From positions 11,135 through 75,134 of the forward strand of contig CAZRGQ010000001.1 in the NCBI GenBank assembly GCA_964599645.1: a DNA stretch of 64,000 bases. The letters are read 5' to 3'. This stretch comes from an uncultured Lentisphaerales bacterium. Its GTDB lineage: Bacteria; Verrucomicrobiota; Kiritimatiellia; RFP12; JAAYLN01. The notes beneath the pieces were generated by a model. That model did not search any database, was not told the DNA's origin, and saw only the letters and a list, made by a program, of their open reading frames with translations. Positions 1 to 64,000 of this stretch are shown piece after piece. The translations under genes were made by a program, and so were the position numbers. Numbering within the stretch: position 1 is the first letter of the stretch; each line of letters starts with the position of its first letter.

Positions 1-318
1 CGGCTGAATCTGATAGAAGCCGAGATTGATCCAGCGGTGACTGCCGTTGCGGGCCGGATAGAGGAAGGGCAGCAGGGTGCCGATAAAGCCGCCGATGGCA
101 ATCGGCAGCAGCAGCCAAAGGCTTTTCAGGTTACGGTAGTCGAAGCGTGAGACGATAAAGGCCACCACGATGCTCAACGCCAATGCCAGCCCTTGTCGGA
201 TGACAAAGGCGTTGGGCTTCGCAGGATCGACGGTCGAGCTGGCACTATAGACCAGGATCAGGCCGATAGTGAGCAGGAACAGTAGTGCGATCAGAAAGAT
301 CGAGACAGCTCGCCGCAC
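1..318 (-). CDS. ftsW: FtsW (SEDS family peptidoglycan glycosyltransferase/lipid II flippase), N-terminal part; the gene runs off the window start
   Basis: Minus-strand translation reads ...VRRAVSIFLIALLFLLTIGLILVYSASS...FVIRQGLALALSIVVAFIVSRFDYRNLKSLWLLLPIAIGG..., typical FtsW/RodA N-terminal TM helices. A GTG at 318 sits just downstream of the LysM gene stop (334-336). The position in the dcw cluster fits ftsW. Confidence 0.55.
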   Translation of the reverse strand, partial: MRRAVSIFLIALLFLLTIGLILVYSASSTVDPAKPNAFVIRQGLALALSIVVAFIVSRFDYRNLKSLWLLLPIAIGGFIGTLLPFLYPARNGSHRWINLGFYQIQP

Positions 319-333
319 CGCAACTCCGGAACG

Positions 334-1401
334 TTAGGGGTTCTGGGGTATCTTGAGCACGGTGCCGGGAATCAGCTCTGAGCCGGTGAGGTTGTTGGCC
401 GCCTTGATGGCCGCCGTGCTGACCGACCAGCGGATCGCGACGGAGTAGAGGTCCTCGCCAGCCACTACCGTATGGTTCTGGAAGGTGGCGGGAGCGGTGG
501 TGCCGGCATCAAGCTGCGGTATCGGCGGCGGCGGTGGCGCCGTCGTGGTATCGCTGATTGTGGTGCCGCTTGTCATGTGGACTGCAGCGTCAGGTGCGAC
601 GACCGGCACAGTTGGCGGCGCTATCGGCGCTACCGGCGGCGCAACCGGCGCTGCAGGCGGAGTCACAACCGTTGGCAGGGCGACGGGGGCGGTCGGTGCT
701 TTCACCTCTGTCTCGGCGGGGCGGGGACGCACGGGTGCCGTGGTTTCAGCGGCCTGCGGTTTGACGACCGGCTTTTCAGGGGCAACTGCTGCCTTGCCAC
801 CGGGGATTACCAGCTTCTGGCCGGCGAGAATCTTGTCGCTCGTCAGGTTGTTGGCCTTCTTCAGTGCGGCGGTTTTGATACCGTGGCGCTGTGCAATCAC
901 CGAGAGGCTGTCACCCGATTTAACCGTATAGAGGTTGGCGCCGGCCGGTGGGGTTACGGCCTTGCTCGTGGTGCTCACGGATGGGCGCACCGGTTTGGCG
1001 ATGTCGACCTTGCCGGGAAGCTGAATGGTCTGCCCTACGACGATACGGTTGGGGTTGAGGCCGGGGTTGACTGCGGCCACATCCTGCCAGCGCAGGCCGT
1101 AACGCGCGGCAATCGAAGAGAGCATATCGCCCTCCTTGACGGTGTAGGCGGTGGTAAGTTGAGGCCGTTCGGCTGCCGTCGGGATGGCAATGGGAGTATC
1201 AACCTTGAAGGTGGTGGCAGGTGGGATGACAATATGGGGCTCCAGCGCCACCGGCTCAGGCTCAAGAGCACCGGGCATGGGACGCAGGCGCATATCTTCG
1301 GCCTCACTGCCGCTATAGATGGTGGAACAGCCCTGCAGCAACGCAATGCCCACAACAGCACCGAGCGCGCTCAGGTAGTGACAGGGGTTGATGGTCTTCA
1401 T
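334..1401 (-). CDS. LysM-domain lipoprotein (three LysM repeats separated by Pro-rich linkers), putative peptidoglycan-binding protein
   Basis: N-terminus MKTINPCHYLSALGAVVGIALLQGCST is a lipoprotein signal with lipobox. Three LysM-like units: YTVKEGDMLSSIAARYG...QTIQLP, YTVKSGDSLSVIAQRHG...QKLVIP and HTVVAGEDLYSVAIRW...TVLKIP. Confidence 0.75.
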   Translation of the reverse strand: MKTINPCHYLSALGAVVGIALLQGCSTIYSGSEAEDMRLRPMPGALEPEPVALEPHIVIPPATTFKVDTPIAIPTAAERPQLTTAYTVKEGDMLSSIAARYGLRWQDVAAVNPGLNPNRIVVGQTIQLPGKVDIAKPVRPSVSTTSKAVTPPAGANLYTVKSGDSLSVIAQRHGIKTAALKKANNLTSDKILAGQKLVIPGGKAAVAPEKPVVKPQAAETTAPVRPRPAETEVKAPTAPVALPTVVTPPAAPVAPPVAPIAPPTVPVVAPDAAVHMTSGTTISDTTTAPPPPPIPQLDAGTTAPATFQNHTVVAGEDLYSVAIRWSVSTAAIKAANNLTGSELIPGTVLKIPQNP

Positions 1402-1413
1402 TTTTTCTCTTCC

Positions 1414-2820
1414 TTATTGTAGCATCGCAGCCGATGCTGTGCCCAAAGCATGCACCGAGTGCGCAAAACACTCGCCGCGCTCTTCGAAACTGACAAACTG
1501 GTCGAAACTGGCACACCCCGGCGCGAGGAGAACCGCCTCCCCGGCCTGTGCTCCAGCCGCTGCCGCTCTGACAGCCGCAGGCAGGTCGCCACAGATGACG
1601 GTTGCCACGACCGCTGACCAGACAGCAGCTAGAGAGTGCGCCGATTCGCCTATAAGATAAACTTTTTTGACGCGCTTTGCCAGCAACTCTTTTACAGCCT
1701 CCAAATTTGACTCTTTGAGGCGTCCGCCGGCGATGAGGTGAACCGGGTGGGGAGTCATCTCGACGGCTGCCGCAAGAGCTGTAAGCGAGGTCGCTTTGGA
1801 GTTGTCGATAAAGCTGACCCCCTGATGGCAGGCCACCAGCTCCATGCGATGCGGCAGTGGCTTGAAGCTGCGCAGGCCGGCCTCAATCTGCTGCGGGGTC
1901 AGGCCGCAGGTGTGGAGCGCCGCGCAGATGGCGGCGGCAGCCGGCCCGAGGATGGCGTTGTCGAACCAGGTGTTGGTGCAATTGTAAATGAGCTTGTGGC
2001 CGGTGGTGGAGTTGCTGATGTGTCCTGGAGTGTAGTGCCAGTCGCTGCCGACACCACCGAAGGTGGCGACGGTGACGGCGGAGGGGATATACCTGCCGGC
2101 CTCCGGCAGCGAGGCCGGCAGCAGGGCCAGATCACCCGCCTGCTGCTGTGCAAAGAGTCGGTATTTGGCGGCGGCATAGGCCACCATCGTCCGGTGACGG
2201 TCGAGGTGGTCGGGCTGGATATTGAGCAGCACCGCGATTTCGGGATGGAAAGCCGCAGCCTGCTCCAGTTGGAAGGAGCTGGCTTCCACCACCGCCCAGG
2301 GGCAGGTGGCGTGGTCGAGGACGGCCGCCGAGAGCGGCAAGCCGTAGTTGCCGGCGGCAATCGCCGGCTGGCCGGCCAACGTCAGGGTGTCGGCTGCCAG
2401 ACGCACGGCCGACGACTTGCCCTTGCTGCCGCTGACAGCGAGGATGCGCCCCGGCCAGAGATAGAAGCCGAGATCGAGCTCGGCCACGAGGGGGATGGCG
2501 CGCGCCCGGCAGGCCTGCAGCCAGGGATGGTCAACGGCAAAGGCGGGGCTGACGATCGCCAGCGTATAGGGCGTGGCGGGGAGTGTCGTAGCCGCAGCGT
2601 GGAGTTCGACGCCGAGTGCATCGAGTTGCGGCCGCAGTGGCGCCAGGCGCTCTTCAGAAGCCGCATCGAGCAGGGTCACGCGGTTGCCGCGCAGGCGTAG
2701 GAGACGGGCTGCTGCCAGACCGCTGATGCCGGCTCCGAGGATGGCAACGTGCTGCCCGCGGAAGGCGTTGTGAGGCGGGTTGGCGCTGTTCTGCCGTGGT
2801 TGCTCCGGAGAGTGGCTCAC
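1414..2820 (-). CDS. murD: UDP-N-acetylmuramoylalanine--D-glutamate ligase
   Basis: N-terminal Rossmann motif VAILGAGISGLAAARLL; ATP-binding region AVSGSKGKSS; DHLDRH and FIDNSKATS motifs characteristic of MurD. ATGA overlap with the murF stop. Confidence 0.8.
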   Translation of the reverse strand: MSHSPEQPRQNSANPPHNAFRGQHVAILGAGISGLAAARLLRLRGNRVTLLDAASEERLAPLRPQLDALGVELHAAATTLPATPYTLAIVSPAFAVDHPWLQACRARAIPLVAELDLGFYLWPGRILAVSGSKGKSSAVRLAADTLTLAGQPAIAAGNYGLPLSAAVLDHATCPWAVVEASSFQLEQAAAFHPEIAVLLNIQPDHLDRHRTMVAYAAAKYRLFAQQQAGDLALLPASLPEAGRYIPSAVTVATFGGVGSDWHYTPGHISNSTTGHKLIYNCTNTWFDNAILGPAAAAICAALHTCGLTPQQIEAGLRSFKPLPHRMELVACHQGVSFIDNSKATSLTALAAAVEMTPHPVHLIAGGRLKESNLEAVKELLAKRVKKVYLIGESAHSLAAVWSAVVATVICGDLPAAVRAAAAGAQAGEAVLLAPGCASFDQFVSFEERGECFAHSVHALGTASAAMLQ

Positions 2821-4235
2821 TTGGCAGCCTCCTGCCAGAGGGCCAGGGCGCGTTCGAGGGCGACCCCACGCGAGGCTTTGAGGAGCAGGGCATCGCCGGG
2901 CTGCAGCAGGTCGCTGAGGAGGTGGCCGGCCGTGGTGGTGTCGGCTGTGGTATGAATGGCACCGGCAAAGCCGTGTTCGCGGGCGGCGTCTGCGATCCAG
3001 GCACCGCCCTGGCCCACCCCCACCAGCACGGCGCAGCCGCTCGCGGCTACCGTGCAGCCGATGTCATGGTGAAAGCCGGCGGCTGCCGCGCCCAACTCGC
3101 GCATCTCGCCCAGCAGCAAGACCTGACGTCCGCTGGTGGCGGCGGCGAAGCTCCTGATCGCCGCCGCCATTGAGAGCGGACTGGCATTGTAGGCGTCGTT
3201 GATGACGGTAACGCCGTGGAGCTGCTGCTGCTCCCAGCGCATCGCCATGCCCGGCAGACGCGGCAACGTGGCGGCAATGGCCTCCCAGGTGACACCGCAC
3301 TGACGCGCTGCTGCAAGGGCCAGCAAGGCGTTGAGGATCACATGGCGTCCCGGACGTTGAAGAGTGAGTTGCAGGGGTTGCGCCAAATCGCGGGCATGGA
3401 GTGTAAAGGAGCCGCAGCAGTCGTCGCTCGCGCTGATGTAGTAGTCGGCATCGGTTTGAGTGAGTGAGACGGTGACAAGGCGCGCTGCTGTGGCCTGGCG
3501 CAATAGTTGGAGCCAGGGAGAGTCGGCATCGACTACGGCAAAGCCGCTGGCGGGCGTGGCACGCAACAGTGTCGCCTTCTCAGCGGCAATGGCCGCCACC
3601 GAGGGGAAGTGTTCGAGATGCACGGCACCGATGGTTCCCATGATGGCGGCAGCCGGGGCCAGAATCCGGCAGAGCGGGGCCAGTTCGCCCGGGTGGCTCA
3701 TGCCGAGTTCAAAGACGCCATACCGGGTGCCGGGCACCATCTGGAGCAGGCTGAGCGGCAGACCGACGTCGGTGTTGTAGTTGCCGCAGGTGGCGGCGGT
3801 GGTCGCCTTGGTGGCGAGCAGGGCAGCGGTCCAGCTTGTGAGGGTGCTCTTGCCGACACTGCCGCTGACGCCGATCATGAAGGGGTTGAGCTGCTGGCTC
3901 CAGGCGTGGCCCAGCCGCCCGAGCGCTGTCAGTGTCTGGTCGACACGCAGCAGCGGCAGTCCGGCGCACTCTGCTGGCGCTTGCCAGTCCGCTGCGACCA
4001 TGGCGGCGGCGGCACCGTTGGCAAAGGCGGCCGCCACGTAGTCGTGGCCGTCGACGGTCGCGCCGGGCAGGGCGACGTAGAGGTTGCCGGGGCGGATGGC
4101 ACGGCTATCGTGGACTACGCCGCGCAGCAGGGCGGGCGGGGCCGGCGTCCAATGGCCCTGCGACCAGGCGGCCACCGCAGCGGGGTCGAAGGGACGGTCG
4201 GCCGTCAGGGGCGTTGTGCGGCGTTCAGGCTCCAC
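2817..4235 (-). CDS. murF: UDP-N-acetylmuramoyl-tripeptide--D-alanyl-D-alanine ligase
   Basis: Mur ligase P-loop IGVSGSVGKST and the usual MurF domain order. The ORF extends to 4310, but the likely start is the GTG at 4235, giving a short overlap with the murE stop at 4225. Confidence 0.8.
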   Translation of the reverse strand: MEPERRTTPLTADRPFDPAAVAAWSQGHWTPAPPALLRGVVHDSRAIRPGNLYVALPGATVDGHDYVAAAFANGAAAAMVAADWQAPAECAGLPLLRVDQTLTALGRLGHAWSQQLNPFMIGVSGSVGKSTLTSWTAALLATKATTAATCGNYNTDVGLPLSLLQMVPGTRYGVFELGMSHPGELAPLCRILAPAAAIMGTIGAVHLEHFPSVAAIAAEKATLLRATPASGFAVVDADSPWLQLLRQATAARLVTVSLTQTDADYYISASDDCCGSFTLHARDLAQPLQLTLQRPGRHVILNALLALAAARQCGVTWEAIAATLPRLPGMAMRWEQQQLHGVTVINDAYNASPLSMAAAIRSFAAATSGRQVLLLGEMRELGAAAAGFHHDIGCTVAASGCAVLVGVGQGGAWIADAAREHGFAGAIHTTADTTTAGHLLSDLLQPGDALLLKASRGVALERALALWQEAAK

Positions 4236-5715
4236 GGGTGGCAAGCCTCCGCACCTCTTCACGGTCGTCAAAAGGTGTCTTGTGGTATTGGACCTCCTGA
4301 TAGGTCTCATGCCCCTTGCCGGCGATCAGGAGGGTGTCGCCCTGCGTGACGAGCTGCAGGCCGCGGGCGATGGCGCTGCGGCGCTCAGGTTCGGTCTGCA
4401 GGGTTTTGCCGGGGTGGGCCTGAAGATCGCAGCCGGCTAGGATATCGGCGATGATGGCGGCGGGATCTTCGGTGCGCGGGTTGTCGGAGGTGATGATGAT
4501 GTCGTCGGCCAGTTCAAGGGCCGCGCTGCCCATCAGCGGACGTTTGGTGCGGTCGCGGTCACCACCGCAACCGAAGACGAGCACGAGGCGTCCGGGAGTA
4601 ATCTCGCGCAGTGTGGCGAGGACGTTGCGCAGGGCGTCGTCGGTATGGGCGTAGTCGACAAAGATGGTGGCCGGATGGGGGGTGGCGACCCGTTCGAGCC
4701 GGCCCCAACGCGACTTAATCTGCGGCAGGGTGGCGATGATCAGCTCGAACGGCAGCTCGCAAGCGAGCGCCAGAGCGCTGGCACAGAGGAGGTTGGCGAC
4801 ATTGTAACGTCCCAGCAGGGCGCTTTTGATGGGGGCTGTGCCGCAGGGGGTGTTGAGCGTAAAACGTGTGCCGGCGCCACTGAGTTTGAGGTCGGCAGCG
4901 CTGATATCGGCCGCCGCCGTCAGGCCGTAAGTGACCACCTTAAGCGGCAGTTGGGCGAGCTGTTTGATGAGGCGCTGGCCGTAGGGATCGTCGGCATTGA
5001 TAATGGCAGGGTGTCCGGGGTTGAGAGCCGCCAGTTGCTCAAAGAGGCGCAGCTTGGTGGCGAAGTAGTTTTCAAGATCGTGGTGGTAGTCGAGGTGGTC
5101 GCGGGTCAGGTTGGTGAAGGCGGCGGCGGCAAAGCGGGTGGCCCCGGTGCGGTGTTGAACGAGCGCATGTGACGAGACCTCCATTACAGCGGCCTGGCAA
5201 TGGTCGTCGCGCATGGCGGCGAGGAGCCGCTGCAGCGTAATGGCGTCGGGAGTTGTCCGGCTGGCGGCGATCACCCGTTCGCCGTAGGCATACTCGACGG
5301 TTGAGAGGAGCCCCGTCTTGCGTCCGGCCGCCTGCAACAGGTCGCGCACAACTCCGGCGACGGTCGTCTTGCCGTTGGTACCGGTTACGCCGACCAGCTC
5401 CAGGCGGTGTGACGGCTGGCGGTAGAAGTTGGCTGCCATCTGTGCCACGGCTTGTCGCGCCTCTGCCACTTGAATCCAAGCCAGCTTGGAGGGGGGCGGC
5501 GGCTGGTCGCTGGCGATGGCCACCACGCCGCGGCTGCGGGCCTGCTCGATGTAGCGATAACCGTTATCGTGTGAGCCATGAATGGCCACAAAGAGATCGC
5601 CGCGCCGTGCCAGACGTGAATCGGAGCAGATGCCACTCAACTCCAGATTGGCGGCGGCGGTCGACTTGACGACCTCGACCCCGCTTAACATCTCTGACAG
5701 CTTAATGGCACTCAC
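4225..5715 (-). CDS. murE: UDP-N-acetylmuramoyl-L-alanyl-D-glutamate--2,6-diaminopimelate ligase
   Basis: GVTGTNGKTT P-loop and TSDNPRTEDP (DNPR motif specific to MurE). 4-nt overlap with ftsI. Confidence 0.85.
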   Translation of the reverse strand: MSAIKLSEMLSGVEVVKSTAAANLELSGICSDSRLARRGDLFVAIHGSHDNGYRYIEQARSRGVVAIASDQPPPPSKLAWIQVAEARQAVAQMAANFYRQPSHRLELVGVTGTNGKTTVAGVVRDLLQAAGRKTGLLSTVEYAYGERVIAASRTTPDAITLQRLLAAMRDDHCQAAVMEVSSHALVQHRTGATRFAAAAFTNLTRDHLDYHHDLENYFATKLRLFEQLAALNPGHPAIINADDPYGQRLIKQLAQLPLKVVTYGLTAAADISAADLKLSGAGTRFTLNTPCGTAPIKSALLGRYNVANLLCASALALACELPFELIIATLPQIKSRWGRLERVATPHPATIFVDYAHTDDALRNVLATLREITPGRLVLVFGCGGDRDRTKRPLMGSAALELADDIIITSDNPRTEDPAAIIADILAGCDLQAHPGKTLQTEPERRSAIARGLQLVTQGDTLLIAGKGHETYQEVQYHKTPFDDREEVRRLATRGA

Positions 5716-7442
5716 CAGACGCCTCCACTGCTGTTGTGCGCCATGTTTTCGTAGCGCGCTTCGCTCCCGCTTGGCACCTCCAGATATTGTGCCACGACGG
5801 TAGCGATATGGGCAAAGACTGGCGCCGAAACGACGCCACCGGTATGAAATTTCTGCGGTTTGTCGACCACCACGATGATGCCGAACTCCGGCTGCTCCGC
5901 CGGCACAAAGCCGACAAACGAGGCCCAGTAGTCGGTCTGTGAGTAGCCGCCGCCACCCGGCTGCAGCATCTGGGCGGTGCCGGTCTTGCCGGCCACAGTG
6001 TAGCCTGCAACGGCAGCACGCCGCCCGGTGCCACCTGTGGTAACGCCCTGCAACATACGGCGCATCTCGGCGGCCACTTCAGGACGGATGGGACGGGCGA
6101 TTACCGTCGGGCTGTTTTCCAAGATCACCTCGCCCTGCTGCGTTACCACCTTGCGCACCACATAGGGACGCATTACGCGCCCGCCGTTGGCCAGCGTGCA
6201 GTAGGCGTTCAACATCTGGAGCGGCGTCACCGAGACGCCCTGGCCGATGGCGATTCGTGTCGGTCTTACCGGCTCCCAGCTTGATGATGGAGGCAGCAGG
6301 CCGCGCTCTTCACCCGGCAGATCGATGCCGAGGATATCACCGAAGCCGAAGGCGCGCAGATAGCACTCCATGCGGCGATTGCCGAGCTTCAGGCCGATAA
6401 GCGCTGTGCCGATGTTGCTCGATTTGGCAATAATGGTGCGGACATCGACGCGGCCGTAGACCTTGTCACGCAGTGTGTGGCCGCCGTAGTACCACGATCC
6501 CTGACCGACATCGAAGGTCGAGTCGGGAGTGATCAGCCCCTCATTGAGGGCAGCGGCCACGATAATCGATTTCATCGTGGAGCCGGGGTCATAGATATGG
6601 GCGATGTTTGAGTTTTGCCACTGCTGCGGTATCGTCTGCCGATAGTTGGCCGGCTCGAAGTCCGGGTAGGAGGCCATGGCCAGAATCTCGCCGCTGTTGA
6701 CCAGTTGCACAATCGCACGAGCGGCACAGCCACCGCTGCTCTCCACAGCGGCAGCCAGAGCCTCCTCCACCACCTGCTGCATGTTGCGATCGAGCGTAAG
6801 ATAGACGTGGGCGCCATCGATCGCCTCGGCGGTACTGGTACGCCGGTCGCGGATTTCCCGGCCACGACCATCACGTGTGCCTTCAATCATGCCGTCGGTG
6901 CCTTGCAGATAGCGGTTGTAGTGTTGCTCGATGCCGGCCGAACCCACCTGTTCGCTATTGACAAAGCCGATCACATGCGACATGTTGCGCCCCAGCGGAT
7001 AGTGACGCTCCAGCACCCGCTCGATGCCGACGCCGCTGTAGCAGGATTTGTTGGTCACCAGCGTCAGCACCCGCTCATCATGCACCACCCCTTGTATCGC
7101 GTAACGCGACCGTTTGGCACGCAGATCGTAGAGCACAGCATCGATATCACGTCCGGTAAAGTCGGCAACCGCCTCGGCGATGGCCACTACGTCGTGCTTG
7201 GGATCAACGCTCTTGTAGTCGAGAAAGAGGCGACGCCCCGGATCAGTGGTGGCCACCGGCCGACCACCCCGGTCGTAGATAAAGCCGCGTGCCGCGGTGA
7301 GGGGACGGTGCCAGGAGGTAATGTTGCTGACCTTGTGGTCGCCCAGATGCAGGAGCGTCGCACGTGCCAGCAGCACCAGATACCAGCCTGCCAGCAGCAG
7401 CGGTACTAGCCAAAAGCGGAAAAGCTGTCCTCTATTGGGCAT
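5712..7442 (-). CDS. ftsI: penicillin-binding protein 2 / FtsI-type peptidoglycan D,D-transpeptidase
   Basis: N-terminal TM helix, transpeptidase motifs STMK (SxxK), SSN and KTGT; position after ftsL in the dcw cluster. Confidence 0.85.
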   Translation of the reverse strand: MPNRGQLFRFWLVPLLLAGWYLVLLARATLLHLGDHKVSNITSWHRPLTAARGFIYDRGGRPVATTDPGRRLFLDYKSVDPKHDVVAIAEAVADFTGRDIDAVLYDLRAKRSRYAIQGVVHDERVLTLVTNKSCYSGVGIERVLERHYPLGRNMSHVIGFVNSEQVGSAGIEQHYNRYLQGTDGMIEGTRDGRGREIRDRRTSTAEAIDGAHVYLTLDRNMQQVVEEALAAAVESSGGCAARAIVQLVNSGEILAMASYPDFEPANYRQTIPQQWQNSNIAHIYDPGSTMKSIIVAAALNEGLITPDSTFDVGQGSWYYGGHTLRDKVYGRVDVRTIIAKSSNIGTALIGLKLGNRRMECYLRAFGFGDILGIDLPGEERGLLPPSSSWEPVRPTRIAIGQGVSVTPLQMLNAYCTLANGGRVMRPYVVRKVVTQQGEVILENSPTVIARPIRPEVAAEMRRMLQGVTTGGTGRRAAVAGYTVAGKTGTAQMLQPGGGGYSQTDYWASFVGFVPAEQPEFGIIVVVDKPQKFHTGGVVSAPVFAHIATVVAQYLEVPSGSEARYENMAHNSSGGVW

Positions 7443-7466
7443 AAATCTGCCTCTCCGCCTCCCCGG

Positions 7467-7826
7467 TTAACGTCTGCTGGCCAGTTGTGATGTCGTGCGA
7501 TAGCCACCGTCGCCGCTCCCCTGACGCAGGTGTACCACCTGCTCACCACGCTGCAGCGCCATGTTAAGGCCATGCCGGAGCAGGGCGCACTCAATCTGCT
7601 CTGCGGTCGTGACACGCGCCCACTCGCTCTGCTCTGTGCGCAGCCTGTAGCTGTGGTCGTCGTTCGCCTCCTCCAGCTTCTTGATCTGTTCGCCAAGTGA
7701 GGCCGACATCGTGCCGAAGAGCACGTGGCAGATGCCGAAAAAGGCGAGTACGATCAACACCCCTACCAGTTTGACCGGCAAGGCGCGGGCTTCTGCCCGT
7801 CTTCTGCGATTACGTCTCTTTACCAT
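7467..7826 (-). CDS. ftsL: cell division protein FtsL-like (bitopic, coiled coil)
   Basis: 119 aa with a basic N-terminus, a single TM helix (LVGVLIVLAFFGICHVLF) and a coiled-coil-like region (KKLEEANDD...). Sits between rsmH and ftsI. Confidence 0.5.
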   Translation of the reverse strand: MVKRRNRRRRAEARALPVKLVGVLIVLAFFGICHVLFGTMSASLGEQIKKLEEANDDHSYRLRTEQSEWARVTTAEQIECALLRHGLNMALQRGEQVVHLRQGSGDGGYRTTSQLASRR

Positions 7827-8788
7827 GTGCTCTCCCCTCGCCCGTAGTAAGGAGTCTCCTCCTCCTGAAACCGTTGCACCGCACGCAGACGGGCTGAGCG
7901 GGCGCGCGGATTAAAACTGCACTCTTCAAGTGTGGGACGCAATGAGCGGCGGAAGACCCACGCCATACGTGGCTCCAGCCCGTCCCACTGGGAACCGCCC
8001 TGATACAGTGAGGCATAACGCCCCACATGGCGGCCCATACAACGCTTGACGATCCGGTCGCTCAAGCTTTCAAAAGTCAAAACGGCCAGGCGTCCGCCGG
8101 GTGCGAGACGCTCCATGGCGGCATCGAGGGCGTGACGCAACGCCTCCAGCTCACCGTTCACCTCCATGCGCAGCGCCTGAAAGATGCGTGTTGCCGGGTG
8201 GTGGCGCAGCCCCTGGCGGCGTCCGATAGTCGCCTGCACGAGGTTGGCCAACTGGCCGGTGGTGGTAATCGCCTCATCTTCACGCGCCCGCGCAATGGCC
8301 GTGGCGATGCGGCGCGCCTGCGGCTCCTCGCCCAGTCGGCGGAAGAGTTCGATCAACTCATCAACGCTATACCGGTTGATGATCGTGGCCGCCGTCAGCT
8401 CCTGCCGCTGATCCATGCGCATGTCGAGCGGACCATCCTGCATGAAGCTGAAGCCGCGCTCTGCGCTGTCGAGCTGAAAGGAGGAGACGCCGGTATCGAT
8501 CACAACGCCATCGAGCGCGTGGAAGCCATGCGCATCGGCCAGTTGCCCCAGATCGGCATGGTTGCCCTGCGCGTAAGTAACGCTGCCGGGAAACTGTGAT
8601 AGATACTTGGTCGCCCGTGTGATCGCCTCAGCGTCACGATCAATGCCGAGCAGGCGCACATCGGGTCCGGCGCGCCGCATGATCTCGGCGGCATGGCCAC
8701 CGCCACCGAGGGTAGCATCGAGATACGTGCCTCCCGGCTGTACGTCGAGACTGTCGATCGTCTCCTGTAGCATGACTGATAAATGCAC
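7820..8788 (-). CDS. rsmH: 16S rRNA (cytosine1402-N4)-methyltransferase
   Basis: MHLSVMLQETIDSLDVQPGGTYLDATLGGGGHAAEIM is the canonical RsmH/MraW N-terminus with SAM-binding motif. Follows mraZ. Confidence 0.85.
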   Translation of the reverse strand: MHLSVMLQETIDSLDVQPGGTYLDATLGGGGHAAEIMRRAGPDVRLLGIDRDAEAITRATKYLSQFPGSVTYAQGNHADLGQLADAHGFHALDGVVIDTGVSSFQLDSAERGFSFMQDGPLDMRMDQRQELTAATIINRYSVDELIELFRRLGEEPQARRIATAIARAREDEAITTTGQLANLVQATIGRRQGLRHHPATRIFQALRMEVNGELEALRHALDAAMERLAPGGRLAVLTFESLSDRIVKRCMGRHVGRYASLYQGGSQWDGLEPRMAWVFRRSLRPTLEECSFNPRARSARLRAVQRFQEEETPYYGRGESTW

Positions 8789-8796
8789 AATTACAC

Positions 8797-9222
8797 CTAA
8801 AAGTTGAGTTCTTCTGCGGCCCCGATGATATTGTCGAAGGCCTCCTGCTCGGACGGCACATTTTCAGCCGCCCATACCTGAACACGCGTCAAGGCGCCGA
8901 TCATGATGATGTCGCGTTTGACACCGATACGGTCGAGCAGATTGTCACGAATACGAATGCGTCCCTGATTGTCGACATCCAGCGTCTCTGTGATGGAGCC
9001 GGCCCAGGTCAGAAAATTGGCGGCACGCACATTGGTGAGGGCAGCCGACCGCAGCGGCTCCATACGAGCCTCAATCTCATGTTCCAGGAAGAGGTTGAGA
9101 CAGTTGAGGCGTGCCAGATCGAGCATAACGACTACCTGCTGCGGGTTGCCCATACGGTTACGCAGGGTAGCCGGGATAGTGACGCGCCGCTTCGGATCAA
9201 GACGGTAGGGGTAGCGCCCCAT
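8797..9222 (-). CDS. mraZ: transcriptional regulator MraZ
   Basis: Two SpoVT/AbrB-like halves (GRYPYRLDPKRRVTIPATLR and DNQGRIRIRDNLLDRIGVKRDIIMIGA). The track ORF extends to 9312, but the MraZ-like start is the M at 9222. First gene of the dcw cluster. Confidence 0.75.
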   Translation of the reverse strand: MGRYPYRLDPKRRVTIPATLRNRMGNPQQVVVMLDLARLNCLNLFLEHEIEARMEPLRSAALTNVRAANFLTWAGSITETLDVDNQGRIRIRDNLLDRIGVKRDIIMIGALTRVQVWAAENVPSEQEAFDNIIGAAEELNF

Positions 9223-9400
9223 CAGGGTGCCCACCACTGCCGGTTCGATCAATCTGTCATCGTTCGTTGTCACAATCCTCACTTCTTGACTTTTCGCCCC
9301 ACCATTAAACACTTTTCCCCACCAAACGTCAACCCCCCAGTGAAATTTATTTTTTACCCCCTTTTTTGCCCTGTTAGGGACAGACCCTAATCACACCATG

Positions 9401-9443
9401 TTGACACATAAACAGCAGAGCAAGAGTGGAACGTTGGTATAAT
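9401..9443 (+). promoter_or_regulatory. putative sigma70-type promoter with extended -10 (TGgTATAAT at 9435-9443), upstream of the 9498 gene
   Basis: TGGTATAAT is a perfect extended -10 in an otherwise GC-rich genome and lies 55 nt upstream of the ATG. TTGACA occurs at 9401-9406 but the spacing (31 nt) is too long, so the -35 element is uncertain. Confidence 0.3.
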
Positions 9444-9497
9444 GAAGCAGTTACGGCTCCTTTCATATAGTGTGCGCAACTGCAACCTCTGAGCCCG

Positions 9498-10718
9498 ATG
9501 AGCAGTATTGAGAGAGGCATTGTCCGTGATCTTGCCAAGCGCTACCTTGAGGTAGCGCAGGCGCCTTTGCAGGAGGAGCGGCGCAAACTGTGGCGTGATC
9601 TCAACAGCCTGCGGCGCACCCGTCCGCTCATCTACGTGCGAGCCTTTGCCTGGCATGAGATGCCGGAGGCCGCGACCATCTGTCAAGAGCCGCGCCTGAG
9701 GGGCTACGAGCACCACTTCCGCCATCTCCTCTGCTGGCACTCGCTCGGCGACGACTCGGTTTTCAACCCCTGGGTGGTGGTGCGGCCCCACTTTAGCCAT
9801 CACGGCTGGGGGCTTGATGTCAGGAGAAACCTGACCGGTGTGGCAGGTGGTTCGTATAAAATCGACTATCCGCTCAAAACTCTTGAGGATGCCGGAAAAA
9901 TCATAATGCCACGTCATGCGATCGATGAGGAGGCGACGGCCGACGCCTTGGCCTTTGCCGTGGAGCTGTTGGGCGATATCCTGCCGGTTACACTCGATCG
10001 CTCACCCAACTACACCATGTGGAGTGGCGATCTGGCCACGATTCTCGGTCAACTACGCGGCATTGAAAACATCATGCTCGACATGTATGACAATCCGGCC
10101 TTGCTCCAGCGTCTGATGGAGATGTTGGCGCAGGGGATTGAAGGGGTTCAGGCGGAGGCCGAGGCCGCAGGCGATTGGAGCCTCCTGGGGCACCAGAATC
10201 AGGCCATGCCTTATGCCCATGAACTGCCCGATCCGGCGCCGGATACGAACGGCGTGCAGCGTCAGCAGTTGTGGGGTTTCATGGCCGCCCAGGAGTTTAC
10301 GGCCATCTCGCCTGCGATGCATGAGGAGTTTCTACTCCGCTATCAGTTGCCCATCCTGCAGAAGTTCGGTCTCACCGCCTATGGCTGCTGTGAAGACCTG
10401 ACGCAGAAGATCGGGATGCTACGCCGGATACCGAATCTGCGCCGCATCGCTGTAGCCCCCAGCGCCAATGTGGCGGCATGTGCCGCTCAGATTGGTCACG
10501 ACTACGTTATCAGCTATCGTCCCAGCCCGGTCGATATGGTGTCGTACGACTTCAATCCCGAGCGCATGCGCCGGATACTGACCCGTGATCTCGCAAGCTG
10601 CCGTGGACAGAGCCTCGACATCACCTTGAAGGACGTTGAGACCGTCGGTGGCGACCCCAACCGCGTCCGCACCTGGGTCAGCATCACACGCGAAGTGATC
10701 AACGATCTCTTCGGTTAG
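9498..10718 (+). CDS. hypothetical protein (possibly a uroporphyrinogen-decarboxylase-like / methyltransferase-like TIM-barrel fold; assignment weak)
   Basis: 406-aa ORF with protein-like composition and own promoter/terminator signals. No motif I can assign with confidence. Confidence 0.5.
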   Translation: MSSIERGIVRDLAKRYLEVAQAPLQEERRKLWRDLNSLRRTRPLIYVRAFAWHEMPEAATICQEPRLRGYEHHFRHLLCWHSLGDDSVFNPWVVVRPHFSHHGWGLDVRRNLTGVAGGSYKIDYPLKTLEDAGKIIMPRHAIDEEATADALAFAVELLGDILPVTLDRSPNYTMWSGDLATILGQLRGIENIMLDMYDNPALLQRLMEMLAQGIEGVQAEAEAAGDWSLLGHQNQAMPYAHELPDPAPDTNGVQRQQLWGFMAAQEFTAISPAMHEEFLLRYQLPILQKFGLTAYGCCEDLTQKIGMLRRIPNLRRIAVAPSANVAACAAQIGHDYVISYRPSPVDMVSYDFNPERMRRILTRDLASCRGQSLDITLKDVETVGGDPNRVRTWVSITREVINDLFG

Positions 10719-10736
10719 GGTTGGAAGGTGGAGTGA

Positions 10737-10766
10737 TGCCACCACGTGGCAGAAGATTTGTTTCGC
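10737..10766 (+). terminator. putative intrinsic terminator (hairpin TGCCAC-cac-GTGGCA followed by gaagaTTTGTTT)
   Basis: Perfect 6-bp stem / 3-nt loop 19 nt after the stop of the 9498-10718 gene, followed by a T-rich stretch. Lies between convergent genes. Confidence 0.3.
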
Positions 10767-10790
10767 TGCGTTTGCCCGATGCGACTAGGA

Positions 10791-11501
10791 CTAGCAACGT
10801 ACCTCGCCATCTTCCAGCAGCAGACGCCGGTCACAACGCGCTGCCACAGCCGGGTCGTGGGTCACAATCACCAGGGTGTGGTGGTGCTCTGCGACCAGTG
10901 AGAAGAGCAGGTCAAGCGTCTGACCGCCGGTCTTCAGGTCGAGGTTGCCCGTCGGCTCATCGGCCAGCACCAACCGTGGCCTGTTCATCAGGGCGCGGGC
11001 AATGGCGACGCGTTGCTGCTCGCCGCCTGAAAGCTCCAGCGGACGATGGCAGGCACGCTCGGCCAGTCCCACCTCGGCCAGCAGCTCATGTGCCCGTGCC
11101 CGCAGACCTTGCCGTGGCGCTCTGGAACAGGCCAGCGCCGGCAACATCACGTTCTCCGTCACATCCATCTCGGGCAACAGGTGGTAGGCCTGAAAGACAA
11201 AGCCGACTGCGCTGGCCCTCAGCGCCGCCCGCTTGCGTGGTACCATACCATAGAGCGAAACGCCATCAAGCCGCACGTCGCCGCTATCGGGCGTGTCGAG
11301 ACCACCCAGCAGGTGCAACAGCGTGCTCTTGCCGGCACCGCTGCGCCCCACAATCGCCACCCGTTCGCCGGCCGCTATCTCGATCGATGCATTCCGCAAC
11401 ACCTCCACCACTTTGTGCTGCATGCGATAGCTCTTGTAGAGTCTATCAGCCGCAAGTAGCGGCGGCGGGGGTTGTGGCGCTCTATTGGAGATTCTATTCA
11501 T
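10791..11501 (-). CDS. lolD: ABC transporter ATP-binding protein, LolD/MacB-type
   Basis: Walker [14 protein letters not shown], signature [15 protein letters not shown], Walker [13 protein letters not shown]. Immediately downstream of an FtsX-family permease. Confidence 0.75.
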
Positions 11502-11513
11502 CGCTGACCAGCG

Positions 11514-12743
11514 CTAACTGCGCAGCGCCTCCACCGGATCCATGCGCGCGGCCCGCCACGCCGGGATGATACTTGCCAGAGTGCAGAAGAAGATCACCGA
11601 CACCGCCACCTGTATCACCTCGCCGGGGAGTACGCGCCACGGAATCTCATCGAGGCCGTAGATGTTTTTGGGAAAGACCTCCATGCCGCAACGGGCCAGC
11701 AGATCGACCAGCCGCTGCAAATTATAGAGCACCGCATAGGCCACACCGACACCGACGAGGCTGCCGATTAGACACTGCACCCAGCCGTGGAGCACAAAGG
11801 TCCACATAATCTGCGGCCCTGAAAAACCAAGCGCCTTGAGCAGCCCGATCTCCTTCGTCTTCTGCACCGTAATCACGATCAGTGTATTGGTGACGCAGAA
11901 GATGGCGACGACGGTGATAAACATCAGCAGGATCACCATCATATTCTTCTCGACGGCCAGGGCGGCAAAGAGATCACGATCAACCTCATGCCAGGTGCGG
12001 ACGATGTAGTCGTAGCCGAGCGTACTGCGCACCGCTGCCACCGTGCGGGCAAAGAGCGGCTGATTCTCTGGGGCGGTGGTCTTGACCACGACTGTATAGG
12101 CCCCTTCATTCAACCCCATCAGATCACGTGCCAGGCCGAGCGAGGCGATGATGAAATTGCCGTCAAAGTTGCCCTGCCCCATATTAAAGATACCGGCCAC
12201 CACCACCTCTTCCGGGAAGTGCAGCTCATCGTGGGTCACAAAGCTCACCGGTGAGTGGATCAAGACCCTGTCGCCGACAGCGACCTGCAGGGCATAGGCG
12301 AGATCGACCCCGAGGAGGATGTTGTCGCCCTCAAAATCAAAGCGGCCGGCCACAATCTTCTCTGCCAGCTCAGGGTGGAGCGCTGCCGCGCGCTCAGGGT
12401 CGATGCCCACCACCAGAGGGGCCTGCACCATGCGCTCATGTTCGGCCAGCACCCGCACTTCGATACTGGGCGAGACCGCCTCCACCCCCTCAAGCTCTTT
12501 GAGTCTGCTGGCCAGCTCATCCTCGTGGTGAATCACGCCTTCGTGTGCGGTAATGGTGAGGTGCGGTTTGAAGGCGAGAATCTTCTCGCGCCACATGTCG
12601 CCGAAGCCGGTCATTACAGCCCGCACGATGATCACAATCGCCACCCCCAGCACCACGCCCAGAATTGAAATGACGGTTACTACCGAGGTGAAGCTCCGCT
12701 TCGGCTTCAGATATTTAAGGGCCAGAAAGAGTGGGAAGGACAT
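11514..12743 (-). CDS. FtsX-family ABC transporter permease (LolC/LolE-like lipoprotein-release permease)
   Basis: 409 aa with an N-terminal TM helix, a large periplasmic domain and three C-terminal TM helices (FtsX topology). Adjacent to lolD-like ATPase. Confidence 0.7.
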   Translation of the reverse strand: MSFPLFLALKYLKPKRSFTSVVTVISILGVVLGVAIVIIVRAVMTGFGDMWREKILAFKPHLTITAHEGVIHHEDELASRLKELEGVEAVSPSIEVRVLAEHERMVQAPLVVGIDPERAAALHPELAEKIVAGRFDFEGDNILLGVDLAYALQVAVGDRVLIHSPVSFVTHDELHFPEEVVVAGIFNMGQGNFDGNFIIASLGLARDLMGLNEGAYTVVVKTTAPENQPLFARTVAAVRSTLGYDYIVRTWHEVDRDLFAALAVEKNMMVILLMFITVVAIFCVTNTLIVITVQKTKEIGLLKALGFSGPQIMWTFVLHGWVQCLIGSLVGVGVAYAVLYNLQRLVDLLARCGMEVFPKNIYGLDEIPWRVLPGEVIQVAVSVIFFCTLASIIPAWRAARMDPVEALRS

Positions 12744-12748
12744 GGTTT

Positions 12749-14029
12749 TCAGGAGCGTTCGATAAAGGCCCGCCGGGCGATGTCGCGCCGATAGTGGGCG
12801 CCGTCAAAGGTGATCCTGGCCACCGCCTCGTAGGCGCGGTCAACAGCGCTGCGCATATCGTGGCCACTGGCTGTCACGGCCAACACCCGGCCGCCGCTGG
12901 TGACAACTCCGCCATTGGCCGCCACCGCCGTGCCACCGTGGAAGACGACCACCCGCTCCATTGCGCCGGCCTCAGCCAGACCTCTGATCGGGAGTCCGCG
13001 CGGGAAATCGCCGGGATAGCCCGCTGATGCCATCACCACCGTGGCACAGGGTGCATCGGAAATCTGCAACTGCGCCGGATCGAGGCTGCCTCTGGCACAC
13101 GCCAGCAGCAGGGGTGCCAGATCACTCTCAATTCTGGGCAGCAGCGCCTGCGTCTCGGGATCACCGAAACGGCAGTTGAACTCCAGCACCTTGGGTCCCG
13201 CTTCGCCGATCATCAGACCGGCATAGAGCACGCCGCGATAGATGATGCCGCGGCGCGCCAACTCAGCCACCACCGGACGGATGATCTCCGCCTCTATCCG
13301 CTGCAGCAGTGGTGCGGTCACCACCGGTGCCGGCGAGTAGGCTCCCATACCGCCGGTATTGGGGCCGGCATCGCCGTCAAAAATACGCTTGTGATCCTGT
13401 GATGACGGCAGAAGCGCCACCCGTTCGCCATCAACCAGCGCCAGGATCGAGGCCTCCTCGCCGTCAAGAAACTCTTCGAGCAGCAGTTCGCGACCGGCAC
13501 TGCCAAAGAGCCCCTTGACGAGGATATCGTCAATCGCCGCTTCAGCCTCAGCACGTGTCTGGCAGATGATAACGCCCTTGCCGGCGGCAATGCCATCGGC
13601 CTTGACTACCAGCGGCAGTGTAAAACTATCGAGCGCCCGCCGGGCCGCTGTCGCCCCGGTAAAGGTTTCAGCTCTGGCCGTCGGCACCCCGGCTGCGGCC
13701 ATCACCTCCTTGGCAAAGCGTTTGCTCCCCTCGATCCGGGCGGCGGCCTTGACAGGGCCGAAGACGGCGAGCCCCAGCGCCGCCAGACGATCGGCCACAC
13801 CGGCACAGAGTGGCGCTTCCGGCCCTACGACCGTGAGGTCGGGGCGCTCCGCCGCAGCCCAGGCTGTCAGCTCCTCCAGCTCTTCAGCGCCGATTGGCAC
13901 ATTGGTAGCCACCGCAGCCGTGCCGGCATTGCCGGGGGCACAGTAGAGTTGATGCCGGGCGCTCTCGCGGGAGAGTCGCCAGGCGAGTGCGTGTTCACGT
14001 CCCCCACCGCCGATAATCAGAATCTTCAT
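12749..14029 (-). CDS. purD: phosphoribosylamine--glycine ligase
   Basis: MKILIIGGGGREHALAWRL N-terminus and ATP-grasp motifs throughout. Confidence 0.9.
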   Translation of the reverse strand: MKILIIGGGGREHALAWRLSRESARHQLYCAPGNAGTAAVATNVPIGAEELEELTAWAAAERPDLTVVGPEAPLCAGVADRLAALGLAVFGPVKAAARIEGSKRFAKEVMAAAGVPTARAETFTGATAARRALDSFTLPLVVKADGIAAGKGVIICQTRAEAEAAIDDILVKGLFGSAGRELLLEEFLDGEEASILALVDGERVALLPSSQDHKRIFDGDAGPNTGGMGAYSPAPVVTAPLLQRIEAEIIRPVVAELARRGIIYRGVLYAGLMIGEAGPKVLEFNCRFGDPETQALLPRIESDLAPLLLACARGSLDPAQLQISDAPCATVVMASAGYPGDFPRGLPIRGLAEAGAMERVVVFHGGTAVAANGGVVTSGGRVLAVTASGHDMRSAVDRAYEAVARITFDGAHYRRDIARRAFIERS

Positions 14030-14034
14030 CCCGC

Positions 14035-15261
14035 CTACTCGTGACAGCTCCGCAGAAGATTGAGGAGGCGATCAATTTCAGCCTGTGCCTCAGTGTCGTC
14101 ATCAAAGCGTTTCTCATAGAGCAGCTGGAAACCGCGACGCATCGTCTCGTGGTGCGCCTCACAGCGGAAGAGGTTGAGCAGGATCATCGCCGCCCTGTGG
14201 GCCAGCGTCGCGTCCTCGCCGTCGAGGTTGCCGATCCACTCCGGCAACATCCGCTTGAAGTTTTTGAAGAGCCCACGCGCCTCCTGCTCCCAGATTCGGT
14301 CACGTTCGGCCTCATCTGCCATAATCTCGCTGGTATCACGGATGTAGGTGTAAAAAGCCTCCTGCCCGGCCAGCGAGAGTGGGGCCAGTGTCAGGTCCTC
14401 GAGCTGCTTGAAGGGATGCAGCTTGATAGAGAGCTTGCTGTCGCTTCCCACCACGACCTCGGCGATCACCGAGAGAAACCAGCCGGGCCAGCGCTCAAAC
14501 ATGCTCTCCATCTCTTCGTCCTGACCGGCATGTTCATAGCCGAAGATCAGATTGCCGATGCTGTAGACGATCTCCACCCCTTTATAGACCTCAATTCCCT
14601 GTGGAATATGGGCGTGGTGTGCAATTACCACATCGGCTCCCGCCTCTACCATACGGCGGCACATGTTAACCGTCACTGCCGAGGGGATCGGCTGATGCTC
14701 ATTACCAATATGCATCACGGGGATCACATAGTCATAGAGTCCCTTGGCATGCCGTACCCGATCCTCATTCCAGCCGGGATCGATACGGGCGGCGCCGGGC
14801 GCATCGCCCTCGGCCTGGGCAAACTCCCCCTCGGCAAAGTTGAAGATGGCAAAGCTCTTGCCCTCCAGCTCAAAGACCATCGGCTGGCACGCCTCTTCAT
14901 GGCTCATGCCGGCACCGCAGTAGGGAATACCGGCGTTGTCGAGCGCCTGCAGCGTCTGCTCCAGCCCCTGCACCCCCTGGTCGAGCAGGTGGTTGTTGGC
15001 CATCACAAAGCCATCAAAACCAAACTCTTTGAACCAAGTGGCCAGCTCCGGTGGCGACATGAAGGTCGGTCCGGTCTTGATCTTGGGCTCTTTTTTAGTG
15101 CCCAGCGGCGTCTCAAGATTGCCGATCACCAGGTCGGCGCGCTGGAAAAGAGGACGCACAGCCGCCAGGTACTTCTCACCTCCAGCGGCCATCAGCTTCT
15201 CATCCAACCCCCGTGTGGGGCAGATATCTCCGGCAAACATCAGTGACAACTCTCTAGTCAT
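14035..15261 (-). CDS. CapA/PgsA-family poly-gamma-glutamate synthesis protein (metallophosphoesterase-like)
   Basis: LMFAGDICPTRGL..., VIAHHAHIPQGIEVY and similar motifs typical of CapA. Likely start is MTRELS at 15261, which overlaps the rlmB-like stop. Confidence 0.65.
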   Translation of the reverse strand: MTRELSLMFAGDICPTRGLDEKLMAAGGEKYLAAVRPLFQRADLVIGNLETPLGTKKEPKIKTGPTFMSPPELATWFKEFGFDGFVMANNHLLDQGVQGLEQTLQALDNAGIPYCGAGMSHEEACQPMVFELEGKSFAIFNFAEGEFAQAEGDAPGAARIDPGWNEDRVRHAKGLYDYVIPVMHIGNEHQPIPSAVTVNMCRRMVEAGADVVIAHHAHIPQGIEVYKGVEIVYSIGNLIFGYEHAGQDEEMESMFERWPGWFLSVIAEVVVGSDSKLSIKLHPFKQLEDLTLAPLSLAGQEAFYTYIRDTSEIMADEAERDRIWEQEARGLFKNFKRMLPEWIGNLDGEDATLAHRAAMILLNLFRCEAHHETMRRGFQLLYEKRFDDDTEAQAEIDRLLNLLRSCHE

Positions 15262-16093
15262 GTTCTCTCTCTCCTCTCTCCAACAAAGAACTCCCGGCCT
15301 GCGCTCCCGCTGTGGCACGCTGACGCAAAACCTCATACATCAGCAAGGCCCCCGCCACGCCGGCATTGAGCGAGCTAACCCGGCCCAACATCGGCAAGGC
15401 CGCCACAAAATCACAATTCTCACGCACCAGGCGCCCCAGCCCGGCTCCTTCGTTCCCCACCACCACGGCCACGCGCCCCTTTAAATCGAGTGCGGTGTAG
15501 TCGCGTGCTCCGTCACCGGCCTCCAGCCCGGTCACCCAGCAACCGGCCTGCTTGAGCTGCTCCAGCGCCCGTACCAGATTGACCACTCGCGCCACCCGCA
15601 GATGCTCGGCCGCACCGGCTGAGGCCCGCACCGCCGCCGCAGTCACGCCGGAGGCCCGATCCTGCGGGATCACCACTCCGACCACCCCGGCAGCATCAGC
15701 CGTCCGCAGCAGCGAACCGACATTCTGCGGATCCTCGATATGGTCCAGCACCAGCACCAGCGCCGCCGGATCGTCTGCGACCAGCTTGAGAATCTCCTTG
15801 ATATCGACGTGCGGGTAGCCCGCCACGCGCAACGCCACCCCCTGGTGGTTGACATCCCGCAACTGGCGGTCGAGCTCGTCCCGCGTCACCGGCCGGTAGT
15901 TGATGCCTTGCTCGTGACAGAGCGCCTGCAGTTCAACCAACTCGTCATCACGCTCAACCTGACGCTCGTTGCTAACCGCCAGCCAGGCTTCATAGACCAG
16001 CCTGCGCCCGGCGCGCAACGTCTCAAGCACCGGACGCCGCCCATAGAGCCAGTCACTGCGCCCCTCCTGCCGGCTGCCGCGTCCCCGCTTCAT
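15254..16093 (-). CDS. rlmB: TrmH/SpoU-family RNA 2'-O-methyltransferase (RlmB-like 23S rRNA Gm2251 methyltransferase)
   Basis: SpoU methylase motifs [33 protein letters not shown] and [18 protein letters not shown] overlap with the yggS stop. Confidence 0.7.
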
Positions 16094-16848
16094 GTGATCA
16101 CCCACTCCTGCTCGCTCTCCCCATCGTCTCCACCTGCAGGACGCCACTTGGGACGCCGTCCGAAGAGGGCGGTGCCGAGCCGGATCAATGTCGCGCCCTC
16201 CTCGATTGCCACCTCAAAATCACTGCTCATCCCCATCGAAAGCTGCGGCAAGGCGATACCGAACTCCCGCTCCCACGCATCACGGTGTTGCCGTACCGCG
16301 GCAAAGATGGGGCGGACGGTTTCGGGATCGGGTGCAATCGGCGCCATGGTCATCAAACCGCCAAGAGTGATCTGCCGCAACGCCAACAACTCTTCCAGCA
16401 ACGGTGGCACCTCCTCCGGCTTCAGTCCGAACTTGCTGGCCTCACCTGCCGCATTGATCTCGAGCAGAATCTCGGGGCGCGCTCCCAACTCAGCGGCAAC
16501 ATGATCGATCTGCTGTGCCAGTTTGAGGGAGTCAACCGAGTGGATCACCGGGAAGAGCGCCAATGCCGGGCGCACCTTATTGCGCTGCAGGTGGCCGATC
16601 AGGTGCCACTCGGGACCGGCCACCGACGCCGGAATCTTGGCCGCAGCCTCCTGAACGCGATTCTCGCCCATGATGCCGATACCGGCCTGCCACGCCTCCT
16701 GCACCGCCTCCGGGCCGAAGTTCTTGGTGACTGCAATCAGCGTCACTTCATCAGCACGACGACCGGCACGCTGACAGGCCGACGCCATACGCCGACGAAT
16801 CTCCGCCAGGCGCGTCTCAAAATCAGATTGGGTACTCTCCATGTTCAT
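16090..16848 (-). CDS. yggS: YggS-family pyridoxal-phosphate homeostasis protein
   Basis: [31 protein letters not shown]...[15 protein letters not shown]...[15 protein letters not shown], the alanine-racemase-N fold of YggS. Confidence 0.8.
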
Positions 16849-16931
16849 AAAGCTGTCCCGCTTGGGAACGCTGCTGATCTTAGCACGCCCCTCCACGCGG
16901 CTCAACACCAAACTGGTCTATTGCTGCAACC

Positions 16932-16942
16932 GGGGGGGGGGG
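16932..16942. repeat. homopolymeric G11 tract in the divergent intergenic region (yggS <-> pseudopilin operon)
   Basis: Eleven consecutive G read directly. Flanked by short inverted repeats (ttgctg...cagcaa). Confidence 0.9.
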
Positions 16943-17024
16943 ACAGCAGCGAGTGGTTAAAAACGTGCTGCGGCGGCGACGGCGCGCCGCCCTCCAGAGA
17001 GCTGCGCACCCCGCAGTTGCATCC

Positions 17025-17042
17025 CCCGGCGCATGCGCCGGG
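17025..17042. promoter_or_regulatory. perfect 18-bp palindrome CCCGGCGCATGCGCCGGG (candidate operator)
   Basis: Reverse complement is identical to itself. Located in the 560-bp regulatory region upstream of the pseudopilin operon. Confidence 0.4.
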
Positions 17043-17120
17043 CGGCAGGCTCTTGCCGCCGCAGTGCGTCAGCCCACACACCCTTGGCTGTTAAGGCCTT
17101 TTACCTTTCAACACAGATCG

Positions 17121-17174
17121 CCGGGCAAAATTGCCCCTGCTGCGCAGGGTCGCTAATCGCTCAATTTTGCCCGG
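17121..17174. promoter_or_regulatory. perfect 13-bp inverted repeat pair CCGGGCAAAATTG ... CAATTTTGCCCGG separated by 28 nt (contains an inner CCCTGC-tgc-GCAGGG hairpin)
   Basis: Read directly. About 300 nt upstream of the pseudopilin start. Could be a regulator binding site or an RNA structure. Confidence 0.4.
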
Positions 17175-17392
17175 CTTCGGATGAATCTGGCATTAGCTCC
17201 CGCCTTGGCTCCCTTGCAGCGCCCCGCCTATTCGTGTCAATTGGTGTTCATTCGTGGTTCTATTTACACGCTCTTCTCATTCACACGGCTCTGCAACCGG
17301 GAGTGCAGCAGCGAGGAGGGTAAAAGGCCCGCAGTTGCAGCCCGCTTTCGCTCTTTTCGCAAATATGATAAACAATGCTGCTTGAAATGGGC

Positions 17393-17419
17393 TTGAAAGG
17401 CCGATTTAAATGGTATAAT
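17393..17419 (+). promoter_or_regulatory. putative sigma70 promoter of the pseudopilin operon: -35 TTGAAA (17393-98, duplicated gcttgaaa x2), extended -10 TGgTATAAT (17411-19)
   Basis: AT-rich island in a GC-rich region, same TGGTATAAT motif as at 9435, about 55 nt upstream of the ATG at 17475, with a good RBS (GGGAGAGAG) before the start. Confidence 0.45.
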
Positions 17420-17474
17420 CTCACTGTTGAACATGGGTATGTTTGCTGCTTTAATCAGGGAGAGAGTTTGAGTG

Positions 17475-17915
17475 ATGACGACGATCCACCACCAGAGAGC
17501 GCTAAAGCGCTGCCACAGACGGCTGTCCCGTTGGCACTCTTGTGCCGGTATGTCGTTGGTTGAAGTCGTCGTCTCTTCAGCTATTCTGGCTTTGGCCATC
17601 CTGACAATCTTTGCCACCTTCAGCTATGCGCGGCGCGCAGTAGTCCTGACTGAGGAGCGTCTGGCCTCGATGCATATTGCGCGTCATGCCATGGAGCGTC
17701 TGCGCAACTATCGCTATGACGATACCGAACTAAGCGTCGGCACCAGAAAGCGCCCGTTGCCGGGCTATCAGGAGAATCGTGGTTACTATAGCGTGACCGA
17801 AGACAAGGCCAACGGCGTGAAGACGATCAGGGTGGTGGTCGAGTGGGTCACCCCCTGGCAGGCGCAACGCGAGGTTGAACTATCGACGATGATGAGCAGG
17901 ACTTTTCACGAATGA
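17475..17915 (+). CDS. prepilin-type N-terminal cleavage/methylation domain protein (type IV minor pilin / T2SS pseudopilin-like)
   Basis: Basic leader, then AG|MSLVEVVVSSAILALAILTIF, the class III signal (G|F/M-x-L-x-E plus hydrophobic helix). Confidence 0.6.
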   Translation: MTTIHHQRALKRCHRRLSRWHSCAGMSLVEVVVSSAILALAILTIFATFSYARRAVVLTEERLASMHIARHAMERLRNYRYDDTELSVGTRKRPLPGYQENRGYYSVTEDKANGVKTIRVVVEWVTPWQAQREVELSTMMSRTFHE

Positions 17916-18424
17916 GAGGCGATTTTTTACAGAAGCGGGGTTATACCCTGACCGAAGTGATGGTAGCCGTGGCGCTCTCGGTGCTGATCGCAGCGGGTGC
18001 CTTCTCCCTCTTTTCGGCGATGTTCTCCTACTGGAAAGGGGTCAACTACCGTGTGCAGGCCGACAGTGATATCAACATGACCATGAGCCGGCTGGTGTAT
18101 GGGATGCCGGAGGCACCGGGGTTGCGTAATGTCGTCGGTGATACGGCCAGCCTTACGACGATGGCCAACAACAGCGGCTGGACGCTTAATTACTCCACGC
18201 CGGCCAGCGACGATACCTTTGAGCAGCGGAGCCTTGTGTGGTCACGAGCCGACAAGACGTTGACCTTTAATCCGGGCGCTGTTGTGGTAGGGCAGGATAT
18301 TGTTGAGGCGACAGCCAGTATCGACCGGAATCTCTTCTTGATCACTCTGCGCCTTGAGCGTAGCGAGGGGCGTTATACCGTGCGCCGTGAACTGGAGACA
18401 GAGATTCTATTCCGCAACTTTTAA
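17912..18424 (+). CDS. prepilin-type N-terminal cleavage/methylation domain protein (pseudopilin)
   Basis: KRG|YTLTEVMVAVALSVLIAAGAF is the canonical prepilin peptidase motif. Start codon overlaps the upstream stop. Confidence 0.7.
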   Translation: MRGDFLQKRGYTLTEVMVAVALSVLIAAGAFSLFSAMFSYWKGVNYRVQADSDINMTMSRLVYGMPEAPGLRNVVGDTASLTTMANNSGWTLNYSTPASDDTFEQRSLVWSRADKTLTFNPGAVVVGQDIVEATASIDRNLFLITLRLERSEGRYTVRRELETEILFRNF

Positions 18425-18431
18425 TGGGGAG

Positions 18432-19739
18432 ATGTTAGCCGTGAAGAGAGACAACAACGGCAGAAATGGCGCCACACTGGTGGTTGTAATCGGCATTATG
18501 CTGATCGGCGCACTCATCACGGCTTCGGTGATGGCGCGAGTTAACAGTCGGGTAAATCTGGCTTTCAGGCAGGTCCATCTCGAGGAGGCTTTTCATGTCG
18601 CCGAAGGCGGCGCTGAGCGCGCTGCCGCCACCATCACGGTGCTCGGCTATGGCAACGTGGGGACACGGACAATAAATGGCTCGTTGGGGCGTGGCCACTA
18701 CACTACCAAGATATCGAGTCAGTCACTCAGCGGCGGTTATCAGGTCGATATCATCTCAACCGGCACGGTCAACGGCGTCAGCCGCGTAGTCAAGATGTCG
18801 GGTGTGCAGCGCGTCAGTTGGGCCCGTTATGCCCTCTGGTACAACAAGCAGTCAGCGAAACTCTACATGATACCGGGCGAGAAATTCCATGGTCTCTTCT
18901 ACTCCAAGCCGCTGCTGCGCTTCAGCAACAAACTGCTCGCTGAAAATGGCCAGGTGCGCTTCTATGACCGTGCCTGGACGGGGCAGTCGACGATCCATAA
19001 AGAGTCGGGTGCTGATCCTGTTTTTGACCGTGGGCTGATTTATAGCTACCACTCCACCACAGAGGAGGATATGTTGCGGGATGTCGATTTCGCCACACTC
19101 AAGGCGCAGGCCAATAGTGATATGATCTTCAAGGGACCCACCACCATTGTGCTTAACGGCAAAAAAATGACGGTTACCAACACCGAAAAAGGGTATACCA
19201 ATAAACAGTTGGATATACCGAGTGACGGGCTGATCTATATTCAAAGCTACAACTCCAACTATACCACTTTTAATGGCGATTTGACGGTCAGCGCTCCCGA
19301 CGGCTTGAACGAGCGGGTTACATTGGTGGCTGAGAACGACATCCTGATTCCAGACCATATAAAATATAAAAATGATCCAAGCAAACCCGCCACAGCCAAC
19401 TCTACCGATGCTCTCGGTCTGATCGCCAAAAAGCATGTCAGAGTTACCAATGACTCGCCGAAAAATCTCTATATCTTTGCCCATATCATCTGCCAGAAGG
19501 GCGGCTTCGGGGTTGATAGCTATCAAACCGTCTCCGACAAGGGAACTTTGACGGTCTATGGCGGCATCGTCAATGATACGCGTAACGGAGTTGGTCAAGT
19601 CAGCACCGATAGCCGTGGCAGAGTAACACGCAACGGGTATGCCAAAGACTATATCTTTGACAAGCGCTTTAACAATACCCCGCCACCCTTCTATCCCGAG
19701 ATACCGGATCAACTGGAGTGGAGCCGTTGGGAGGGCTGA
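18432..19739 (+). CDS. PilX-N-like pilus assembly / minor pilin-associated protein (N-terminal hydrophobic helix, large extracellular domain)
   Basis: Start MLAVKRDNNGRNGATLVVVIGIMLIGALITASVMA resembles the PilX N-terminal domain. The track ORF begins earlier (18354), but ATG 18432 follows the upstream stop (18424). Confidence 0.5.
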   Translation: MLAVKRDNNGRNGATLVVVIGIMLIGALITASVMARVNSRVNLAFRQVHLEEAFHVAEGGAERAAATITVLGYGNVGTRTINGSLGRGHYTTKISSQSLSGGYQVDIISTGTVNGVSRVVKMSGVQRVSWARYALWYNKQSAKLYMIPGEKFHGLFYSKPLLRFSNKLLAENGQVRFYDRAWTGQSTIHKESGADPVFDRGLIYSYHSTTEEDMLRDVDFATLKAQANSDMIFKGPTTIVLNGKKMTVTNTEKGYTNKQLDIPSDGLIYIQSYNSNYTTFNGDLTVSAPDGLNERVTLVAENDILIPDHIKYKNDPSKPATANSTDALGLIAKKHVRVTNDSPKNLYIFAHIICQKGGFGVDSYQTVSDKGTLTVYGGIVNDTRNGVGQVSTDSRGRVTRNGYAKDYIFDKRFNNTPPPFYPEIPDQLEWSRWEG

Positions 19740-19744
19740 AGCGT

Positions 19745-20119
19745 ATGTCGTTTGAGTCACATCTGGTACGTCTCGTGCCTCTCACAGCTCTCCTCTTGCT
19801 GCTGGCCGGCTGCAGCGATGCCGGGCGTAAGCCCGGGGCACGAGCCACCTTTCCCAAACTCGATGAGGCGCCACCACCCGCCATGCCACGGCTGACGGCC
19901 CGGATGGCAGCAGAGACGGCCGCAACCGAAGTTGCGCCTCGCAGGGAGGTGGTCGCCAGCGATAGTTGGCTGACGCGTCAAGAGCAGAACGCGTCGCAGG
20001 TCAAGGCGGCCAGAGAGTATGCCGCCCGCATGGGAACCAACGATCCCTTCGCCATGAGTGAGGTCGAGCTGGCGGAGCTGGCCGAGTTTCTCAAGGATGG
20101 GACCGTCGAGGCTTATTAG
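19745..20119 (+). CDS. small lipoprotein, last gene of the pseudopilin operon
   Basis: MSFESHLVRLVPLTALLLLLAGCSD is a lipoprotein signal with LAGC lipobox. Convergent with, and 3-nt overlapping, the pglE-like gene stop. Confidence 0.55.
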   Translation: MSFESHLVRLVPLTALLLLLAGCSDAGRKPGARATFPKLDEAPPPAMPRLTARMAAETAATEVAPRREVVASDSWLTRQEQNASQVKAAREYAARMGTNDPFAMSEVELAELAEFLKDGTVEAY

Positions 20120-21255
20120 CCTGCCATGCAGTTGTGGCAGATGGCGACGATCCGGGCCAGCTCAGCCTCGCTCAGTCCCGCCCCTGAGGGGAGGCAGAGT
20201 CCCTGCCGGAAGAGCCGCTCTGCGACACTGCCGCCATAACATTTGACGCCGGCAAAGACCGGCTGCAGGTGCATCGGTTGCCAGACGGGGCGCGACTCGA
20301 TCGCCGCTTGCGCCAGCGCCAAACGGAGCTGCTCCGGGGTTACGCGGCTCTTGGTGGCGTCGATCACCATCACGGAGAGCCAGTGGTTGGGCTGGCTGTA
20401 GTCGGCCTGCGGCATCCAGGAGATAGCCTCGTTATCGGCAAAGGCGCTGCGGTAGTAGTCGGCAATCCGCTGCTTGCGGCGTAGAATCTCCGGCAGATGG
20501 GCGAGCTGTCCCACGCCGATGGCAGCCGAGATGTTGCTGAGGCGGTAGTTGAAGCCGAGCTCGCGGTGCTCATACCAGGGGGTGGCCTCACGCGCCTGTT
20601 GCGAACGCCAGGCAGCACGCGCTACCAGTTCGCTGTCGTGTGAAGCGAGCAGGCCGCCGCCGGAGGTGGTGATGATCTTGTTGCCGTTGAAGGAGTAGAC
20701 GGCCGCCAGGCCGGCAGCGCCGGCCATACGCCCTTTGTAGCGTGAACCGACCGCCTCGGCGGCGTCGATAATCAAGGGTACACCGTACTCTTGGCAGAGC
20801 TCTTCCAGCCGGTCGTAATCGCAGCACTCGCCATAGAGGTCGACGGCCACCACCGCCTTGGGCAATTTGTTGCTACGTGCCGCATCGCGCAGCGCCTCGG
20901 CCAGCAGCGCGGGATCGAGGCTCCAGTTGCTGCTGCCGGAGTCGATAAAAACCGGCTCGGCGCCGCGATGCACAGCCGGTGCAATCGAGGCGATAAAGGT
21001 GAGGTCGGAGCAGAAGACACGGTCGCCGCGCCCGAGATTCAACTCGTGAAAGAGGAGGTCGAGCGCCGCCGTGCCGCTGCTGAGGGCGGCCACGTGCGGG
21101 ATGCCGCAGAGCTCGCTGCAGCGCTGCTCAAAGAGGGTGACCATCGGCCCGGTCGGTGCGATGTAGTTGGAGGCCAGAGCGGCGGCGATCTGCCCGGCTT
21201 CATCACCACCCAGCCACGGCGGTGAGAGAAATATCCTGGGGGGGGGAGTCTGCAT
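20116..21255 (-). CDS. DegT/DnrJ/EryC1/StrS-family PLP-dependent sugar aminotransferase (PglE-like, UDP-4-keto-6-deoxy-GlcNAc aminotransferase type)
   Basis: Start MQTPPPRIFLSPPWLGGDE...NYIAPTGPMVTLFEQ closely parallels the Campylobacter PglE N-terminus MRFFLSPPHMGGNE...NYIAPLG...FEQ, and the DegT fold runs throughout. The upstream track ORF extension is GC noise. Confidence 0.75.
   Translation of the reverse strand: MQTPPPRIFLSPPWLGGDEAGQIAAALASNYIAPTGPMVTLFEQRCSELCGIPHVAALSSGTAALDLLFHELNLGRGDRVFCSDLTFIASIAPAVHRGAEPVFIDSGSSNWSLDPALLAEALRDAARSNKLPKAVVAVDLYGECCDYDRLEELCQEYGVPLIIDAAEAVGSRYKGRMAGAAGLAAVYSFNGNKIITTSGGGLLASHDSELVARAAWRSQQAREATPWYEHRELGFNYRLSNISAAIGVGQLAHLPEILRRKQRIADYYRSAFADNEAISWMPQADYSQPNHWLSVMVIDATKSRVTPEQLRLALAQAAIESRPVWQPMHLQPVFAGVKCYGGSVAERLFRQGLCLPSGAGLSEAELARIVAICHNCMAG
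21238..21246. repeat. homopolymeric C9 tract (G9 on the + strand) encoding PPP at codons 4-6 of the pglE-like gene; candidate phase-variation tract
   Basis: Nine consecutive G at 21238-21246, confirmed by the protein reading T-P-P-P-R. Confidence 0.85.
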
Positions 21256-21860
21256 CAGCGTAACCTCACCAGTCGCTCGCTGTCGGCCAGGTCGCGCAGC
21301 GCCACAGCGCCGGCACCCAGCGTGGCCCAGGCACCGATCACGACTCCCGGTATGGTGACGGCATTGGAGCCGAGGAGCGCGCCGCTCCCGACGCGGCACC
21401 CGCCCGAGAGACGTACGCCGGGGCAGAGTTGGGCGCCATCGGCCACCCTGCAGTCGTGGCCGACGCTGGTGTGGTGGTTGACGATAACATGCTCAGCCAG
21501 CTCTGTACGGCAGGAGATCACGACGCCGGCTGCCACCAGTGTGCCGGCGCCGAGCACGACATCGGGGGCGATGATGGCGCTGGGATCGATGATCGATACC
21601 GCACGCCAGCCGAGAGCAGTGGCGCGCGCAGCCACTGCGAGGCGTCTGCGGTTGTCGCCGATCGCAACGTGAAAGGCAACCGCCGGCGGCAGAGTGGCGG
21701 CCGCAGCCTCAGGCTTGCCGAGGAGTCGCCTGCCTGCCAGAGTGCCGCTCGCCTTGTCGGGTGCGTCGTCACAGAGGCCCACGACCTCCATGCCGGCCCG
21801 CCCGGCCAGCCAGGCCACCTCGACACCCAAACCACCTGCACCGATAATTATCACCTGCAT
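21255..21860 (-). CDS. hexapeptide-repeat sugar N-acetyltransferase, NeuD/PglD family
   Basis: N-terminal Rossmann-like MQVIIIGAGGLGVEVA followed by a left-handed beta-helix repeat region (VIVNHHTSVGHDCRVADGAQLCPGVRLSGGCRVGSGALLGSNAVTIPGVVIG). ATGA overlap with pglE-like. Confidence 0.7.
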   Translation of the reverse strand: MQVIIIGAGGLGVEVAWLAGRAGMEVVGLCDDAPDKASGTLAGRRLLGKPEAAAATLPPAVAFHVAIGDNRRRLAVAARATALGWRAVSIIDPSAIIAPDVVLGAGTLVAAGVVISCRTELAEHVIVNHHTSVGHDCRVADGAQLCPGVRLSGGCRVGSGALLGSNAVTIPGVVIGAWATLGAGAVALRDLADSERLVRLR

Positions 21861-21864
21861 CGTC

Positions 21865-22431
21865 TCACCCCGTAAACTCTTCCATGGTGGCCGCTGTGGC
21901 CGCCGCAATCCCCTCACGCCGTACTACCTTGATGACCGTCAGCCATAAAATCTTCAGATCGAGCCGGAACGAGCGGTGCGTCACATACCAGACATCGAGC
22001 GCCAGCCGTTCCGGCCATGTCAGCAAGTTGCGCCCCTTTACCTGCGCCCAGCCGGTAATGCCGGGGCGCACCTCATGGCGGCGGCGCTGCTCGCTGGAGT
22101 AGCGTGGCAGATAACGCACCGGCAGGGGGCGCGGACCGACCAGCGACATCTCGCCGCGCAAGACGTTGAGCAACTGCGGCAGCTCATCCAGACTGCTGCT
22201 GCGCAGCCAGCCTCCGAAGCGGGTCAGGCGTTCACTGTCGCTGCCTTCTCCAAGGCGCATGGTACGGAATTTGAGCAGCATAAAGGTGGCGTCGCGCCAG
22301 CCGATACGCTCTTGGCGAAAGAGCACCGGGCGTCCCTCCACGCCCCAAACCAGCAGCGCCAGTAGCGCCAACAACGGCAGCCAGAGCGGCAGGGTCACGA
22401 CTACCAGCAGCAGATCGAAGAGGCGCTTCAC
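21865..22431 (-). CDS. small monotopic phosphoglycosyl transferase (bacterial sugar transferase, PglC/WbaP-C-terminal type)
   Basis: MKRLFDLLLVVVTLPLWLPLLALLALLVWGVEGRPVLFRQERIG...FRTMR...SLDELPQLLNVLRGEMSLVGPRPLP, the signature of initiating PGTs. Confidence 0.8.
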   Translation of the reverse strand: MKRLFDLLLVVVTLPLWLPLLALLALLVWGVEGRPVLFRQERIGWRDATFMLLKFRTMRLGEGSDSERLTRFGGWLRSSSLDELPQLLNVLRGEMSLVGPRPLPVRYLPRYSSEQRRRHEVRPGITGWAQVKGRNLLTWPERLALDVWYVTHRSFRLDLKILWLTVIKVVRREGIAAATAATMEEFTG

Positions 22432-24035
22432 CGCACGATCCTCCGGTAGAGTACGCCTTCGCGTTGCCAGGAGTCGACCTGCTCCAGCAGCCAGGCGGGG
22501 GTGTAACTCTCCCCCGGCGAGACGACGTAGATGGCCGCCCCGCCTTGCAACGCCTGCTGCAGCGCGCTGCGTTCTGCCGCCTCATTCCAAGGGGTGACAA
22601 GATGCCACTCTCTGTCATAGGGCAGGAGACCGGCGGCGCCGGCCGCCAGCAGAGCGCCAGCCGCCGTGGCATCAGCCACCAGCCACTCTCCGTGCTCCAT
22701 CTGGTCGACGACCGCAGTGATGAAGCGGGCTGCCGACTGCTCATGCTGCTGCCACGGTTGCGCCCAGTAGGCGACTTCGTTGCGTCCCGGCAGGGCACGG
22801 GCACGTGTCAGGTCGATACCGGTCCGGGCAATGGCCGCTGGCATCAGGAGCGGTATGCCAAGCTGTGTCAGCAGCGCGAGGCTGAGGAGGAGTGCGCCAC
22901 GCTGCAGGGCGCGGCGGCCGCTGCCGAGCCAGGCGGGGAGCCCCAGACCGGCCCAGAGCGCCAGCAGGCCAAGCGTCGGCAGGATAAAGGTGGCCTGATC
23001 AGGCACAAAGTAGCGTAGCCAGAAGAGTGCATGCAGCAGGGTGGCTGCCAGCAGCAGGCGGGTGGCGGCGTCAGTGCGATAACGACGCAGCCCGAGCGCG
23101 GCCATGAACGGCAGCGGGTTCAGCAGACTGAGTGCGGCCAGGCCCCAGTTGAAACCGACCTGACGCCAGTTTCGCGGCCAGAGGCCGACCACATAGCTCT
23201 GATAGCGATCACCGAAGAGGAGCCCTTGCAGCGTCTTGAGCAGCGCGCCGGAGGCGTGCCACTCCTGCAGCGCCAGCAGCAGCAGCGGAGCCGCTGCCAC
23301 CAGCCAGACACCTGCCAGCAGCCAGGGCAGAGAGCGGTGTCTGCTCAGGGCGGCCGTGGCGGGTACGGCATCACGCCGGCGCCTGACCTGATCTATTACA
23401 GCGAGCGCCAGATAGAGCGCCAGGTTGAGCAGCGCCAGATTGTGGATGGCGAAGTGGAGTCCGTTGAGCGCCGCCAGCGCCACCAGCCAGCGCCGGCTGC
23501 TCTCCCGTGGCGTCACTGTCGTGGTTGTCGCGGCTGCCACCGCTCTGGCCGCAGTGCGGCTCTGGTAGTAGCGCCAGAGGAGATAGAGCTCACCCAGCAT
23601 GGCCGCCAACGACCAGGTATAGACCTCGGCCATAGTTGCGAGCCACCAGCACATCTGGGTACCGCCCAGCAGCACCATCGCCAGCAGGGCGCTGCCAAGG
23701 TGACCCGTGACAGCCAGCAGCAGCCGTCCCAGCAAGGCCAACGCCACCACCATGCCGAGGCCACTGAAGAGGTTGATGGCATAGAGGCGCAAGCCGAAGG
23801 GCCAGAGGGCGGCGAAGTTGCGGGCCGCTGCAATGTAGAGCGGGTGGGCACGAGCCAGTCCGCCATGCCAGATGTAGTCACCGATCAACACCCGATATTG
23901 GAATTCGCCGCTATCCTGCCAGGCCACCCCACGCTGGGCGGTGGCGGCGTAGAGCAGCAGAAAGAGGGCCACCGGCAGCCAGAAGAGCAGCCGTTGCCAT
24001 CCGTCAAGCTGCTGTCTCTGCTGTGCACTACTCAT
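22428..24035 (-). CDS. DUF2723-family polytopic membrane protein (GT-C-fold, TMEM260/protein O-mannosyltransferase-like)
   Basis: WQDSGEFQYRVL...GLARAHPLY resembles the DUF2723 signature (W-x-DSGE ... HPPGYPLY). At least 10 predicted TM helices and a C-terminal soluble domain. Start MSSAQQ at 24035 gives ATGA overlap with the holA stop. Confidence 0.55.
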   Translation of the reverse strand: MSSAQQRQQLDGWQRLLFWLPVALFLLLYAATAQRGVAWQDSGEFQYRVLIGDYIWHGGLARAHPLYIAAARNFAALWPFGLRLYAINLFSGLGMVVALALLGRLLLAVTGHLGSALLAMVLLGGTQMCWWLATMAEVYTWSLAAMLGELYLLWRYYQSRTAARAVAAATTTTVTPRESSRRWLVALAALNGLHFAIHNLALLNLALYLALAVIDQVRRRRDAVPATAALSRHRSLPWLLAGVWLVAAAPLLLLALQEWHASGALLKTLQGLLFGDRYQSYVVGLWPRNWRQVGFNWGLAALSLLNPLPFMAALGLRRYRTDAATRLLLAATLLHALFWLRYFVPDQATFILPTLGLLALWAGLGLPAWLGSGRRALQRGALLLSLALLTQLGIPLLMPAAIARTGIDLTRARALPGRNEVAYWAQPWQQHEQSAARFITAVVDQMEHGEWLVADATAAGALLAAGAAGLLPYDREWHLVTPWNEAAERSALQQALQGGAAIYVVSPGESYTPAWLLEQVDSWQREGVLYRRIVR

Positions 24036-25162
24036 CTGGTTGCGGCACCCTGGCGTGGCGGTTGACGTCCGATAGCCCGCAGGAGGTAGGTTTCGGTAAG
24101 CCACTCCTGCGGCAGCGAGGAGGAGACGAGCTTCTCGCGCAACTCGATAATCAGGTGGCGCGCCACACGCAGTTCACGCAGCCGCCAGGTGGCCGCCTGG
24201 GTCACCAGTTTGCCGAGACGGAAGGCGGGCCAGCGCCGCATATCCTTCTCCTGGCCATCGAACCACGCTGTAATCTCCGGCGGCATGGTGCCCCAACGCA
24301 GGCCGCCATAGCCTTCAGAGGTGGCCCATTTGCGGTCGAGCAGTTCACGCACCGTCAGGAGTTCGCTGACGCGTGTATCGAGCGAGGTGGCGAGGCGGAT
24401 GGGGCTTTCTGCTTGCGACAACTGCACTCGCAGCTCTTTGATGAAGTCGGCGCTGCGCCGCAGCGCAAAGGAGTCGAGCAGGTCCCACACCTCGGCGGTG
24501 GCGCCGCTGGCGACGATATCGGTAATATCCTTAACCGTTACCTTGGTGCGTTCACCGCAGTAGCAACGCAGTTTCTCCAGCTCGCTGACGATGGTGCGGG
24601 TGTCGTAGCCGGTGCGGTCGAGGAGGGCCTGGAGTACGCTGGAGTCGAGCTGGAGGCCGGTCTGCGGCAGCCAGCCTTCGATAAAGGTCTTGGCACGAGC
24701 CTCATGCTGTCGCGGTTTCAGATTGTTGCCGAAATCTTTGATCTCGCAGTGAGGCGCATTGAAGGCCTTAAAGAGGGCGGTGGCGCGGTTGATTTTGAAG
24801 GTGGTCAGAATCAGGCGCTGTCCCTCGGGGAGTCCCTGCTTGATCAGGTTGGTCAGGTCGGCCACGAGGCTGGTAGTGGTGGCGCTGCGGCTGATGCGGT
24901 CGATCGAGAGGAAGGAGGGCTCACGGAGCCAGACCAGCTTGTTGCCGCCGCCGAAGAGGCCGTCGGTCGTCAGGGCCTCACAGCAGGCGCGGATGGCACG
25001 GCTGCTCTCATCGACTGTTTCAACTCGTGCATCGACCGTTTCCAGCCCGAAATCACGCTCGGCGGGCGGCACGAAGGCATCGATCAAGCGGCGCGCCTCC
25101 AACAACACCTGGAAGTCGTCGTCGCCACAGATCAGATAGCACGATTTGGCGGGAGTAGTCAT
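24032..25162 (-). CDS. holA: DNA polymerase III delta subunit
   Basis: N-terminus ...YLICGDDDFQVLLEARRLIDAF..., length and overall pattern are typical of HolA. Confidence 0.65.
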   Translation of the reverse strand: MTTPAKSCYLICGDDDFQVLLEARRLIDAFVPPAERDFGLETVDARVETVDESSRAIRACCEALTTDGLFGGGNKLVWLREPSFLSIDRISRSATTTSLVADLTNLIKQGLPEGQRLILTTFKINRATALFKAFNAPHCEIKDFGNNLKPRQHEARAKTFIEGWLPQTGLQLDSSVLQALLDRTGYDTRTIVSELEKLRCYCGERTKVTVKDITDIVASGATAEVWDLLDSFALRRSADFIKELRVQLSQAESPIRLATSLDTRVSELLTVRELLDRKWATSEGYGGLRWGTMPPEITAWFDGQEKDMRRWPAFRLGKLVTQAATWRLRELRVARHLIIELREKLVSSSLPQEWLTETYLLRAIGRQPPRQGAATR

Positions 25163-28053
25163 CCTTGATGCTGTTTATGGGGTGGCGGGTTGTGCAGTAC
25201 CATGCGGGCGTGGCGCGCAAAGTGGCCACGGATATCGTGGCTGTAGAGGCTGAGGCGCTGCGCCGCAAGCCCCTCGTGATCGCCGCAGCGGTAGAGGGCG
25301 CGGGCGAGGTAGAGTTCGCGCAGCGCCTCATTGCGCGTGGTATTGTCGATGGTGCTGGCGGGGATGTTGGCCAGTTCGGCACGCAGCGAGGTCCAGGCGT
25401 GGTTGGAGAGTTCGGGCTGTTGCAACTGCGCTGCCAAGGCGACGGCAAAGTCGTTATCGGGAAAGGTTTCGCAGTAGATGGCCACGGCACGGATATGGGA
25501 GAGGGCCGGATCGCACCCCAGCTCTCCGATCTTCCGCAGGACGGCTGCCTTTGCCTGACCAACGCGCGAGAGAGCCAGCAGGATGATGATGTCGTCGAGC
25601 CGGCTGGCGCTGCGCCCGAACTGATGCATGCCGCAGTAGTTCCAGCCCTCGTCCCAGTCGCTGCTGTTGAGCTTGTCGATCAGGAGCGCAGCGGCTGTGG
25701 TATCGCCGATGATGGCGAGCATCTGGGCGGCACGCAGCTTGAGTTCGGGATCGTTCTCAATCGCAAAGCGTTGACGCAGCAGCAGCCGTGAAGGTTCGGG
25801 ATCGCTCAGCAGGGCGGCCAGTTCGGCATGGATGGCAAGCGAGCCGTTGGCCGCCGAACGCAGGATGGCATGTGGCACGGTGGTGGTGTCGCTGTGCAGC
25901 AGCGTCGTCTGGGGCAGGATGCCGCAGGCGACGAGGCGGCGTTGCAGTTCACGGATGTTGATGCGCCGCACCTCGGAACGGTGGCTGAGCGCCAGCGTGG
26001 CGGCCAGACCGGCGGCGTAGGCCTGGTTTTGCACATCGGCCTGCATGCGCAGCACCGGCATGACGTCGCGTTCTGCGCTGATGCCGAGGCCGGTCACCAG
26101 CAGACCCGCCAGCCCCTTGGGCTGCAGAGCCCGTAGCGGCAGCCAGGCGTCGAGCGGCGTACGGTCGGGCGGGAGTGCATGGAAGATGGGTGTCACAGTG
26201 AATCCATGACTATCAAAATTGCTGCGGCTGAGGCAGATGGCGTCCGACCAGGTATGGCCGCCGTAGACAGCCAGGGTGGTGACGGTGACGTCGCCGACGA
26301 TCTGGCGGCGTTCGCGGGTATCGACGAGCGGCGCGATCTCGAAGTGGTCGCTGAAACGGCGGCGGGCGACAACGAAGGCACGGGTGACATCGTCGAGATC
26401 AGAGTCGTCGATGAAGGTGTAGTCGGTATTGTGGGTGGCGGGTATGAATGGGCGTGAAGGCAGCCCGCTACCTTGAATGGCGAGATCGTAGTCGCTGACG
26501 ACGCGGCACTCGGCGCCTGCTGCCGCAGCGACATCGGCGTTGCCGGTGGCGTCGATAACAAAGCCGGCGCGTACCACACCGCGTCCCCAGGGAGTGTTGA
26601 CGATAACGCCCCCAACGCGATCATTGGCCTTGGTCACGCCCGATACCAGCGCCTGGTACCAGACCGTGCCCCCTGCCGCCAGCAGCTCGCGGCGCAGCCA
26701 CTCGCTCTTGTGGTTGGCGGGCCAGACCCGAGGGTTGAAGCTCTCGTTATCGCCCCACATCTCACGCAGTCCGGCGGTAACTTCGGCGGTAAAGCCTTCG
26801 CGGTTGCCGTAGTAGTAGCAGGTGATGGCGCCGATGGTGCCGACGCCGCCGAGGTCATGTTGTGCTTCGAGCAATAGCACTTTGGCGCCATTGCGGGCGG
26901 CGGCAATGGCCGCCGCAGCGCCGGCAGTACCACCGCCGGCCACCACGACATCGAAGTCGCCTAGTTGCGGCAGTCCGCCCGATTCGAGAAGCAGATGGTT
27001 CTCTGTCGGGCGCGGATGGAGTGGCGGCTCGCAGAGGAGCGGGTCGCGCAGACCGGCCCAGACGGGGTGGCACTCGGCAATCTCGACCGGCTGGCCGGTC
27101 TTGATGGCGGCACCAAGGCGTTCGCCCAACAGCAGCATATTGGCCGGTTGGGTGAGGTGTGCCACATCTTTGCGCACGATGGCCGCTGCAGAACCCAAAA
27201 CAGAGAGTCCTTTGAGTGAGGTATGGAAGGCCTCCAGCGGCAGGGTGGCCGCACTGCACCAGTGATGTAACGGGGTATCGTCCAGATAGTCGGGCGGCAA
27301 CCAGTCGGCCCGTTCACTGTACCAGACAGCCTCCCTGTGCCAGGTACGGCTACGCAACTGCGCTTCAGCCGCTGCCACGGCCGCCGGCGTCAGACCGGTC
27401 AGCGGTTGTGGCAGCATATAACGCCACGCCTTGCGTACGGCCTGCTGTCCATGCTCGGTTACAGCCACCTCGCCCAGCGGTTGGGCCAGCAGCATGGCAT
27501 CATCCTGCCGGAGCTGTGTCAGGTCGTGCTCCGGACCGATCACCACACGCGAAAAGACGATCTCCTCATCGGTTATCCAGGGGGTGAAGGCGACACCGGC
27601 CAGACGGGCGCAGAGGGCCGCCGGGGTGACATCGATCACCTGGCGCGCCGTCACCACAAAGGGGCCGCTGCGGCTGGTAAAGAGGAGTCCGGCCAGCTCG
27701 CCGTTGGCATCGCAGAGGAGGCTGGCCGGCGTGCAGCCGAAGCGGAAGTTGACGTTGGCCTCGATCAGGGCATTGTCGAGCTGCGCCTTGACCCGGGCCG
27801 GCCGCAGAAAGGTGCGGCGGCTGCCATCCTTGCGGGCCAGGATGGTGCGCGCCAGCGCTGTCTCCAGCGGCAGCGAAGCGTCGGGCCAGAGGCGTCCCGT
27901 AGCGCAGATATCTTCACCGGCATAGGGTTCGGCCGCCCCCAGGAAGACCTTGCGGCCGGCGCGGGCGGCAGCCGTGGCAGCCGCCACACCGCCGCTGGCG
28001 CCGCCTACGACAATTAAATCTGCCTGTGCATAAACTGGAACTGAAAGATGCAT
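25159..28053 (-). CDS. large FAD-dependent oxidoreductase with two tandem FAD-binding domains and a C-terminal HEAT-like repeat region
   Basis: Two dinucleotide-binding motifs: ADLIVVGGASGGVAAATAAARAGRKV near the N-terminus, and DVVVAGGGTAGAAAAIAAARNGAKVLLLE mid-protein. 964 aa. Confidence 0.6.
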   Translation of the reverse strand: MHLSVPVYAQADLIVVGGASGGVAAATAAARAGRKVFLGAAEPYAGEDICATGRLWPDASLPLETALARTILARKDGSRRTFLRPARVKAQLDNALIEANVNFRFGCTPASLLCDANGELAGLLFTSRSGPFVVTARQVIDVTPAALCARLAGVAFTPWITDEEIVFSRVVIGPEHDLTQLRQDDAMLLAQPLGEVAVTEHGQQAVRKAWRYMLPQPLTGLTPAAVAAAEAQLRSRTWHREAVWYSERADWLPPDYLDDTPLHHWCSAATLPLEAFHTSLKGLSVLGSAAAIVRKDVAHLTQPANMLLLGERLGAAIKTGQPVEIAECHPVWAGLRDPLLCEPPLHPRPTENHLLLESGGLPQLGDFDVVVAGGGTAGAAAAIAAARNGAKVLLLEAQHDLGGVGTIGAITCYYYGNREGFTAEVTAGLREMWGDNESFNPRVWPANHKSEWLRRELLAAGGTVWYQALVSGVTKANDRVGGVIVNTPWGRGVVRAGFVIDATGNADVAAAAGAECRVVSDYDLAIQGSGLPSRPFIPATHNTDYTFIDDSDLDDVTRAFVVARRRFSDHFEIAPLVDTRERRQIVGDVTVTTLAVYGGHTWSDAICLSRSNFDSHGFTVTPIFHALPPDRTPLDAWLPLRALQPKGLAGLLVTGLGISAERDVMPVLRMQADVQNQAYAAGLAATLALSHRSEVRRINIRELQRRLVACGILPQTTLLHSDTTTVPHAILRSAANGSLAIHAELAALLSDPEPSRLLLRQRFAIENDPELKLRAAQMLAIIGDTTAAALLIDKLNSSDWDEGWNYCGMHQFGRSASRLDDIIILLALSRVGQAKAAVLRKIGELGCDPALSHIRAVAIYCETFPDNDFAVALAAQLQQPELSNHAWTSLRAELANIPASTIDNTTRNEALRELYLARALYRCGDHEGLAAQRLSLYSHDIRGHFARHARMVLHNPPPHKQHQG

Positions 28054-28265
28054 CGTCTCTAACCTCTGGTTGTCGCCTTAGAGTATGCTGCCAGCGGCAG
28101 GTTTTTGCAAGAGCAAGATTGTTGTGCAGAGAGTTCCGAGTGCGATCCACAATAGTGGATACGCACCAGAAATTCAGAAGCCAGACCCCAATATTCGACA
28201 TGAACAAAAAGGACGCTGCCCGCACGGCATGCCTCCTCTGCTCTCTCCCTCCTCATCCGCTAAGC

Positions 28266-28502
28266 TCAGGGCCCTGTTGCAAGTGCCGCACTCAGATAGC
28301 GCCGTCTAAGTTCCTCTATGATAAAGCGGATGTTATTCCAACCATCAACCGCCTCTTCATAAACCTTTTCAACAGTTGCAGCCTCCATCTCAGGCGTTAC
28401 CAGCGGGACAAATGAGTCGAGTTGATCAATAACCGGCTGCAGCATCTCACGATAGAATACAGGTGTAAGGCTGGTTTGCTCCGGCAGCGATATAGCCTTC
28501 AT
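28266..28502 (-). CDS. small hypothetical protein (78 aa, MKAISLPEQ...), or the C-terminal part of a frameshifted larger gene
   Basis: Protein-like composition begins only at the internal ATG (28502); upstream of it the frame is R/W/C-rich noise. Confidence 0.35.
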   Translation of the reverse strand: MKAISLPEQTSLTPVFYREMLQPVIDQLDSFVPLVTPEMEAATVEKVYEEAVDGWNNIRFIIEELRRRYLSAALATGP

Positions 28503-29040
28503 AGCTGCCAGCCCCCAGGAGCCGGGCCTCCACCTCAGCGGCCCGTTCGTCGTAGGCATCCAAACGCAGGTGAATGCCGTTGGGATCGCAGAGCAGTGAA
28601 ATCTCAGTCGGTTTGTAGTCACGACTCTCTGCCCCATCTGTCATGATGCCGGTGCCACGGTCGCCTGTGCCGACGTCTGTCACCAGAAAGTCCATATTGC
28701 CACCGAATTTACGGTCAAAAAGTTGACGTTGCGGTGGATTTGCCAAGCTGCCCCAACTGTGTAATCCGCTGATCTCCTCATTAACGTATGTGACGTGATA
28801 GAGTTTTCTCTCCTCCGCCACGTAGAGGCTGTCGCGCAGTGCGGCCAGCTGATGTACTGCTGCATCCTGCCGTGCCATCAGCGCTGCCGCACCAACCGAG
28901 TTCAAACGCTCAACTCGTATCTTTTCACCTATCTCATGTTTTTTGGCCAGCAACTCCTCTTGCGCCAGCAGGCGCCCGGCCGCCCCCTCACCGCTCTCTC
29001 CCTCTTGCCATTGACGGAACATCACGGCCAGCAACTCCAT
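28447..29040 (-). CDS. hypothetical protein (198 aa from MELLAVMFRQ...); alternatively the middle segment of a frameshifted gene
   Basis: Good coding composition. The track ORF starts on TTG at 29100, overlapping the upstream gene by 32 nt in another frame. Confidence 0.4.
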   Translation of the reverse strand: MELLAVMFRQWQEGESGEGAAGRLLAQEELLAKKHEIGEKIRVERLNSVGAAALMARQDAAVHQLAALRDSLYVAEERKLYHVTYVNEEISGLHSWGSLANPPQRQLFDRKFGGNMDFLVTDVGTGDRGTGIMTDGAESRDYKPTEISLLCDPNGIHLRLDAYDERAAEVEARLLGAGSYEGYIAAGANQPYTCILS

Positions 29041-29068
29041 CTCATAGCGCTCCGCCGCTGCCAACTTC

Positions 29069-30910
29069 TCATAGCTTGCCACCGCTGTATGAGATCTCAA
29101 TTATGGTCGATTCAAGTGCCTTATGTGCCAGACGCTTAAGCAGCGTTGCATAACGGATGTCGTCAATCCCCTCACGGAACCCCTCCCACTGCAGCGTGTC
29201 GAGCACACCATGGCTGATACCATAGAAGAGTGACATGGGACGGTAAGTCAGCCTGTCGTCGTTATACAGGTTGATCGCATGAGCGTAGTTGAAAATTCTG
29301 CTGTAGTTTGCCAGGTAGAGAGCCATTCCGTTCTGACGTCGGTTGAAGGCCGGATTCTCGACACCTGTATGCATCTGCGCATAAGAGCCGAGCGCCACCT
29401 TGCCGATCATGTTCCACTTGGTGGTGAAGACATCATTCTCCGGCGCTTTGGCAACACTATGCCAATCGTAGAGATAGCCTGCTTTGTGAAAGATATTGCC
29501 ACCACCGTAGATATTAAACTTGATCCCCTCCTGCTGATAGGCACGAAAGATGGGACGCGCATCCATTATCCAGCCCGGACCCGGCTCATCACCGTATTGC
29601 AGTACCAGAGTATGTTTCCCGGCCACTTTATCAAACCAACGTGATATCAACTGCGCCCCGCTTCTCAGTTGCAGATGGGTTCCCCCCACCCCCTCTACAC
29701 GTGAGCCACCGAAGATGATATCGCTATCCATGCCGGCTTCACGCATTGCGTCAATAGCGAATTTCGTATTGACATTGCGATTCTCATTCTCAACCCTGAT
29801 CAGATAGATCGTTTGGTTATGCTGTGCCATGTTGCGCAGCATGGCACGCAACTGATCCCGCGCCAACTGCAGATCACCGCCATTTGCCTCCATCAGCATC
29901 TCCAACGATATATAGCTGCCCATTGTTACCAGAAAATCGCGCTCCAGGTCGAAGTTGGTCTTGGGTGTCGGCAATTCAAAGGGAAGAATCCGTATTACAA
30001 CCGGCACCTCCCCCAGCTCCTGCTCCGCGTGCAATAGCTTGACTGCTCCGTGATAGATACCGGGTTCACTCTCAGCCGAGCTCTGGACGGTCAGCATAAA
30101 AGTAGTGAAGCATCCGCTGTTCAAGGTCACCGGCTGTAAGCTGTCAGCATCGCGGAAGGAGGGGTGCATAGCTTTAAAGACGGTTGGGACACGACGGTAG
30201 TCGGCATAAGGGACGTCCATATCGCGTGGTGGGTTGATCCACTCGTAACTGACGTTGCCATCATCTCCGTAGATGCGAGCATAGTTGGCCGTGCTTGCTT
30301 CATCCACTCTGATCAGCTCTTCATCATTCACAAGCAGCTCAGGCACCAGCTTGAAACCGGTATCGCCGAAGTAGCTGTACCAGGCATTCCTGTTCTGATA
30401 CCATATTTTTACCAGCTTCAGATCCAGTTGGTGCGGCTGCAAGCGAGCCCCCGACGCCGCCTTGAAGGGAGTCAGCCTGAACTCCACCTTGCCCAGATCG
30501 CGCAGGGGGTAGATCGTAAAGGCTCCCGGCTCATACTCACCCTGAGCCATCACAATACGCACTGGCGCTGCCACCTCGCCATCCACCGGATAGGCCTCGT
30601 GAAGGCGCTGCATCTCACTCAATGGTGGCACCGCATAGTGTACATGGGAGTCGACTCCCTCCTCACCAACCAGCTCCGCTGCCACCCTCACGGCATTGAT
30701 GGCGAGTTTACGCTGTTCCGGCGCGCTCTTGCCCGCAAACCGCTCCAGATGGCTCCGTAGTGCAGCACTCTTGACCGTTGCCATCAACTCTGGCAACTGC
30801 TTCAGATAGCACTGCTCTTGGTATTCGCTTAACAGCTCCACCTGAGCCACTCCTCGCAAACTGCAAACGACACCAAACCACAGCGCCACCCCAGCTATCC
30901 TGATCCTCAT
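29069..30910 (-). CDS. secreted hypothetical protein, probably a glycoside-hydrolase-like protein (no family assigned)
   Basis: Signal peptide MRIRIAGVALWFGVVCSLRGVAQ. 613 aa with a composition typical of CAZyme-like secreted enzymes. Confidence 0.55.
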   Translation of the reverse strand: MRIRIAGVALWFGVVCSLRGVAQVELLSEYQEQCYLKQLPELMATVKSAALRSHLERFAGKSAPEQRKLAINAVRVAAELVGEEGVDSHVHYAVPPLSEMQRLHEAYPVDGEVAAPVRIVMAQGEYEPGAFTIYPLRDLGKVEFRLTPFKAASGARLQPHQLDLKLVKIWYQNRNAWYSYFGDTGFKLVPELLVNDEELIRVDEASTANYARIYGDDGNVSYEWINPPRDMDVPYADYRRVPTVFKAMHPSFRDADSLQPVTLNSGCFTTFMLTVQSSAESEPGIYHGAVKLLHAEQELGEVPVVIRILPFELPTPKTNFDLERDFLVTMGSYISLEMLMEANGGDLQLARDQLRAMLRNMAQHNQTIYLIRVENENRNVNTKFAIDAMREAGMDSDIIFGGSRVEGVGGTHLQLRSGAQLISRWFDKVAGKHTLVLQYGDEPGPGWIMDARPIFRAYQQEGIKFNIYGGGNIFHKAGYLYDWHSVAKAPENDVFTTKWNMIGKVALGSYAQMHTGVENPAFNRRQNGMALYLANYSRIFNYAHAINLYNDDRLTYRPMSLFYGISHGVLDTLQWEGFREGIDDIRYATLLKRLAHKALESTIIEISYSGGKL

Positions 30911-30960
30911 TTTGATCCTTTCAACTTACAACCGACAGAAAATTTTACACCAGCATTTTG

Positions 30961-31027
30961 AGGCTCTTGCAAAACCCCCTGTACGCTGTGCCTGACGGCT
31001 TGCGTACAGAGGATTTTGCAGGAGCCT
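30961..31027. promoter_or_regulatory. 26-bp imperfect inverted repeat (23/26 match) with a 15-nt spacer in the divergent promoter region
   Basis: Left arm AGGCTCTTGCAAAACCCCCTGTACGC (30961-30986) versus the reverse complement of GCGTACAGAGGATTTTGCAGGAGCCT (31002-31027). Confidence 0.4.
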
Positions 31028-31393
31028 CGCCATAGCGACCGTTTTCCTGGTGACCGTTTTTCTGTCCCTCACCGTTACTCACTCCTTAACAGCCTCCCTT
31101 TTGCAAATTGCTGTTCGCCGCACATTGACTTGCAGAGGCGGATGCAATACGCTTCTCACTACTGTTCAGAGCATGACCTTAATACCCATCAGCGCATCTC
31201 TGTCCCCGGTTTGCGGCGTAGGGACAGAGAACAACCGACATCGTCATTCTCTGTCCCCCCAGCGGCTTCTCTGTCCCTTGCTATCTTGCGGTTCTCTTAT
31301 CGCGCCTCCTATGCCTCCCCCCCCTGTCACTGAGCGATTACGGTGTTATGCTTTGCGCACTCACTCATCTGTGCTATGGTATTTTCAAGTGCC

Positions 31394-31786
31394 ATGAAGG
31401 ATAAAACCATGAATCAACTCTTCGAGTATCGCCCGGTGGCGGTCGTCGGGGCGAGCGCCAAGCCGGAACGCTACAGCAACAAGGCGATCAAGATGCTGCT
31501 GGATGAGGGATACACGGTGGTGCCGGTACACCCCACACTCAAGAGCATCGAGGGGGTAGATGTTGTCGGCTCGCTCGCTGAAACCTCAGGGATCGATACC
31601 GTCACACTCTATCTCAATGCAGCCAGGCAGACAGGATTGGGTGACGAGCTTGTCAAACAAGGGGTGCGGCGGGTAATCTTCAATCCGGGCACCGAAAACG
31701 AAGAGCTAATGGCACATTTACGCCGCCATGACGTCGAGGTTGTCGCGGCATGTACCCTCGTCATGTTGCGCACCGGCCAATTTTAA
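31394..31786 (+). CDS. CoA-binding domain protein (YccU/YneT-like)
   Basis: NQLFEYRPVAVVGASAKPERYSNKAIKMLLDEGYTVVPVHP is the CoA_binding_2 Rossmann signature. Confidence 0.7.
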   Translation: MKDKTMNQLFEYRPVAVVGASAKPERYSNKAIKMLLDEGYTVVPVHPTLKSIEGVDVVGSLAETSGIDTVTLYLNAARQTGLGDELVKQGVRRVIFNPGTENEELMAHLRRHDVEVVAACTLVMLRTGQF

Positions 31787-31866
31787 TTTAACCGTGGCAA
31801 ACATGCCCCTGTATCAGGCAAGCCTGTCAGAAGAAACCGATGCAGGCAAATTGAATGGAGTTTAAC

Positions 31867-33876
31867 ATGATGTTTGTCCGTAGTTTGGCCGATTTGCCCG
31901 ACGCGCTCTTTAGCGGTACGGGGCGCTGGCGTCCTTTTGCGACGGCCAGCGACCGGAGAGCTTGGGAGTCGTTGCCACAGGAGGTGGTCGATAAGGTGGT
32001 GTGTGCCGCACATGAAATTGTGGGGACTCCCTGGGCGACGCTGCCAGCCGGCGATATGATGGCTTTCAGGCGGGATGGTAATCGCAGGCGTTACGAAAAG
32101 GCCTATTTTGAGCGGCGTCGACGTGTGGCAACACTGGTTGTGGCCGAGTGTTGCCGCAACCAGGGCGAGTTTCTCGATGAGCTTATCAATGGACTCTGGC
32201 TGATCTGCGAAGAGAGTTCCTGGGCCGTTCCGGCGCATCTGCCTGATGTGCCGGGGCATGGCGGCTTGCCTGAGCGTGATAAACCGGTGGTCGATCTCTT
32301 CGCCGCCGATACCGCGAGTCTGCTGGCGTGGAGCAACTACCTGCTGGAAGATCAGTTACGCAGCCTCTCGACGGTTGTACCTGAACGCATTTATGCGGAG
32401 TTGGCGCAACGGCTTTTTGATCCGGCCGTTGAGCGCGATGACTATTGGTGGATGGGGTTAGCCACGCCACCCAGGAAATTGAACAACTGGACCCCCTGGA
32501 TTGTCTCCAACTGGCTGGGGGCGCTCCTCTTGAGCGACCGTCACGAGGCCAGGCGTATCGCCGGACTCTACAAGGCGGTGGCCTGCCTCGATCGCTACAT
32601 GCTGCAGATGCCGCTGGATGGTGGTTGTGACGAGGGGCCGAGCTATTGGGGGCGGGCGGGCGCCTCGCTCTTTGATGCGCTGGAGATTCTGCTGAGCGCA
32701 TCGGAAGGCAGATTGAACTTCTACGACAAACCGCAAATCAAGGCATTGGGGAGCTACCTGGCCAAGGTGCATATCGCCGGCCCCTGGTTTGTCAATTTTG
32801 CCGACGGCCCGGCACGTGTTGATGTCTGGGCGCCGGGGGTCTATGGCTACGGTGTGCGTACCGGAGATGAGGCTCTGATGCGACTCGGAGTCGCCTTGCA
32901 GCAGCGTCACTACCCTCCTCTGCCGTGGGCAAAGTATCACGACCTCTTCCGTACACTGCAGAGTCTCTTCACCTTCAGGATTGCACCCACGGCGACGGCG
33001 TCAGCGCCGGCCATCAGAGATGCATGGTTTCCCGAGACTGAGGTGATGACGGCCAGAGAGTCCCAAGGTGAGGACAAAGGGTGGTTTGTGGCGGCCAAGG
33101 GCGGACACAACAATGAGCGCCATAATCACAACGACATCGGCTCTTTCATCGTCTATCGCGACGGCCAACCGCTGCTGGTTGACGCAGGGGTGGGAGTCTA
33201 TACGCGCCAGACTTTCAGCCCTGAACGCTACTCGATCTGGACGATGCGGTCTGATTACCACAACTATCTGCCAGCCTTTGCTGGAGTTGTGCAGTCGCCC
33301 GGTGTAGAGTTCGCCGCCCGCAAGGTGGCTTATACAGCCAACGAAGAGCGCGCAACGCTCTCGCTGGAGCTTGCGGCAGCCTATCCGCCCGAGGCACAAG
33401 TGGCGGAGTGGCAGCGCAAAATCTCGTTAAACCGCAGCCGTGGCGTCGTCGTAAGCGACTCCTATCGACTGAACGGAGAGGTGGGTGAGATCACCTTTTC
33501 ACTGCTGACACCCTCCAGGATTGAGTTGGTGGGAGCAGGGTGCGCGATTCTAAGCGGGCGCCCATTGCCGCAAGGCGCAGAGAGCGGCAGCGGTCGGCTG
33601 GAGTTTGAGATACCGGGAGTCACGCTTGCGGTCGAAGAGGTGGTGACGGAAGACGATGAACGCCTGAGCGCCGTCTGGGGAGCCTCGCTCTACCGGCTGG
33701 TGGTACGGGTGGCAAAACCGGCACGTACAGGGGAGTGGCTGTTGTCGATAAGGCAACCTGCTCACAGCCCCCGGCTACTGCACGGTGGGGCTGACGGTGA
33801 GCGATGGCAGCGCAACGGCTGTCACGACAGCAAACAACCTGCTCTACGTCGTGCCAGCACAGCTCTACGTCTCTGA
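31867..33876 (+). CDS. heparinase II/III-like family protein (polysaccharide-lyase-like), apparently cytoplasmic; C-terminal end uncertain
   Basis: Heparinase II/III-like overall pattern. RBS GGAG sits 6 nt before ATG 31867. No signal peptide. The last ~30 codons before the stop look like read-through. Confidence 0.45.
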   Translation: MMFVRSLADLPDALFSGTGRWRPFATASDRRAWESLPQEVVDKVVCAAHEIVGTPWATLPAGDMMAFRRDGNRRRYEKAYFERRRRVATLVVAECCRNQGEFLDELINGLWLICEESSWAVPAHLPDVPGHGGLPERDKPVVDLFAADTASLLAWSNYLLEDQLRSLSTVVPERIYAELAQRLFDPAVERDDYWWMGLATPPRKLNNWTPWIVSNWLGALLLSDRHEARRIAGLYKAVACLDRYMLQMPLDGGCDEGPSYWGRAGASLFDALEILLSASEGRLNFYDKPQIKALGSYLAKVHIAGPWFVNFADGPARVDVWAPGVYGYGVRTGDEALMRLGVALQQRHYPPLPWAKYHDLFRTLQSLFTFRIAPTATASAPAIRDAWFPETEVMTARESQGEDKGWFVAAKGGHNNERHNHNDIGSFIVYRDGQPLLVDAGVGVYTRQTFSPERYSIWTMRSDYHNYLPAFAGVVQSPGVEFAARKVAYTANEERATLSLELAAAYPPEAQVAEWQRKISLNRSRGVVVSDSYRLNGEVGEITFSLLTPSRIELVGAGCAILSGRPLPQGAESGSGRLEFEIPGVTLAVEEVVTEDDERLSAVWGASLYRLVVRVAKPARTGEWLLSIRQPAHSPRLLHGGADGERWQRNGCHDSKQPALRRASTALRL

Positions 33877-36058
33877 CGGCAATAGCACCGCAGAGTTTCC
33901 CTACGCCACACCAACCACGGCAGCGGCCACGATTGCAGCGGCCATTGAGGCGGCTCGTGATGGTGCCGCAGTTGCGGTGCTGCCCGGTGACTACCTGCTG
34001 GATGAGTCGCTGGAGATCGCCAAGGCGATCGAGGTCTACACCACCGCCGGCCCCGATGCCACCCGACTCTACAAGACCAAAACAGACGTCGTGATGTTGC
34101 GCCTGGGGCATCGGGAAGCTCTCTTCCACAGCTTTAATTTCGATGGCGGACGTCCCAACGTCGTCTACCTTTGGGATAACGGTGGCACCGTCAGCAACTG
34201 CTATATCCAGAACGGCTTCTACACCGCCGGCAGCGGCGTCGGGGTACGCGCCCGGGCTGGTCTGGTGACCCACTGCCGCATTAACAATAACAGTTCGGAT
34301 CGTGAAGGCAAAGGCGTCGGTGTCTATCTGGAGGGACCGGCCACAGTTGAGAACTGCCTGATCTACGCCAACCGGGGTACCCATGCCAATCTCAATGGCG
34401 GCGTCTACCTGGAAAAAGGCGCCACGATTCGCAACTGCACCATCGCCAAGAATCAGGCGCCCCACGGCGGTGGCGTCTATGCCGTGGCTGGCGCGACCAT
34501 CGAAAACTGCATTATCTACGGCAACGATGCCACCGCCCTGCACGGCGAGGGCGACCCCGACTGGTATGGCAGCGCCGCCACCTTCCGTAACAACTGTACA
34601 CCGATAGCTGTCGGCAGCGACTGCATTACCGCCGTGCCGGGCTTTATCGACTTTGCCGGTAACGACTATCGCCTCAGCCCCGCTTCACCCTGCGTTGACG
34701 CCGGAGTCGAAGTGCCCCATTTTGTGGCAGCGACCGACTTCTATGGCAACCCGCGACTGCTGGGCAGTGGCATCGATATCGGTGCCCATGAGGTGGAGAT
34801 TACCGCTGCCGGATGTGGCATCATTACCGATGTTGAGCAGGTGCTGGAGGGGACGGAGGTGGTGTTGACGGGAACAGCCTACGGCTTTGACGAGGGCGCT
34901 ACGTTGACCTACGAGTGGGACTTTGACGGCGATGGGGTGGCCGACGCCTTTGGCAGAGTGGTAACCAACAGCTTCCCGCCCGGCTACGTCACGGTGGGGC
35001 TGAGCGTCAGCGATGGCATTGCGACTGCCACCGTTGCAGAGGAGAACCTGCTGCTGGTGAGTCCGTTAAATCTCTACGTGGTGCCCGAGAACCCCAATGC
35101 CAGTCACCCCTACAGCAGTTGGGAGACGGCAGCCGATGATATCCAGGAGGCGATCGACACCGCCTTCGATGGCTCAACAGTCTGGCTCGGCAGTGGTCTG
35201 CACAGGCCGACGGCGACGGTTAACCTCGCCAAGGGGGTGGTGCTGCAGGGAACCAACACGGCTACTACGTTGATTACGCCAACGTCCGCAACCCGTATCC
35301 TCTATGTCTCGCATCCTGCGGCAGTGGTACAACGTCTGACATTGACCGGCAGCCAGAGCGGCGTCAAACTCGATCGTGCCGGCGGACGGCTGTCAGAGCT
35401 GGTGATCACCAACAACAGCTATAGTGCCGGTGGACTCTACGGTCAAGGTATCTGGATCTATGCCGGTACGGTAGAGCGCTGCATGGTAGTCGACAACCAG
35501 TTGCGCGGCCAATCTTACACGGCCGGAATTCGGATTGAGGCGCAGGTGGCACCCGAAGACCCGCCGGTATTGATCGAAAACTGCCTTGTGGCTCACAACG
35601 GCAGTTCACATGCGAGCGGCGAAACGGCCGGTATTTACGCCAGACAGGGGGTGGTGCGCAACTGCACGGTGGTGGGCAACACAACGGCTAACGGCAGCTA
35701 TGGTGCCGGGATTCATGCCGAGGCGGCGGCGACCATCGAGAACTGCATTGTGGTCGATAATCTCAACAGCGCCAAGGCCGCCCTGAACAACTGGGGCGGG
35801 ACGAGCGCCTCCTTCAGTTACACCTGCAGCGAGCCCGACCTGGGCGGCACAGGTTGCTTCAGCGCCGATCCCCTCTTTGTCGATGCAGGCAACTACCGCC
35901 TGCAGGCGGTCTCGCCGTGCGTCGATGCGGGGCTGACGCTCGAAGCGATGTACCTGCAATGCGACTTGGCAGGCAAGCCGCGTGTGCGGCAGCGAGGCGT
36001 TGATCTCGGCGCATACGAATATCTGCCACCGGCAGCGACGGTGCTACTGCTAAGGTAG
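33785..36058 (+). CDS. right-handed parallel beta-helix repeat protein with PKD-like domain, internally duplicated (~350-aa module x2)
   Basis: Module 1: VGLTVSDGSATAV...NLLYVVPAQLYVSDGNS...YRLSPASPCVDAGVE...GNPRLLGSGIDIGAHE. Module 2: YEWDFDGDGVAD...VGLSVSDGIATATV...NLLLVSPLNLYVVPENP...YRLQAVSPCVDAGLT...GKPRVRQRGVDLGAYE. GTG start, no signal peptide. Confidence 0.55.
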   Translation: MGLTVSDGSATAVTTANNLLYVVPAQLYVSDGNSTAEFPYATPTTAAATIAAAIEAARDGAAVAVLPGDYLLDESLEIAKAIEVYTTAGPDATRLYKTKTDVVMLRLGHREALFHSFNFDGGRPNVVYLWDNGGTVSNCYIQNGFYTAGSGVGVRARAGLVTHCRINNNSSDREGKGVGVYLEGPATVENCLIYANRGTHANLNGGVYLEKGATIRNCTIAKNQAPHGGGVYAVAGATIENCIIYGNDATALHGEGDPDWYGSAATFRNNCTPIAVGSDCITAVPGFIDFAGNDYRLSPASPCVDAGVEVPHFVAATDFYGNPRLLGSGIDIGAHEVEITAAGCGIITDVEQVLEGTEVVLTGTAYGFDEGATLTYEWDFDGDGVADAFGRVVTNSFPPGYVTVGLSVSDGIATATVAEENLLLVSPLNLYVVPENPNASHPYSSWETAADDIQEAIDTAFDGSTVWLGSGLHRPTATVNLAKGVVLQGTNTATTLITPTSATRILYVSHPAAVVQRLTLTGSQSGVKLDRAGGRLSELVITNNSYSAGGLYGQGIWIYAGTVERCMVVDNQLRGQSYTAGIRIEAQVAPEDPPVLIENCLVAHNGSSHASGETAGIYARQGVVRNCTVVGNTTANGSYGAGIHAEAAATIENCIVVDNLNSAKAALNNWGGTSASFSYTCSEPDLGGTGCFSADPLFVDAGNYRLQAVSPCVDAGLTLEAMYLQCDLAGKPRVRQRGVDLGAYEYLPPAATVLLLR

Positions 36059-36163
36059 GGCAGCGGATACTTGCAATCGTCAGAGTTAGCGGTTATTCTG
36101 ACACCACTAACGGCGCATTGGGTTGTCGGTTGACGGCAGCCGTGCGACGCATTGAGGGGTATT

Positions 36164-36940
36164 ATGAAGTTTGGTGTTTGTGGCTCTCCCGAGCTGGCAC
36201 CGGCGGCGGCCGCTGCCGGTTATGACTATCTGGAGTGGTCGGTGCAGACATTCCTGCAGCCGCAGGCTGATGAGGCGGCCTTTGCAGCAGCGTGGGAGCT
36301 GGTCAAGGCCGCGCCACTGCCGATACCGGTCTGCAACATGTTTCTGCCGGCCAGCTTGAAGGTCACCGGCCCTGAGGTCGATCTGGCGGCGCTTGAGGCC
36401 TATGTGGCAATCGCCTGTGAACGCGCCGGCCGCGCCGGTGTCGATACAATTGTCTTCGGTTCCGGCGGCGCTCGGGCGGTGCCCGAGGGGTTTGCCCACA
36501 GCCGTGCCACGAGTCAGATCGTTGAATTCCTGCAACGTGTCGCCCCCCTGGCGGCCGCACATGGGGTAGTCATCGTAATCGAACCGCTCCGCTATCAGGA
36601 GTGCAACATCCTCAATACTGTGGCCGAGAGCGCAGCCGTCGCCCGCCTTGTCGACCGCCCCTCTATCAAGCTGTTGGTCGATGGTTACCACTGGGCCTGC
36701 AATGGGGAGAGCGAAGAGGATCTCAGCGCGGCTGCGCCGCTCTTCCGCCACATGCATGTGGCCACCAAAGCCAACCGCATGCCGCCCGGCAGTGAGCCTT
36801 GTGAGGCTCTGCCCCGCTTTCTAAAGATGGTGGGCAGCATCGGCTATACGGGGCGTCTCTCTTACGAGGGTCGCCTGGCCGACCCGGCTGTCGAGCTGCC
36901 GCGCGCACTCGAGATGATGCGTAGCGGCACTGCCCGATAA
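36164..36940 (+). CDS. sugar phosphate isomerase/epimerase (xylose-isomerase-like TIM barrel)
   Basis: MKFGVCG...DYLEW... pattern and length fit the AP-endonuclease-2/xylose-isomerase-like TIM-barrel family. Confidence 0.55.
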   Translation: MKFGVCGSPELAPAAAAAGYDYLEWSVQTFLQPQADEAAFAAAWELVKAAPLPIPVCNMFLPASLKVTGPEVDLAALEAYVAIACERAGRAGVDTIVFGSGGARAVPEGFAHSRATSQIVEFLQRVAPLAAAHGVVIVIEPLRYQECNILNTVAESAAVARLVDRPSIKLLVDGYHWACNGESEEDLSAAAPLFRHMHVATKANRMPPGSEPCEALPRFLKMVGSIGYTGRLSYEGRLADPAVELPRALEMMRSGTAR

Positions 36941-37770
36941 TGCGCATCGATTGTCACGTACACGCCTTTGCCGAGGCTATCGTCGAGCGCGCCATGACGG
37001 CCTTGCGCGCCGAATTGCCGTCCGACCATGTCTCTGATGATGGACGCCTCGATACACTGGTGGCCCATCTCGACCGGCTTGAGTTTGACCACGCCATCGT
37101 GGCCTCCATCGCCACCAAACCGAGCCAGTTTGAGGTGATCCGGCAGTGGAGCAGCAGCATTCGTAACGGCGCGCTGGGAGCGGGGGCAGCAGAGAAGCTG
37201 ATCCCCTTCCTCTCGGTGCATCCGTCCGATCCCGCACGTTTCAAGCATATCGAAGAGACGGCCAGAGGCGGCTTCAAGGGCCTGAAGCTGCACCCCTACT
37301 ACCAGTCGTTTTCACTGGCCGATGGTGTCATCAGCGAGATGCTGCAGTGTGCCGCCGACAACAACCTCGTGGTGCTGCTGCACACCGGCTACGATATCGC
37401 CTTTGCGCGTGAGCCCGTGGCCGATCCGGCCAAGCTGCTGCGGCTGACTGAAAAATTACCCGATCTCAAGCTGATCGCCGCCCACTTCGGCGGCTGGGAC
37501 GACTGGGAGGCTGTCGCACACCACCTCATCGGTGCGCCCATCGCCCTTGATATCTCAATGGCACGCGGTTTTCTAGACCCGGAACGTATGCACGAGATGC
37601 TGTTGCGCCACTCCCCCGACCTGTTGCTTTACGGCAGCGACTGGCCCTGGAACGGCCAGGACGCAGACCTTGAGCTGCTCCACTCCTTCAACTTGCCACC
37701 AGCGCTCATGCAAGCCATTATGGGCGATAACGCCGCGCGTCTGCTGGCACTTAAACATGAGGTAGCATAA
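36940..37770 (+). CDS. amidohydrolase-2 family metal-dependent hydrolase (TIM barrel)
   Basis: MRIDCHVHAF (HxH metal-binding start), ...LHTGYD..., ...AAHFGGWDDW.... Start overlaps the upstream stop. Confidence 0.65.
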   Translation: MRIDCHVHAFAEAIVERAMTALRAELPSDHVSDDGRLDTLVAHLDRLEFDHAIVASIATKPSQFEVIRQWSSSIRNGALGAGAAEKLIPFLSVHPSDPARFKHIEETARGGFKGLKLHPYYQSFSLADGVISEMLQCAADNNLVVLLHTGYDIAFAREPVADPAKLLRLTEKLPDLKLIAAHFGGWDDWEAVAHHLIGAPIALDISMARGFLDPERMHEMLLRHSPDLLLYGSDWPWNGQDADLELLHSFNLPPALMQAIMGDNAARLLALKHEVA

Positions 37771-37771
37771 C

Positions 37772-38629
37772 GTGAATCAATCAGCCCCCCCTCCCCAGCT
37801 CCGCGATCTGCAAGAGCGCTTCCAAACTGAAGGCACGCTCTGTGATGTAGCCCCCACACTGGCGGCCCTCTGGGGCTTGCCGCCGCCGGCCGAGGCTCAG
37901 GGAACGCCACTGCCACGCGTCTTGCAGGCGGCCGGCGAGCGGCTGCCGGCCGACACACCGCTGCAACGCACCCTGATCTTCTGTCCCGATGCCGTTGGCG
38001 ACATCATCCATCAGGCCTACCCGGACTACTTTGCCAACATACAAACAGTGGCTGATATCAAGACGAGCTGCACCTCGGTAATGCCGAGTGTCACACCCGT
38101 CTGCTTCGGTTCGATCTTTACCGGCGCCATGCCGGCTGTGCATGGCATTCAGGAGTATGCCAAGCCGGTGATCAAGATCGAGACATTGCACGACGTCTTC
38201 CATAATGCCGGACTGCGCGTCGCCTCGATCGCCGTCAACAACTGCAGCATCGACAAAATCTTCCGCGACCGCAAAATCACCTACATCTCGGCCCGCAGCA
38301 ATGCCGAGGCCTTCGACTTTACCACCGCCCTGATCGAGCGTGACGCCTATGACGTGATTATCAGCTACGATGGTGGCTACGACAGCAGCATCCACAAACA
38401 TGGCTGCCGTGCCCCGGAATCGCTCGAAATGTTGCGTCTGGCTCTGCAGCGCTACGCCGACCTGGTAGCCTTGACCGACAAATATTGGCAACCCTACCAC
38501 CGTCTGGTAACCTTTACCCCCGACCACGGTTGTCACGACGTGCCCGAGACCGGCAAGGGCAAGCACGGCAGTGACAGCTTCGACGACATCGTGCTTAACC
38601 ACTACTACCGCTTCAGAGCAGGAGCATAA
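37772..38629 (+). CDS. alkaline-phosphatase-superfamily enzyme, type I phosphodiesterase / nucleotide pyrophosphatase (NPP)-like
   Basis: LIFCPDAVGD (metal Asp), MPSVTPVCFGSIFTGAMPAVHGI (Thr nucleophile TxP and TG..P..HGI motif) and TFTPDHGCHD (DHG metal motif). Only 285 aa. Confidence 0.55.
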   Translation: MNQSAPPPQLRDLQERFQTEGTLCDVAPTLAALWGLPPPAEAQGTPLPRVLQAAGERLPADTPLQRTLIFCPDAVGDIIHQAYPDYFANIQTVADIKTSCTSVMPSVTPVCFGSIFTGAMPAVHGIQEYAKPVIKIETLHDVFHNAGLRVASIAVNNCSIDKIFRDRKITYISARSNAEAFDFTTALIERDAYDVIISYDGGYDSSIHKHGCRAPESLEMLRLALQRYADLVALTDKYWQPYHRLVTFTPDHGCHDVPETGKGKHGSDSFDDIVLNHYYRFRAGA

Positions 38630-38631
38630 CC

Positions 38632-39564
38632 ATGCAATGGTACAAAGGTACACTACACTGCCACACCAACCACAGTGACGGACTCGCCAAACCGTTTCAA
38701 GTAGGCCACTTCTACCGTATACAGGGACACGACTTCCTCGGTGTCTCCGACCACAACCGCTACACTCCCACCGAGCTCTATGCCGCTTCATCCGGGCTGC
38801 TGGGTGTCCCCTGTTGCGAGTATAGCGACTATATGAGTTGTCACGTCCTCTCCATCGGTGTTACAGAGGATCTCCGCCCCGGGCCGCGTGATGGCGCAAC
38901 GAAGTATATTCCGCACGAACTGCTGCAAGAGGGGATCGACAAGACACTCGCCGCCGGTGGCCTCCCCGTCGTCTGCCATCCCCTCTGGAACTGGGCTGTC
39001 GACGCCGACGACATGTTGCAGCTTAAAAACTGCCACCACTTTGAGGTCTGCAACGCCGGCCCCAGCTGCAACGCCTTTCCCATTCCAGGTTATGAGCCGA
39101 TCGATGAGCTCTGGGACCGCCTCCTGAGCGCCGGGCATCGCTACTACGGGCTGGCCAACGACGACGCCCACGAATACTTCTATCCGCCGATCCTCCGCGC
39201 CGACATGGGTGGCATCGGCTACAACGTGGTCCGCATTCCCGAATTGACCGTGGAACACGTCATCGAAGCGATCCGACATGGACGCTTCTACGCCTCCAGC
39301 GGCATCCATCTGGCTGAATATCGCGTCACCGGCAATGGCATCACGATCAAGCTGCAGCAGCAACAGAAGGAGCGCACCGTCTTCCAATTCTTCGGCCACG
39401 GTGGCCGCGAATTGAAAAAGGTAGTCGGCCAGGAGGCCGACTACACCTTTAACGGTGACGAAAACTACGTCCGCATCCGCATTGCATCAACCGCCGGTCT
39501 CTGGGCCTGGACCCAGCCGGTATTTCTCGACGACCTGGCAGACGCCATCAACTGGACCAAGTGA
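38632..39564 (+). CDS. PHP-domain metal-dependent phosphoesterase
   Basis: GTLHCHTNHSDG is the PHP motif I (HxH...SDG), with further His/Asp residues downstream. Confidence 0.6.
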   Translation: MQWYKGTLHCHTNHSDGLAKPFQVGHFYRIQGHDFLGVSDHNRYTPTELYAASSGLLGVPCCEYSDYMSCHVLSIGVTEDLRPGPRDGATKYIPHELLQEGIDKTLAAGGLPVVCHPLWNWAVDADDMLQLKNCHHFEVCNAGPSCNAFPIPGYEPIDELWDRLLSAGHRYYGLANDDAHEYFYPPILRADMGGIGYNVVRIPELTVEHVIEAIRHGRFYASSGIHLAEYRVTGNGITIKLQQQQKERTVFQFFGHGGRELKKVVGQEADYTFNGDENYVRIRIASTAGLWAWTQPVFLDDLADAINWTK

Positions 39565-39565
39565 G

Positions 39566-41032
39566 ATGAAGAGAGAGAGCTTCCCCTTTGCCACACGTGA
39601 CAGCGAATATATCGCGCTACAGCTTGCGCCGGAGCAACTCGGGTTTGTGCCGGAGACGATGTGGAACCCCAGCCCGACCCGCACCCACCGCACCGCCCCC
39701 TGGGAGCTGCCCAAAGAGCTTACCATCAGTATCTTCGGCAATGAAGATACGAGCGCCAAGTTCTCGCCACCACCCTTTGCCGTTGTAGTGGCTGGCCAGG
39801 GCCGCAGCGCACTGGTGAGCGTGGTGGCCGAACGCGGCTGGCACCTCTTCAACGGCGTCGATTTTGCCGCCGACAGCTCCGGCGTCACGATCACGATCGA
39901 TCTCGAGGGCCAGAACCCGGCCGACGAGGTGGCAGCCCGCGTCAAGGCTACCATCACCTCCGCCACCCCCGGCGAAAGCAACCTCGCACTACTGACACGC
40001 GGTCTGGCGGCCGACTACCCGGAGGCAACACCGCCGGCCGGCGCCACCACTCCCGAGTGGTGGAGTCGCCCCATCTACTGCGGCTGGGGTGACCAGGTCT
40101 CCACCTCGATGTGGCTTGAGGGTATCGGCAACGAGATGCGTGCCAACGCCTACTGCATCCAGGGGCTCTACGAGCGTTGGATCAAGCGTCTGGAGGAGGC
40201 TGAGGTCCCCTTTGGCACCATCATCATCGACGCCGGCTGGTCGCCCCCCGGCACCATGGTGCCGCTCACGGCCCAGTGGCCCGACCTCAAGGGCTTTATC
40301 GCCCGCCAACATGCCGCCGGACGCAAAGTACTGCTCTGGATCGCCACCTGGCTTAGCGACGGCTTGCCCGCAGAGTGGTGCGTCCACGTCAATGGCACCC
40401 GCCTGATTGCCGATGCCAGCCATCCCGACTACCGCAAATTCCTGCAACAACGCGTCCGCGACCTGATCTCGCCCGACGGCCTCGATGCCGACGGCTTCAA
40501 GATCGACCAACTCGCCTTCTCCCCCTCACGCCGTCAACCGCGCGGCCGTATCTACCTCGACAAGTTTATCGATGTCGACCCGCCGGCAGAGCCGATCAAA
40601 ACGGCCGGCCCCGGCTGGGGTGTCGAACTGCTGCACCAACTGCAGCACGATATCTACAGCGCGGCCAAGGAGGTCAAGCCCGACAGCCTCATCACCAGCA
40701 GCACCGTCCACCCCTATTTTCACGACACCTTCGATATGGTGCGCCTCCACGACATGGGTTCGGTGGCCGCCGATATCTTCGCCGCCATGGGGGCGCGAGC
40801 CGACATGGCTCTTGCAGCCCTGCCCGGCAAGCTGATCGACACCGACGACTGGATTCACACCAACTACGCCCTCTGGCAGGATTACACCGCCAACAGCCGC
40901 CGTATCGGTGTGCCCTGTATCTTTTACGCTGAGCGCTTTATGCTCAACTGGCGGGCCGAACCTGCCACCAAATTGATCCCGCTTGAAGATCTGCGCACCA
41001 TCGGCAACGTCTGGCGCGCACAAAAGGGATAA
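39566..41032 (+). CDS. putative glycoside hydrolase (TIM-barrel, alpha-galactosidase/GH114-like; family not assigned)
   Basis: IIIDAGW and KVLLWIATW motifs resemble catalytic-barrel strands of clan GH-D-like enzymes. Start 2 nt after the upstream stop. Confidence 0.4.
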   Translation: MKRESFPFATRDSEYIALQLAPEQLGFVPETMWNPSPTRTHRTAPWELPKELTISIFGNEDTSAKFSPPPFAVVVAGQGRSALVSVVAERGWHLFNGVDFAADSSGVTITIDLEGQNPADEVAARVKATITSATPGESNLALLTRGLAADYPEATPPAGATTPEWWSRPIYCGWGDQVSTSMWLEGIGNEMRANAYCIQGLYERWIKRLEEAEVPFGTIIIDAGWSPPGTMVPLTAQWPDLKGFIARQHAAGRKVLLWIATWLSDGLPAEWCVHVNGTRLIADASHPDYRKFLQQRVRDLISPDGLDADGFKIDQLAFSPSRRQPRGRIYLDKFIDVDPPAEPIKTAGPGWGVELLHQLQHDIYSAAKEVKPDSLITSSTVHPYFHDTFDMVRLHDMGSVAADIFAAMGARADMALAALPGKLIDTDDWIHTNYALWQDYTANSRRIGVPCIFYAERFMLNWRAEPATKLIPLEDLRTIGNVWRAQKG

Positions 41033-41063
41033 CAACAAATCCGTAAACGACGCTGCCCTGAAG

Positions 41064-42833
41064 ATGACATACGGTGAATTACCCCACAAGGCTGGCGGAG
41101 GTGTCGGAGAGTACCAGTGGCATATCTGGTCTCTGCTGGCAGCCTCTTTTTTAATAGCTTCGCTGCTCCATCTGCCGATACCGAAGCTGCTGCCACTGAC
41201 GCCATGGCGCATAGTGCTTCTCGTGCTGTTGGCTGTCGCGCTCTTGCGGCCTAAAACAGTGCTGCCGCTCAGACAGCGATTCGAACAGCTCTACAAAACA
41301 GCATTCCGCAGATATCTGCTTATATTGTTCATCTGCGGTACACTCTTCTACGTCTTGCTTGCCTGGCTGATCTTCGACGGTTTACCGGTGCTCGATGATG
41401 ACGCCTCGGCCTTGATACAGGCACGCATCTTCGCCAGCGGCCGCATCCTGCTGCCACTCCCGCCACAACCGCAATTTTTCTGGATTCACTGTTTCCTGAG
41501 CGCCTATCAAGGGCTCAACTACATGTGCAGCATGTATCCGGTGGGCCATCCCTTGCTGCTGTTGCCGGGGGTGCTCCTGCATGTACCGTGGCTGACCATA
41601 CCGCTGTTTGGCGGCCTGCTGGTAGTGTTGACGGCCGTTACCGGCCAGGCGCTCTTTGGAGAGCGTGTAGGCCGGCTGGCCGGCCTGCTGGCTCTCTGCA
41701 GCCCCTTTGTGGCAGAGCTTTCGGCGACCCACCTCAATAACGTACCGACGGCGACCCTGCTGCTGTTCACTCTCTGGCAGGTAGTGCTCCTGATCCGGCG
41801 CGGCAAGGTGCGGCACAGTTGGCTGGCAGGTGCCGCTTTAGGGCTGGCGCTGTTAACCCGCCCGGCCACAGCGGCTGTGATGGGCGCGATCATCGCCCTG
41901 GGGCCATTGTGGTATTGGCGACGCATGCTCCGTTTTTGGAAACTGCTGATTCCGGCGGTATTGCCGGTATTGTTGGCGATGGTGCTCTACTTTGCCTATA
42001 CCCAGCACATTACCGGCGACTGGCGTCTGCCCGGCCATACCCTCGGCTTGGGACTTCGGGGAAAAATGGGGTTTATCAGATTCAATGAACTACGGGCTCA
42101 CACCTTGGCTGGTGGTTGGCACATAACCCTGTTGCGGCTTGGTGCCATTAATGCAAAACTGCTTGGATGGCCACTGCCAGCCCTCTTTGCACCTCTGACA
42201 GCAGTTTTTTTGCGTCGGGCTGACCGCCGCGATCTCTGGCTGCTCTTAATGCCTCTGGGCCTGTTGGCCACCTACCTATTCTTCTGGTACTATGAAGAGG
42301 AGTTTCCGGCTCGTTATATCTTCAGTAGTATGCCAATGTTGCTGATACTGTCGGCACGTGGTCTCCTCCTGCTGGCAGAGCGCCTGCACCTGCACCCCCG
42401 AAAACTGCTGGCCCCGCTCATGCTCTGCAATCTCCTGCTCTTTTTGCCAGCCCACCTCTCCTCCTTCAAAGGCAGCCATTGGGACGTCGAAAACCTGTTG
42501 CACCGCACAATTAAAATTTCAGGCATCAGCAATGCCATTGTCTATATCGATGCTTTCCGTTGCCTTGATGGACGATCTGATGACGAGAACGACTTCTTTG
42601 CCACCGGCTTCATACGTAACAATCTCGACTTCAATGGCGACATCATCTACGCCCGCAACCTGCGTCAAGACAACCACCTGCTGGCGGCAGAATACCCCGA
42701 CCGGTCATACTATCTATACCGGTATGATCGCCAACGCCACAAGGCTCTCCTCTATCGCCTTGAGTTTGATGGTGAAGAGCAACATGTGACCCACCTGCAT
42801 CTGCCCGCAAAGTTTATCATCAACCCCGACTAG
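41064..42833 (+). CDS. polytopic membrane protein, putative GT-C glycosyltransferase (ArnT/PMT family 39-like)
   Basis: At least 11 hydrophobic helices with a large loop after TM1 and a C-terminal soluble domain. Resembles ArnT/PMT-type transferases but there is no decisive motif. Confidence 0.4.
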   Translation: MTYGELPHKAGGGVGEYQWHIWSLLAASFLIASLLHLPIPKLLPLTPWRIVLLVLLAVALLRPKTVLPLRQRFEQLYKTAFRRYLLILFICGTLFYVLLAWLIFDGLPVLDDDASALIQARIFASGRILLPLPPQPQFFWIHCFLSAYQGLNYMCSMYPVGHPLLLLPGVLLHVPWLTIPLFGGLLVVLTAVTGQALFGERVGRLAGLLALCSPFVAELSATHLNNVPTATLLLFTLWQVVLLIRRGKVRHSWLAGAALGLALLTRPATAAVMGAIIALGPLWYWRRMLRFWKLLIPAVLPVLLAMVLYFAYTQHITGDWRLPGHTLGLGLRGKMGFIRFNELRAHTLAGGWHITLLRLGAINAKLLGWPLPALFAPLTAVFLRRADRRDLWLLLMPLGLLATYLFFWYYEEEFPARYIFSSMPMLLILSARGLLLLAERLHLHPRKLLAPLMLCNLLLFLPAHLSSFKGSHWDVENLLHRTIKISGISNAIVYIDAFRCLDGRSDDENDFFATGFIRNNLDFNGDIIYARNLRQDNHLLAAEYPDRSYYLYRYDRQRHKALLYRLEFDGEEQHVTHLHLPAKFIINPD

Positions 42834-42898
42834 CATAAGCTGGTCGCACTTTACCCCCCCGGCTGCATACGTGCCGCGCAACAACGGGAGTTCTGCCT

Positions 42899-44995
42899 GT
42901 GAGAAGTAACACCACCATCCACTCTATTGCCCGCTGCCTGGTAGCGGCTGCGGTTGCCACGGCACCAACCTTTGCCCAAACCGGCGAGACAGCGTCCAAT
43001 AGAGTTGTTACCGTCGCATTCGACAAGCCGGCCAGCGGTCATCTCTACCTGAACGATGGCAGCGACGCAACCCCTGCCACCACCTTCAAAATCGAAATGG
43101 TGCCCGAGGGGCTCCGTTTCGACTTCCTGGCAGAAGGGGCAGTGGAGCTGCAAGGCGATTTTGAGTTCTACTTCCAGGCCGCCGGCGAGCCGGTCGAGGG
43201 CAACCACTACCAGTTCTATACCAACTTCAAGCGGCTTGAGGCCCATTTAACCGCAGCCGAGCAGGAGCTGTTGGCGGCACGCGGGATTTCTGGCGACTTC
43301 CATCCCGCCCTGCGCCCCCACTACTCCTATTTTACCCAACCGACCAAGCGCTTTCAGGTCTTGCGGGAGTTCAAGACGAGCCTCACAGCCGCTGGCAGCA
43401 GTGCCAAGGTAGAGGTCTTCATCCCCTGGAATGCGCTCTATCACATTCTCCCCTATACGCCGGATGGCAAGGGTCAGGAGTGGCGCTTCTCGGCCTTCCG
43501 CAACGCCGACGGTGTGCGCTCGGCCTGGCAGGGAGCTTTGAAAAAACCGGCCACCTGGGGACGACTGCGCTTTGCCGACATTACCGAGTCAGAGTTGGCC
43601 CAACTCTACCGTACCATTGCCACACAGAACAGCCGGAGCGGCAAAAAGCCGCGCTTCGATCCGACCCTCTTCGCCAGCGACTCCCTGCCTGCCGCTCTGG
43701 CAAAGGTTGAGCGCGCACGCGCCCTGATTGAGCAACGCCTGCCAGCCGCTGATACCACGCTGCAGCCTGCTGCCATGGCAGCCCTCGCCGCCGGGAGCGC
43801 AGAGCTCCACAACTGGCGCGAAGTCATTGCCACCATCCACACCGGCACCCGCATGGAGTGGGCAGGGTGGACGCTTGAGTCGGTGGAGCGCAAGGCCGAC
43901 GGCGCGGAGAGCGCTACTCCCCTCCCCTTCGTAGCGAAAAGCGGCTATCTCCACCTCAGCAGCAGCAACAAACCGGCACCCGGCGTCTGCCGCGACAACT
44001 CGCTCCCCGCCAACGACGCCGGTGCGACGCGGTACCTGCGCCTCACTTATACCTTCACCAACGATCACGCTGATGCCATCTGGCTAACTGATCTCTGTGC
44101 CACGCTACGCACTGCGGACGAGCGCAAGCTGTTGCTCACAGTTGCCCTCAACGATGCCAAACTGCTCACAGAACACGACCCGGCAGTAGCCCCTACCAAC
44201 CTCCCCCTGCCGGCCATCAAGCAGGGCGACAAGCTGGTGCTCACACTGCGTGAAGCAGCCGGCCGGGCAGTCACCTTCTCCCTCTTCGGCCGCCTCGAGG
44301 CTCTCCGCTTCGGACTGGAGCCGCGCCAGGCCATCAACCATAACGCCCCCCTGCCGACCGACAAGTTTCTTCCGGTCAAGCGCGACCATGAGTACGACAT
44401 GCATCACATCAACATCTTTGCCGGCGAGCAATCGACACTACTGCTCGAAAAGCCACGCGTTATTCAATATGGCGGCTGGTTTGAAATCGGTTTCGTGCTC
44501 CACGAGCGCGAGCTCCGCAATGAGCTCTACCAGAAGTATCGCCTCGCCCAGTCGGGCAACATTATGGAGCATATGCTGATAACCAACTTCAAGATCGCCA
44601 ACACCCCGCTCGACTACCTGAAGCCGGAGTTGATCATCATCAGCGCCGATACCGCCTATCCGGCCAGCTTCTTTACAGCGGAGCAGGTCTGTGCCGCCTA
44701 CGATGAGTCGCTCGCGCTGATCCGCTCTCGCCTGCCCGAGGTCAAAATCGTCATGCTCGGCATTGTGCCCCGCGACCGCCAACTGCCACGCCTTACCAAG
44801 CTCAACCAGAAGCTGATGGAGTGGGCTGCGGCCAACAAGATTACCTACCGCGACCTCTTCCCCGTTTTTATTGACGAAGCTGGCCGGGTCCGCGACGAAC
44901 TCTTCCGCACCCCGCCCGGCTATATGTCCAGCGCAGGTTATCGGCTCTGGATCGAGCAGATCATCCCCGACCTCAAAGCCGTTAAAGACGCTTAG
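42899..44995 (+). CDS. secreted SGNH/GDSL-family hydrolase (putative carbohydrate esterase) with N-terminal carbohydrate-binding-like domain
   Basis: Signal peptide MRSNTTIHSIARCLVAAAVATAPTFAQ. The C-terminal ~200 aa have SGNH-hydrolase features (IIISADTAY..., ...KIVMLGIVP...). Confidence 0.5.
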   Translation: MRSNTTIHSIARCLVAAAVATAPTFAQTGETASNRVVTVAFDKPASGHLYLNDGSDATPATTFKIEMVPEGLRFDFLAEGAVELQGDFEFYFQAAGEPVEGNHYQFYTNFKRLEAHLTAAEQELLAARGISGDFHPALRPHYSYFTQPTKRFQVLREFKTSLTAAGSSAKVEVFIPWNALYHILPYTPDGKGQEWRFSAFRNADGVRSAWQGALKKPATWGRLRFADITESELAQLYRTIATQNSRSGKKPRFDPTLFASDSLPAALAKVERARALIEQRLPAADTTLQPAAMAALAAGSAELHNWREVIATIHTGTRMEWAGWTLESVERKADGAESATPLPFVAKSGYLHLSSSNKPAPGVCRDNSLPANDAGATRYLRLTYTFTNDHADAIWLTDLCATLRTADERKLLLTVALNDAKLLTEHDPAVAPTNLPLPAIKQGDKLVLTLREAAGRAVTFSLFGRLEALRFGLEPRQAINHNAPLPTDKFLPVKRDHEYDMHHINIFAGEQSTLLLEKPRVIQYGGWFEIGFVLHERELRNELYQKYRLAQSGNIMEHMLITNFKIANTPLDYLKPELIIISADTAYPASFFTAEQVCAAYDESLALIRSRLPEVKIVMLGIVPRDRQLPRLTKLNQKLMEWAAANKITYRDLFPVFIDEAGRVRDELFRTPPGYMSSAGYRLWIEQIIPDLKAVKDA

Positions 44996-45069
44996 CTAAA
45001 ACAGGCTCGTGATACGACGCGAGGCGATCTTGCAATAGATCAGCACGATCTTTTTTTAACCGCCAGCAC

Positions 45070-45099
45070 TTGGCAGCAGGGGTAGAAATTGGTACTATG
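45070..45099 (+). promoter_or_regulatory. putative sigma70 promoter TTGGCA-N18-TACTAT ending 5 nt before the ATG of the EEP gene (near-leaderless transcript)
   Basis: Read directly. No Shine-Dalgarno between the -10 and the ATG at 45105. Confidence 0.3.
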
Positions 45100-45104
45100 A
45101 ATAG

Positions 45105-46157
45105 ATGAAAACCTCTATCACTACCTTGATGGCCCTCTCAACGCTGCTACTGTTATCCGCCACACAGCCTCGCCTTGCGGCAGCTACGGAGAGTGCCGGG
45201 CAAGAGCTGGTCGTGCTTACCTGGAATGTGGAGAACCTCTTTGATGCCGAGGATGATCCCGACAATCCTGGTGATGATGCCTATACGCCGCAGGGCTGGA
45301 CACGCTGGACCGAGGCGCGTTACCGCCACAAACTGACCAACCTGGCCGAGGTGGTTTCGGAGTTGGTGCCCGATATCTTCTGTCTGGTCGAGGTGGAAAA
45401 CCGGCGGGTGCTGGAGGATCTCGCCAACCTGTTGCGGGTCAAACACAGCTTCGACCTGCCCTTTATCACCCATCGCGACTGCGGCGACCTCCGCGGCATC
45501 GATACCGCCATCATGAGCAAATTTGAACCGACGAATGTTGTCTGGCTCAAGCCGTTGGCCGTGCAGCGTGATATCATCGTGGCCGATTTCAGTGTCAACG
45601 GCAAGCCGCTGGCCATTATCCTGAATCACTGGAAGTCGCACTTTGGCAAGAAGGCTGAGTCCGACGCCATCCGCGAGTTGGAGGCGCGTACCGTGCGTGC
45701 CGAGGTGGAGCGGCGCCTGCAGGAGGACAAAGCGGCCGCCATCATCGTGACCGGCGATTTCAACGACAACGTCGAGAGCGTGATACCGCTGATACATGGC
45801 GGCTTTTCACTCGACTACGACGCCGTACTGCAGGATGGCCGCCTCCTCTACAATCTCTCCGCCGAGCTACCGCACAACCAGCGTGGCACCTACTACTACC
45901 ATCGCGACAAACGCTGGAACAGTTTCGATATGTTTGCCATCTCGCGCGGTCTGCTGACCAACGGCGTGCCGGCCTCTGCCTGGCAGATCAATCCTGCCAC
46001 CTTTAGCATCCATGCCCCCGAAAAGCTGCGACAGGAGGATGGCTCCCCCTACCCCTTCCGCCGCCTGCGTACCCGTGAGGGGGTTAAAATCTTCTCCGGC
46101 TATTCGGATCACTTTCCGATCGTTGTCACGGTCTCCGAGCGCGAGAGTGAAGAGTAG
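45105..46157 (+). CDS. endonuclease/exonuclease/phosphatase (EEP) family protein, secreted
   Basis: Signal peptide, then LVVLTWNVENLFD (EEP motif I). ...ILNHWKSH..., ...TGDFND..., ...SDHFPIVV... are further EEP motifs. Confidence 0.75.
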   Translation: MKTSITTLMALSTLLLLSATQPRLAAATESAGQELVVLTWNVENLFDAEDDPDNPGDDAYTPQGWTRWTEARYRHKLTNLAEVVSELVPDIFCLVEVENRRVLEDLANLLRVKHSFDLPFITHRDCGDLRGIDTAIMSKFEPTNVVWLKPLAVQRDIIVADFSVNGKPLAIILNHWKSHFGKKAESDAIRELEARTVRAEVERRLQEDKAAAIIVTGDFNDNVESVIPLIHGGFSLDYDAVLQDGRLLYNLSAELPHNQRGTYYYHRDKRWNSFDMFAISRGLLTNGVPASAWQINPATFSIHAPEKLRQEDGSPYPFRRLRTREGVKIFSGYSDHFPIVVTVSERESEE

Positions 46158-46220
46158 CAACCCAAAATTGCAAGGGTTGGCGCATGAAAAGAGGTAGAGA
46201 TGTGTGACAATTCCGGCAAA

Positions 46221-46982
46221 ATGGGGAGCAAGAGCGTGCCACATGTAGAGGAGCCGTTTTCACGGGTCGGTCTGCTCTTTGGCCCGGCGGCCCTGCCGCG
46301 ACTTGCCGATTCCGCCATACTGGTAGTGGGGCTTGGCGCTGTCGGGTCGTTCGCGGTTGAGGCGCTGGCGCGCTCCGGCGTCGGCACCCTCTATCTGGCC
46401 GATGCCGATGTGGTGGAGCCTTCCAATATCAACCGCCAGCTCTACGCCCTTGCAACTACCATCGGCGCTGCGAAGGCTACATTGGCTGCGGCCCGTGTGG
46501 CGGAGATCGCTCCCGCCTGCCGCGTCAAACCGTTTGCCGAATTTGTCACGGCAGAAAAATTGCCCCGCTTTATGGCGCTCAAACCCGATCTGGTCGTCGA
46601 TGCGATCGACATTATGCGCGACAAGGTGTCGCTCATCTGTGCCGCTTTGTCGCAGGGGATTCCGGTGGTGAGCAGCATGGGAGCGGCCAGACGTTACGAT
46701 GCCACCAAAGTGAGGGTTGGAGCGCTGGCTGAGGTTACAGGGTGTCCGTTGGCCAAAAGGCTGCGTCGTGAATTGCGACATGCGCCGGGCTGCAGTGAAG
46801 CTATGATAGAGCCTTTGCGTTGCGTCTATTCAACCGAAAAGGTGGAGCCCACTCCGCATCTGAGTGGAACTCTACAGCTAGCGAAGCCGCGTGTCATGGG
46901 CAGTCTGGTCTCCGTAACCGGCACCTTTGGGCTGGTTGCCGCCGGTGAAGCACTGCGCCTGCTACTCTCTCCGGCGGAGTAA
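46221..46982 (+). CDS. tcdA: tRNA threonylcarbamoyladenosine dehydratase (ThiF/MoeB-family E1-like)
   Basis: ILVVGLGAVGSFAVEALARSGVGTLYLADADVVEPSNINRQ is the ThiF/TcdA nucleotide-binding signature. Confidence 0.75.
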   Translation: MGSKSVPHVEEPFSRVGLLFGPAALPRLADSAILVVGLGAVGSFAVEALARSGVGTLYLADADVVEPSNINRQLYALATTIGAAKATLAAARVAEIAPACRVKPFAEFVTAEKLPRFMALKPDLVVDAIDIMRDKVSLICAALSQGIPVVSSMGAARRYDATKVRVGALAEVTGCPLAKRLRRELRHAPGCSEAMIEPLRCVYSTEKVEPTPHLSGTLQLAKPRVMGSLVSVTGTFGLVAAGEALRLLLSPAE

Positions 46983-46992
46983 AAACAAAAAA

Positions 46993-47020
46993 GCCAGCCA
47001 AGACTTGCGTCGTGGCTGGC
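46993..47020. terminator. hairpin GCCAGCC-N14-GGCTGGC preceded by an A-rich tract (AAAAACAAAAAA); possible bidirectional or antisense-oriented intrinsic terminator after tcdA
   Basis: Read directly. The T-tract is on the minus strand only. Confidence 0.3.
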
Positions 47021-47179
47021 AAGAGGAACGCGGAACAGGCCGTCTGTGTGTGGTCAGAGCCTGTTCTTGCACCACCGGGAAGGAGGTGGACCCGTTTGTG
47101 GTGCACGCTCTCACGTTCCGCCACTATTCAAGCAGGTAGTGTGCCAAGAGATGCTTACATCCCCGGCTCTTTTATGCTA

Positions 47180-47207
47180 TGGTTGTGGCTCAATGGTTGT
47201 GGCTCAA
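47180..47207. repeat. tandem direct repeat 2 x 14 nt (TGGTTGTGGCTCAA) immediately upstream of the RBS of the 1161-aa gene
   Basis: Read directly; a third partial unit (TGG) follows. Candidate direct-repeat binding site for a response regulator. Confidence 0.6.
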
Positions 47208-47235
47208 TGGAACTAACTCTTCACAGGAGAACATC

Positions 47236-50200
47236 ATGAACTCTTCTCTCTCTGCCTTTACGATTACACTGCTGCTGCTCGCCGCCGGAGTCGGGGCCGC
47301 TCCCGGGATCACTGCCAACACCACCACCACGAAGTGGCAAGCGGTAGAGATAGTGGCGGAGGGCCACGAGCAGGTAGTGCAGCGTCCTGAAGAGTGTGAC
47401 AGCCTCCGTTTCAGCTTTATAGTCGGCTCTACCAACCAGAGTCTCTTGCGTATCATACGCAGCGACGGCAGTCAGGTCAGGGTGCCACTGTTCAATCAGG
47501 ACGACAAACGCTCATACTTCGGCAAACAGCCAAAGGTTGACCCTGAGGCAGCGCCCGCGCCTGCGCTCGACGACGCTGCCCTGCTCTTCAGACCGTGGCT
47601 GGCAGCTCATGTGCGTCCGTTGTTGCGTCGCTATACCGAGAAGCAGCAGGAGGAGTTGCAAGCGCGTTGGCAGACTCTGCCGCCGGCCTCGCAACAGACC
47701 TTTACCCTGGAGTTGCGCCAGCAGGAGGGCTTCTTCGAGCGCTATCTCAATGGACACTACATCGGTTACGACAAAGGCAGTTTCGACTCTGTCTGGCTTA
47801 AGCTGCCTGACGGCGGGCGGGTTTTTGACGCCGTAGCCGGCAACGCCTGGCGCGACGACCGGTTTCTGCCGCTGGAGATGGCATGGCTGGCACGTCCGGG
47901 AGCCTTCTCCAATGCGGTGCTCTCGCTCGACAGCGGCCTGCAGCAGATCGACGGGGTGCCGCTACAGGTTGCCCACGGCAGCGCCAGCGCCGACGTCGGT
48001 GTCGTGCGCCAGATGAAGGGCTCGTGGATGTTGGAGGTGGATGAACACCTCTCACGCACACCGTTCGACGGCATGCCGGAGAGCATTATCACCACCGTGC
48101 CGGCAGCCTACTACAGCCGCGCCTGGGTCTTGTGCGGTTTCAATCCTGCCAAAGGAGTCGATCCGATTGTAACGGCCAAGATGACACGCCACGCCCGGTC
48201 GGGGCGCGGTGGCGCCATCAGCAGCACGACGGTTGAGCTGCCACGCCAACGCGGCGACAAACTGCCCGCCAACGTGCGGGAGGTAGGTGAGATCAGACTG
48301 GAGGGCACCAACCTGCCGCTCTATCTGGTGGAGTTTGACCTCAAGCCGGGCGAGATACTCGACCTGCTGGCGATGGAGGAGGACAAGACAGCACGCATGA
48401 TGAGTCAGCCCTATCTCGATATCGACTTCATGGGTAAACCGGGACGGGTGGGAGCCCAGTGGGATGGCAGCAAGAAGCCCGACAACAAGTCGCAGAGCGG
48501 AGTACACCTCTTCGGGATCACACTTGAAAAGATGCCGCTCAAAATGAAGCTGATCCAGTCGGAACCGGGCAACATCTTCCACAACAGTGAAGAGCCGGTA
48601 GTCGGCGTCGAGTTACAGGCCACCGCCCCCGACGCCAACGGTAACCTGCGCTGGACTATTTGTGATGATGGCGGCCGGGAGTTGCAGCAGCAGAGCATCA
48701 AGGTGAGCTTCGGACGGGTTGGTGACCAGCAGAGTCTGAAACTGCCGCTACTCGTTTCCCGGCCCGGTTGGTACGGACTCAGGCTGGAGCTGATAGCCCC
48801 CGATGGCAGAGTCTGGCTACGCCATGAGGCGGCCTTTGCCCAGTTGGGGACCGACACCCGCCAGGCCGGTTATGAGTCGCCCTTCGGCTCTTCATGGTTT
48901 GCCGGCACGCACCACAGTGGCGGCGAGATGGAGATCGCCGGCAAGCTCTTCCTCAAGGCGGGGCTGCGTCAGGGGCAACTGCTGCGGGCCAAGTTTGATG
49001 AGGCCGATTTTGCCCCCTGGAAGGTGACGCAAAATGCCATCCCCTGGCGCATCCGGCCCAAATCGTTCGCCGATAGAGAGGCGGCCAAAGACGAGCTCGA
49101 GCCGCAGGTGCGGGAGCTGCTGCAGCGCTTCCCCCACTGCAACAGCGCCACCATTTTCCATGAGAGCTACAGCAGCAAGCTGCCGGCAGAGCTCTTCGGC
49201 GCGAGCAGCGTTGAAGATGAGGCACAGCTTGCCAAGATTCAAAAGATGGTGGAGCTGGGCAACTTCATGGGCGAATTCTACCGGGAGAGGTTTCCACAGG
49301 TCAGACTGGTGGTGGGCAACACGACCCACTCCTCAACGATTATCTCGGCGCTCTTGCGCCACGGTTTGAAGCCTGAATATATCGATGCCATCGGTATCGA
49401 GGTGGTCGGGCAGAGTTTTCTGCCCGAGCGTCTGACCGGCGGCGGCATTCAGGGGGCCTGGCTGGCGCGCGAGACGGCACGACGTCTGGGACATGAGATA
49501 CCGTTAACGGCCTGTCCCGAGTTTATCTATCGGCTCGACCGGACTCTGGGGCAACGCCGTCAGGCCGAATTCTATGCCCGTGACGTCCTGATCTCGCTCG
49601 CCTACGGCTTCGACCGCGTCACCCCCTCCCTCCTGATGGACGTCGGCAACTCCTACTACAACACCCTCTGGGGTGGCAGCGGCCTCTGCCAGCGCTATCC
49701 GCTGATCTACCCCAAACAGTCTTACGTGGCACTGGCCACCCTGACACGAGTTCTTGACCGCGCCGCGCTGGTGGAGCAGGTGCCGACCGGCTCCCACACC
49801 GTCTATGCCCTGCGCTTCAAACGGGCCGATGGCAATCAGGTGCTGGCGCTCTGGACCCCCGTTGGTGCCGCGACGCTGGAGCTGGAGTTTGAGCAGCGCA
49901 CGGCCATTGAGACTATCGGACTCCTCGGAGCCGGCAACCAGAGCCGCGAGGCACGCCGGCAGCAGGTCGTCGCCACGACTGCGCCCTGCTATGTGGTGAG
50001 CAGTCAGCCGGCTACGGCTGTAAACCTGCTGGAGCGCCGCTACGATCCACCACCGGCCACCTTCAAACCTCTGGAGTCGCTCAGCTCGACCAACACCTGG
50101 CAGTTGAGTGTTGGCGACCCCAAAGTGGAGAGCAAGAGCTACAATCTGCCCTATCGCAAGCCGGGCAGCTTCAAACTGAGCGAAGTAAAAGACGCTGAAC

Positions 50201-50664
50201 GCGGCGCTTGCCTTGAGGTGGAGCTGTTGCGCAGTGAGGCTGCCGAGGCGCTGGTGAGCGAATATACCTTTGTCGAACTGAAGGAGCCGCTGGCCGTACC
50301 GGATCAGCCTAGCGATATCGGACTCTGGCTCAAGGGCGACTCCGGCTGGGGCAAGGTGATCTTCGAAATTGAGGATGCCAAAGGCAAACGGTGGCGTACT
50401 GAAGGGCCCTACCACGATTGGCCGGGCGAGCTCTACATCGGTTTCGACGGCTGGCGCTTTATGCGTTATCCAATCGACGGCTACAGTAGCGAGATCAACC
50501 CCTCACCTACCGGGCGCTGGGGTGGTGCCTACGATGCCAAGCCGGCCATGCCGCTCAAACTGCGGGGTCTCTACCTGGCGCTCAACCGCCAGGCGCTCGG
50601 CCTGACAGAGATGCGCCCGGCTGCCGCCGTGATCCGCATTCAGGATATCGGCTTTGTCTACTGA
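47236..50664 (+). CDS. large secreted hypothetical protein (1142 aa from MNSS...), no recognisable domain
   Basis: RBS AGGAGA 6 nt before ATG 47236. Signal peptide MNSSLSAFTITLLLLAAGVGAAPG. Consistent coding composition to the stop at 50664. Confidence 0.7.
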   Translation: MNSSLSAFTITLLLLAAGVGAAPGITANTTTTKWQAVEIVAEGHEQVVQRPEECDSLRFSFIVGSTNQSLLRIIRSDGSQVRVPLFNQDDKRSYFGKQPKVDPEAAPAPALDDAALLFRPWLAAHVRPLLRRYTEKQQEELQARWQTLPPASQQTFTLELRQQEGFFERYLNGHYIGYDKGSFDSVWLKLPDGGRVFDAVAGNAWRDDRFLPLEMAWLARPGAFSNAVLSLDSGLQQIDGVPLQVAHGSASADVGVVRQMKGSWMLEVDEHLSRTPFDGMPESIITTVPAAYYSRAWVLCGFNPAKGVDPIVTAKMTRHARSGRGGAISSTTVELPRQRGDKLPANVREVGEIRLEGTNLPLYLVEFDLKPGEILDLLAMEEDKTARMMSQPYLDIDFMGKPGRVGAQWDGSKKPDNKSQSGVHLFGITLEKMPLKMKLIQSEPGNIFHNSEEPVVGVELQATAPDANGNLRWTICDDGGRELQQQSIKVSFGRVGDQQSLKLPLLVSRPGWYGLRLELIAPDGRVWLRHEAAFAQLGTDTRQAGYESPFGSSWFAGTHHSGGEMEIAGKLFLKAGLRQGQLLRAKFDEADFAPWKVTQNAIPWRIRPKSFADREAAKDELEPQVRELLQRFPHCNSATIFHESYSSKLPAELFGASSVEDEAQLAKIQKMVELGNFMGEFYRERFPQVRLVVGNTTHSSTIISALLRHGLKPEYIDAIGIEVVGQSFLPERLTGGGIQGAWLARETARRLGHEIPLTACPEFIYRLDRTLGQRRQAEFYARDVLISLAYGFDRVTPSLLMDVGNSYYNTLWGGSGLCQRYPLIYPKQSYVALATLTRVLDRAALVEQVPTGSHTVYALRFKRADGNQVLALWTPVGAATLELEFEQRTAIETIGLLGAGNQSREARRQQVVATTAPCYVVSSQPATAVNLLERRYDPPPATFKPLESLSSTNTWQLSVGDPKVESKSYNLPYRKPGSFKLSEVKDAERGACLEVELLRSEAAEALVSEYTFVELKEPLAVPDQPSDIGLWLKGDSGWGKVIFEIEDAKGKRWRTEGPYHDWPGELYIGFDGWRFMRYPIDGYSSEINPSPTGRWGGAYDAKPAMPLKLRGLYLALNRQALGLTEMRPAAAVIRIQDIGFVY

Positions 50665-50671
50665 GGTTTGA

Positions 50672-50790
50672 TGAGGGTTGTGCTGGCGGAGAAAGTCTCC
50701 GCTCGTGCAAATCCCCCTGGAGGGTTGTGCTTCCGCACAACCACGGCAGTGCAGAAGCACTGCCCTCCATTACCTCAGCTCGTGCAAATA
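50672..50790. mobile_element. REP/BIME-like compound palindromic element adjacent to the RAYT gene
   Basis: Three consecutive perfect hairpins: GCGGAG-aaagt-CTCCGC (50686-50702), GGTTGTGC-ttcc-GCACAACC (50723-50742) and GGCAGTGC-agaa-GCACTGCC (50745-50764). An outer stem TGGAGGG/CCCTCCA (50718-24 / 50763-69) encloses the last two. Direct repeats GAGGGTTGTGCT x2 and GCTCGTGCAAAT x2 flank the unit. Confidence 0.6.
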
Positions 50791-50812
50791 CCATACCCTG
50801 ACTATCCACGAC

Positions 50813-51307
50813 CTAGCAGTCATGCCACGCCAATTTATGCATCTCCCCTTGGTATGGCCAATCTTCTATCTTCTTAACCAGCTTCTTTTCCAGCGGATTT
50901 GCCGAAACATACTCCCACTTCTCGCGATAACTTTCGCCTCTACGCAACTGTCTGTCCCAGATATCAACCTGCCACAGGGGGCGCTCCTCTTGTCGCGGCC
51001 ATCGCCTAGATGCCAGCGATTTCCAATACTTGCACCAGTCACGTACCGGCGTTGGCGGGAAAGTCGCCGGAGCGCAAAAGAGATGTATATGATCTGGCAT
51101 CAGCAGATAGCGACCAACCAGCCAATAGGTCGCCTGCGACCATACCTCTACCAGACAGTCGTGAGCCTGCTTATCGGCAAAGAGAGTTTTGCGCTTATGG
51201 GAACAGAGGGTGAGCCAGATGATAATCGATTGGTTGCCACTCTCAAAAAGAGGCATACGGGCCGGACGTCGGCGTTGGGGTTTGTTCTGTTTGTCAGGTA
51301 AGGGCAT
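50813..51307 (-). mobile_element. IS200/IS605-like Y1 (HUH) transposase of the REP-associated tyrosine transposase (RAYT) type
   Basis: YLLMPDHIHLFCAP (HUH motif) and ...EKWEYVSANPLEKKLV (catalytic Tyr region). 164 aa, alternative start at 51256. Flanked by the palindromic element. Confidence 0.7.
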
Positions 51308-51413
51308 ATACTAAAGATCAGGCATTCCATAACTCCTATTCAGTATAGCTTGAGCGGAATCATGCTGAACTACAAATTTGCACTGCACCCTTTTCAAGAA
51401 ACTCCAACAACCC

Positions 51414-51676
51414 CTAATTCCCCCGATACTCTTGAATAAGACGATGAAACAGCTTGTTAAGCTCGTTTACTACGCCAGCATCCCCGGGCTGCTTTGTAAA
51501 CTCCACAGGGTCGCTCTCCAATTCTCTATCAATGAATGCGTTAAGCAGCGGAACTGTGGGGGCTAGCCCCAAGCTCTACTGCCCGACTCAATTGCAAAGA
51601 GAATACGCACACCGTGCTCTGCCCCAACATTTTTAAGGCGTCGCAGAATCTCAAATCTGGTGCTTTCTGGAATCAT
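51414..51676 (-). pseudogene. remnant of a PF10127-type (RlaP-like) predicted nucleotidyltransferase gene, disrupted by an in-frame stop plus frameshift
   Basis: Minus-strand translation MIPESTRFEILRRLKNVGAEHGVRILFAIESGSRAWG* matches the conserved N-terminus (..ILYAxESGSRAxG) of that family. A second frame continues ...LNAFIDRELESDPVEFTKQPGDAGVVNELNKLFHRLIQEYRGN*. About 85 codons total against ~250 expected. Confidence 0.5.
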
Positions 51677-51688
51677 GGGATCTAGGAG

Positions 51689-52861
51689 CTAATCTGTTGT
51701 CACGTTAACTTGACCATTCATCAGCATCGGAAGCAGCCAGTCGCGGAGTTGTTCGAGCTTGGTTGATTCTTGGCGGTTTTTGACGATTTTATGGAGTATT
51801 GGATTCAGTATTGTGTCCAGTTGATTGATTAGACTTTGAGGAGGCAGAGGTAATCTGCTCATCTCTAAGTGGTCTTTTGTAATATGTCCCATAGTTGTTT
51901 TTCGTAGTTCAGCTACCATTTTGAAATAATCTAAGTAACCGAGTAGGACAAAATAAAAGAATGATTTTGGGTACGACTCAGAGGTGACTTTATAAATGTG
52001 TTGGTTCAAAACGCCAGTTCCGCCTGTCCAAAGTTTTACATCAAGAGTTGCAGACCATGAGAAGAGAACATCTGCGTCATGTATGATTAGATCAGATGGC
52101 ACGTTGGCTGTTACAACATCAGAGCTTTCATCAAGTCCAGAGGAGAATTCGCGAATTTTAATAACTTTATAGACGCCCTTTTCATTGGCTTGTGGGAAGT
52201 ACTTTTGGCAAGCAATACCGTTGGTAAAAGTAGCAATATCTACAAGAGAACCTACCTCCCATCCTTCAGGAATCTTTCGTTTCAGGGTGGAGTTGTAGGT
52301 CATTTTGCCGCCGGAGGTTTTGTAGGGCTTACCGTTGGCATCGAGAAAGTCGAACTGCACAAACCAGTAGTCGTAGAGCGTTTTTGCCATCGCCTCCAGC
52401 TCGGCGTTGATGCGGTTGTTGAGTTCGATTTTGTCATCGAGAGCGGAGAGGACATTAGCAATTTTCTTTTGTTCTAGAACATCTTCGACAACAGGAATGA
52501 CCATTGAATGTAATTCATTTCTATTAACGCCAGGAACTGTGCTTTTATCGGAAGTTTTGATACGCCCAAGGCAATTCATCAGATAATAAATGTACTTTGG
52601 ATCGTTACCTTTAAAGTCTGTTATATACAAAGAAGTGTTATGAGGCCAAAAGTTTTCTTTTATGAAATATGCTGTTCCTAAACTGCCAGTTCGTCCTGTT
52701 ACAACGCCGGGTGCTATTACTTTGTATTCATTATGGCAGCCAGATACACCTGATGAACTAACGACTGGGAATGGACCATGTTTTCTGTCTTTTTCTGTTA
52801 GATCATAGCCACGCTTCCAGTTTATAACATCACCCATTTTCCTTGGAACAACTTTTCTCAT
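51689..52861 (-). CDS. hsdS: type I restriction-modification system specificity subunit
   Basis: Two target-recognition domains separated by conserved repeats; the pattern matches HsdS. Lies downstream of hsdM. Confidence 0.8.
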   Translation of the reverse strand: MRKVVPRKMGDVINWKRGYDLTEKDRKHGPFPVVSSSGVSGCHNEYKVIAPGVVTGRTGSLGTAYFIKENFWPHNTSLYITDFKGNDPKYIYYLMNCLGRIKTSDKSTVPGVNRNELHSMVIPVVEDVLEQKKIANVLSALDDKIELNNRINAELEAMAKTLYDYWFVQFDFLDANGKPYKTSGGKMTYNSTLKRKIPEGWEVGSLVDIATFTNGIACQKYFPQANEKGVYKVIKIREFSSGLDESSDVVTANVPSDLIIHDADVLFSWSATLDVKLWTGGTGVLNQHIYKVTSESYPKSFFYFVLLGYLDYFKMVAELRKTTMGHITKDHLEMSRLPLPPQSLINQLDTILNPILHKIVKNRQESTKLEQLRDWLLPMLMNGQVNVTTD

Positions 52862-53384
52862 ACTTCACCCCCGCCAACTGCTGTTAACCATGCCTTTCCA
52901 TTCTGCGGCAGCCGATATTTTTGTAAACGGCTTTGTTCTCCAGTCAGCACGTGCAACATGCGCGCCACTTGTGCGATTACTTGATTGGTTACTTGGAGGG
53001 TTACTTGGAGGGTGGCCCTTTCAGAGCTATCCCGATTCTGCGACAGATGCTGACTTTCTTTGCCACTTTTTATACTCAACCTCTTGCACTTACGGCCCGG
53101 ACGTAGATTCGCTCTCCATTGGACAATGGCACTCAATGATTGATGTAATGAGGATGGCGACAGGCCTGTTGTCAAAAGGTAGGGCGCGTCTCTCCGAGAC
53201 CGCCGCGGACGGCTACGGAGAGCCGTCCCTACCTGCGCAAAAGCAAGAGCATGTGAAGTGGTAGCGTAAAATCCTCCGCAGTTTTCAGAGCCATTCTCTG
53301 CCACCGACTCTGCCCTTGACTCTGCCCTTGACTCTGCCACCGACTTGTGCAGCGACTTTGTCACCGACTCTGCCCATAGCCTAT
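52862..53384. repeat. ~0.5-kb insert between hsdM and hsdS, flanked by 28-bp imperfect direct repeats (52858-52885 / 53385-53412, 25/28 identical) that duplicate the hsdM 3' end
   Basis: Contains 12-nt tandem arrays: TTACTTGGAGGG and variants x3 at 52977-53012, and GACTCTGCCCTT and variants x3-4 at 53305-53376. The overlapping 176-aa ORF (52858-53388) is low-complexity (AESRAESRAES..., LQVTLQVT...). Confidence 0.6.
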
Positions 53385-55015
53385 TCATACTTCACTCCCG
53401 CTAACTGCCGTTTGATCTCGGCTTCTAACTGGTGGGACTCAGCAAACAGCTTATCAAGATTTCGGGTAAAGCCTTGCATCTTCTGGGCGAACTCTTCGGG
53501 GGTAATGTCAACATACTCGATTTTAACTTCAAAGTATTGACCGGCACTCAGGCTGTAGTTTTTGGCTTTGATGTCATCATAGCTGACGGCGACAGAAAAG
53601 TCATCAAGGCTTTGTTTGCTGTTGAAGGTGTCAATAATCTGCTGTTCTTCGGCACTGGTGAGGACGGTCTTCTGGTTCTTACCGTCTTTGACCTTTTCAC
53701 CAAGGTTGGAGGCATCCACCAGAATCACCTCGCCCTTATTGCCGGCATCAATAAAGAGTACCGAGACATTGGTGCCGGTGGTGGCAAAGATGTTGGAGGG
53801 CATGGAGACGACACCAGCCAGCATCTGGTCGTCAACCAGCTTTTGGCGAATTTTTTTGTCGATACCCGACTGCGCCGTAATAAAGCCGGTGGGGACGACT
53901 ACCGCCGCTTTGCCACCGGGTTTGAGCGAGGCGATGATGTGCTGCAAGAAGAGCTGGTAAATCGCCATCTTGTCTTTGGCTTTATTGGGGACAGCGGGGA
54001 TACCGGCAAAGAAACGCTCTTTATTCTCTTTGCTCTCAAGCGCATCACGAAAATCGCTGAAATCGAGTTTGAAGGGTGGATTGGAGACCACATAGTCGAA
54101 GCGTCTGAGCGCCCGCCTCTCTTTGTGGTAAGGGTACAGGATGGTGTTGCCCTGAATCACATTGGGGATGGAGTGTACCAGATTGTTCAAAATCAGGTTG
54201 AGGCGCAGCAGATTGGTCGATTTTTGCGAAATATCCTGCGTGTAGATGCTGCAACGGTCACTACCGATGGCGTGGGAGATGTTCATCAGTAGCGTGCCGG
54301 AGCCGGCGGAGGGATCGTAGCAGGTGACGTTTCTGATAGTGCCGCGCTTTGACTCAGGTACCAGAATATCAGCCATGATGCGCGCTACGGCGTGCGGCGT
54401 GAAGTATTCGGCGTATTTGCCGCCTGAGTTGCTGTTGTAGTCTTTGATCAGGTACTCAAAGATGACGGCGTAGAAATCGAATTTCTGGGTGAAGATACGC
54501 TCAAAGCTGAACTCCACCAGTTTGTTGATAATGGCGCGGCAGAAATCGTCGCGCCTGGAGGGATCGGCGATATATTCGCTGAGGCGGTCGAAGAGCACCA
54601 CCTTGGCACCGCCATCGGTTTTGACCGCAAAGACGTCGTTGTTGGTGATGGCGATATCGATCAGGGTATCGTCAAAGAGCTTGGCAAAATCGGGCGCGTT
54701 TTGCTGACTGAAGAGGTGGCTGATAAAATGCTGCGGTTTCAGACGTGCGGTGTCGCCACCCATCTGTAGTTGCAGCATTTCCAAATCATCGGCACTCATG
54801 GCACTCAGCGCCTCTTCCCAGTTTTCTGCCCGGGCGATCGCAGGGTCTATTTTTTTGGCCTCAAAGGCGAATTTATCGTTGAGAAACTTATACAAAAAAG
54901 TTTGGGTGATAATTTTAAACTCGTTGCCATCGTTGCCCAGGCCATAGTTGGCGCAAATACTTTTCAGGCTATCGATAAGCGCTTTGGTCTTTTGCTGAAA
55001 CTCAAGTTCTCTCAT
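53381..55015 (-). CDS. hsdM: type I restriction-modification system DNA methyltransferase subunit (N6-adenine)
   Basis: SAM-binding motif and catalytic VVSNPPF (NPPF) motif. 544 aa. Confidence 0.85.
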   Translation of the reverse strand: MRELEFQQKTKALIDSLKSICANYGLGNDGNEFKIITQTFLYKFLNDKFAFEAKKIDPAIARAENWEEALSAMSADDLEMLQLQMGGDTARLKPQHFISHLFSQQNAPDFAKLFDDTLIDIAITNNDVFAVKTDGGAKVVLFDRLSEYIADPSRRDDFCRAIINKLVEFSFERIFTQKFDFYAVIFEYLIKDYNSNSGGKYAEYFTPHAVARIMADILVPESKRGTIRNVTCYDPSAGSGTLLMNISHAIGSDRCSIYTQDISQKSTNLLRLNLILNNLVHSIPNVIQGNTILYPYHKERRALRRFDYVVSNPPFKLDFSDFRDALESKENKERFFAGIPAVPNKAKDKMAIYQLFLQHIIASLKPGGKAAVVVPTGFITAQSGIDKKIRQKLVDDQMLAGVVSMPSNIFATTGTNVSVLFIDAGNKGEVILVDASNLGEKVKDGKNQKTVLTSAEEQQIIDTFNSKQSLDDFSVAVSYDDIKAKNYSLSAGQYFEVKIEYVDITPEEFAQKMQGFTRNLDKLFAESHQLEAEIKRQLAGVKYE

Positions 55016-55045
55016 TCTCTCTTGCCCTCTAAAAAATCGTTGCCA

Positions 55046-58000
55046 CTAACAGGCTTGTCCGCCGGTATTGTACTCTCGCATATACTCCCGCACCACCAAC
55101 TGGTTGATATAGTGTGAGACTTCGGCGTTGAGCGGGATATCTTGCTCACCTTTGAAACGCCGGATGACAAATGGCATCATCTGGAGTTCAAAATAGCTTT
55201 CGTTATCGAGTATCTGGCTGTTGTTAAGTACTTGCTCGTCGGCATCCTGCTTGATGCCCTGCAAGGCCCCGAATATTTTGCGTTCAGAATCACACAGATC
55301 ATTAGCCTGTTGCTGACGCTCCAGTAGACGCTTGTGCAGTCGCGCATATTTGGTGTCGCCACTATATTTTTGCCGCAAGAGGCTGTTCTGTCGATTAAGC
55401 TCCTTGATACGTTCATGAATTTTATTCAGCACCACAATGTTGGCACTCATCTCTGTCTGGGTCACTTCACTGAGTTTTTTCTTCTTAAAGAGTCGTTCAA
55501 GCTCCTCTTTCAGGGTGATAAACTGCGGGTCTTGCTGGTCAAAATTGCTCCCCAGGGCTTCGCGTGTCCTCCGCAGGGTATCTTTCAGCTCATCGGCCAG
55601 CTTCAACTCCTCTTCGCCGATTTTTACAAACTTGAATACCACCTCTTCGAGGGCGCGGTTAAGCAGGTTGGTGGTCTCCTCTCCGCTCTCCAGGCTCTGC
55701 TTGAGGTTGAGCAGGTCAAGATGGTTGCTGACTTCACGATACAAGATGTTGAGTGCAGTAAAATCGAGTTTATCGAGCTCTTCATAGTTGCCTTGCAGAC
55801 GAATGACGTTATACAGACTGCGGGCATCGGCCAGTGCTTTTTTGAGTGCCAGTACACTTTCTCTATTTTGCATCTGGCTAATTTGAATGGAAAACTCTTC
55901 AAGATTTTCGGTGTCAAAGTGGAATAAGAGATCCTTGATGTGCTCAATCTCCTGCTGAATCTCCTCCGGCGACTTAAAGAGTTGCGAGTAGTGCTCCATT
56001 TCATCACCCAGCTCGCTTTGCAACTCGTCAAAATAGGCCTTATTGGTGGCATCAAACTCCTGGCGAATGTCGGCAAAATCGACCACATAACCGTAGCGGA
56101 AGGCTTTGTAGGTGCGGTTGACACGGGTTAAGGCTTGCAGCAGATTTTGTTTGCGAATCACACGCCCCAGGTAAATCTTCTTGAGTCTCGGTGCATCAAA
56201 GCCGGTAAGGAGCATGTTATAGACAAAGAGAAGGTCGATCTTGCCTGCCTTGAAATCTTCGATCCACGCTTTGCGCTCCTCTTTGGTGCCGACATCGTGC
56301 AGGATCAAGGCGGCACTGCGGATCTTTTGCGCCTGTTTTTTTGATGCCATATAACTCATGGAAATCTCTTCCGCCGCTTTTAATAGAAGAGGTTCTTCGC
56401 TTCTTGTTTTACTGAACAAAAGAGATGGCTTGGCAAAGAAGGCATTAAAAATCGCAAACAACTGTTTGGCCTGCTCTGAACTGTCGCAAATCACCATGGC
56501 GCCGATGCTGGCGTCATTAAACGCGCCCCGGCTGGCTTCAAAGTCGCTGACAATGTAGTCGAGCATGGGCGCCACAAAGCTGGGATGGGCATAGATGTGC
56601 TTCCGCTCCACATCACCCATTTTGACCTCAGCCTCTTCTAGCGCCTGCTGCAGTTGCAGCTTGTATTGAGTCGAGATCTCTTCGCGAATCAAGCGCAGGG
56701 TATAGCCATCGGCAATGGAGGCATTGTAGTAGTATTTGTGAATATAGTCGCCGAATAGGTCGCGTGAGCTGTAGTCTGCCGCTTTATGGGGGCCGGAATA
56801 ATAGTCTCTTCCCAGCAACGGGGTGCCGGTTAAGCCGATTTTAATGGCTGTTCGATCGGACTCGTTTAAGTTGGCTAAAAAGCTGCCATGCGGGTTGTAG
56901 CTACGGTGTACTTCATCGAGAAAGTAGACGCGCTGAATGGCGACGTCATAATCTTTGGTGCTCACCACATCCGGGTCGTCTTTAAATTTTTGAATATTGA
57001 CGACGGTAATTTCAGGTGTACCCGAGTGGTTATGAAGCGCCTGTGTTGCTTTGATAGCACGGCTAAACTCTTCACGCGAGTTGACCGTATGTACCACCAG
57101 GTTACGTGCGGTAAACTCCCGCTGCGCCTGTTGCAGCAAATCGAGCCGGTCAACGATGAAGTAGAACTTGGGAATGATATTTCGCTTCTGGAAATAATCG
57201 GTCAAAAAATGGACGTTGTAGTAAGCCAATGCGGTTTTGCCACTCCCCTGAGTGTGCCAGATAATCCCTTTTTTGATGCCGTCATTCAGCTTCTGCTCAA
57301 TAGCTTTCGTGGCAAAGAGCTGCGGGTAGCGCATAATGTGCTTTTGGATGCCGCTATTTTCGTTGACGTAAGTAAGAGCAAAACGCAGGATAAAAGCGAG
57401 GCGTTCGCGGCTAAGTAAAGAGGTGCAGAGACGGTTGGTCGGACGCTCAGGCTGTTTGTTGGTCAGGAACTCGGGGTTGTTCTTGATGACTTCCAGATTG
57501 TTGTCTTTTAAAACCTCACGTTCTGCTTCATCTGATAACGGCTTAAGCAATGCCGTAAGATTGAAGACCTCCTCTTCACGGAAGTAGTTAAAGCCGGGGT
57601 TATGATAAGAGCTGCTGGCATAAAAAGCCCCCTGTAGGGGCTCAGGGTCGCTATTGTCGTACTCCATGTTATTGGAGAAGATCATAAACTGGGTGATATT
57701 GACAAAGCGTCGGAATTTAGGGTTCTGAAAGCGCCTGGTGATGCGCTCACGCTCGGCAATAATACCATCACGGTTATTCGGTTTTTTAACTTCGATAAAG
57801 ATCAATGGCATACCGTTGATCAGCAGGGTGATATCGGGCCGAAACTCCTCACCGCCATGCTGATAGGTCAATTCGGTGACGACATGGAAGCTGTTGTGAT
57901 TAAAATTGTCAAAATCAAGCAACTTGATATTGGAGCGTTCTGTTAGCTGCTCAAAGAAGGCGCGGCCTAAATCTTCGTTATCGAGCTTCAGCTTCACCTC

Positions 58001-58192
58001 ATCCAGCAAGCGAACAGCATCGGCAGGCGCCAATCCCGGATTAATGTTTGCTACTGCTTTGCAAAAGAGTGCGGGAAAGATATTGGTCTCTGCATCCCAA
58101 TGCCCGTTTTTGAGCGACAAGTAGTCGTAGCCAAGCCGCATTAAATGCAAAATGGCAGGAATCTTCACCCGGCTGTCTTCGTTGAAACTCAA
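55046..58192 (-). CDS. hsdR: type I restriction enzyme R subunit (SF2 helicase/endonuclease)
   Basis: Walker A HTQGSGKTALAYY, DEAH box FLDEVHRS and N-terminal nuclease region. 1048 aa. Confidence 0.85.
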   Translation of the reverse strand: MSFNEDSRVKIPAILHLMRLGYDYLSLKNGHWDAETNIFPALFCKAVANINPGLAPADAVRLLDEVKLKLDNEDLGRAFFEQLTERSNIKLLDFDNFNHNSFHVVTELTYQHGGEEFRPDITLLINGMPLIFIEVKKPNNRDGIIAERERITRRFQNPKFRRFVNITQFMIFSNNMEYDNSDPEPLQGAFYASSSYHNPGFNYFREEEVFNLTALLKPLSDEAEREVLKDNNLEVIKNNPEFLTNKQPERPTNRLCTSLLSRERLAFILRFALTYVNENSGIQKHIMRYPQLFATKAIEQKLNDGIKKGIIWHTQGSGKTALAYYNVHFLTDYFQKRNIIPKFYFIVDRLDLLQQAQREFTARNLVVHTVNSREEFSRAIKATQALHNHSGTPEITVVNIQKFKDDPDVVSTKDYDVAIQRVYFLDEVHRSYNPHGSFLANLNESDRTAIKIGLTGTPLLGRDYYSGPHKAADYSSRDLFGDYIHKYYYNASIADGYTLRLIREEISTQYKLQLQQALEEAEVKMGDVERKHIYAHPSFVAPMLDYIVSDFEASRGAFNDASIGAMVICDSSEQAKQLFAIFNAFFAKPSLLFSKTRSEEPLLLKAAEEISMSYMASKKQAQKIRSAALILHDVGTKEERKAWIEDFKAGKIDLLFVYNMLLTGFDAPRLKKIYLGRVIRKQNLLQALTRVNRTYKAFRYGYVVDFADIRQEFDATNKAYFDELQSELGDEMEHYSQLFKSPEEIQQEIEHIKDLLFHFDTENLEEFSIQISQMQNRESVLALKKALADARSLYNVIRLQGNYEELDKLDFTALNILYREVSNHLDLLNLKQSLESGEETTNLLNRALEEVVFKFVKIGEEELKLADELKDTLRRTREALGSNFDQQDPQFITLKEELERLFKKKKLSEVTQTEMSANIVVLNKIHERIKELNRQNSLLRQKYSGDTKYARLHKRLLERQQQANDLCDSERKIFGALQGIKQDADEQVLNNSQILDNESYFELQMMPFVIRRFKGEQDIPLNAEVSHYINQLVVREYMREYNTGGQAC

Positions 58193-58229
58193 TCCAAGTT
58201 CCCTTACAAATCAACAAATGGTAACAAGA

Positions 58230-59129
58230 TTACAGCCAACCTTGCTCTTTCAGCCAGGCGGCGCAGTCGTTGCTCCAGCGACTGACGCTGCCCGGCTCTG
58301 TCAGCGCCAGTCCCAGGCCGTGGCGGCCTTCCGGGTAGATATGGAGGGCAAAGGAGACGCCGGCGGCGGCCAGGGCGCCGGCGTAGAGCAGGGCGTTGGG
58401 CACCAGGACTGCGCCGTCGTTGGCCGTCTGCCAGATAAAGGCGGGCGGGTGGGCCTGCGTCACGCTCTTTTCCAATGAGAGGCGCTTGTAGAGCTCACTA
58501 TCGGGAGCGGGACCCAGCAGGTTGTCAAATGAGCCGCGGTGGCCGTAAATGCCATTGCTGATCACGGCATAACAGGCGATCAGGAGGTTGGCGCGAGCCG
58601 AGTGGCGCTCTACCGGATCGTCAGCTTCGGCCGTGCCGTCGGCGCCGAAGGTGGCTACCGAAGCCGCCAGGTGGCCACCGGCGCTGAAGCCCAGGATCCC
58701 GACACGTGCTGGATCGACGCCCCAGGCGATGGCGTTGGCACGTACCAGGCGCAGTGTGCGCCGGGCGTCGTCGAGCGGCGCTGGAAAATGCCACGGTTTG
58801 ACCCGGTAGTGGCAGACAGCCGCATGCAGCCCCAGGCTGTTGAGCCAGAGAGCAATCGGCTCGCCCTCATGGTCGGCCCGCATAGTGTAAGCGCCGCCGG
58901 GACAGACCACCACCAGTGGCCGGGGCTTTGACCTGTCGGCCAGCAGGTAGGGCACCATAAAGGGGCGTTCGGCATCCGCCGCCAGCAGCTCTGCTGCCAG
59001 ATTGGTGGTTGGTCGGGCGACCTTGAGCCCCAGCGCCAGCTCACCTGGGCTGTTTGGCTGGCGCTCGCCCTGGGCCAGCAGTTGATCATCGCTCCAGAGA
59101 GCTAGGGCTTGACGTTTGCAGCTATCCAT
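58230..59129 (-). CDS. alpha/beta-hydrolase-fold esterase (BD-FAE-like)
   Basis: VVCPGGAYTMRADHEGEPIALWLNSLGLHAAVCHYRV and nucleophile elbow GFSAGGHLAA (GxSxG). Confidence 0.7.
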   Translation of the reverse strand: MDSCKRQALALWSDDQLLAQGERQPNSPGELALGLKVARPTTNLAAELLAADAERPFMVPYLLADRSKPRPLVVVCPGGAYTMRADHEGEPIALWLNSLGLHAAVCHYRVKPWHFPAPLDDARRTLRLVRANAIAWGVDPARVGILGFSAGGHLAASVATFGADGTAEADDPVERHSARANLLIACYAVISNGIYGHRGSFDNLLGPAPDSELYKRLSLEKSVTQAHPPAFIWQTANDGAVLVPNALLYAGALAAAGVSFALHIYPEGRHGLGLALTEPGSVSRWSNDCAAWLKEQGWL

Positions 59130-59135
59130 TGTTTC

Positions 59136-60530
59136 TCACTTCCTTCCGGTTGCACTTCTGCCATCCGCTGCCGGCAGCTCAATGCCGAGTCGTTTGATTT
59201 TGCGAAAAAGTGTGCTCTTGTGAATGCCGAGCCGCTTGGCGGCGGCCAGGCGGTTGTAGTGGCATTCGGCCAGCGCCTGGCGAATCGCGACGGCCTCGGC
59301 TGCCCCGGTCTGTAAGGCGATGCTGCTATCGCTGGTGGCAGGCCTCTCCTGATCCGACTGTATCCCCGGCGGCAGGTGTGCCACACCGATCAACCCTTCA
59401 TGGGTGAGGACAAAGGCCCGTTCGATAATATTCTCCAACTCACGCACGTTGCCGGGAAAGTTATGGGCCAGCAGCAGCGCCAATGCTGCCGGTGCGATCC
59501 CGGCGATCCGGCGTTCCAGCCGCCGGTTGAAACGGGCGATAAAGTGCTCCACCAGCAGCGGGATATCTTCGCGGCGTTCACGCAGCGGCGGCAGCGTCAG
59601 CTCCACCACGTTGAGGCGGTAGTAGAGGTCGTCACGAAACTTGCCTGTGGCCACCAGTTGCGCCAGGTCGCGGTGTGAAGCGGCGATCAGCCGCACATCG
59701 CTGGCCACGCTGCGACTCGAACCGAGCGGTTCATAACTATGCTCCTGCAGCACCCGCAGCAGCCGTACCTGCATCGCCGCCGAGACGTCGCCGATCTCAT
59801 CGAGGAAGAGCGTCCCGCCCTCGGCCAGGGCAAAGCGTCCGGCGCGCTCGCTGACAGCGCCGGTAAAGGCCCCCTTGACGTGACCAAAGAGCTCCGACTC
59901 CAGCAGGGTATCGGGCAAAGCGCCGCAGTTGACCGCCACAAAGGGGCCTGCATGGCGCTGGCTGTGGCTGTGGAGCGCCCGCGCCAGCAACTCTTTGCCT
60001 GTCCCCGTCTCGCCGCCGATCAGGATCGGGGCCTCGCTCAGGGCGAGTTGGGGCAACAGCTCGTGAATCCGGCGTAGAGCCGGGGACCGGCTGATCAGAT
60101 CGCCGATCTGAAAGCGCCCCTCCAGCTCCTTGCGCAGCTCGGTCACGAGGCTCAGGTCGCGGAATGTCTCGGCGCCTCCGATAGTATTGCCGGACGCATC
60201 GCGCAGAATGGCAGTTGAAACTGAGATTGGAATGCGCTCGCCGGCTGTATTGATGATAAAGGCCGTCCGATCGATCACCGGCTCGCCACTGAGTAGCGTC
60301 TGTCGCAGGGCACAATCGGTCTCACACATGCTGGCACGGAAGACCTCGCTGCAACGCTGGCCCAGCGCCTCTTGCCGGCTGACACCGGTAATCGCCTCGG
60401 CGGCGCGGTTGAAGTAGGTAATCTGCCAGTTGCTGTCGACGGTGAAGACACCATCGGAGATCGATTCAAGAATCGCCGCAGCATTCAGATTGGCAGGCAG
60501 CAACTCCTCTCGCTCGTGACCGGCACTCAT
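59136..60530 (-). CDS. sigma-54-dependent transcriptional activator (PAS sensor, AAA+ sigma54-interaction domain, Fis-type HTH)
   Basis: Walker [15 protein letters not shown] motif, ESELFGH, and C-terminal [25 protein letters not shown]. Confidence 0.85.
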
Positions 60531-60591
60531 CTGCCGCTCCGATCAGAGCCCGGGCTACGCTCGTATCCAGCCATAGCGTGCGCAATAGCCT

Positions 60592-61611
60592 TCAAGGCTG
60601 ACCTGCTCCCTGCGACAGGCGGCGGCCCCCGGCGGCAGCATCGACCTCCAGCAAGATGCCATGCCGTGATGGTGTGACGTGCCGGGCACGGGCACGCACC
60701 TCAAGCCGCCAGTTGTTACGCCGCGACGGCCACTCGGCGATCTCCAGGGGAAACATGCCGGGTATCGAGCGGGTGCGTAGCGCCGGGAGCTGCTCTTCCG
60801 GCTGTGCCAGATTGAGAAAGGGGGTTACAGCCGCCTGCCAGGCCGCACCGCTCTGCAAGCCGTCGCCGGCACGGGTGGTGCGTTTGTCGAGGTCAAAGAG
60901 CGGCAAGGGGATGATCTCCATGGCATTCACCGCGACACCGATCCGGGCCAACGGCACCCAGCGTGCGGCCTCGCCCCGACTCTCCAGCACCTCATCATCG
61001 GTAGCGCCGAGATTCCGAGCAGCGGCGCTGCCGGCACCCGCATCGGCCTCGTCATCTATGGCGGCCGCCGCAGCCGCCGGGGGCTCATAGTGCAACACCT
61101 CCTGCCAACGGGCACGCAGCAGCTCCGGTTCGGCGATCAACTCACCGGCCTCCAGCAGCAGCGGTTGCAGCTTAGCGGCAAAGTCGCCATCGAGACGCCG
61201 GATCGCAGCAGCACGCGTCTCATCCTCGGAGCGCAGCGCTTTGTTGCAGAGGTCGATAGTGCGCTCCAGCGCCGGGCGTACGCGCTCAGGGAAGGAAAAG
61301 CTCCCCCCCGTCTCCAGCTCGGCCAGAGCCGTCTCGAAGAGTTTAACCGCCTGGCTGGCATCGACCTGCCGGGTGGTGTTGCCGGCGATCCGTGCCTGTT
61401 GCAAGCGGCGCTGATGCTCCTCCAGTTCGCGTGTCAGCAAGGTGTGCAGCTCCTCTTTGCGCCGCACGTCGATCGCCTCCCGTTGCGGCCGATACTCCTG
61501 GCGCAGAGCCTGAATTTCAGCCCGCCCCAGGTCGGCCTTTTCGGCCCATAGCGGCCACTGCCACAAGAGCGTCAGCAGCAGGGTAAACAGAAGATGGCGT
61601 TGATAGTACAT
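60592..61611 (-). CDS. secreted hypothetical protein with coiled-coil region
   Basis: Signal peptide MYYQRHLLFTLLLTLLWQWPLWAEK, then a charged helical region. No identifiable domain. Confidence 0.5.
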   Translation of the reverse strand: MYYQRHLLFTLLLTLLWQWPLWAEKADLGRAEIQALRQEYRPQREAIDVRRKEELHTLLTRELEEHQRRLQQARIAGNTTRQVDASQAVKLFETALAELETGGSFSFPERVRPALERTIDLCNKALRSEDETRAAAIRRLDGDFAAKLQPLLLEAGELIAEPELLRARWQEVLHYEPPAAAAAAIDDEADAGAGSAAARNLGATDDEVLESRGEAARWVPLARIGVAVNAMEIIPLPLFDLDKRTTRAGDGLQSGAAWQAAVTPFLNLAQPEEQLPALRTRSIPGMFPLEIAEWPSRRNNWRLEVRARARHVTPSRHGILLEVDAAAGGRRLSQGAGQP

Positions 61612-61659
61612 CGCTTCATGTCGGCCGCGGCACCATCGGAGGTGGCACAGAGCCGATGC

Positions 61660-62328
61660 TCAGATATCGTCCGGCAGTTCAATCCGGATTGTGCGCCCCA
61701 ATTTGGCCTCATCCAGCGGCGTCGCGATTGTCGGCATCTGCAGCTCGCTATCGGCCACCGGTGTCGCGGCCGGCGCGGCAACCGGGGCGGCAGCAGGAGC
61801 CGGGGTGGGCGAGCGGCCCCACAAGGTACCGGGTTCGGAGACGTACGGCACCTCGATGCTGCCACTGCAGGCCGGGCATTGTGCGAGAGTGCCGGCCATA
61901 TCGAAGGGTGCCTCGATCTCCTGCCCACAACCGCCGCAGCGAAACGACACCAGTCCCTCGGGGTTATACTGATCACTCTCGGTTGCCGCTGGTGGTGGCG
62001 GCGGCGTCGTGGCATCCTCCTCGACAAACTGCACCATTCCCGGCTTCATCGGTGCAACTGCATGCTTGGCCTTGCTGAGCGCCCGGACGCGCAACGCATC
62101 GCGCTCGGCGATGTAGATACGCTGCCCGGAACGCGGGATGCGTCCGTAGCGCCCCTTGCGGCGTACGACGTCGAGTTTGCAGATGCCCGGCAGGATAAAT
62201 CCATCGCGGGCCTCACGGTAGGCAATCTGGGCCAGTTGTGCCAAAAGAGTCTCAACCCGCGTCTTGGGAATGTCGGCTGCTGCTGCCAGCTCAGCAACCA
62301 GATCGGCTTTCAAGTATTTTTCGCTCAT
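61660..62328 (-). CDS. HU/IHF-family DNA-binding domain fused to a Pro-rich linker and a C-terminal zinc-ribbon (CxxC...CxxC) domain
   Basis: MSEKYLKADLVAELAAAADIPKTRVETLLAQLAQIAYREARDGFILPGICKLDVVRRKGRYGRIPRSGQRIYIAERDALRVRA matches the HU fold pattern (G.F.V..R..R.GRNP.TG..I.I). C-terminal FRCGGCGQEIEAPFDMAGTLAQCPACSGS. Start at M28 (62328). Confidence 0.6.
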   Translation of the reverse strand: MSEKYLKADLVAELAAAADIPKTRVETLLAQLAQIAYREARDGFILPGICKLDVVRRKGRYGRIPRSGQRIYIAERDALRVRALSKAKHAVAPMKPGMVQFVEEDATTPPPPPAATESDQYNPEGLVSFRCGGCGQEIEAPFDMAGTLAQCPACSGSIEVPYVSEPGTLWGRSPTPAPAAAPVAAPAATPVADSELQMPTIATPLDEAKLGRTIRIELPDDI

Positions 62329-62496
62329 GGACAAGTTGCTCTTTCTCTTAAGAGTTGCGTACAATAAAACAGTTAACGCCATTATGCCGCACCGGCGATG
62401 AAATGGCAACCCGTAATCGATTGCCTTTTCCTTTTGTAAGTTTCAATTGCCAAACCGGGCTTAAAATAGGATCATTGCCGCCTTCACTGAGTTTTA

Positions 62497-63024
62497 ATGA
62501 TGAAAAACGTACCAAGACCGCCCATAGAGCTGCGTGAGGTTGTCACGCCGGACGCAATCGCGACAACAGCCGCGCTGGCGCATGAGGTGTGGCACGAATT
62601 CTATAGTGCCATCCTCACGACGGCCCAGATCGACTACATGCTGGCCAAATATCAGAGCCCCGCAGCCATTGCGGCGCAACTGCATGAGGGGACGCGTTAC
62701 TTTCTGGCTTGCGCCGGCAGAGAGCCGGCCGGTTACTATGCTACCGAACTGTTGCGGGGAGAGGCCGTGCTCTTTATCAGCAAACTCTACCTCAAGGCGC
62801 GTTGGCGCCGCCATGGCATCGGAGGGCTGATGTTGACGCATATCTGCCAACTGGGCGCCGCCGCTCAAGCCGCCACACTGCGCCTGACGGTCAATAAAAA
62901 CAACCCCACTCTGGCATGGTATCATCGGCAAGGCTTTCACCGGGCCGCCTCGGTCGTCAGCGATATCGGCGGCGGCTTCGTTATGGACGACTACATTATG
63001 GAGCGTGCCGTACCGCAGGAGTGA
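62497..63024 (+). CDS. GNAT-family N-acetyltransferase
   Basis: RRHGIGGLMLTHI (acetyl-CoA-binding Q/RxxGxG/A motif) and ...WYHRQGF... near the C-terminus. Confidence 0.65.
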   Translation: MMKNVPRPPIELREVVTPDAIATTAALAHEVWHEFYSAILTTAQIDYMLAKYQSPAAIAAQLHEGTRYFLACAGREPAGYYATELLRGEAVLFISKLYLKARWRRHGIGGLMLTHICQLGAAAQAATLRLTVNKNNPTLAWYHRQGFHRAASVVSDIGGGFVMDDYIMERAVPQE

Positions 63025-63123
63025 ATATAGTATCGCACTCTCTGCCTGAAAGTGATAAATTAGCGCTTCGTTTGGTTGCCGTAGTGGCAGATAGCTCTCT
63101 CTTCAATGACTAAAGGTAGCTCC

Positions 63124-64000
63124 ATGAAAGTTTTGGTTACCGGTGGCACCGGTTTTACAGGCAAGGCACTTGTCCGACGGCTTCTCGACCTGGGACATCA
63201 GGTCGTGGCGTTGGATTACAAGGAGGGACTCAAAACCGAGGAGTTGCGCAAGTGGGGTGCTGAGGTGGTCATCGGAACGGTCACCGACCGTGACTGCGTG
63301 CGCCGCTGCATGGAGGGGGTTGATGTGGTGCAACATATCGCCGCAGCCTTCCGCGAAATGAATGTTCCCGAACAGCACTACTGGGATGTCAACGTTGGCG
63401 GCACCCGCATCTGCCTCGAAGAGGCCATGGCAGCCAAGGTCAAGAAGTTCATCTACTGCAGCACCTGCGGCGTCCACGGCAACGTCAAAAACCCGCCGAC
63501 CGACGAGGATCACAATATCGCTCCCGCCGACTACTATCAGCAGACCAAGTATGAGGCTGAACCGGTCACGCTGGAGTTCGTCCGTAAAGGGTTGAAGGCG
63601 ACCATTATCCGCCCCTCGGCCATCTATGGACCGGGTGATCCCGAACGCTTCCTGATGATCTTCAAGCGTGTGGCCAAGGGTCGTTTCCCGATGTTCGGCA
63701 GCGGCAATACTCTCTACCATCCCGTCTATATCGACAACCTGATCGATATCTTCATTCTCGCCATGGATGAGCAGAAGGGCAACGGCCGCACCTATCTGGC
63801 CGCCGATGCCGAGTACGTGCCGATCGAAGACCTCGTGCGCCGTACCGGAGTAGCGATGGGCATCGACGTCAAGATCAACCACTATCCGATCTGGCCCGTG
63901 ATCGCCGCCGGTCACTTCTTTGAGAAACTCTGCAAGCCCTTCAAAATCGCCCCTCCCATCTTCCCCCGGCGCGTCGACTGGTATCGTCAGAACCGTGCTT
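63124..64000 (+). CDS. NAD-dependent epimerase/dehydratase (SDR family), 3' end beyond the window
   Basis: MKVLVTGGTGFTGKALVRRLLDLGHQVVALD (GxxGxxG Rossmann) and ...YQQTKYEAE (YxxxK catalytic dyad). The frame is open to the window end. Confidence 0.75.
   Translation, partial: MKVLVTGGTGFTGKALVRRLLDLGHQVVALDYKEGLKTEELRKWGAEVVIGTVTDRDCVRRCMEGVDVVQHIAAAFREMNVPEQHYWDVNVGGTRICLEEAMAAKVKKFIYCSTCGVHGNVKNPPTDEDHNIAPADYYQQTKYEAEPVTLEFVRKGLKATIIRPSAIYGPGDPERFLMIFKRVAKGRFPMFGSGNTLYHPVYIDNLIDIFILAMDEQKGNGRTYLAADAEYVPIEDLVRRTGVAMGIDVKINHYPIWPVIAAGHFFEKLCKPFKIAPPIFPRRVDWYRQNRA

What the first reader, a model, noticed from the sequence alone, without database searches (positions are those of the whole stretch)
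1..9222. Non-canonical dcw cluster: mraY absent between murF and murD, and a LysM lipoprotein inserted between murD and ftsW
The established bacterial order is mraZ-rsmH-ftsL-ftsI-murE-murF-mraY-murD-ftsW-murG. Here murF (stop 2817) overlaps murD (start 2820), so mraY cannot lie between them. After murD comes a 355-aa lipoprotein with three LysM peptidoglycan-binding repeats (334-1401). ftsW then begins only 16 nt downstream of its stop. A LysM protein embedded in the dcw operon and co-transcribed with the lipid II machinery is unusual. It could be a lineage-specific divisome or septal peptidoglycan-binding factor.
Basis: partly seen in the sequence, partly recalled or inferred. Interest (0 to 1): 0.55.

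Follow-up and report, generated by a model that had tools for sequence, protein, structure and literature searches.

The report
Kiritimatiellia dcw operon: LysM lipoprotein, mraY relocated
The cell-division gene cluster of this uncultured Kiritimatiellia bacterium really lacks mraY at its usual place and really carries a peptidoglycan-binding LysM lipoprotein gene between murD and ftsW. The LysM gene is a conserved feature of the whole group and the counterpart of the septal "NlpD" of Chlamydia, so it is a new variant of a known kind, not a new one.

Summary
The minus strand of 1-9273 reads mraZ-rsmH-ftsL-ftsI-murE-murF-murD-LysM-ftsW. The murF stop overlaps the murD start (GTGA). No MraY is encoded anywhere in the 64 kb.

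The LysM gene is not a strain-specific insertion. Every Kiritimatiellia-type locus examined that holds both murD and ftsW carries a tri-LysM gene between them (20 distinct arrangements). All 20 Verrucomicrobiota-type loci carry a one-transmembrane-helix, two-LysM protein there. None of 21 loci from other phyla has an inserted gene.

That second architecture matches the published chlamydial "NlpD" (Cpn0902, Waddlia NlpD). This protein has LysM domains but no LytM domain, is encoded among division genes, and is recruited to the septum by peptidoglycan. The window protein is therefore best read as the lipoprotein, three-LysM variant of a PVC-wide septal peptidoglycan binder.

Loss of mraY from murF|murD is a clade trait: it is seen in four lineages whose MurD is only 56-75% identical. 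A Kiritimatiellia-type MraY clade with intact catalytic motifs occurs only outside dcw clusters. This suggests relocation, but I could not link that clade to this organism.

The finding is moderately interesting.

The parts
8797..9273 (-). mraZ (first gene of the cluster)
   Evidence: PF02381, two stretches. The gene call on identical contig L002 gives 158 aa.
7820..8773 (-). rsmH/mraW
   Evidence: PF01795, 325 bits. 41% identical to E. coli RsmH.
7467..7826 (-). FtsL-like small bitopic protein (119 aa)
   Evidence: Assigned by position between rsmH and ftsI and by one hydrophobic segment followed by a heptad-like region. No HMM hit, so the assignment is inferred.
5712..7442 (-). ftsI (class B PBP)
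   Evidence: PF03717 plus PF00905, 244 bits.
4225..5715 (-). murE (meso-DAP type)
   Evidence: NF001126, 544 bits.
2817..4235 (-). murF
   Evidence: TIGR01143, 353 bits. Called as 472 aa on identical contigs.
2817..2820 (-). murF stop / murD start overlap (GTGA), the site where mraY normally lies
   Evidence: Sequence read. L022 and L024 have an ATGA overlap here and L025 has a 3-nt gap.
1414..2820 (-). murD
   Evidence: TIGR01087, 342 bits over residues 24-457.
334..1401 (-). Tri-LysM lipoprotein (355 aa); 12-nt spacer with AAGGAAGAG ribosome-binding site after murD
   Evidence: PF01476, three stretches. The AlphaFold2 model shows three confident beta-alpha-alpha-beta modules and disordered linkers. 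The family has more than 500 homologs.
1327..1401 (-). Signal peptide and lipobox (..ALLQG-C25, Ser at +2)
   Evidence: A helix at residues 7-22 in the model. G24 is invariant and C25 at least 90% conserved in the 46-sequence alignment. A QGC lipobox is seen in nearly all homologs.
1015..1155 (-). LysM domain 1 (aa 83-129)
   Evidence: Position-specific conservation (YT..GDT.S.IA..Y.LRWQDV.AVNPG).
805..936 (-). LysM domain 2 (aa 156-199)
346..483 (-). LysM domain 3 (aa 307-352)
1..318 (-). ftsW, first 106 codons (GTG start 15 nt after the LysM stop); runs off the window
   Evidence: TIGR02614, E 8e-17. The full 375-aa gene is present on identical contigs L002/L003.

Best explanation
The window opens with a Kiritimatiellia dcw operon on the minus strand.

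(a) The LysM gene. The gene between murD and ftsW encodes an exported, lipid-anchored protein. It consists only of three LysM peptidoglycan-binding modules joined by disordered Pro/Ala-rich linkers, with no catalytic domain. By position it is the counterpart of a LysM-only protein that PVC bacteria encode at the same murD|ftsW junction. In Verrucomicrobiota that protein has one transmembrane helix and two LysM domains, which is the published architecture of chlamydial 'NlpD' (Cpn0902).

Likely mechanism:
- Shown: the gene is packed into the operon, with 12-nt and 15-nt spacers and no terminator.
- Inferred: it is made together with MurD and FtsW.
- Inferred from the LysM family and from chlamydial NlpD: after export and lipidation, its LysM modules bind the glycan backbone of newly made septal peptidoglycan. 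This concentrates the protein where FtsW-FtsI are active.
- Inferred: there it acts as a non-enzymatic peptidoglycan-sensing scaffold or regulator of septal wall synthesis or remodelling.

(b) The missing mraY. mraY was excised from between murF and murD in the ancestor of a deep, high-GC Kiritimatiellia clade, and murF and murD became translationally coupled. Because murD, murE, murF, ftsI and ftsW remain intact across that clade, lipid I must still be made. mraY therefore most probably persists elsewhere as a stand-alone gene.
For: Anatomy of the LysM protein:
- Pfam and NCBIfam hits.
- The AlphaFold2 model shows three LysM folds with pLDDT above 90 and everything else disordered.
- Spacers and ribosome-binding site.
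- No terminator-like site between murD, the LysM gene and ftsW.

Conservation of the family:
- 534 homologs of 300-380 aa, several named Kiritimatiellae or Kiritimatiellia by NCBI.
- A QGC lipobox in nearly all of them.
- Each of the three LysM domains has its own conserved signature.

Position of the gene:
- A gap-by-gap survey found 3 LysM domains between murD and ftsW in every Kiritimatiellia-type locus. This includes Pontiella-like L013, and L026, where murD-LysM-ftsW stands alone behind a kinase gene.
- It found 2 LysM domains in all 20 Verrucomicrobiota-type loci.
- It found none, with gaps of 61 nt or less, in 21 loci of other phyla.
- One Verrucomicrobiota-type locus is named Terrimicrobiaceae.
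- The Verrucomicrobiota proteins have a cytoplasmic tail, one transmembrane helix and 2 LysM domains.

Literature:
- Cpn0902 'NlpD' has no LytM domain. It has a transmembrane helix and two C-terminal LysM domains (PMC4083426).
- Waddlia NlpD is embedded in a wall/division gene cluster, binds sacculi through LysM, and is septal in a peptidoglycan-synthesis-dependent way (PMC4083446).
- V. spinosum VSP_RS19445, which by locus-tag order lies between murD and ftsW, scores essential in TraDIS (PMC12283558, supplementary file 6).

mraY:
- It is absent from the window.
- The same murE-murF-murD-LysM-ftsW order occurs in L022/L023, L024 and L025. Their MurD is 56-61% identical to the window's and 67-75% identical to each other.
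- Other Kiritimatiellia keep murF-mraY-murD.
- A MraY clade (P0391-P0394) is 80-88% identical within itself and about 60% identical to other Kiritimatiellia MraY. It carries the Kiritimatiellia-type C-terminal insertion and intact DD / MGDTGS / HHH motifs. It occurs only in non-dcw contexts, in five different arrangements on GC 64-69% contigs.
Against: - No experiment exists for any Kiritimatiellia member, so septal localisation is by analogy only.
- Homology to the Verrucomicrobiota and chlamydial proteins beyond the generic LysM fold could not be shown. The domain-level best-hit test was inconclusive, and no chlamydial sequence was available to me.
- The exact chlamydial gene order (murD-nlpD-ftsW) is from my memory. 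Only 'embedded in a wall/division cluster' is in the text I could read.
- The membrane anchor differs (lipobox versus transmembrane helix), so the compartment (inner versus outer membrane) and any cytoplasmic contacts may differ.
- The identity of VSP_RS19445 as a LysM protein is unverified.
- The stand-alone MraY clade is not linked to this organism. None of its contigs come from the sequencing runs that hold the window sequence, and no flanking genes are shared.
- No MraY 65-100% identical to that clade was found in the window's own samples.
Confidence: 0.62

Rival explanations
1. The LysM lipoprotein is a general envelope tether, in the manner of Lpp, Pal or OmpA. It would staple the outer membrane to the sacculus all around the cell, and its dcw location would only ensure co-expression with wall synthesis.
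For: - It is a lipoprotein with Ser at +2, which means outer-membrane sorting by the E. coli rule. lolD and lolCE lie in the same window.
- Its long disordered Pro/Ala linkers could span the periplasm.
- It has no catalytic domain and no recognisable protein-interaction domain.
Against: - The counterparts at the same junction in Verrucomicrobiota and Chlamydiae are inner-membrane bitopic proteins (PMC4083426).
- The chlamydial counterpart is specifically septal (PMC4083446).
- The gene stays glued to murD and ftsW even when the rest of the cluster is scattered (L026).
Confidence: 0.2
2. The protein is an enzyme or an enzyme activator. It could be an E. coli-type NlpD/DipM amidase activator, or a DD-carboxypeptidase as reported in vitro for C. 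pneumoniae Cpn0902.
For: - Weak partial NCBIfam hits to NlpD, DipM, ActS and MltD.
- Cpn0902 released terminal D-Ala from lipid II in vitro (PMC4083426).
- Waddlia NlpD changed muropeptide cross-linking when expressed in E. coli (PMC4083446).
Against: - All those NCBIfam hits cover only the LysM parts and score far below the cut-offs, for example NlpD at 30 bits against a cut-off of 311.
- There is no LytM/M23 hit.
- Outside the three LysM modules the model is disordered and the sequence is poorly conserved Pro/Ala-rich linker. That leaves no room for an active site.
Confidence: 0.1
3. mraY has truly been lost from this clade. Lipid I would be made by a recruited paralog such as a WecA/WbpL-type PF00953 enzyme, or the peptidoglycan pathway would be decaying.
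For: - No MraY in 64 kb.
- I could not find this organism's mraY in any collection.
Against: - murD, murE, murF, ftsI and ftsW are full-length with strong family scores. They are conserved across lineages whose MurD is only 56-75% identical, which is not compatible with a decaying pathway.
- A bona fide MraY clade of the right phylum, GC content and divergence exists outside dcw clusters.
- Published profiling reports dcw genes as highly conserved in Kiritimatiellota (PMC12283558).
Confidence: 0.07
4. The arrangement is an assembly or binning artefact, or a recent strain-specific rearrangement or insertion.
For: The source is a metagenome-derived contig.
Against: - Identical sequence lies on 13 contigs, and the 10 shown come from 10 different sequencing runs.
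- The window's MurD is on record from NCBI, ENA and Logan on 11 contigs of up to 121 kb.
- The same order is found in three further lineages.
Confidence: 0.01

Closest known systems
Chlamydial 'NlpD' (C. pneumoniae Cpn0902, C. trachomatis CT759, Waddlia NlpD)
   Same: Both are LysM-only envelope proteins without a LytM/M23 domain, and both are membrane-anchored at the N-terminus. Both are encoded inside the wall/division gene cluster; between murD and ftsW in C. trachomatis and C. pneumoniae as I recall it. The chlamydial protein binds peptidoglycan through LysM and is recruited to the septum by ongoing wall synthesis (PMC4083446, PMC4083426).
   Different: The chlamydial protein has a transmembrane helix and two C-terminal LysM domains. 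The window protein has a lipobox and three LysM domains. Sequence relatedness beyond the LysM fold was not demonstrated here. The reported DD-carboxypeptidase activity has no plausible structural basis in the Kiritimatiellia protein.
Verrucomicrobiota protein encoded between murD and ftsW (264-292 aa; loci L067-L093, L105, L110). V. spinosum VSP_RS19445 is probably one.
   Same: It occupies the same junction in the operon. It is LysM-only with Pro/Ala-rich linkers and is present in every locus of the group examined.
   Different: It has a conserved, charged N-terminal cytoplasmic tail of about 45 aa plus one transmembrane helix and two LysM domains. Its operon continues with murG-murC-ddl-ftsQ?-ftsA. 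It is uncharacterised in the literature I could search.
E. coli NlpD, Caulobacter DipM, ActS (LysM plus LytM divisome factors)
   Same: NlpD is an outer-membrane lipoprotein with a LysM domain. For DipM, the LysM domains drive septal localisation.
   Different: These proteins act through a C-terminal (degenerate) LytM domain that activates amidases. The window protein has none. They are also not encoded in the dcw cluster.
FtsN (proteobacterial divisome trigger)
   Same: The logic is similar: a membrane-anchored protein with a long flexible linker and a C-terminal domain (SPOR) that recognises septal peptidoglycan, giving positive feedback on FtsWI. The Verrucomicrobiota and chlamydial versions share its bitopic topology.
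   Different: The binding domain differs (SPOR versus LysM). The Kiritimatiellia version has no cytoplasmic tail or transmembrane helix. There is no sequence relationship. This is a functional analogy only.
Canonical dcw cluster (mraZ-rsmH-ftsL-ftsI-murE-murF-mraY-murD-ftsW-murG-murC-murB-ddl-ftsQAZ)
   Same: The order mraZ to murF and murD to ftsW is colinear and tightly packed.
   Different: mraY is missing from murF|murD, which is clade-specific. A LysM gene is inserted at murD|ftsW, which is typical of PVC bacteria. The cluster ends at ftsW, which holds for all Kiritimatiellia loci seen. On identical contigs the next gene is a GFO_IDH_MocA oxidoreductase.

Membership tests
LysM domain proteins (PF01476) | One or more ~44-aa beta-alpha-alpha-beta modules that match the LysM profile | tested here: met
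   Three stretches, E 1.6e-42, 143.6 bits against a cut-off of 20.9. The model shows three beta-alpha-alpha-beta modules with pLDDT above 90. The best PDB matches are LysM repeats of LytE, Ecp6 and T. thermophilus P60.
Bacterial lipoproteins | Signal peptide ending in a lipobox with an invariant Cys | tested here: met
   MKTINPCHYLSALGAVVGIALLQG-C25. Gln at -2 is atypical. G24 is invariant and C25 at least 90% conserved across 46 homologs, and QGC is seen in nearly all of 121 sequences. Lipidation itself was not tested.
E. coli-type NlpD / EnvC / DipM (LytM factors) | C-terminal LytM (peptidase M23-like) domain that contacts the amidase | tested here: not met
   No M23 hit in Pfam. The NlpD equivalog scores 30 bits against a cut-off of 311, and DipM scores 71 against 740, in both cases over LysM parts only. 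No folded region exists outside the LysM modules.
PVC dcw-encoded LysM protein (chlamydial 'NlpD' type) | LysM-only, N-terminally membrane-anchored, no LytM domain | tested here: met
   for the window protein. PMC4083426 for Cpn0902. The anchor type differs (lipobox versus transmembrane helix).
PVC dcw-encoded LysM protein (chlamydial 'NlpD' type) | Gene located inside the dcw cluster at the murD|ftsW junction | tested here: met
   Met for the window, for 20 distinct Kiritimatiellia-type arrangements and for 20 Verrucomicrobiota-type loci, against 0 of 21 loci from other phyla. For Chlamydiae, 'embedded within a cluster of cell wall and division genes' comes from PMC4083446; the exact junction is from my memory of the CT756-CT762 order.
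PVC dcw-encoded LysM protein (chlamydial 'NlpD' type) | Common descent (sequence relatedness beyond the generic LysM fold) | tested here: inconclusive
   Domain-by-domain best hits between Verrucomicrobiota and Kiritimatiellia proteins all go to the most canonical LysM, so there is no orthology signal. No chlamydial sequence was available.
PVC dcw-encoded LysM protein (chlamydial 'NlpD' type) | Septal localisation dependent on peptidoglycan synthesis; binding of sacculi | not testable with these tools
   Needs microscopy and pull-down experiments. Shown only for Waddlia NlpD (PMC4083446).
FtsN-like divisome triggers | Cytoplasmic tail plus transmembrane helix plus C-terminal SPOR domain | tested here: not met
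   The window protein has no transmembrane helix beyond the cleaved signal peptide and no SPOR hit. This is an analogy only.
Canonical dcw cluster | mraY between murF and murD | tested here: not met
   GTGA overlap of murF and murD. No MraY in the window.
Canonical dcw cluster | murG-murC-murB-ddl-ftsQAZ downstream of ftsW | tested here: not met
   On identical contigs, ftsW is followed by a GFO_IDH_MocA oxidoreductase, a 751-aa protein, a HAD hydrolase and IspH. The same truncation occurs in all Kiritimatiellia-type loci.
MraY (PF00953) relocated copy, clade P0391-P0394 | MraY catalytic motifs (DD, MGDTGS, HHH) and full length | tested here: met
   All are 387 aa and carry PF00953 plus PF10555.
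MraY (PF00953) relocated copy, clade P0391-P0394 | Belongs to the same organisms as the mraY-less dcw clusters | tested here: inconclusive
   Phylum, GC content (64-69%) and divergence pattern fit. No sample is shared with the window, and no flanking genes are shared.

The most novel reading that the evidence does not exclude
The gene at the murD|ftsW junction is a single ancient PVC invention. It would be an essential, LysM-based sensor of septal peptidoglycan that activates or stabilises FtsW-FtsI, the PVC analogue of FtsN. It would have been inherited by Chlamydiota, Verrucomicrobiota and Kiritimatiellota. In Kiritimatiellia it would have been remodelled into a tri-LysM lipoprotein that has lost the cytoplasmic link. 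If so, it is the only divisome component shared by FtsZ-less Chlamydiae and FtsZ-containing relatives that is absent from model bacteria. In parallel, one Kiritimatiellia clade would have uncoupled mraY from the operon entirely, a rare break of one of the most conserved gene adjacencies in bacteria.
Probability: 0.25. Interest if true: 0.7.

Novelty: new variant of a known kind. Interest (0 to 1): 0.42.

Why it matters
The PVC bacteria are the main natural experiment in alternative cell division. Chlamydiae and most Planctomycetes divide without FtsZ, whereas Verrucomicrobiota and Kiritimatiellota keep it.

A LysM-only protein fixed at the murD|ftsW junction in three PVC phyla would be a lineage-defining divisome part that E. 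coli/Bacillus-based gene lists do not include. The recent PVC dcw surveys I could read do not mention it.

It is directly testable. Cultured Pontiella species and the now genetically tractable V. spinosum carry it, and the V. spinosum gene at that position already scores essential in TraDIS.

The mraY finding matters less. It shows that even the murF-mraY-murD adjacency can be broken cleanly and stably in a free-living wall-building lineage. This is a caution for synteny-based annotation and for pathway-completeness calls on MAGs.

Tried and rejected
1. Finding this organism's mraY.
- A profile of Kiritimatiellales MraY returned only Pontiella-like sequences.
- A search of 50%-identity representatives gave P0312, which led to the stand-alone clade.
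None of the MraY look-ups hit a sequencing run that carries the window.
- P0397, a candidate by composition, turned out to follow murF and is therefore canonical.
- tblastx of the stand-alone-mraY loci against the window and the related dcw loci found no shared genes.
- The JGI scan added no new members of that clade.

2. Orthology of individual LysM domains between Kiritimatiellia and Verrucomicrobiota. The result was uninformative.

3. Textual confirmation of the chlamydial murD-nlpD-ftsW order. I searched for CT758-760 and Cpn0901-0903 and found nothing. Pilhofer et al. 2008 is not held.

4. A MraY-MurD fusion. Rejected: MurD is 468 aa and TIGR01087 covers residues 24-457. A 722-aa 'MraY-MurD' representative (P0289) is a frameshift read-through from another lineage.

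5. An internal promoter for the LysM gene. One sigma-70-like match lies at 1445-1416, but the count for the region is at chance level.

6. A suspected relationship between the 406-aa ORF at 9498-10718 and URO-D-like genes near lolCD in L012 and L028. Rejected by BLASTP.

Full report
**What is in the sequence**

Nine tightly packed ORFs lie on the minus strand of 1-9273. HMM searches identify them as follows.

| Gene | Coordinates | Evidence |
|---|---|---|
| mraZ | 8797-9273 | PF02381 |
| rsmH | 7820-8773 | PF01795 |
| FtsL-like | 7467-7826 | bitopic protein, no HMM hit |
| ftsI | 5712-7442 | PF03717 + PF00905 |
| murE | 4225-5715 | NF001126 |
| murF | 2817-4235 | TIGR01143, 353 bits |
| murD | 1414-2820 | TIGR01087, 342 bits |
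| LysM protein, 355 aa | 334-1401 | three PF01476 stretches, E 1.6e-42 |
| ftsW, first 106 codons | 1-318 | TIGR02614 |

The junctions are tight:
- The murF stop and the murD start share GTGA.
- murD and the LysM gene are 12 nt apart, with an AAGGAAGAG ribosome-binding site.
- The LysM stop and the GTG start of ftsW are 15 nt apart.

No terminator-like site lies between murD, the LysM gene and ftsW. tblastn with the E. coli dcw proteins finds no MraY, MurG, MurC, Ddl, FtsQ, FtsA or FtsZ anywhere in the 64 kb.

**Not an artefact, and who it is**

The exact LysM protein is encoded on 13 public contigs. The 10 shown come from 10 different sequencing runs and all have the same neighbours. The window's MurD is on record from NCBI, ENA and Logan on 11 contigs of up to 121 kb.

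Those contigs extend past the window edge. ftsW (375 aa) is followed by a GFO_IDH_MocA oxidoreductase, a 751-aa protein, a HAD hydrolase and IspH. The cluster therefore ends at ftsW.

The nearest species-representative genomes reach only about 41% MurD identity. They are Kiritimatiellales or 'Verrucomicrobiota' MAGs. LysM homologs that carry a source name are called Kiritimatiellae or Kiritimatiellia bacterium. The organism is a deep, high-GC, poorly sampled Kiritimatiellia lineage.

**The LysM gene is conserved**

A search of the large protein collection returned 534 homologs. Nearly all are 300-380 aa.
- They share a signal peptide ending in a QGC lipobox.
- They share three LysM modules, each with its own conserved signature, separated by poorly conserved Pro/Ala-rich linkers.
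- AlphaFold2 on a 46-sequence alignment gives three confident beta-alpha-alpha-beta modules (residues 83-129, 156-199 and 307-352, pLDDT above 90). It also gives a signal-peptide helix and disorder everywhere else. There is no room for a catalytic domain, and no M23/LytM profile matches.

Genomic context was read for many relatives. I then measured the murD-to-ftsW gap in every fetched locus and scanned it with a LysM HMM. The result is all-or-none.

| Group | Loci | Gap | LysM domains in the gap |
|---|---|---|---|
| Kiritimatiellia-type | 20 distinct arrangements, counting the window | 970-1890 nt | 3 in every one |
| Verrucomicrobiota-type | 20 | 815-981 nt | 2 in every one |
| Other phyla | 21 | 61 nt or less | 0 |

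- The Kiritimatiellia-type group includes L013, whose MraY is 78-94% identical to Pontiella-named MraY.
- The 576-aa ORF checked in the L062 group is a VQGC lipoprotein with three LysM domains.
- One Verrucomicrobiota-type locus has an FtsW that NCBI names Terrimicrobiaceae. These operons continue with murG-murC-ddl-ftsA.
- In L026 the rest of the cluster is gone: a Ser/Thr kinase gene precedes murD. The murD-LysM-ftsW triplet is nevertheless kept.

The Verrucomicrobiota proteins (264-292 aa) have a conserved charged cytoplasmic tail, one transmembrane helix and two LysM domains.

**Link to what is known**

The Verrucomicrobiota architecture matches what has been published for the chlamydial protein annotated 'NlpD'.
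[quoted passage not shown] It binds sacculi through its LysM domain. It was the first septal wall-binding protein found in Chlamydiae, and its septal localisation depends on prior wall synthesis (PMC4083446).
- From my own knowledge, the C. trachomatis order is CT756 murF, CT757 mraY, CT758 murD, CT759 nlpD, CT760 ftsW, CT761 murG. I could not confirm this in the held literature.
- A PVC survey found 'NlpD' only in Chlamydiae and Verrucomicrobia (PMC5147048).
- In the V. spinosum TraDIS data, VSP_RS19445 scores essential (PMC12283558, supplementary file 6). By locus-tag order it lies between murD (RS36300) and ftsW (RS36295). Its identity as the LysM protein is an inference.
- None of the papers I could search mentions a LysM gene in Kiritimatiellota or Verrucomicrobiota dcw clusters.

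**Most likely function**

What is shown:
- The protein is exported and has a conserved lipobox.
- It consists only of LysM modules on flexible linkers.
- Its gene is locked between murD and ftsW across a whole phylum and beyond.

What is inferred:
- The gene is co-transcribed and co-translated with the lipid II and septal synthase genes.
- The LysM modules bind the glycan backbone of nascent septal peptidoglycan.
- This concentrates the protein at the site of FtsW-FtsI activity, where it works as a non-enzymatic scaffold or sensor, in the way shown for chlamydial NlpD.

The bitopic Verrucomicrobiota and chlamydial forms resemble FtsN in layout (tail, transmembrane helix, linker, peptidoglycan-binding domain). 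The Kiritimatiellia form has replaced the helix with a lipid anchor. It therefore cannot contact cytoplasmic partners, and it may sit in either membrane.

Rivals, from most to least likely:
- A general outer-membrane-to-wall tether. This is plausible from the lipoprotein nature and the long linkers. The inner-membrane, septal counterparts argue against it.
- An enzyme or amidase activator. There is no domain that could carry such an activity.
- An insertion artefact. This is refuted.

**The missing mraY**

Three further lineages have the same murE-murF-murD-LysM-ftsW order with overlapping or abutting murF and murD: L022/L023, L024 and L025. Their MurD is 56-61% identical to the window's and 67-75% identical to each other. 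The deletion is therefore old and stable.

More distant Kiritimatiellia (MurD 41-46% identical) keep murF-mraY-murD. Intact, well-scoring MurD, MurE, MurF, FtsI and FtsW across this clade imply that lipid I is still made.

Hunting for the gene went through three steps:
- A representative-level HMMER search led to a frameshifted JGI sequence (P0312) that carries the Kiritimatiellia-specific C-terminal insertion.
- A search with its N-terminal part uncovered a tight MraY clade, P0391-P0394. It is 80-88% identical within itself and about 60% identical to all other Kiritimatiellia MraY. All members are 387 aa, with DD, MGDTGS and HHH motifs intact.
- Every context recovered for this clade is outside a dcw cluster. 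Five arrangements were seen: proB-proA-mraY-HIT; integrase/prophage-like genes-mraY-(methyltransferase)-ParA; TPR protein-mraY-MatE; chorismate synthase-mraY-aldehyde oxidase; and mraY-HIT on a short contig. The contigs have 64-69% GC.

By contrast, every other Kiritimatiellia MraY lineage I could place follows murF. The divergence pattern fits: MurD at 42-46% identity to canonical Kiritimatiellia corresponds to MraY at about 60%.

The parsimonious reading is that this stand-alone clade is the relocated mraY of the mraY-less dcw group. I could not prove it. No sample is shared with the window organism and no flanking genes are shared. I put relocation at about 0.9 against true loss. I put identity of the stand-alone clade with this group at about 0.6.

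**Verdict**

The LysM gene is not an oddity of this genome. It is the Kiritimatiellia variant (lipoprotein, three LysM domains) of a junction gene shared with Verrucomicrobiota and, by architecture and published context, with Chlamydiae, where it has been studied under the misleading name NlpD. That makes it a new variant of a known kind. Its phylum-wide fixation at murD|ftsW, not noted in the literature I could search, is the most useful result. The mraY gap is a clean, clade-level rearrangement of modest interest.

Noticed in passing
window 1-318 and beyond (L002 11084-14476; L003 4810-13703): The dcw cluster stops at ftsW. The next genes are a GFO_IDH_MocA/GH109-like oxidoreductase, a 751-aa protein without a Pfam hit, a HAD hydrolase (opposite strand) and IspH. 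The same truncation after ftsW is seen in all Kiritimatiellia-type loci, while Verrucomicrobiota-type loci continue with murG-murC-ddl-ftsA.
   Followed up: partly
window 51689-58192 (-): A complete type I restriction-modification system: HsdS 51689-52861, HsdM 53381-55015, HsdR 55046-58192. It lies in a stretch of 47-52% GC within a 60% GC window, which suggests a horizontally acquired island.
   Followed up: partly
window 10791-12743 (-): A LolD-like ABC ATPase and a LolC/E-like permease (FtsX plus MacB_PCD domains) lie a short distance upstream of the dcw cluster. L012 also has a LolC/E-like and LolD-like pair after its murD. This is relevant to sorting of the LysM lipoprotein.
   Followed up: no
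window 1416-1445 (-): A single sigma-70-like match (TGGGCA-18-TACAAT with an extended TG) lies inside the 3' end of murD, just upstream of the LysM gene. The count for the region equals the shuffled expectation, so it may be chance.
   Followed up: no
window 4236-4310 (-): The murF ORF extends 25 codons upstream of the start chosen by gene callers, to an ATG at 4310. This would overlap murE by 86 nt. The shorter call (start 4235, 11-nt overlap) matches the homologs.
   Followed up: partly
L026 7518-8540: In one relative, a Ser/Thr protein kinase gene (Pkinase) directly precedes the isolated murD-LysM-ftsW triplet. This may hint at phosphorylation-based control of the module.
   Followed up: no
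L041 1-9892 (same contig as): One stand-alone mraY sits immediately after a phage-type integrase and a block of mobile-element genes (HicAB, Bro-N, Mrr, DNA methylase, SocA). Either mraY is an integration hotspot boundary here, or it was moved by such an element.
   Followed up: no
L038 5771-15286 (-), also L039 and L040: A giant ORF of 6719 aa (fn3/PhoD_N-like faint hits) lies next to the proBA-mraY-HIT locus.
   Followed up: no
proteins P0391-P0467, P0242, L013 and L014 MraY: Most Kiritimatiellia-type MraY in the searches carry an insertion of about 25 aa between the HHH motif and the last transmembrane helix (consensus HHHFEIISKE..A.GRSPDSAENSV.IRFW). Among the 150 representatives, only P0242 shows this type of insertion. 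L012's MraY lacks it.
   Followed up: partly
representatives P0255, P0269, P0277, P0281, P0290, P0316, P0323: A set of MraY representatives of 475-508 aa match the profile in two pieces. This implies an insertion of about 100-130 aa in the middle of the protein. Their taxonomic origin is unknown.
   Followed up: no
L060 8613-11146 and L055 7123-8247: There are further breaks of the cluster in other Kiritimatiellia. In L060, murF-mraY is followed by no murD within 10 kb. In L055, mraY has no murF within 7 kb upstream. The position of mraY seems generally labile in this class.
   Followed up: partly
window 14035-15336 (-) and 16090-16911 (-): A CapA/PGA_cap-family protein and a YggS-type PLP-binding protein (Ala_racemase_N domain) lie near the dcw cluster. 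Neither is a bona fide wall-precursor enzyme by these hits.
   Followed up: no

Follow-up and report, generated by a model that had tools for sequence, protein, structure and literature searches.

Genes in the window (the whole 64,000-nt stretch of DNA analysed here) are separated by a median of about 45 nt according to a crude gene model, and the question raised by this locus is why 626 bp of non-coding DNA (16849-17474) should stand between yggS and a divergently transcribed pseudopilin-like operon. The initial annotation had described a divergent regulatory region of about 560 bp, in which a run of eleven guanines would phase-vary pilin expression, with a miniature mobile element or a small RNA as fallback. 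The unusually long gap is real but starts earlier, directly at the yggS start codon, and all of the elements listed in it are present in the sequence, with the small corrections given below. We propose, with a probability of about 0.4, that the spacer combines two ordinary gene-proximal sigma-70-type promoters with roughly 440 bp of lineage-specific non-coding mosaic of the REP/BIME or MITE kind, situated at a synteny breakpoint. It is not one large regulatory switch. The DNA between the promoters would comprise a 55-70-nt unit present as two direct, diverged copies (A and B) and a cassette of about 300 bp (16960/63-17261), which may act as passive spacer DNA (Table 1).

Table 1. Features of the yggS-pilin spacer and its flanking genes, in window coordinates.
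Feature	Position	Strand	Description
yggS (PLP-binding YggS family)	16090-16848	-	Pfam Ala_racemase_N, E 2.8e-22; ATG at 16848
Candidate yggS promoter	16877-16905	-	TTGAGC (16905-16900), 17-nt spacer, TGcTAAGAT (16885-16877)
Unit A	16901-17025		Diverged copy of a ~55-70-nt unit: CTGCAACCGGG..CAGCAGCGAG..GGTTAAAA..CCCGCAGTTGCATCCC
G11 homopolymer	16932-16942		Apparent expansion of the GGG at the matching place in unit B
Central cassette	16960-17261		SL1, linker, SL2, unstructured tail, triple-decamer; missing from k=31 contigs
SL1	16963-17069		107-nt branched stem-loop; outer arms 16963-92 / 17040-69; inverted repeat I1
SL2	17120-17175		14-bp perfect stem around a 6-bp mini-hairpin (CCCTGC tgc GCAGGG)
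Triple-decamer dispersed motif	17230-17260	-	31 nt: ATTCGTGTCA ATTGGTGTTC ATTCGTGGTTC
Unit B	17275-17343		Compact copy; CTGCAACCGGG at 17291, CCCGCAGTTGCAGCCC at 17328
Pilin-operon promoter	17393-17419	+	TTGAAA (17393-98), 15-nt spacer, extended -10 TGgTATAAT (17411-19)
Shine-Dalgarno sequence	17458-17466	+	GGGAGAGAG, before the pilin operon
Pseudopilin-like operon	17475-20119	+	Four genes of 146, 170, 432 and 124 aa

Flanking genes, promoters and relatives

On the left, yggS is the first gene of a conserved yggS-rlmB-capA block, and the gene calls of 21 public contigs include the same 252-aa product. The genes downstream of it are kept in relatives at 64-70% YggS identity; those at 68-70% identity retain yggS-rlmB, the closest also capA, and have 18-100 nt upstream of yggS together with different, co-directional upstream genes. 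The spacer sits at a synteny breakpoint. On the right, the first two genes of the pilin operon encode an N_methyl/prepilin N-terminal domain with weak GspI and PilV matches, the gene calls agree with those on public contigs, and the GC content of the operon is 0.556 versus 0.63-0.66 in its flanks. The spacer is called lineage-specific because it finds no similarity in the relatives at 68-70% YggS identity and because the first pilin gene has no homologue among 5.8 billion proteins. A scan of genome contigs yielded a best YggS identity of 57%, and the pilin operon is absent from the one upstream region inspected in the Kiritimatiellae MAG FR_21 (L001).

Each gene-proximal end of the spacer carries a promoter that was read by eye. 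The TTGAAA/TGgTATAAT promoter recognized in the initial annotation is indeed present, downstream of an AT-rich stretch (17355-17392) and 56-61 nt short of the pilin start codon at 17475; our consensus scan does not call it, since the scan takes spacers of 16-18 nt and this one has 15. For yggS, the candidate promoter matches 8 of 12 consensus positions, under the scan threshold, and would place the transcription start at about 16870. A sigma-54 pilin promoter was considered and set aside, as no correctly spaced GG-N10-GC is seen on reading 17340-17474.

Between these ends the GC content falls from 0.685 (16900-17099) to 0.475 (17300-17499), with a value of 0.47 over 17262-17474. The spacer shows no sign of protein coding, it matches no Rfam family, and ARAGORN finds neither tRNA nor tmRNA in it; six-frame translation of the ~302-bp cassette reveals no gene and no protein homologue, the open 120-codon frame at 16961-17320 has no homologue among the same 5.8 billion proteins, and no record was found for the two partial ORFs conceivable on a cassette-only contig. 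The locus was also rejected as a replication origin, given the lack of a window-scale GC-skew switch and of any DnaA box at up to one mismatch in the spacer.

Direct repeats and the G tract

The duplication that gives units A and B is statistically supported, with a local alignment score of 47.5 compared to 22.5 +/- 4.2 (maximum 43) for shuffled sequences, and repeat families D1, D2 and D4 support unit A, which is enlarged relative to unit B by the G run and a 45-nt insert (16964-17008). The 12-nt direct repeats noted previously correspond to CCCGCAGTTGCA at 17010-21 (one base further on than first placed, at 17009-20) and 17328-39, extend to 16 nt with one mismatch, and belong to this longer colinear A/B duplication, which had been overlooked. 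They had been taken as flanking direct repeats that would mark a mobile element; the repeats are real, but represent a diverged 70-125-nt duplication and not a target-site duplication.

Integron attC sites carry R'' (RYYYAAC) and R' (GTTRRRY) cores within an imperfect palindrome and form arrays near intI. In units A and B, CTGCAAC and GTTGCAG each agree with that consensus at 5 of 7 positions, and unit B has a two-base bulge; the unit hairpins are no stabler than shuffles (z-score +0.5 for unit B), and there is no cassette ORF.

The G11 run appears to be a slippage-prone expansion of the unit A GGG. Bounded by TGCTG and CAGCA, it exceeds every other homopolymer of the 64 kb in length, the runner-up being a G9 run at 21238; homopolymers of about eight or more G/C are long enough to slip, and G11 lies above that length. 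It was on this tract that the initial annotation had built its model of a contingency locus, in which length changes would phase-vary the divergent promoters and thereby pilin expression, with the palindromes serving as operators. The setting is typical of such loci, as the surface pilin-like operon adjoins a glycosylation cluster, and there is a hint of length polymorphism: nine read-through contigs have G11, one of 11 same-species assemblies (L061, from SRR13001970) has G10, two further contigs (L056 and L060) stop exactly at the tract, and 12 contigs all agree at the C9/G9 control tract (21238-46). Tract length may thus vary between G10 and G11, yet this is weak evidence of slippage, since the lone G10 assembly could reflect a poly-G sequencing or assembly error.

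Position argues more directly against the model. The tract stops 469 nt short of the extended -10 element of the pilin promoter and lies 27-37 nt upstream of the sole plausible yggS -35 element; being outside both -35/-10 spacers, it cannot alter the spacing of either sequence-read promoter by changing in length, and a consensus scan finds no promoter-like site spanning it (the promoters themselves being predictions). At most, length changes could alter how DNA far upstream is phased with respect to the yggS promoter. Well-known phase-variable promoter tracts include the TA repeats of Haemophilus influenzae hifA/hifB and the poly-G/C runs of Neisseria meningitidis porA and opc. Our locus resembles these in its long G tract, divergent intergenic region, pilin-like neighbours and hint of G10/G11 variation, but their tracts lie between or overlap the -35 and -10 elements, in contrast to the distances of 469 and 27 nt found here. 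As for operators, TGCAAC(C/T)G(C/G)GG forms two convergent pairs with inconsistent spacings of 43 and 91 bp, unlike a dimeric operator, and no regulator gene is adjacent. We consider the contingency model very unlikely, and its relevance to pilin biology would depend on genuine switching being seen in read-level data.

Stem-loops and the triple-decamer motif

The cassette begins with SL1, a structure overlooked in the initial annotation, which folds at -70.3 kcal/mol with z-scores of -4.4 on the plus and -2.4 on the minus strand. Its inner hairpins include the perfect 18-bp palindrome CCCGGCGCATGCGCCGGG, found exactly where it had been reported, at 17025-17042. SL2 is the inverted-repeat pair previously described as 13 bp long; the arms (17120-17133 / 17162-17175) are indeed 28 nt apart, but measure 14 bp, and they pair into a perfect stem longer than any other in the 64 kb, where 10 block shuffles give at most 12. 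SL2 reaches z-scores of -4.8 (plus strand) and -5.3 (minus strand).

On the minus strand, which is the sense strand of yggS, SL1 is followed by UUUUU (16963-16959), so that the stem-loop and its T5 may serve as a hairpin terminator or insulator and would keep any minus-strand transcription arriving from the pilin side from running into the yggS promoter. The geometry there consists of a 10-bp GC stem, CACG and then the U run, with a loop far larger than canonical. The case for a terminator role is weak, because four nucleotides part the main stem from the U run and the scan tool calls no intrinsic terminator at SL1.

At its other end the cassette carries the triple-decamer, likewise overlooked before, which is a direct and AT-richer repeat and not a palindrome. 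The copy here departs from the consensus at 2 of 31 positions, and no copy is expected in the window by chance. Further copies are found in the Kiritimatiellae MAG FR_21 (three) and in three IMG/VR contigs (five in all: three in L065, the others in L066 and L067); in these other genomes the motif always lies at gene boundaries, and the neighbouring genes read its GAACCACGAATG strand, which corresponds to the minus strand at our locus. A literature search with the motif as DNA or peptide strings returned only unrelated primers or nothing, and neither the motif nor a second hairpin at 53 kb (see below) has an Rfam match. The association of the motif with a TIGR04256 gene in FR_21 had suggested a decayed GxxExxY gene on the minus strand, a candidate that was dropped when six-frame translation showed no such frame.

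Cassette boundaries from contig ends

The limits of the cassette were derived from Logan k=31 assemblies of independent DNA metagenomes from anaerobic digesters, drawn from several studies. Contigs on the yggS side end at 16989 (four contigs) or 16992 (three contigs), and on the pilin side 8 of 9 contigs start at 17232; the other ends of these same contigs are scattered. With k=31, such ends imply sequence that is shared from 16960/16963 to 17261, where 16963 is the first base of SL1 and 17261 lies one base past the triple-decamer. Only LSQX01240899.1, the sole return of a metagenome search, spans the stretch, and its sequence there is identical. The cassette ends are best read as sequences also found elsewhere in the genome or community, and such recurrence would account for the identical stopping points of k=31 assemblies across many digesters. 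A multi-copy status of the cassette is suggested by the behaviour of the assembly graphs. The approach is validated at a second site, where four contigs share 53205 as their first base, 29 nt in from the end of a GC-rich hairpin (53177-53233; z-score -4.0) of which 34 nt have a 91% match in a different Kiritimatiellia MAG.

Other histories would produce similar ends. They would arise equally were 16990/93-17231 allelic, that is, present, absent or replaced among co-existing strains; a simple deletion allele was rejected by reasoning, since it would account for contigs ending at 16989 and 17232 and leave those ending at 16992 unexplained, though it may be one of several alleles. Illumina dropout is conceivable at the left end, which falls at the base of the SL1 hairpin, where the sequence is GGC-rich and reaches 88% GC. 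Extended to the whole locus, this becomes the proposal that the spacer is unique, single-copy DNA devoid of dispersed-repeat character, whose contig ends are technical, owing to dropout or sequence-specific errors at extreme-GC inverted repeats, and whose repeats and hairpins are functionless relics of a past rearrangement. Its position at a synteny breakpoint would suit such an origin, no second copy was found anywhere searched, and contig ends gather as well at a GC-rich patch within degT. The degT ends, however, scatter over about 120 nt (20653-20772), whereas the pilin-side contigs start at one exact base; that base, 17232, lies in an unstructured stretch of 55% GC (z-score +2), 57 nt from the nearest hairpin, and the end of a motif dispersed in other genomes is exactly 29 nt away. 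A purely technical, single-copy account is in our view improbable.

A mobile element, an RNA or an invertible segment

The fallback interpretation of the initial annotation, a miniature mobile element or small RNA, agrees with the cassette being a discrete unit in assembly graphs, with its dispersed end motif and with its strong folding, but not with the lack of a second copy, of terminal inverted repeats, of a target-site duplication and of an Rfam match. Two of the checks proposed with it came back empty in the sequence covered: no covariance model reached its gathering threshold anywhere in the 64 kb (with the limit relaxed to E 10 for 16000-18500, radC came out best at 16.3 bits, its gathering score being 40), and blastn-short of the spacer against the 64 kb returned only chance 11-13-mers. 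No second copy of SL1, SL2 or the cassette was found in the window, in the 5.7 kb past its right edge, in the retrieved loci or in phage and plasmid collections, and scans of viral contigs for SL2 and for the motif-plus-unit-B pattern found nothing. The cassette ends show no terminal inverted repeats (alignment score 12, shuffle mean 12.1), and no short exact duplication is present at 16959/60 and 17261/62.

Could the cassette instead encode an RNA? Transcription of the minus strand from about 17261 through SL2 to SL1 and the U run ending at 16959 would yield a structured non-coding RNA of about 300 nt, acting either as a small RNA or as an attenuating leader of yggS-rlmB-capA-purD. Such a transcript would unite the folding z-scores of SL1 and SL2 (-4.4 to -5.3), the U5 that follows SL1 on the minus strand only, the sense orientation of the triple-decamer relative to its neighbouring genes elsewhere, and the coincidence of its putative ends with those implied for the shared stretch (16960 and 17261). 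SL1, however, folds better on the plus strand, no recognisable minus-strand promoter precedes 17261, the Rfam searches are negative even at permissive E-values, and relatives express yggS from upstream regions of 18-100 nt that hold no such leader. Nor was a homologue found that could have shown covariation. On balance we regard a minus-strand RNA as unlikely. A broader variant, in which the cassette would be one instance of a new Kiritimatiellae element of low copy number, either a structured ncRNA or a mobile element, and its triple-decamer end ATTCGTGTCTATTCGTGTTCATTCGTGGTTC a class-wide gene-boundary signal in these bacteria and their phages, appears more doubtful still; the signal could in that case be bound as an array by a protein that reads the three direct 10-bp repeats, or act in RNA to direct processing or translation.

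The short inverted repeats upstream of a pilin operon also recall the invertible promoter fimS, and two inverted pairs are available here, a perfect 11-nt pair (17095-105 / 17319-29) and a 14-nt pair of 86% complementarity (16923-36 / 17328-41). Unlike in fimS, the pilin promoter lies outside the putative invertible segment, and an inversion switch was discarded on the evidence of eight independent contigs that run unbranched through 17319-17341 and of branch points that carry no inverted repeat.

The mosaic that we favour compares best with two classes of known elements. REP, REPIN and BIME sequences, known for example from E. coli and Pseudomonas, are GC-rich imperfect palindromes of non-coding intergenic DNA; they fold into long hairpins and combine with further short motifs into mosaics. 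Like the cassette, they break short-k assemblies, and they can be barriers to transcription or mRNA decay. SL1 and SL2 are stable intergenic hairpins built from imperfect palindromes, as the definition of REP/BIME elements asks, and the REP-like second hairpin of the window, at 53177-53233, has a relative in another Kiritimatiellia genome. Classical REPs, in contrast, occur every few kb, whereas SL1 and SL2 have no other copy in about 70 kb; SL1 is also branched and 107 nt long, and the terminal motif is a direct, AT-richer repeat. MITEs near promoters, such as the Correia elements of Neisseria, share with the cassette the form of a small (~100-400 bp), non-coding, strongly hairpin-forming intergenic insertion, sometimes carry terminators or promoters and, as here, are lineage-restricted and absent from the orthologous sites of relatives. 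The cassette differs from them in ending with neither terminal inverted repeats nor a target-site duplication, and the sole inverted pair that brackets it, the 14-nt one, lies off the assembly-graph boundaries.

Implications

If the spacer is such a mosaic, the locus is of little mechanistic importance. Should the cassette prove instead to be an ncRNA or mobile element, it would insulate or regulate a lineage-specific pilin island. Fixed contig ends in Logan k=31 assemblies offer a cheap indicator of repeated or variable DNA. The triple-decamer and the 53-kb hairpin recur in viral contigs and in Kiritimatiellae genomes only distantly related to one another, and counting them across whole genomes could delineate new families of repeats in this class. 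The mosaic reading, if true, would show short dispersed repeats and hairpins piling up at rearrangement junctions in an uncultured bacterium of the PVC group, and systematically breaking up short-k metagenome assemblies.

Genomic Setting of the yggS-Pilin Spacer

Gene calls on public contigs place the start of yggS at 16848 and that of the first pilin gene at 17475, so that the non-coding span between them measures 626 bp (16849-17474); it ranks with the few longest gaps anywhere in the window, the crudely estimated median being 45 nt. Among YggS relatives, the best-named belong to Kiritimatiellae MAGs (57-70% identity). Those at 68-70% retain yggS-rlmB, and the closest (70%) capA as well; in them yggS is preceded by a gap of only 18-100 nt and by other genes that point in its own direction, with nothing similar to the window's spacer. 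Genes 1 and 2 of the pilin operon encode the prepilin N-terminal methylation motif with weak GspI and PilV matches, no homologue of gene 1 was found among 5.8 billion proteins, and neither Pfam nor NCBIfam has a family matching the 432-aa and 124-aa operon products. With a GC content of 0.556 vs 0.63-0.66 in its flanks, the operon looks like a surface-structure module that evolves fast or was acquired. The short spacers and other upstream genes of the relatives, together with the orphan gene 1 and the low operon GC, thus mark the spacer as the place where a conserved block meets lineage-specific DNA. A further structured intergenic region, at 30911-31342, contains TCTCTGTCCC/GGGACAGAGA five times, with both orientations represented, as well as an inverted repeat of 27 nt (89% complementary) at 30960-31028.

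Coordinates of genes, promoter, stem-loops and motif copies
Feature	Position	Strand	Basis or measure
yggS	16090-16848	minus	Pfam Ala_racemase_N, E 2.8e-22
Candidate yggS promoter (only plausible one)	TTGAGC 16905-00, 17-nt spacer, TGcTAAGAT 16885-77	minus	read by eye
SL1, 107-nt branched stem-loop	16963-17069		folding -70.3 kcal/mol
SL2, stem-loop	17120-17175		folding z-scores -4.8, -5.3
Triple decamer ATTCGTGTCA-ATTGGTGTTC-ATTCGTGGTTC	17230-17260
Pseudopilin-like operon, four genes	17475-20119, first ATG 17475	plus	gene calls on public contigs
31-nt motif ATTCGTGTCTATTCGTGTTCATTCGTGGTTC, L001 (Kiritimatiellae MAG FR_21)	69-99, 332-363, 376-406
31-nt motif ATTCGTGTCTATTCGTGTTCATTCGTGGTTC, IMG/VR viral contigs	L065 2499, 3582, 7760; L066 9654; L067 6755

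A Duplicated Unit and a Stem-Loop Cassette

The elements listed in the initial annotation are all found in the sequence, and its observation is accurate and non-random: no other homopolymer in the 64 kb reaches the length of the G11 tract (16932-42), and the 18-bp palindrome (17025-42), the direct repeat CCCGCAGTTGCA (17010 and 17328) and the pilin promoter elements (TTGAAA, 15-nt spacer, TGgTATAAT; 17393-17419) are present. The perfect inverted pair is also there, at 14 bp (17120-33/17162-75) rather than the 13 bp described, and no other perfect hairpin stem in the window is as long (maximum of 12 in ten block shuffles). Overlooked at that stage was a longer colinear duplication of which the 12-mer repeat is a part, with unit A (16901-17025) aligning to unit B (17275-17343) at a score of 47.5, compared with 22.5 +/- 4.2 (maximum 43) for shuffles. 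Two changes distinguish the copies, namely an expanded G-run in A (G11-ACA, against GGGAGTG in B) and a 45-nt insert in A (16964-17008) that constitutes the 5' arm of SL1. Hairpins of either unit fold no better than shuffled sequence.

SL1 has folding z-scores of -4.4 on the plus and -2.4 on the minus strand, and the sequence at 17176-17290 has less structure than its shuffles (z-score +2). The triple decamer matches a different Kiritimatiellae MAG (L001) over 32 nt at 94% identity, with three copies there within 400 bp, and recurs in three IMG/VR contigs, three times in one of them. Every copy outside the window sits at a gene boundary, with genes reading the GAACCACGAATG strand, and is sometimes translated in those genomes as a gene start (MNTNKHE, MDTNEHE) or a gene end (...GTTNEHE*); one such gene in L001 encodes a truncated GxxExxY protein (TIGR04256). 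In the viral contig L065 the motif adjoins further 7-10-nt tandem repeats (CACAGATT, CCATTTT). The 31-nt motif has no match in Rfam or the literature searched.

Fixed Assembly Ends and the Proposed Cassette Limits

Same-species contigs from Logan assemblies (single k=31), retrieved via the proteins on either side and aligned to the window, have scattered outer ends and fixed inner ends: on the yggS side they stop at 16989 (n=4), 16992 (n=3), 16965, 16942 and 16941, and on the pilin side they start at 17232 (eight distinct contigs) or 17259 (one). Unitigs of a k=31 graph halt 29 nt into sequence shared with another place, or where alleles diverge. Read as shared sequence, the fixed ends delimit a stretch (16960/16963-17261) that opens with SL1's first base and closes one base beyond the conserved motif. 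Allelic differences at the cassette may instead produce the same ends. Two controls favor taking fixed ends as repeats. Four independent contigs start at 53205, 29 nt inside the end of a GC-rich hairpin (53177-53233, z-score -4.0). Another Kiritimatiellia MAG (L003 9340-9372) matches this hairpin over 34 nt at 91%, with a paired change in the inner stem (GTCTC/GAGAC vs GTCAC/GTGAC), and the hairpin looks like a REP-like family common to the class. At a merely GC-rich patch in degT, contig ends are instead scattered over ~120 nt. This GC-dropout control (GGCCGCCGCCGG, 20653-20772) has Logan contigs from both directions that tend to end nearby. The 57-nt hairpin lies in a low-GC block (~50000-58000; 0.48-0.50 vs 0.60 for the window) with type I restriction-modification genes (hsdR, N6 methyltransferase), probably an acquired island.

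Only LSQX01240899.1, from a conventional assembly, spans the gap, and it is identical there, with one SNP at 17278. No second cassette copy was found in the window, in the 5.7 kb past its right edge, or in any fetched locus, phage, plasmid or viral contig, so that its multi-copy status is an inference, with allelic variation as a possible alternative. Contigs identical to the window originate from anaerobic-digester metagenomes (SRR8925713 is in the sample listing of PMC7842101, SRR8925810 in that of PMC13644194, and LSQX00000000 is cited in PMC5985405).

The G11 Tract and the Two Promoters

The initial annotation proposed that G11 length changes phase-vary the divergent promoter spacing and thereby pseudopilin expression, which is not supported: the tract's position argues against it. 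G11 lies 469 nt from the pilin promoter (TG-extended -10, 17411-19) and outside the candidate yggS promoter, which is placed between tract and gene, setting G11 at about -62 to -72 relative to the start predicted for yggS transcription. The two promoters were read by eye, and a consensus scan calls neither. Nine contigs running through the tract have G11, two further ones stop at it, and one from SRR13001970 differs from the window solely in having G10, a hint of slippage, short of proof.

The control tract, a C9/G9 run at 21238-21246, is invariant at length 9 in 12 of the 12 same-species contigs examined. It forms codons 3-6 (T-P-P-P) of a DegT/PglE-like aminotransferase gene (20116-21255, minus strand) in a PglC/PglD/DegT-type glycosylation cluster directly downstream of the pilin operon; coding homopolymers of this kind would be classical frameshift phase-variation sites.

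Interpretation

The best-supported picture, to which we assign a probability of about 40%, would have two ordinary proximal promoters, one per gene side, separated by a lineage-specific mosaic in which a diverged duplicated unit is combined with a ~300-bp stem-loop cassette ending in a dispersed motif. The mosaic would be a REP/BIME- or MITE-like insertion, and the slippage-prone G-run a by-product of the duplicated unit, with no promoter switch. The earlier fallback, either a mobile element or a small RNA, is partly borne out, with the stem-loops, dispersed motif and fixed contig ends in its favor and the missing second copy and Rfam family against it; Rfam returned no family match for the spacer, nor one at gathering threshold in the whole window. 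The main biological rival, a putative structured minus-strand RNA sharing the cassette's boundaries, is unlikely. On the yggS-sense strand SL1 is followed by T5, and this putative, non-canonical terminator could end minus-strand transcription from the pilin side. A replication origin, a pseudogene, an inversion switch and a sigma-54 promoter were examined as identities for the spacer and rejected, and integron attC sites, considered for units A and B, are improbable.

There is a small chance that the spacer belongs to a new RNA or repeat family found throughout the Kiritimatiellae; most likely, it adds a new example to a familiar class, that of intergenic DNA made of repeats and hairpins.

What the first reader, a model, noticed from the sequence alone, without database searches (positions are those of the whole stretch)
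17475..20119. Orphan four-gene pseudopilin module (two prepilin-type proteins, a PilX-N-like protein and a lipoprotein) without ATPase/platform genes
Two consecutive genes carry textbook class III signal peptides (G|MSLVEV..., G|YTLTEVMVAVAL...). A larger protein follows whose N-terminus resembles PilX (NGATLVVVIGIMLIGALITASVMA), then a small lipoprotein. All are translationally coupled, with the 17912 start overlapping the upstream stop. No PilB/GspE ATPase, PilC/GspF platform, secretin or prepilin peptidase is in the window. Such orphan minor-pilin sets are abundant and poorly characterised in PVC-group and other environmental bacteria. They may build a tip complex for a T4P, T2SS or competence pilus encoded elsewhere. 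The unusually elaborate upstream region (previous finding) suggests tight regulation.
Basis: partly seen in the sequence, partly recalled or inferred. Interest (0 to 1): 0.5.

Follow-up and report, generated by a model that had tools for sequence, protein, structure and literature searches.

The report
Type IV pilus tip-pilin gene cassette
This is an intact four-gene operon for the small "priming/tip" complex of a type IV pilus, whose cap subunit carries a large beta-solenoid head like Thermus ComZ; it is an ordinary kind of system, here in a PVC-group bacterium and separated from the pilus machinery genes.

Summary
Window 17475-20119 (+) carries four tightly packed genes:
- g1 and g2 are prepilins, with G|MSLVE and G|YTLTE cleavage motifs.
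- g3 is a 432-aa protein with a PilX/GspK-like N-terminus that lacks Glu5.
- g4 is a 124-aa lipoprotein.

No pilus or secretion machinery gene was found in the 64 kb.

New points:
- The g1-g2-g3(-g4) order is a conserved cassette in Kiritimatiellia, Lentisphaerae and Verrucomicrobia metagenome contigs.
- In 10 of 12 related loci with at least 6 kb on both sides, the cassette lies within 300 bp of machinery genes (pilMNOP, a secretin and usually pilC). The two loci that also show a PilB-type ATPase and a major pilin, and the one that shows a PilT-sized ATPase, are separate look-ups. The missing partner is therefore most likely a type IVa pilus. The unlinked layout seen here is the minority arrangement.
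- The g3 family is large (8,794 50%-identity clusters) and mostly unnamed; some members carry DUF4900 or PilX_N.
- g4 is predicted, at low overall confidence, to be a membrane-tethered helical hairpin with no known relatives.

Verdict: a new member of a known kind (ComZ/cyanobacterial-PilX-type core minor pilin set). Interest is modest.

The parts
17411..17419 (+). Candidate extended -10 promoter element TGGTATAAT (TATAAT at 17414-17419), about 55 nt upstream of the g1 ATG. Inferred only.
   Evidence: Read directly from the sequence. The sigma-70 scan lists no + strand promoter-like site upstream of g1; the nearest -35-like hexamer (TTGAAA, 17393-17398) would leave a 15-nt spacer, outside the 16-18 nt the scan accepts. 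No experimental support.
17475..17915 (+). g1: prepilin-type minor pilin (146 aa) at the GspI/PilV position. It has a 25-aa basic leader, predicted cleavage G25|M26 (mature protein starts at nt 17550) and Glu at +5.
   Evidence: N_methyl 19.7 bits; weak gspI E=3e-4 and pilV E=1e-3. Orthologues align along their whole length and all carry [G/A]|F[T][LV]xE. Strict motif test. Called as 146 aa by an independent gene caller.
17912..18424 (+). g2: prepilin-type minor pilin (170 aa) at the GspJ/PilW position. Predicted cleavage G10|Y11 and Glu at +5. Its start overlaps the g1 stop (ATGA).
   Evidence: N_methyl 25.6 bits, above the 21.2 cut-off; TIGR02532 23.8 bits, above 16.3. Orthologue alignment. 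Weak sub-threshold GspJ-type hits among orthologues.
18441..19739 (+). g3: cap/tip minor pilin (432 aa). It has a conserved Gly10 before the hydrophobic helix and no Glu5 (+5 is Val). The predicted fold is a GspK/PilX-like pilin domain (helix 9-67, sheet 76-126, last strands 420-431) with a roughly 280-residue ice-binding-protein-like beta-solenoid. This is the ComZ-type architecture. An alternative ATG start lies at 18432.
19745..20119 (+). g4: small lipoprotein (124 aa) with lipobox LAG|C23, a Pro-rich disordered linker and a C-terminal helix-loop-helix (residues ~75-118). It is a conserved fourth gene of the cassette and its role is unknown.
   Evidence: syntenic orthologues; the two most distant ones, L006 and L007, have no LxGC lipobox in the aligned position and appear to start with a plain hydrophobic segment, read from the sequences only. 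(almost no detectable homologues). (AlphaFold pLDDT 64 overall, 80-91 for the hairpin). No Pfam or NCBIfam family.

Best explanation
The four genes form one operon that encodes the priming/tip complex of a type IVa pilus. The motor, platform, secretin, peptidase and major pilin genes lie elsewhere in the genome.

Inferred mechanism, by analogy with GspI-J-K and PilV-W-X:
- g1 and g2 are cut by the prepilin peptidase after Gly. g3 may be cut after its conserved Gly10 as well.
- In the inner membrane, their N-terminal helices pack into a three-subunit complex.
- g3 lacks Glu5 and carries a bulky beta-solenoid, so it can only sit at the very top.
- This complex seeds polymerisation of the major pilin on the PilC/PilMNO platform and ends up at the pilus tip.
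- At the tip the solenoid acts as plug and adhesin. Its ligand is unknown; DNA (as for ComZ) or a polysaccharide or surface are the candidates.
- g4 is a membrane-tethered periplasmic helical hairpin that always follows g3. It is most likely an accessory factor for assembly or stability of the complex.

What is shown: gene structure, motifs, conservation, synteny with T4aP genes in relatives, and the predicted fold of g3.
What is inferred: the stoichiometry, the order of assembly, the tip location, the ligand and the role of g4.
For: Motifs and coupling:
- Two prepilin motifs with Glu5, found only here in the window. N_methyl hits (13 of 14 g1/g2 orthologues).
- Overlapping or closely spaced genes with internal Shine-Dalgarno sequences.

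Conservation and synteny:
- The g1-g2-g3(-g4) order holds in every locus that is long enough, out of 80 metagenome loci and 6 looked-up contigs.
- Of 12 loci with at least 6 kb on both flanks, 10 have machinery genes (pilM/N/O/P/Q or pilC homologues) within 300 bp of the cassette.
- The full clusters of relatives contain PilM_2, a secretin, T2SSF, an MshEN-T2SSE ATPase, a 361-aa PilT-sized T2SSE, an N_methyl pilin and a sigma-54 response regulator. This composition is T4aP, not T2SS.

Structure of g3:
- High-confidence model with a long N-terminal helix, a pilin sheet and a beta-solenoid.
- The conserved Gly and the absence of Glu5 in g3 match the capping subunits PilX and GspK, as stated in bioRxiv 10.64898/2026.02.12.705559.

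Published parallels:
- ComZ is argued to be a tip pilin that pairs with a GspI-like neighbour (PMC6561018).
- Cyanobacterial PilX proteins have the same solenoid and are proposed to replace PilY1 as the plug (bioRxiv 10.64898/2026.02.12.705559).
Against: - No machinery gene lies in the 64-kb window, so the partner system in this genome has not been seen.
- g1 and g2 reach none of the curated GspI, GspJ, PilV or PilW cut-offs. Their assignment rests on position, size and weak hits that mostly cover the N-terminal helix.
- g3 has no significant sequence similarity to ComZ (profile E=0.41) or to Pfam T2SSK or PilX_N.
- No GspH/FimU-like adaptor is present in the cassette.
- The role of g4 is a guess.
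- No complex was modelled.
Confidence: 0.75

Rival explanations
1. The cassette is the GspI-J-K-type tip of a type II secretion pseudopilus. It would act as the piston head that pushes folded exoproteins, for example glycan-degrading enzymes, through a secretin.
For: - The weak NCBIfam hits are to GspI/XpsI (g1) and GspJ (g2).
- The I-J-K gene order is that of T2SS operons.
- The window encodes heparinase-like and beta-helix proteins that could be secreted.
Against: - In relatives the neighbours are PilM_2/PilN/O/P-type genes, a PilT-sized ATPase, an MshEN-type PilB and a short major pilin. No GspC/L/M is among them.
- There is no GspG or GspH gene in the cassette.
- A roughly 280-residue rigid solenoid on the cap is known from pilus tip pilins (ComZ, cyanobacterial PilX), not from T2SS GspK.
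Confidence: 0.1
2. The cassette primes a dedicated competence (DNA-uptake) pilus. The g3 solenoid would be the DNA receptor, as proposed for Thermus ComZ/PilA2. Other minor-pilin sets elsewhere in the genome would prime adhesive or motility pili on the same machine.
For: - ComZ is the closest solved structure, and it binds DNA (PMC6561018).
- In cyanobacteria, separate PilX/PilV sets prime competence and motility pili, and the sets need not be co-localised (bioRxiv 10.64898/2026.02.12.705559).
- Several relatives carry two cassettes (L039, L073, L078, L083, L085, L086).
- The unlinked position here fits an interchangeable module.
Against: - Identity to ComZ is only 12-14%, so the ComZ DNA-binding lysines cannot be mapped.
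- The same solenoid fold occurs in ice-binding proteins and in cellulose-binding tapirins, so the fold does not specify DNA.
- No comEA, comEC or dprA gene lies near the cassette here or in the relatives that were read.
Confidence: 0.2
3. The cassette is a stranded, no longer functional remnant, split from its pilus cluster by rearrangement.
For: - It has lost the PAS protein and the two downstream genes (X5, X6) that flank it in the closest relatives. It also lies between unrelated housekeeping and glycosylation genes.
- Its GC3 is slightly lower than that of its neighbours (0.64-0.70 against 0.72-0.80).
Against: - All four ORFs are intact, with Shine-Dalgarno sequences and coupled starts.
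- All 25 invariant columns of the g3 family alignment (A1) are by construction present in the window protein, which is a row of that alignment.
- Other genomes also keep unlinked cassettes intact (L004, L007, L034, L037).
- The same sequence was recovered in several independent assemblies.
Confidence: 0.05

Closest known systems
Thermus thermophilus ComZ with PilA2 and the neighbouring minor pilins (PDB 6QVI/6QVF; PMC6561018)
   Same: - A GspK-like pilin domain carries a large triangular, ice-binding-protein-like beta-solenoid.
- It is encoded next to GspI/GspJ-like minor pilins.
- It is argued to cap a T4aP.
   Different: - Sequence similarity is not significant (E=0.41) and identity is 12-14%.
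- g3 is about 100 residues shorter.
- The gene order differs (Thermus: pilA1-pilA2-comZ-pilA3, from my own knowledge).
- A lipoprotein gene (g4) follows g3 here.
- DNA binding is untested.
- The phylum is different (PVC group).
Cyanobacterial PilX(Com)/PilX(EPS)-PilV core minor pilin sets, including HpsA-D (bioRxiv 10.64898/2026.02.12.705559)
   Same: - The PilX-position cap lacks Glu5 and has a beta-solenoid between the pilin strands, proposed as a PilY1-type plug.
- The sets can lie away from the machinery genes and occur in several copies.
- Weak HpsC/HpsB hits appear among g1/g2 orthologues.
   Different: - g3 gave no hit to any NCBIfam model at E<=1, so no detectable sequence membership.
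- The accessory genes differ.
- There is no experimental link to motility, EPS or competence.
T2SS GspI-GspJ-GspK and T4aP PilV-PilW-PilX (with FimU and PilY1) priming complexes (PDB 3CI0, 5VTM)
   Same: - Three consecutive genes in I-J-K order.
- The first two have Glu5 and the third lacks it.
   Different: - There is no GspH/FimU gene and no PilY1 gene.
- The alpha-helical insertion domain of GspK is replaced by a beta-solenoid.
- None of the curated family cut-offs is reached.
Verru_Chthon cassette (TIGR02596/02598/02599/02600) of Verrucomicrobia
   Same: - A multi-gene cassette of prepilin-type proteins plus a large protein in PVC bacteria.
- Faint hits to proteins B and C.
   Different: - Scores are far below the cut-offs (13.9 against 51.4 bits).
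- g3 does not match protein D at all.
- This is not the same cassette.

Membership tests
Type IV pilin-like proteins (class III signal peptide) - g1, g2 | Gly at -1, a hydrophobic residue at +1, Glu at +5, then about 20 uncharged residues | tested here: met
   Sequences. The regex plus hydrophobic-tail test gives 2 hits in the window and 0 in 200 shuffles.
Type IV pilin-like proteins (class III signal peptide) - g1, g2 | Pfam PF07963 N_methyl or TIGR02532 at or above the curated cut-off | tested here: inconclusive
   g2 passes (25.6 against 21.2 bits; 23.8 against 16.3). g1 is just below (19.7 against 21.2; 15.5 against 16.3). Of 14 g1/g2 orthologues, 13 hit N_methyl at E<=0.1.
Type IV pilin-like proteins (class III signal peptide) - g1, g2 | Cleavage and N-methylation by a PilD/GspO prepilin peptidase | not testable with these tools
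   No peptidase A24 gene in the window. Testing this needs the full genome and biochemistry.
GspI/PilV (g1) and GspJ/PilW (g2) | Curated NCBIfam equivalog score | tested here: not met
   g1: gspI 21.1 against 44.35 bits, pilV 19.5 against 52.2. g2: gspJ 12.1 against 64.85. Orthologues give only sub-threshold hits. PDB profile hits cover only the N-terminal helix.
GspI/PilV (g1) and GspJ/PilW (g2) | Position directly upstream of the Glu5-less cap gene, in I-J-K order | tested here: met
   The order is conserved in all related loci long enough to show it.
GspI/PilV (g1) and GspJ/PilW (g2) | GspI and GspJ head-domain folds | not tested
GspK/PilX-type capping minor pilin (g3) | N-terminal hydrophobic pilin helix preceded by Gly and lacking Glu5 | tested here: met
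   ...GRNG|ATLVVVIGIML, with +5 = Val. G10 is nearly invariant in 62 relatives. Helix 9-67 in the model.
GspK/PilX-type capping minor pilin (g3) | Pilin-domain fold superposable on GspK | tested here: met
GspK/PilX-type capping minor pilin (g3) | Sequence membership (Pfam T2SSK or PilX_N) | tested here: not met
   The window protein gave no such hit at E<=1. PilX_N is found in only 10 of 62 relatives.
ComZ-type modular tip pilin (g3) | Pilin domain plus a large triangular beta-solenoid of the ice-binding-protein type | tested here: met
ComZ-type modular tip pilin (g3) | Solenoid inserted between the penultimate and last strands of the pilin sheet | tested here: inconclusive
   The order of elements fits: sheet 76-126, solenoid about 130-405, final strands 420-431.
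ComZ-type modular tip pilin (g3) | Detectable sequence homology to ComZ | tested here: not met
   Profile A1 against PDB sequences: 6qvi_A E=0.41, 12.8 bits.
ComZ-type modular tip pilin (g3) | DNA binding and tip location | not testable with these tools
   Needs biochemistry and microscopy.
Type IVa pilus system (as the cognate machine) | Genetic linkage to pilMNOPQ, pilB, pilC, pilT and a major pilin | tested here: inconclusive
   Met in relatives: 10 of 12 well-flanked loci have machinery genes next to the cassette, and the full clusters are shown. Not met in this window, which has none.
Verru_Chthon cassette (TIGR02596-02600) | Matches to proteins A-D at the curated cut-offs | tested here: not met
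   Protein B scores 13.9 against 51.4 bits. Protein C has best E=0.017 among orthologues. g3 gave no hit to protein D.
Bacterial lipoprotein (g4) | Signal peptide ending in the lipobox L-[AS]-[GA]-C | tested here: met
   MSFESHLVRLVPLTALLLLLAG|C23. The lipobox is conserved in the four closest orthologues (L001, L002, L004, L005). L006 and L007 have no LxGC lipobox in the aligned position and appear to begin with a plain hydrophobic segment, read from the sequences only.

The most novel reading that the evidence does not exclude
The cassette could be a self-contained, independently regulated, exchangeable tip module. PVC-group glycan degraders would plug it onto a shared T4aP machine to give the pilus a particular ligand specificity. 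The solenoid head would bind a polysaccharide or surface, as tapirins do, rather than DNA. g4 would be a new class of membrane-tethered factor dedicated to loading or holding the solenoid cap. This would define a large, unnamed family (thousands of clusters, only partly covered by DUF4900) of PilY1-independent pilus tips.
Probability: 0.2. Interest if true: 0.5.

Novelty: new member of a known kind. Interest (0 to 1): 0.3.

Why it matters
Type IV pili of the PVC group (Kiritimatiellia, Lentisphaerae, Verrucomicrobia) are essentially unstudied. Showing that their core minor-pilin set ends in a ComZ-like beta-solenoid cap extends a design known from Thermus, and very recently from cyanobacteria, to a third, distant lineage. 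It supports the idea that solenoid-bearing PilX proteins are a widespread alternative to PilY1 as tip plug and adhesin. It gives a functional label to a large unnamed protein family (8,794 50%-identity clusters; some members DUF4900). It also flags g4 as an uncharacterised partner that is conserved in the closer relatives. For this window the practical outcome is an annotation, not a new system.

Tried and rejected
- Sigma-54 promoter. A TGGCAC...TGC string at about 17530 lies inside the g1 leader coding region and has the wrong GG-GC spacing. The pattern search found no site between 16703 and 17970, and the window total (55) is not far above chance (44 +/- 6.5). Rejected.
- Riboswitch or known RNA in the 560-bp upstream region. 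Nothing at gathering thresholds, and only chance-level snoRNA hits at E<=1.
- Remnant of the PAS gene, or of X5/X6, that flank the cassette in close relatives. No tblastn hit in the window.
- The sigma-54 activator at 59136-60530 as a PilR orthologue. It has a PAS N-terminus rather than a receiver domain and lies 39 kb away. The similarity is generic.
- Recent horizontal transfer. GC3 is only slightly below that of the neighbours. Not convincing.
- dN/dS against the closest contigs. L088 is 100% identical and L008 differs at 3 of 4095 nt, so there is no signal.
- Homologues of g4. A single-sequence search found only g4 itself, and the profile search found 7 proteins. The resulting model is low confidence outside the C-terminal hairpin, so no fold search was run on it.
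- Genome-contig scan with g3. It returned one distant Vulcanimicrobiota locus (L003) and not the source genome.
- The afdb50 fold library was unavailable.
- Functional link to the adjacent DegT/PglD/Bac_transf/GT-C genes (pilin glycosylation). The adjacency is seen only in contigs of the same strain and in no other related locus. Treated as coincidence.
- Phase variation at the G11 tract (16932-16942). It has the same length in an independent assembly.
Full report
**1. What is in the sequence**

Four + strand ORFs fill window 17475-20119.
- g1 (17475-17915, 146 aa) starts at an ATG preceded by GGGAGAGAG. It reads MTTIHHQRALKRCHRRLSRWHSCAG|MSLVEVVVSSAILALAILTIF...
- g2 (17912-18424, 170 aa) starts at an ATG that overlaps the g1 stop (ATGA). 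It reads MRGDFLQKRG|YTLTEVMVAVALSVLIAAGAF....
- Both have Gly at -1, Glu at +5 and a long uncharged stretch.
- A prepilin regex that also requires 16 uncharged residues finds exactly these two sites in all six frames of the 64 kb. It found none in 200 shuffles.
- Pfam N_methyl is above its cut-off for g2 (25.6 against 21.2 bits) and just below for g1 (19.7).
- g3 most likely starts at GTG 18441 (432 aa). The 100%-identical database proteins have that length, and GGGGAG lies 9 nt upstream.
- g3 reads VKRDNNGRNG|ATLVVVIGIMLIGALITASVMA, so it has a Gly before the helix but Val, not Glu, at +5.
- g4 starts at ATG 19745 (124 aa; exact full-length database match). It follows a GGGAGGG inside the end of g3 and has the lipobox LLLLAG|C23.
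- An independent gene caller on an identical contig gives the same four lengths.

**2. No machinery in the window**

- The machinery proteins of two relatives' pilus clusters (PilB, PilC, PilM/N/O/P/Q, PilT, major pilin, PAS protein, X5, X6) were searched against the window by tblastn. Only the four cassette proteins matched, plus a generic sigma-54 AAA+ similarity at 59136-60530.
- Pfam scans of about 60 ORFs show housekeeping and other unrelated genes. These include the dcw cluster, purD, a YggS-like gene, DegT/PglD/Bac_transf genes, FAD oxidoreductase, heparinase-like and beta-helix proteins and a type I R-M system.
- None of these scans shows T2SSE, T2SSF, secretin, PilM or peptidase A24.
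- The 'orphan' description is therefore correct for these 64 kb.

**3. The cassette is conserved and usually sits in a type IVa pilus cluster**

- g3 has hundreds of homologues. They are named, where named at all, from Kiritimatiellia, Lentisphaerae or Verrucomicrobia MAGs.
- A profile search of 1.84 billion cluster representatives finds 8,794 at E<=1e-3, 2,980 at E<=1e-10 and 575 at E<=1e-30.
- In two relatives (54% and 49% identity), g1-g4 orthologues lie between two sets of pilus genes:
  - a divergent five-gene set ending in a secretin, of which PilM_2 is recognised in L006;
  - a downstream set with a 119-128-aa N_methyl pilin, a sigma-54 response regulator, T2SSF and an MshEN-T2SSE ATPase.
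  - L002 also has a 361-aa PilT-sized T2SSE.
- Eighty metagenome loci were labelled by blastp against these reference proteins.
  - The g1-g2-g3 order, usually with g4, is found wherever the contig is long enough.
  - Of 12 loci with at least 6 kb on both sides, 10 have pilM/N/O/P/Q or pilC genes within 300 bp, and 2 have none.
  - L004 and L007 are further unlinked examples.
  - Seven loci show more than one g3 match (L039, L045, L073, L078, L083, L085, L086).
- The neighbours are T4aP-type (PilMNOP, PilT), not T2SS-type (GspC/L/M). The window shows the minority, unlinked layout of an otherwise pilus-embedded cassette.

**4. What the proteins are**

- g1 and g2 align with their orthologues along the whole length.
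- They give only sub-threshold family hits: GspI, XpsI, ComGE and PilV for g1; GspJ-type, HpsC and Verru_Chthon B/C among the set.
- Profile searches of PDB sequences match only the N-terminal pilin helix.
- Their assignment to the GspI/PilV and GspJ/PilW positions is therefore positional and not proven.
- For g3, an AlphaFold model built on 62 homologues has pLDDT 92.4. It shows helix 9-67, a four-stranded sheet 76-126, a long run of short parallel strands at about 130-405 and terminal strands 420-431.
- In Foldseek, ComZ is the only significant hit (E=2.6e-8).
- The published description of ComZ is the same architecture: a GspK-like pilin domain with an ice-binding-protein-like beta-solenoid inserted before the last strand, argued to be compatible only with the pilus tip and binding the GspI-like PilA2 (PMC6561018).
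- A 2026 preprint reports the same solenoid in all cyanobacterial PilX homologues and proposes that it replaces PilY1 as the tip plug (bioRxiv 10.64898/2026.02.12.705559).
- At the sequence level, g3 is not detectably related to ComZ (E=0.41). It matches no Pfam or NCBIfam family itself. PilX_N and DUF4900 are each recognised in 10 of 62 relatives.
- g4 has almost no detectable homologues. Its model is low confidence overall (pLDDT 64). It shows a signal/lipobox helix, a disordered Pro-rich linker and a better-supported C-terminal helix-loop-helix (pLDDT 80-91). In the two most distant orthologues (L006, L007) no lipobox is present in the aligned position and the N-terminus looks like a plain hydrophobic segment, judged from the sequences alone.

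**5. Mechanism**

- The best-supported reading is a core minor-pilin (priming/tip) complex.
- g1 and g2 (with Glu5) and g3 (without Glu5) would assemble through their N-terminal helices, as GspI-J-K do, and seed polymerisation of the major pilin.
- The complex would stay at the tip, where the solenoid plugs the fibre and binds a ligand.
- The machine is most likely a T4aP encoded elsewhere in the genome.
- Shown: the motifs, the conservation, the synteny and the predicted fold.
- Inferred: the assembly order, the tip location, the ligand and the role of g4.
- Rivals:
  - a T2SS pseudopilus tip, disfavoured by the neighbours seen in relatives;
  - a competence-specific tip, which is possible but untestable here;
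  - a dead remnant, disfavoured by the intact, coupled ORFs and by intact unlinked cassettes in other genomes.

**6. Regulation and surroundings**

- The 560-bp region upstream of g1 holds no Rfam match and no sigma-54 promoter.
- By eye it contains a perfect extended -10 element, TGGTATAAT, at 17411-17419.
- It also contains a perfect 14-nt inverted repeat (17120-17133 / 17162-17175) and a G11 tract at 16932-16942. The tract has the same length in an independent assembly.
- The convergent DegT/PglD-like/Bac_transf/TMEM260-like genes could form a protein-glycosylation set. They are not found next to the cassette in any other related locus.

**7. Verdict**

- Three refinements apply: the partner is a T4aP, the cap is a ComZ-type solenoid pilin, and the cassette is a widespread unit whose unlinked position here is a layout variant.
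- It is a new member of a known kind. Interest is modest (0.3).
- The main value is annotation of a large unnamed family and one uncharacterised conserved partner (g4).

Noticed in passing
window 17120-17175: A perfect 14-nt inverted repeat (GCCGGGCAAAATTG ... CAATTTTGCCCGGC) with a 28-nt spacer. It lies in the divergent intergenic region between the YggS-like gene and g1. No T-run follows on either strand, so it is not a canonical terminator. It may be an operator or an RNA hairpin.
   Followed up: partly
window 16932-16942: A homopolymeric G11 tract 21 nt upstream of the YggS-like gene start (16911, - strand), in the shared promoter region. The length is identical in the independent contig L008, so there is no sign of phase variation. 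Further runs: G9 at 21238-21246 and C8 at 31317-31324.
   Followed up: partly
window 20116-24104 (- strand): Genes convergent with g4, whose stop codon overlaps the DegT stop by a few bases. They are a DegT aminotransferase, a PglD-like acetyltransferase, a Bac_transf sugar-phosphate transferase and a 558-aa polytopic protein with a weak TMEM260-like O-mannosyltransferase hit (E=0.0018). The set looks like a bacillosamine-type protein or glycan glycosylation set. Its adjacency to the pilin cassette is seen only in this strain.
   Followed up: partly
window 51689-58192 (- strand): A type I restriction-modification system (HsdS, HsdM, HsdR) in a low-GC island (0.47-0.50 against about 0.62 elsewhere). 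It is probably horizontally acquired.
   Followed up: no
L001 8034-9074 and 11669-13291; L002 7946-9019 and 11599-13124; also L009-L012, L022: In the closest relatives the cassette is bracketed by a PAS-domain protein upstream and by two conserved genes downstream. The downstream genes are X5 (about 125-140 aa) and X6 (about 385-395 aa; weak HisKA hit in L002). All three are absent from the window. They are possibly a dedicated sensory or regulatory set.
   Followed up: partly
L039, L045, L073, L078, L083, L085, L086: More than one g3 match lies on the same contig, in most of these loci with a second g1 and/or g2 match alongside. None of these loci shows machinery genes in the sequence held. 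This suggests paralogous, exchangeable tip sets.
   Followed up: no
P0067, P0068, P0110, P0117 and others: A roughly 540-560-aa subfamily of g3 carries about 125 extra residues between the N-terminal helix and the rest of the protein. Many of the members matched by Pfam DUF4900 (PF16241) belong to this subfamily.
   Followed up: no
window 47179-50664, 29069-30910, 9498-10718: Three large ORFs (1161, 613 and 406 aa) have no Pfam match even at E<=0.1.
   Followed up: no
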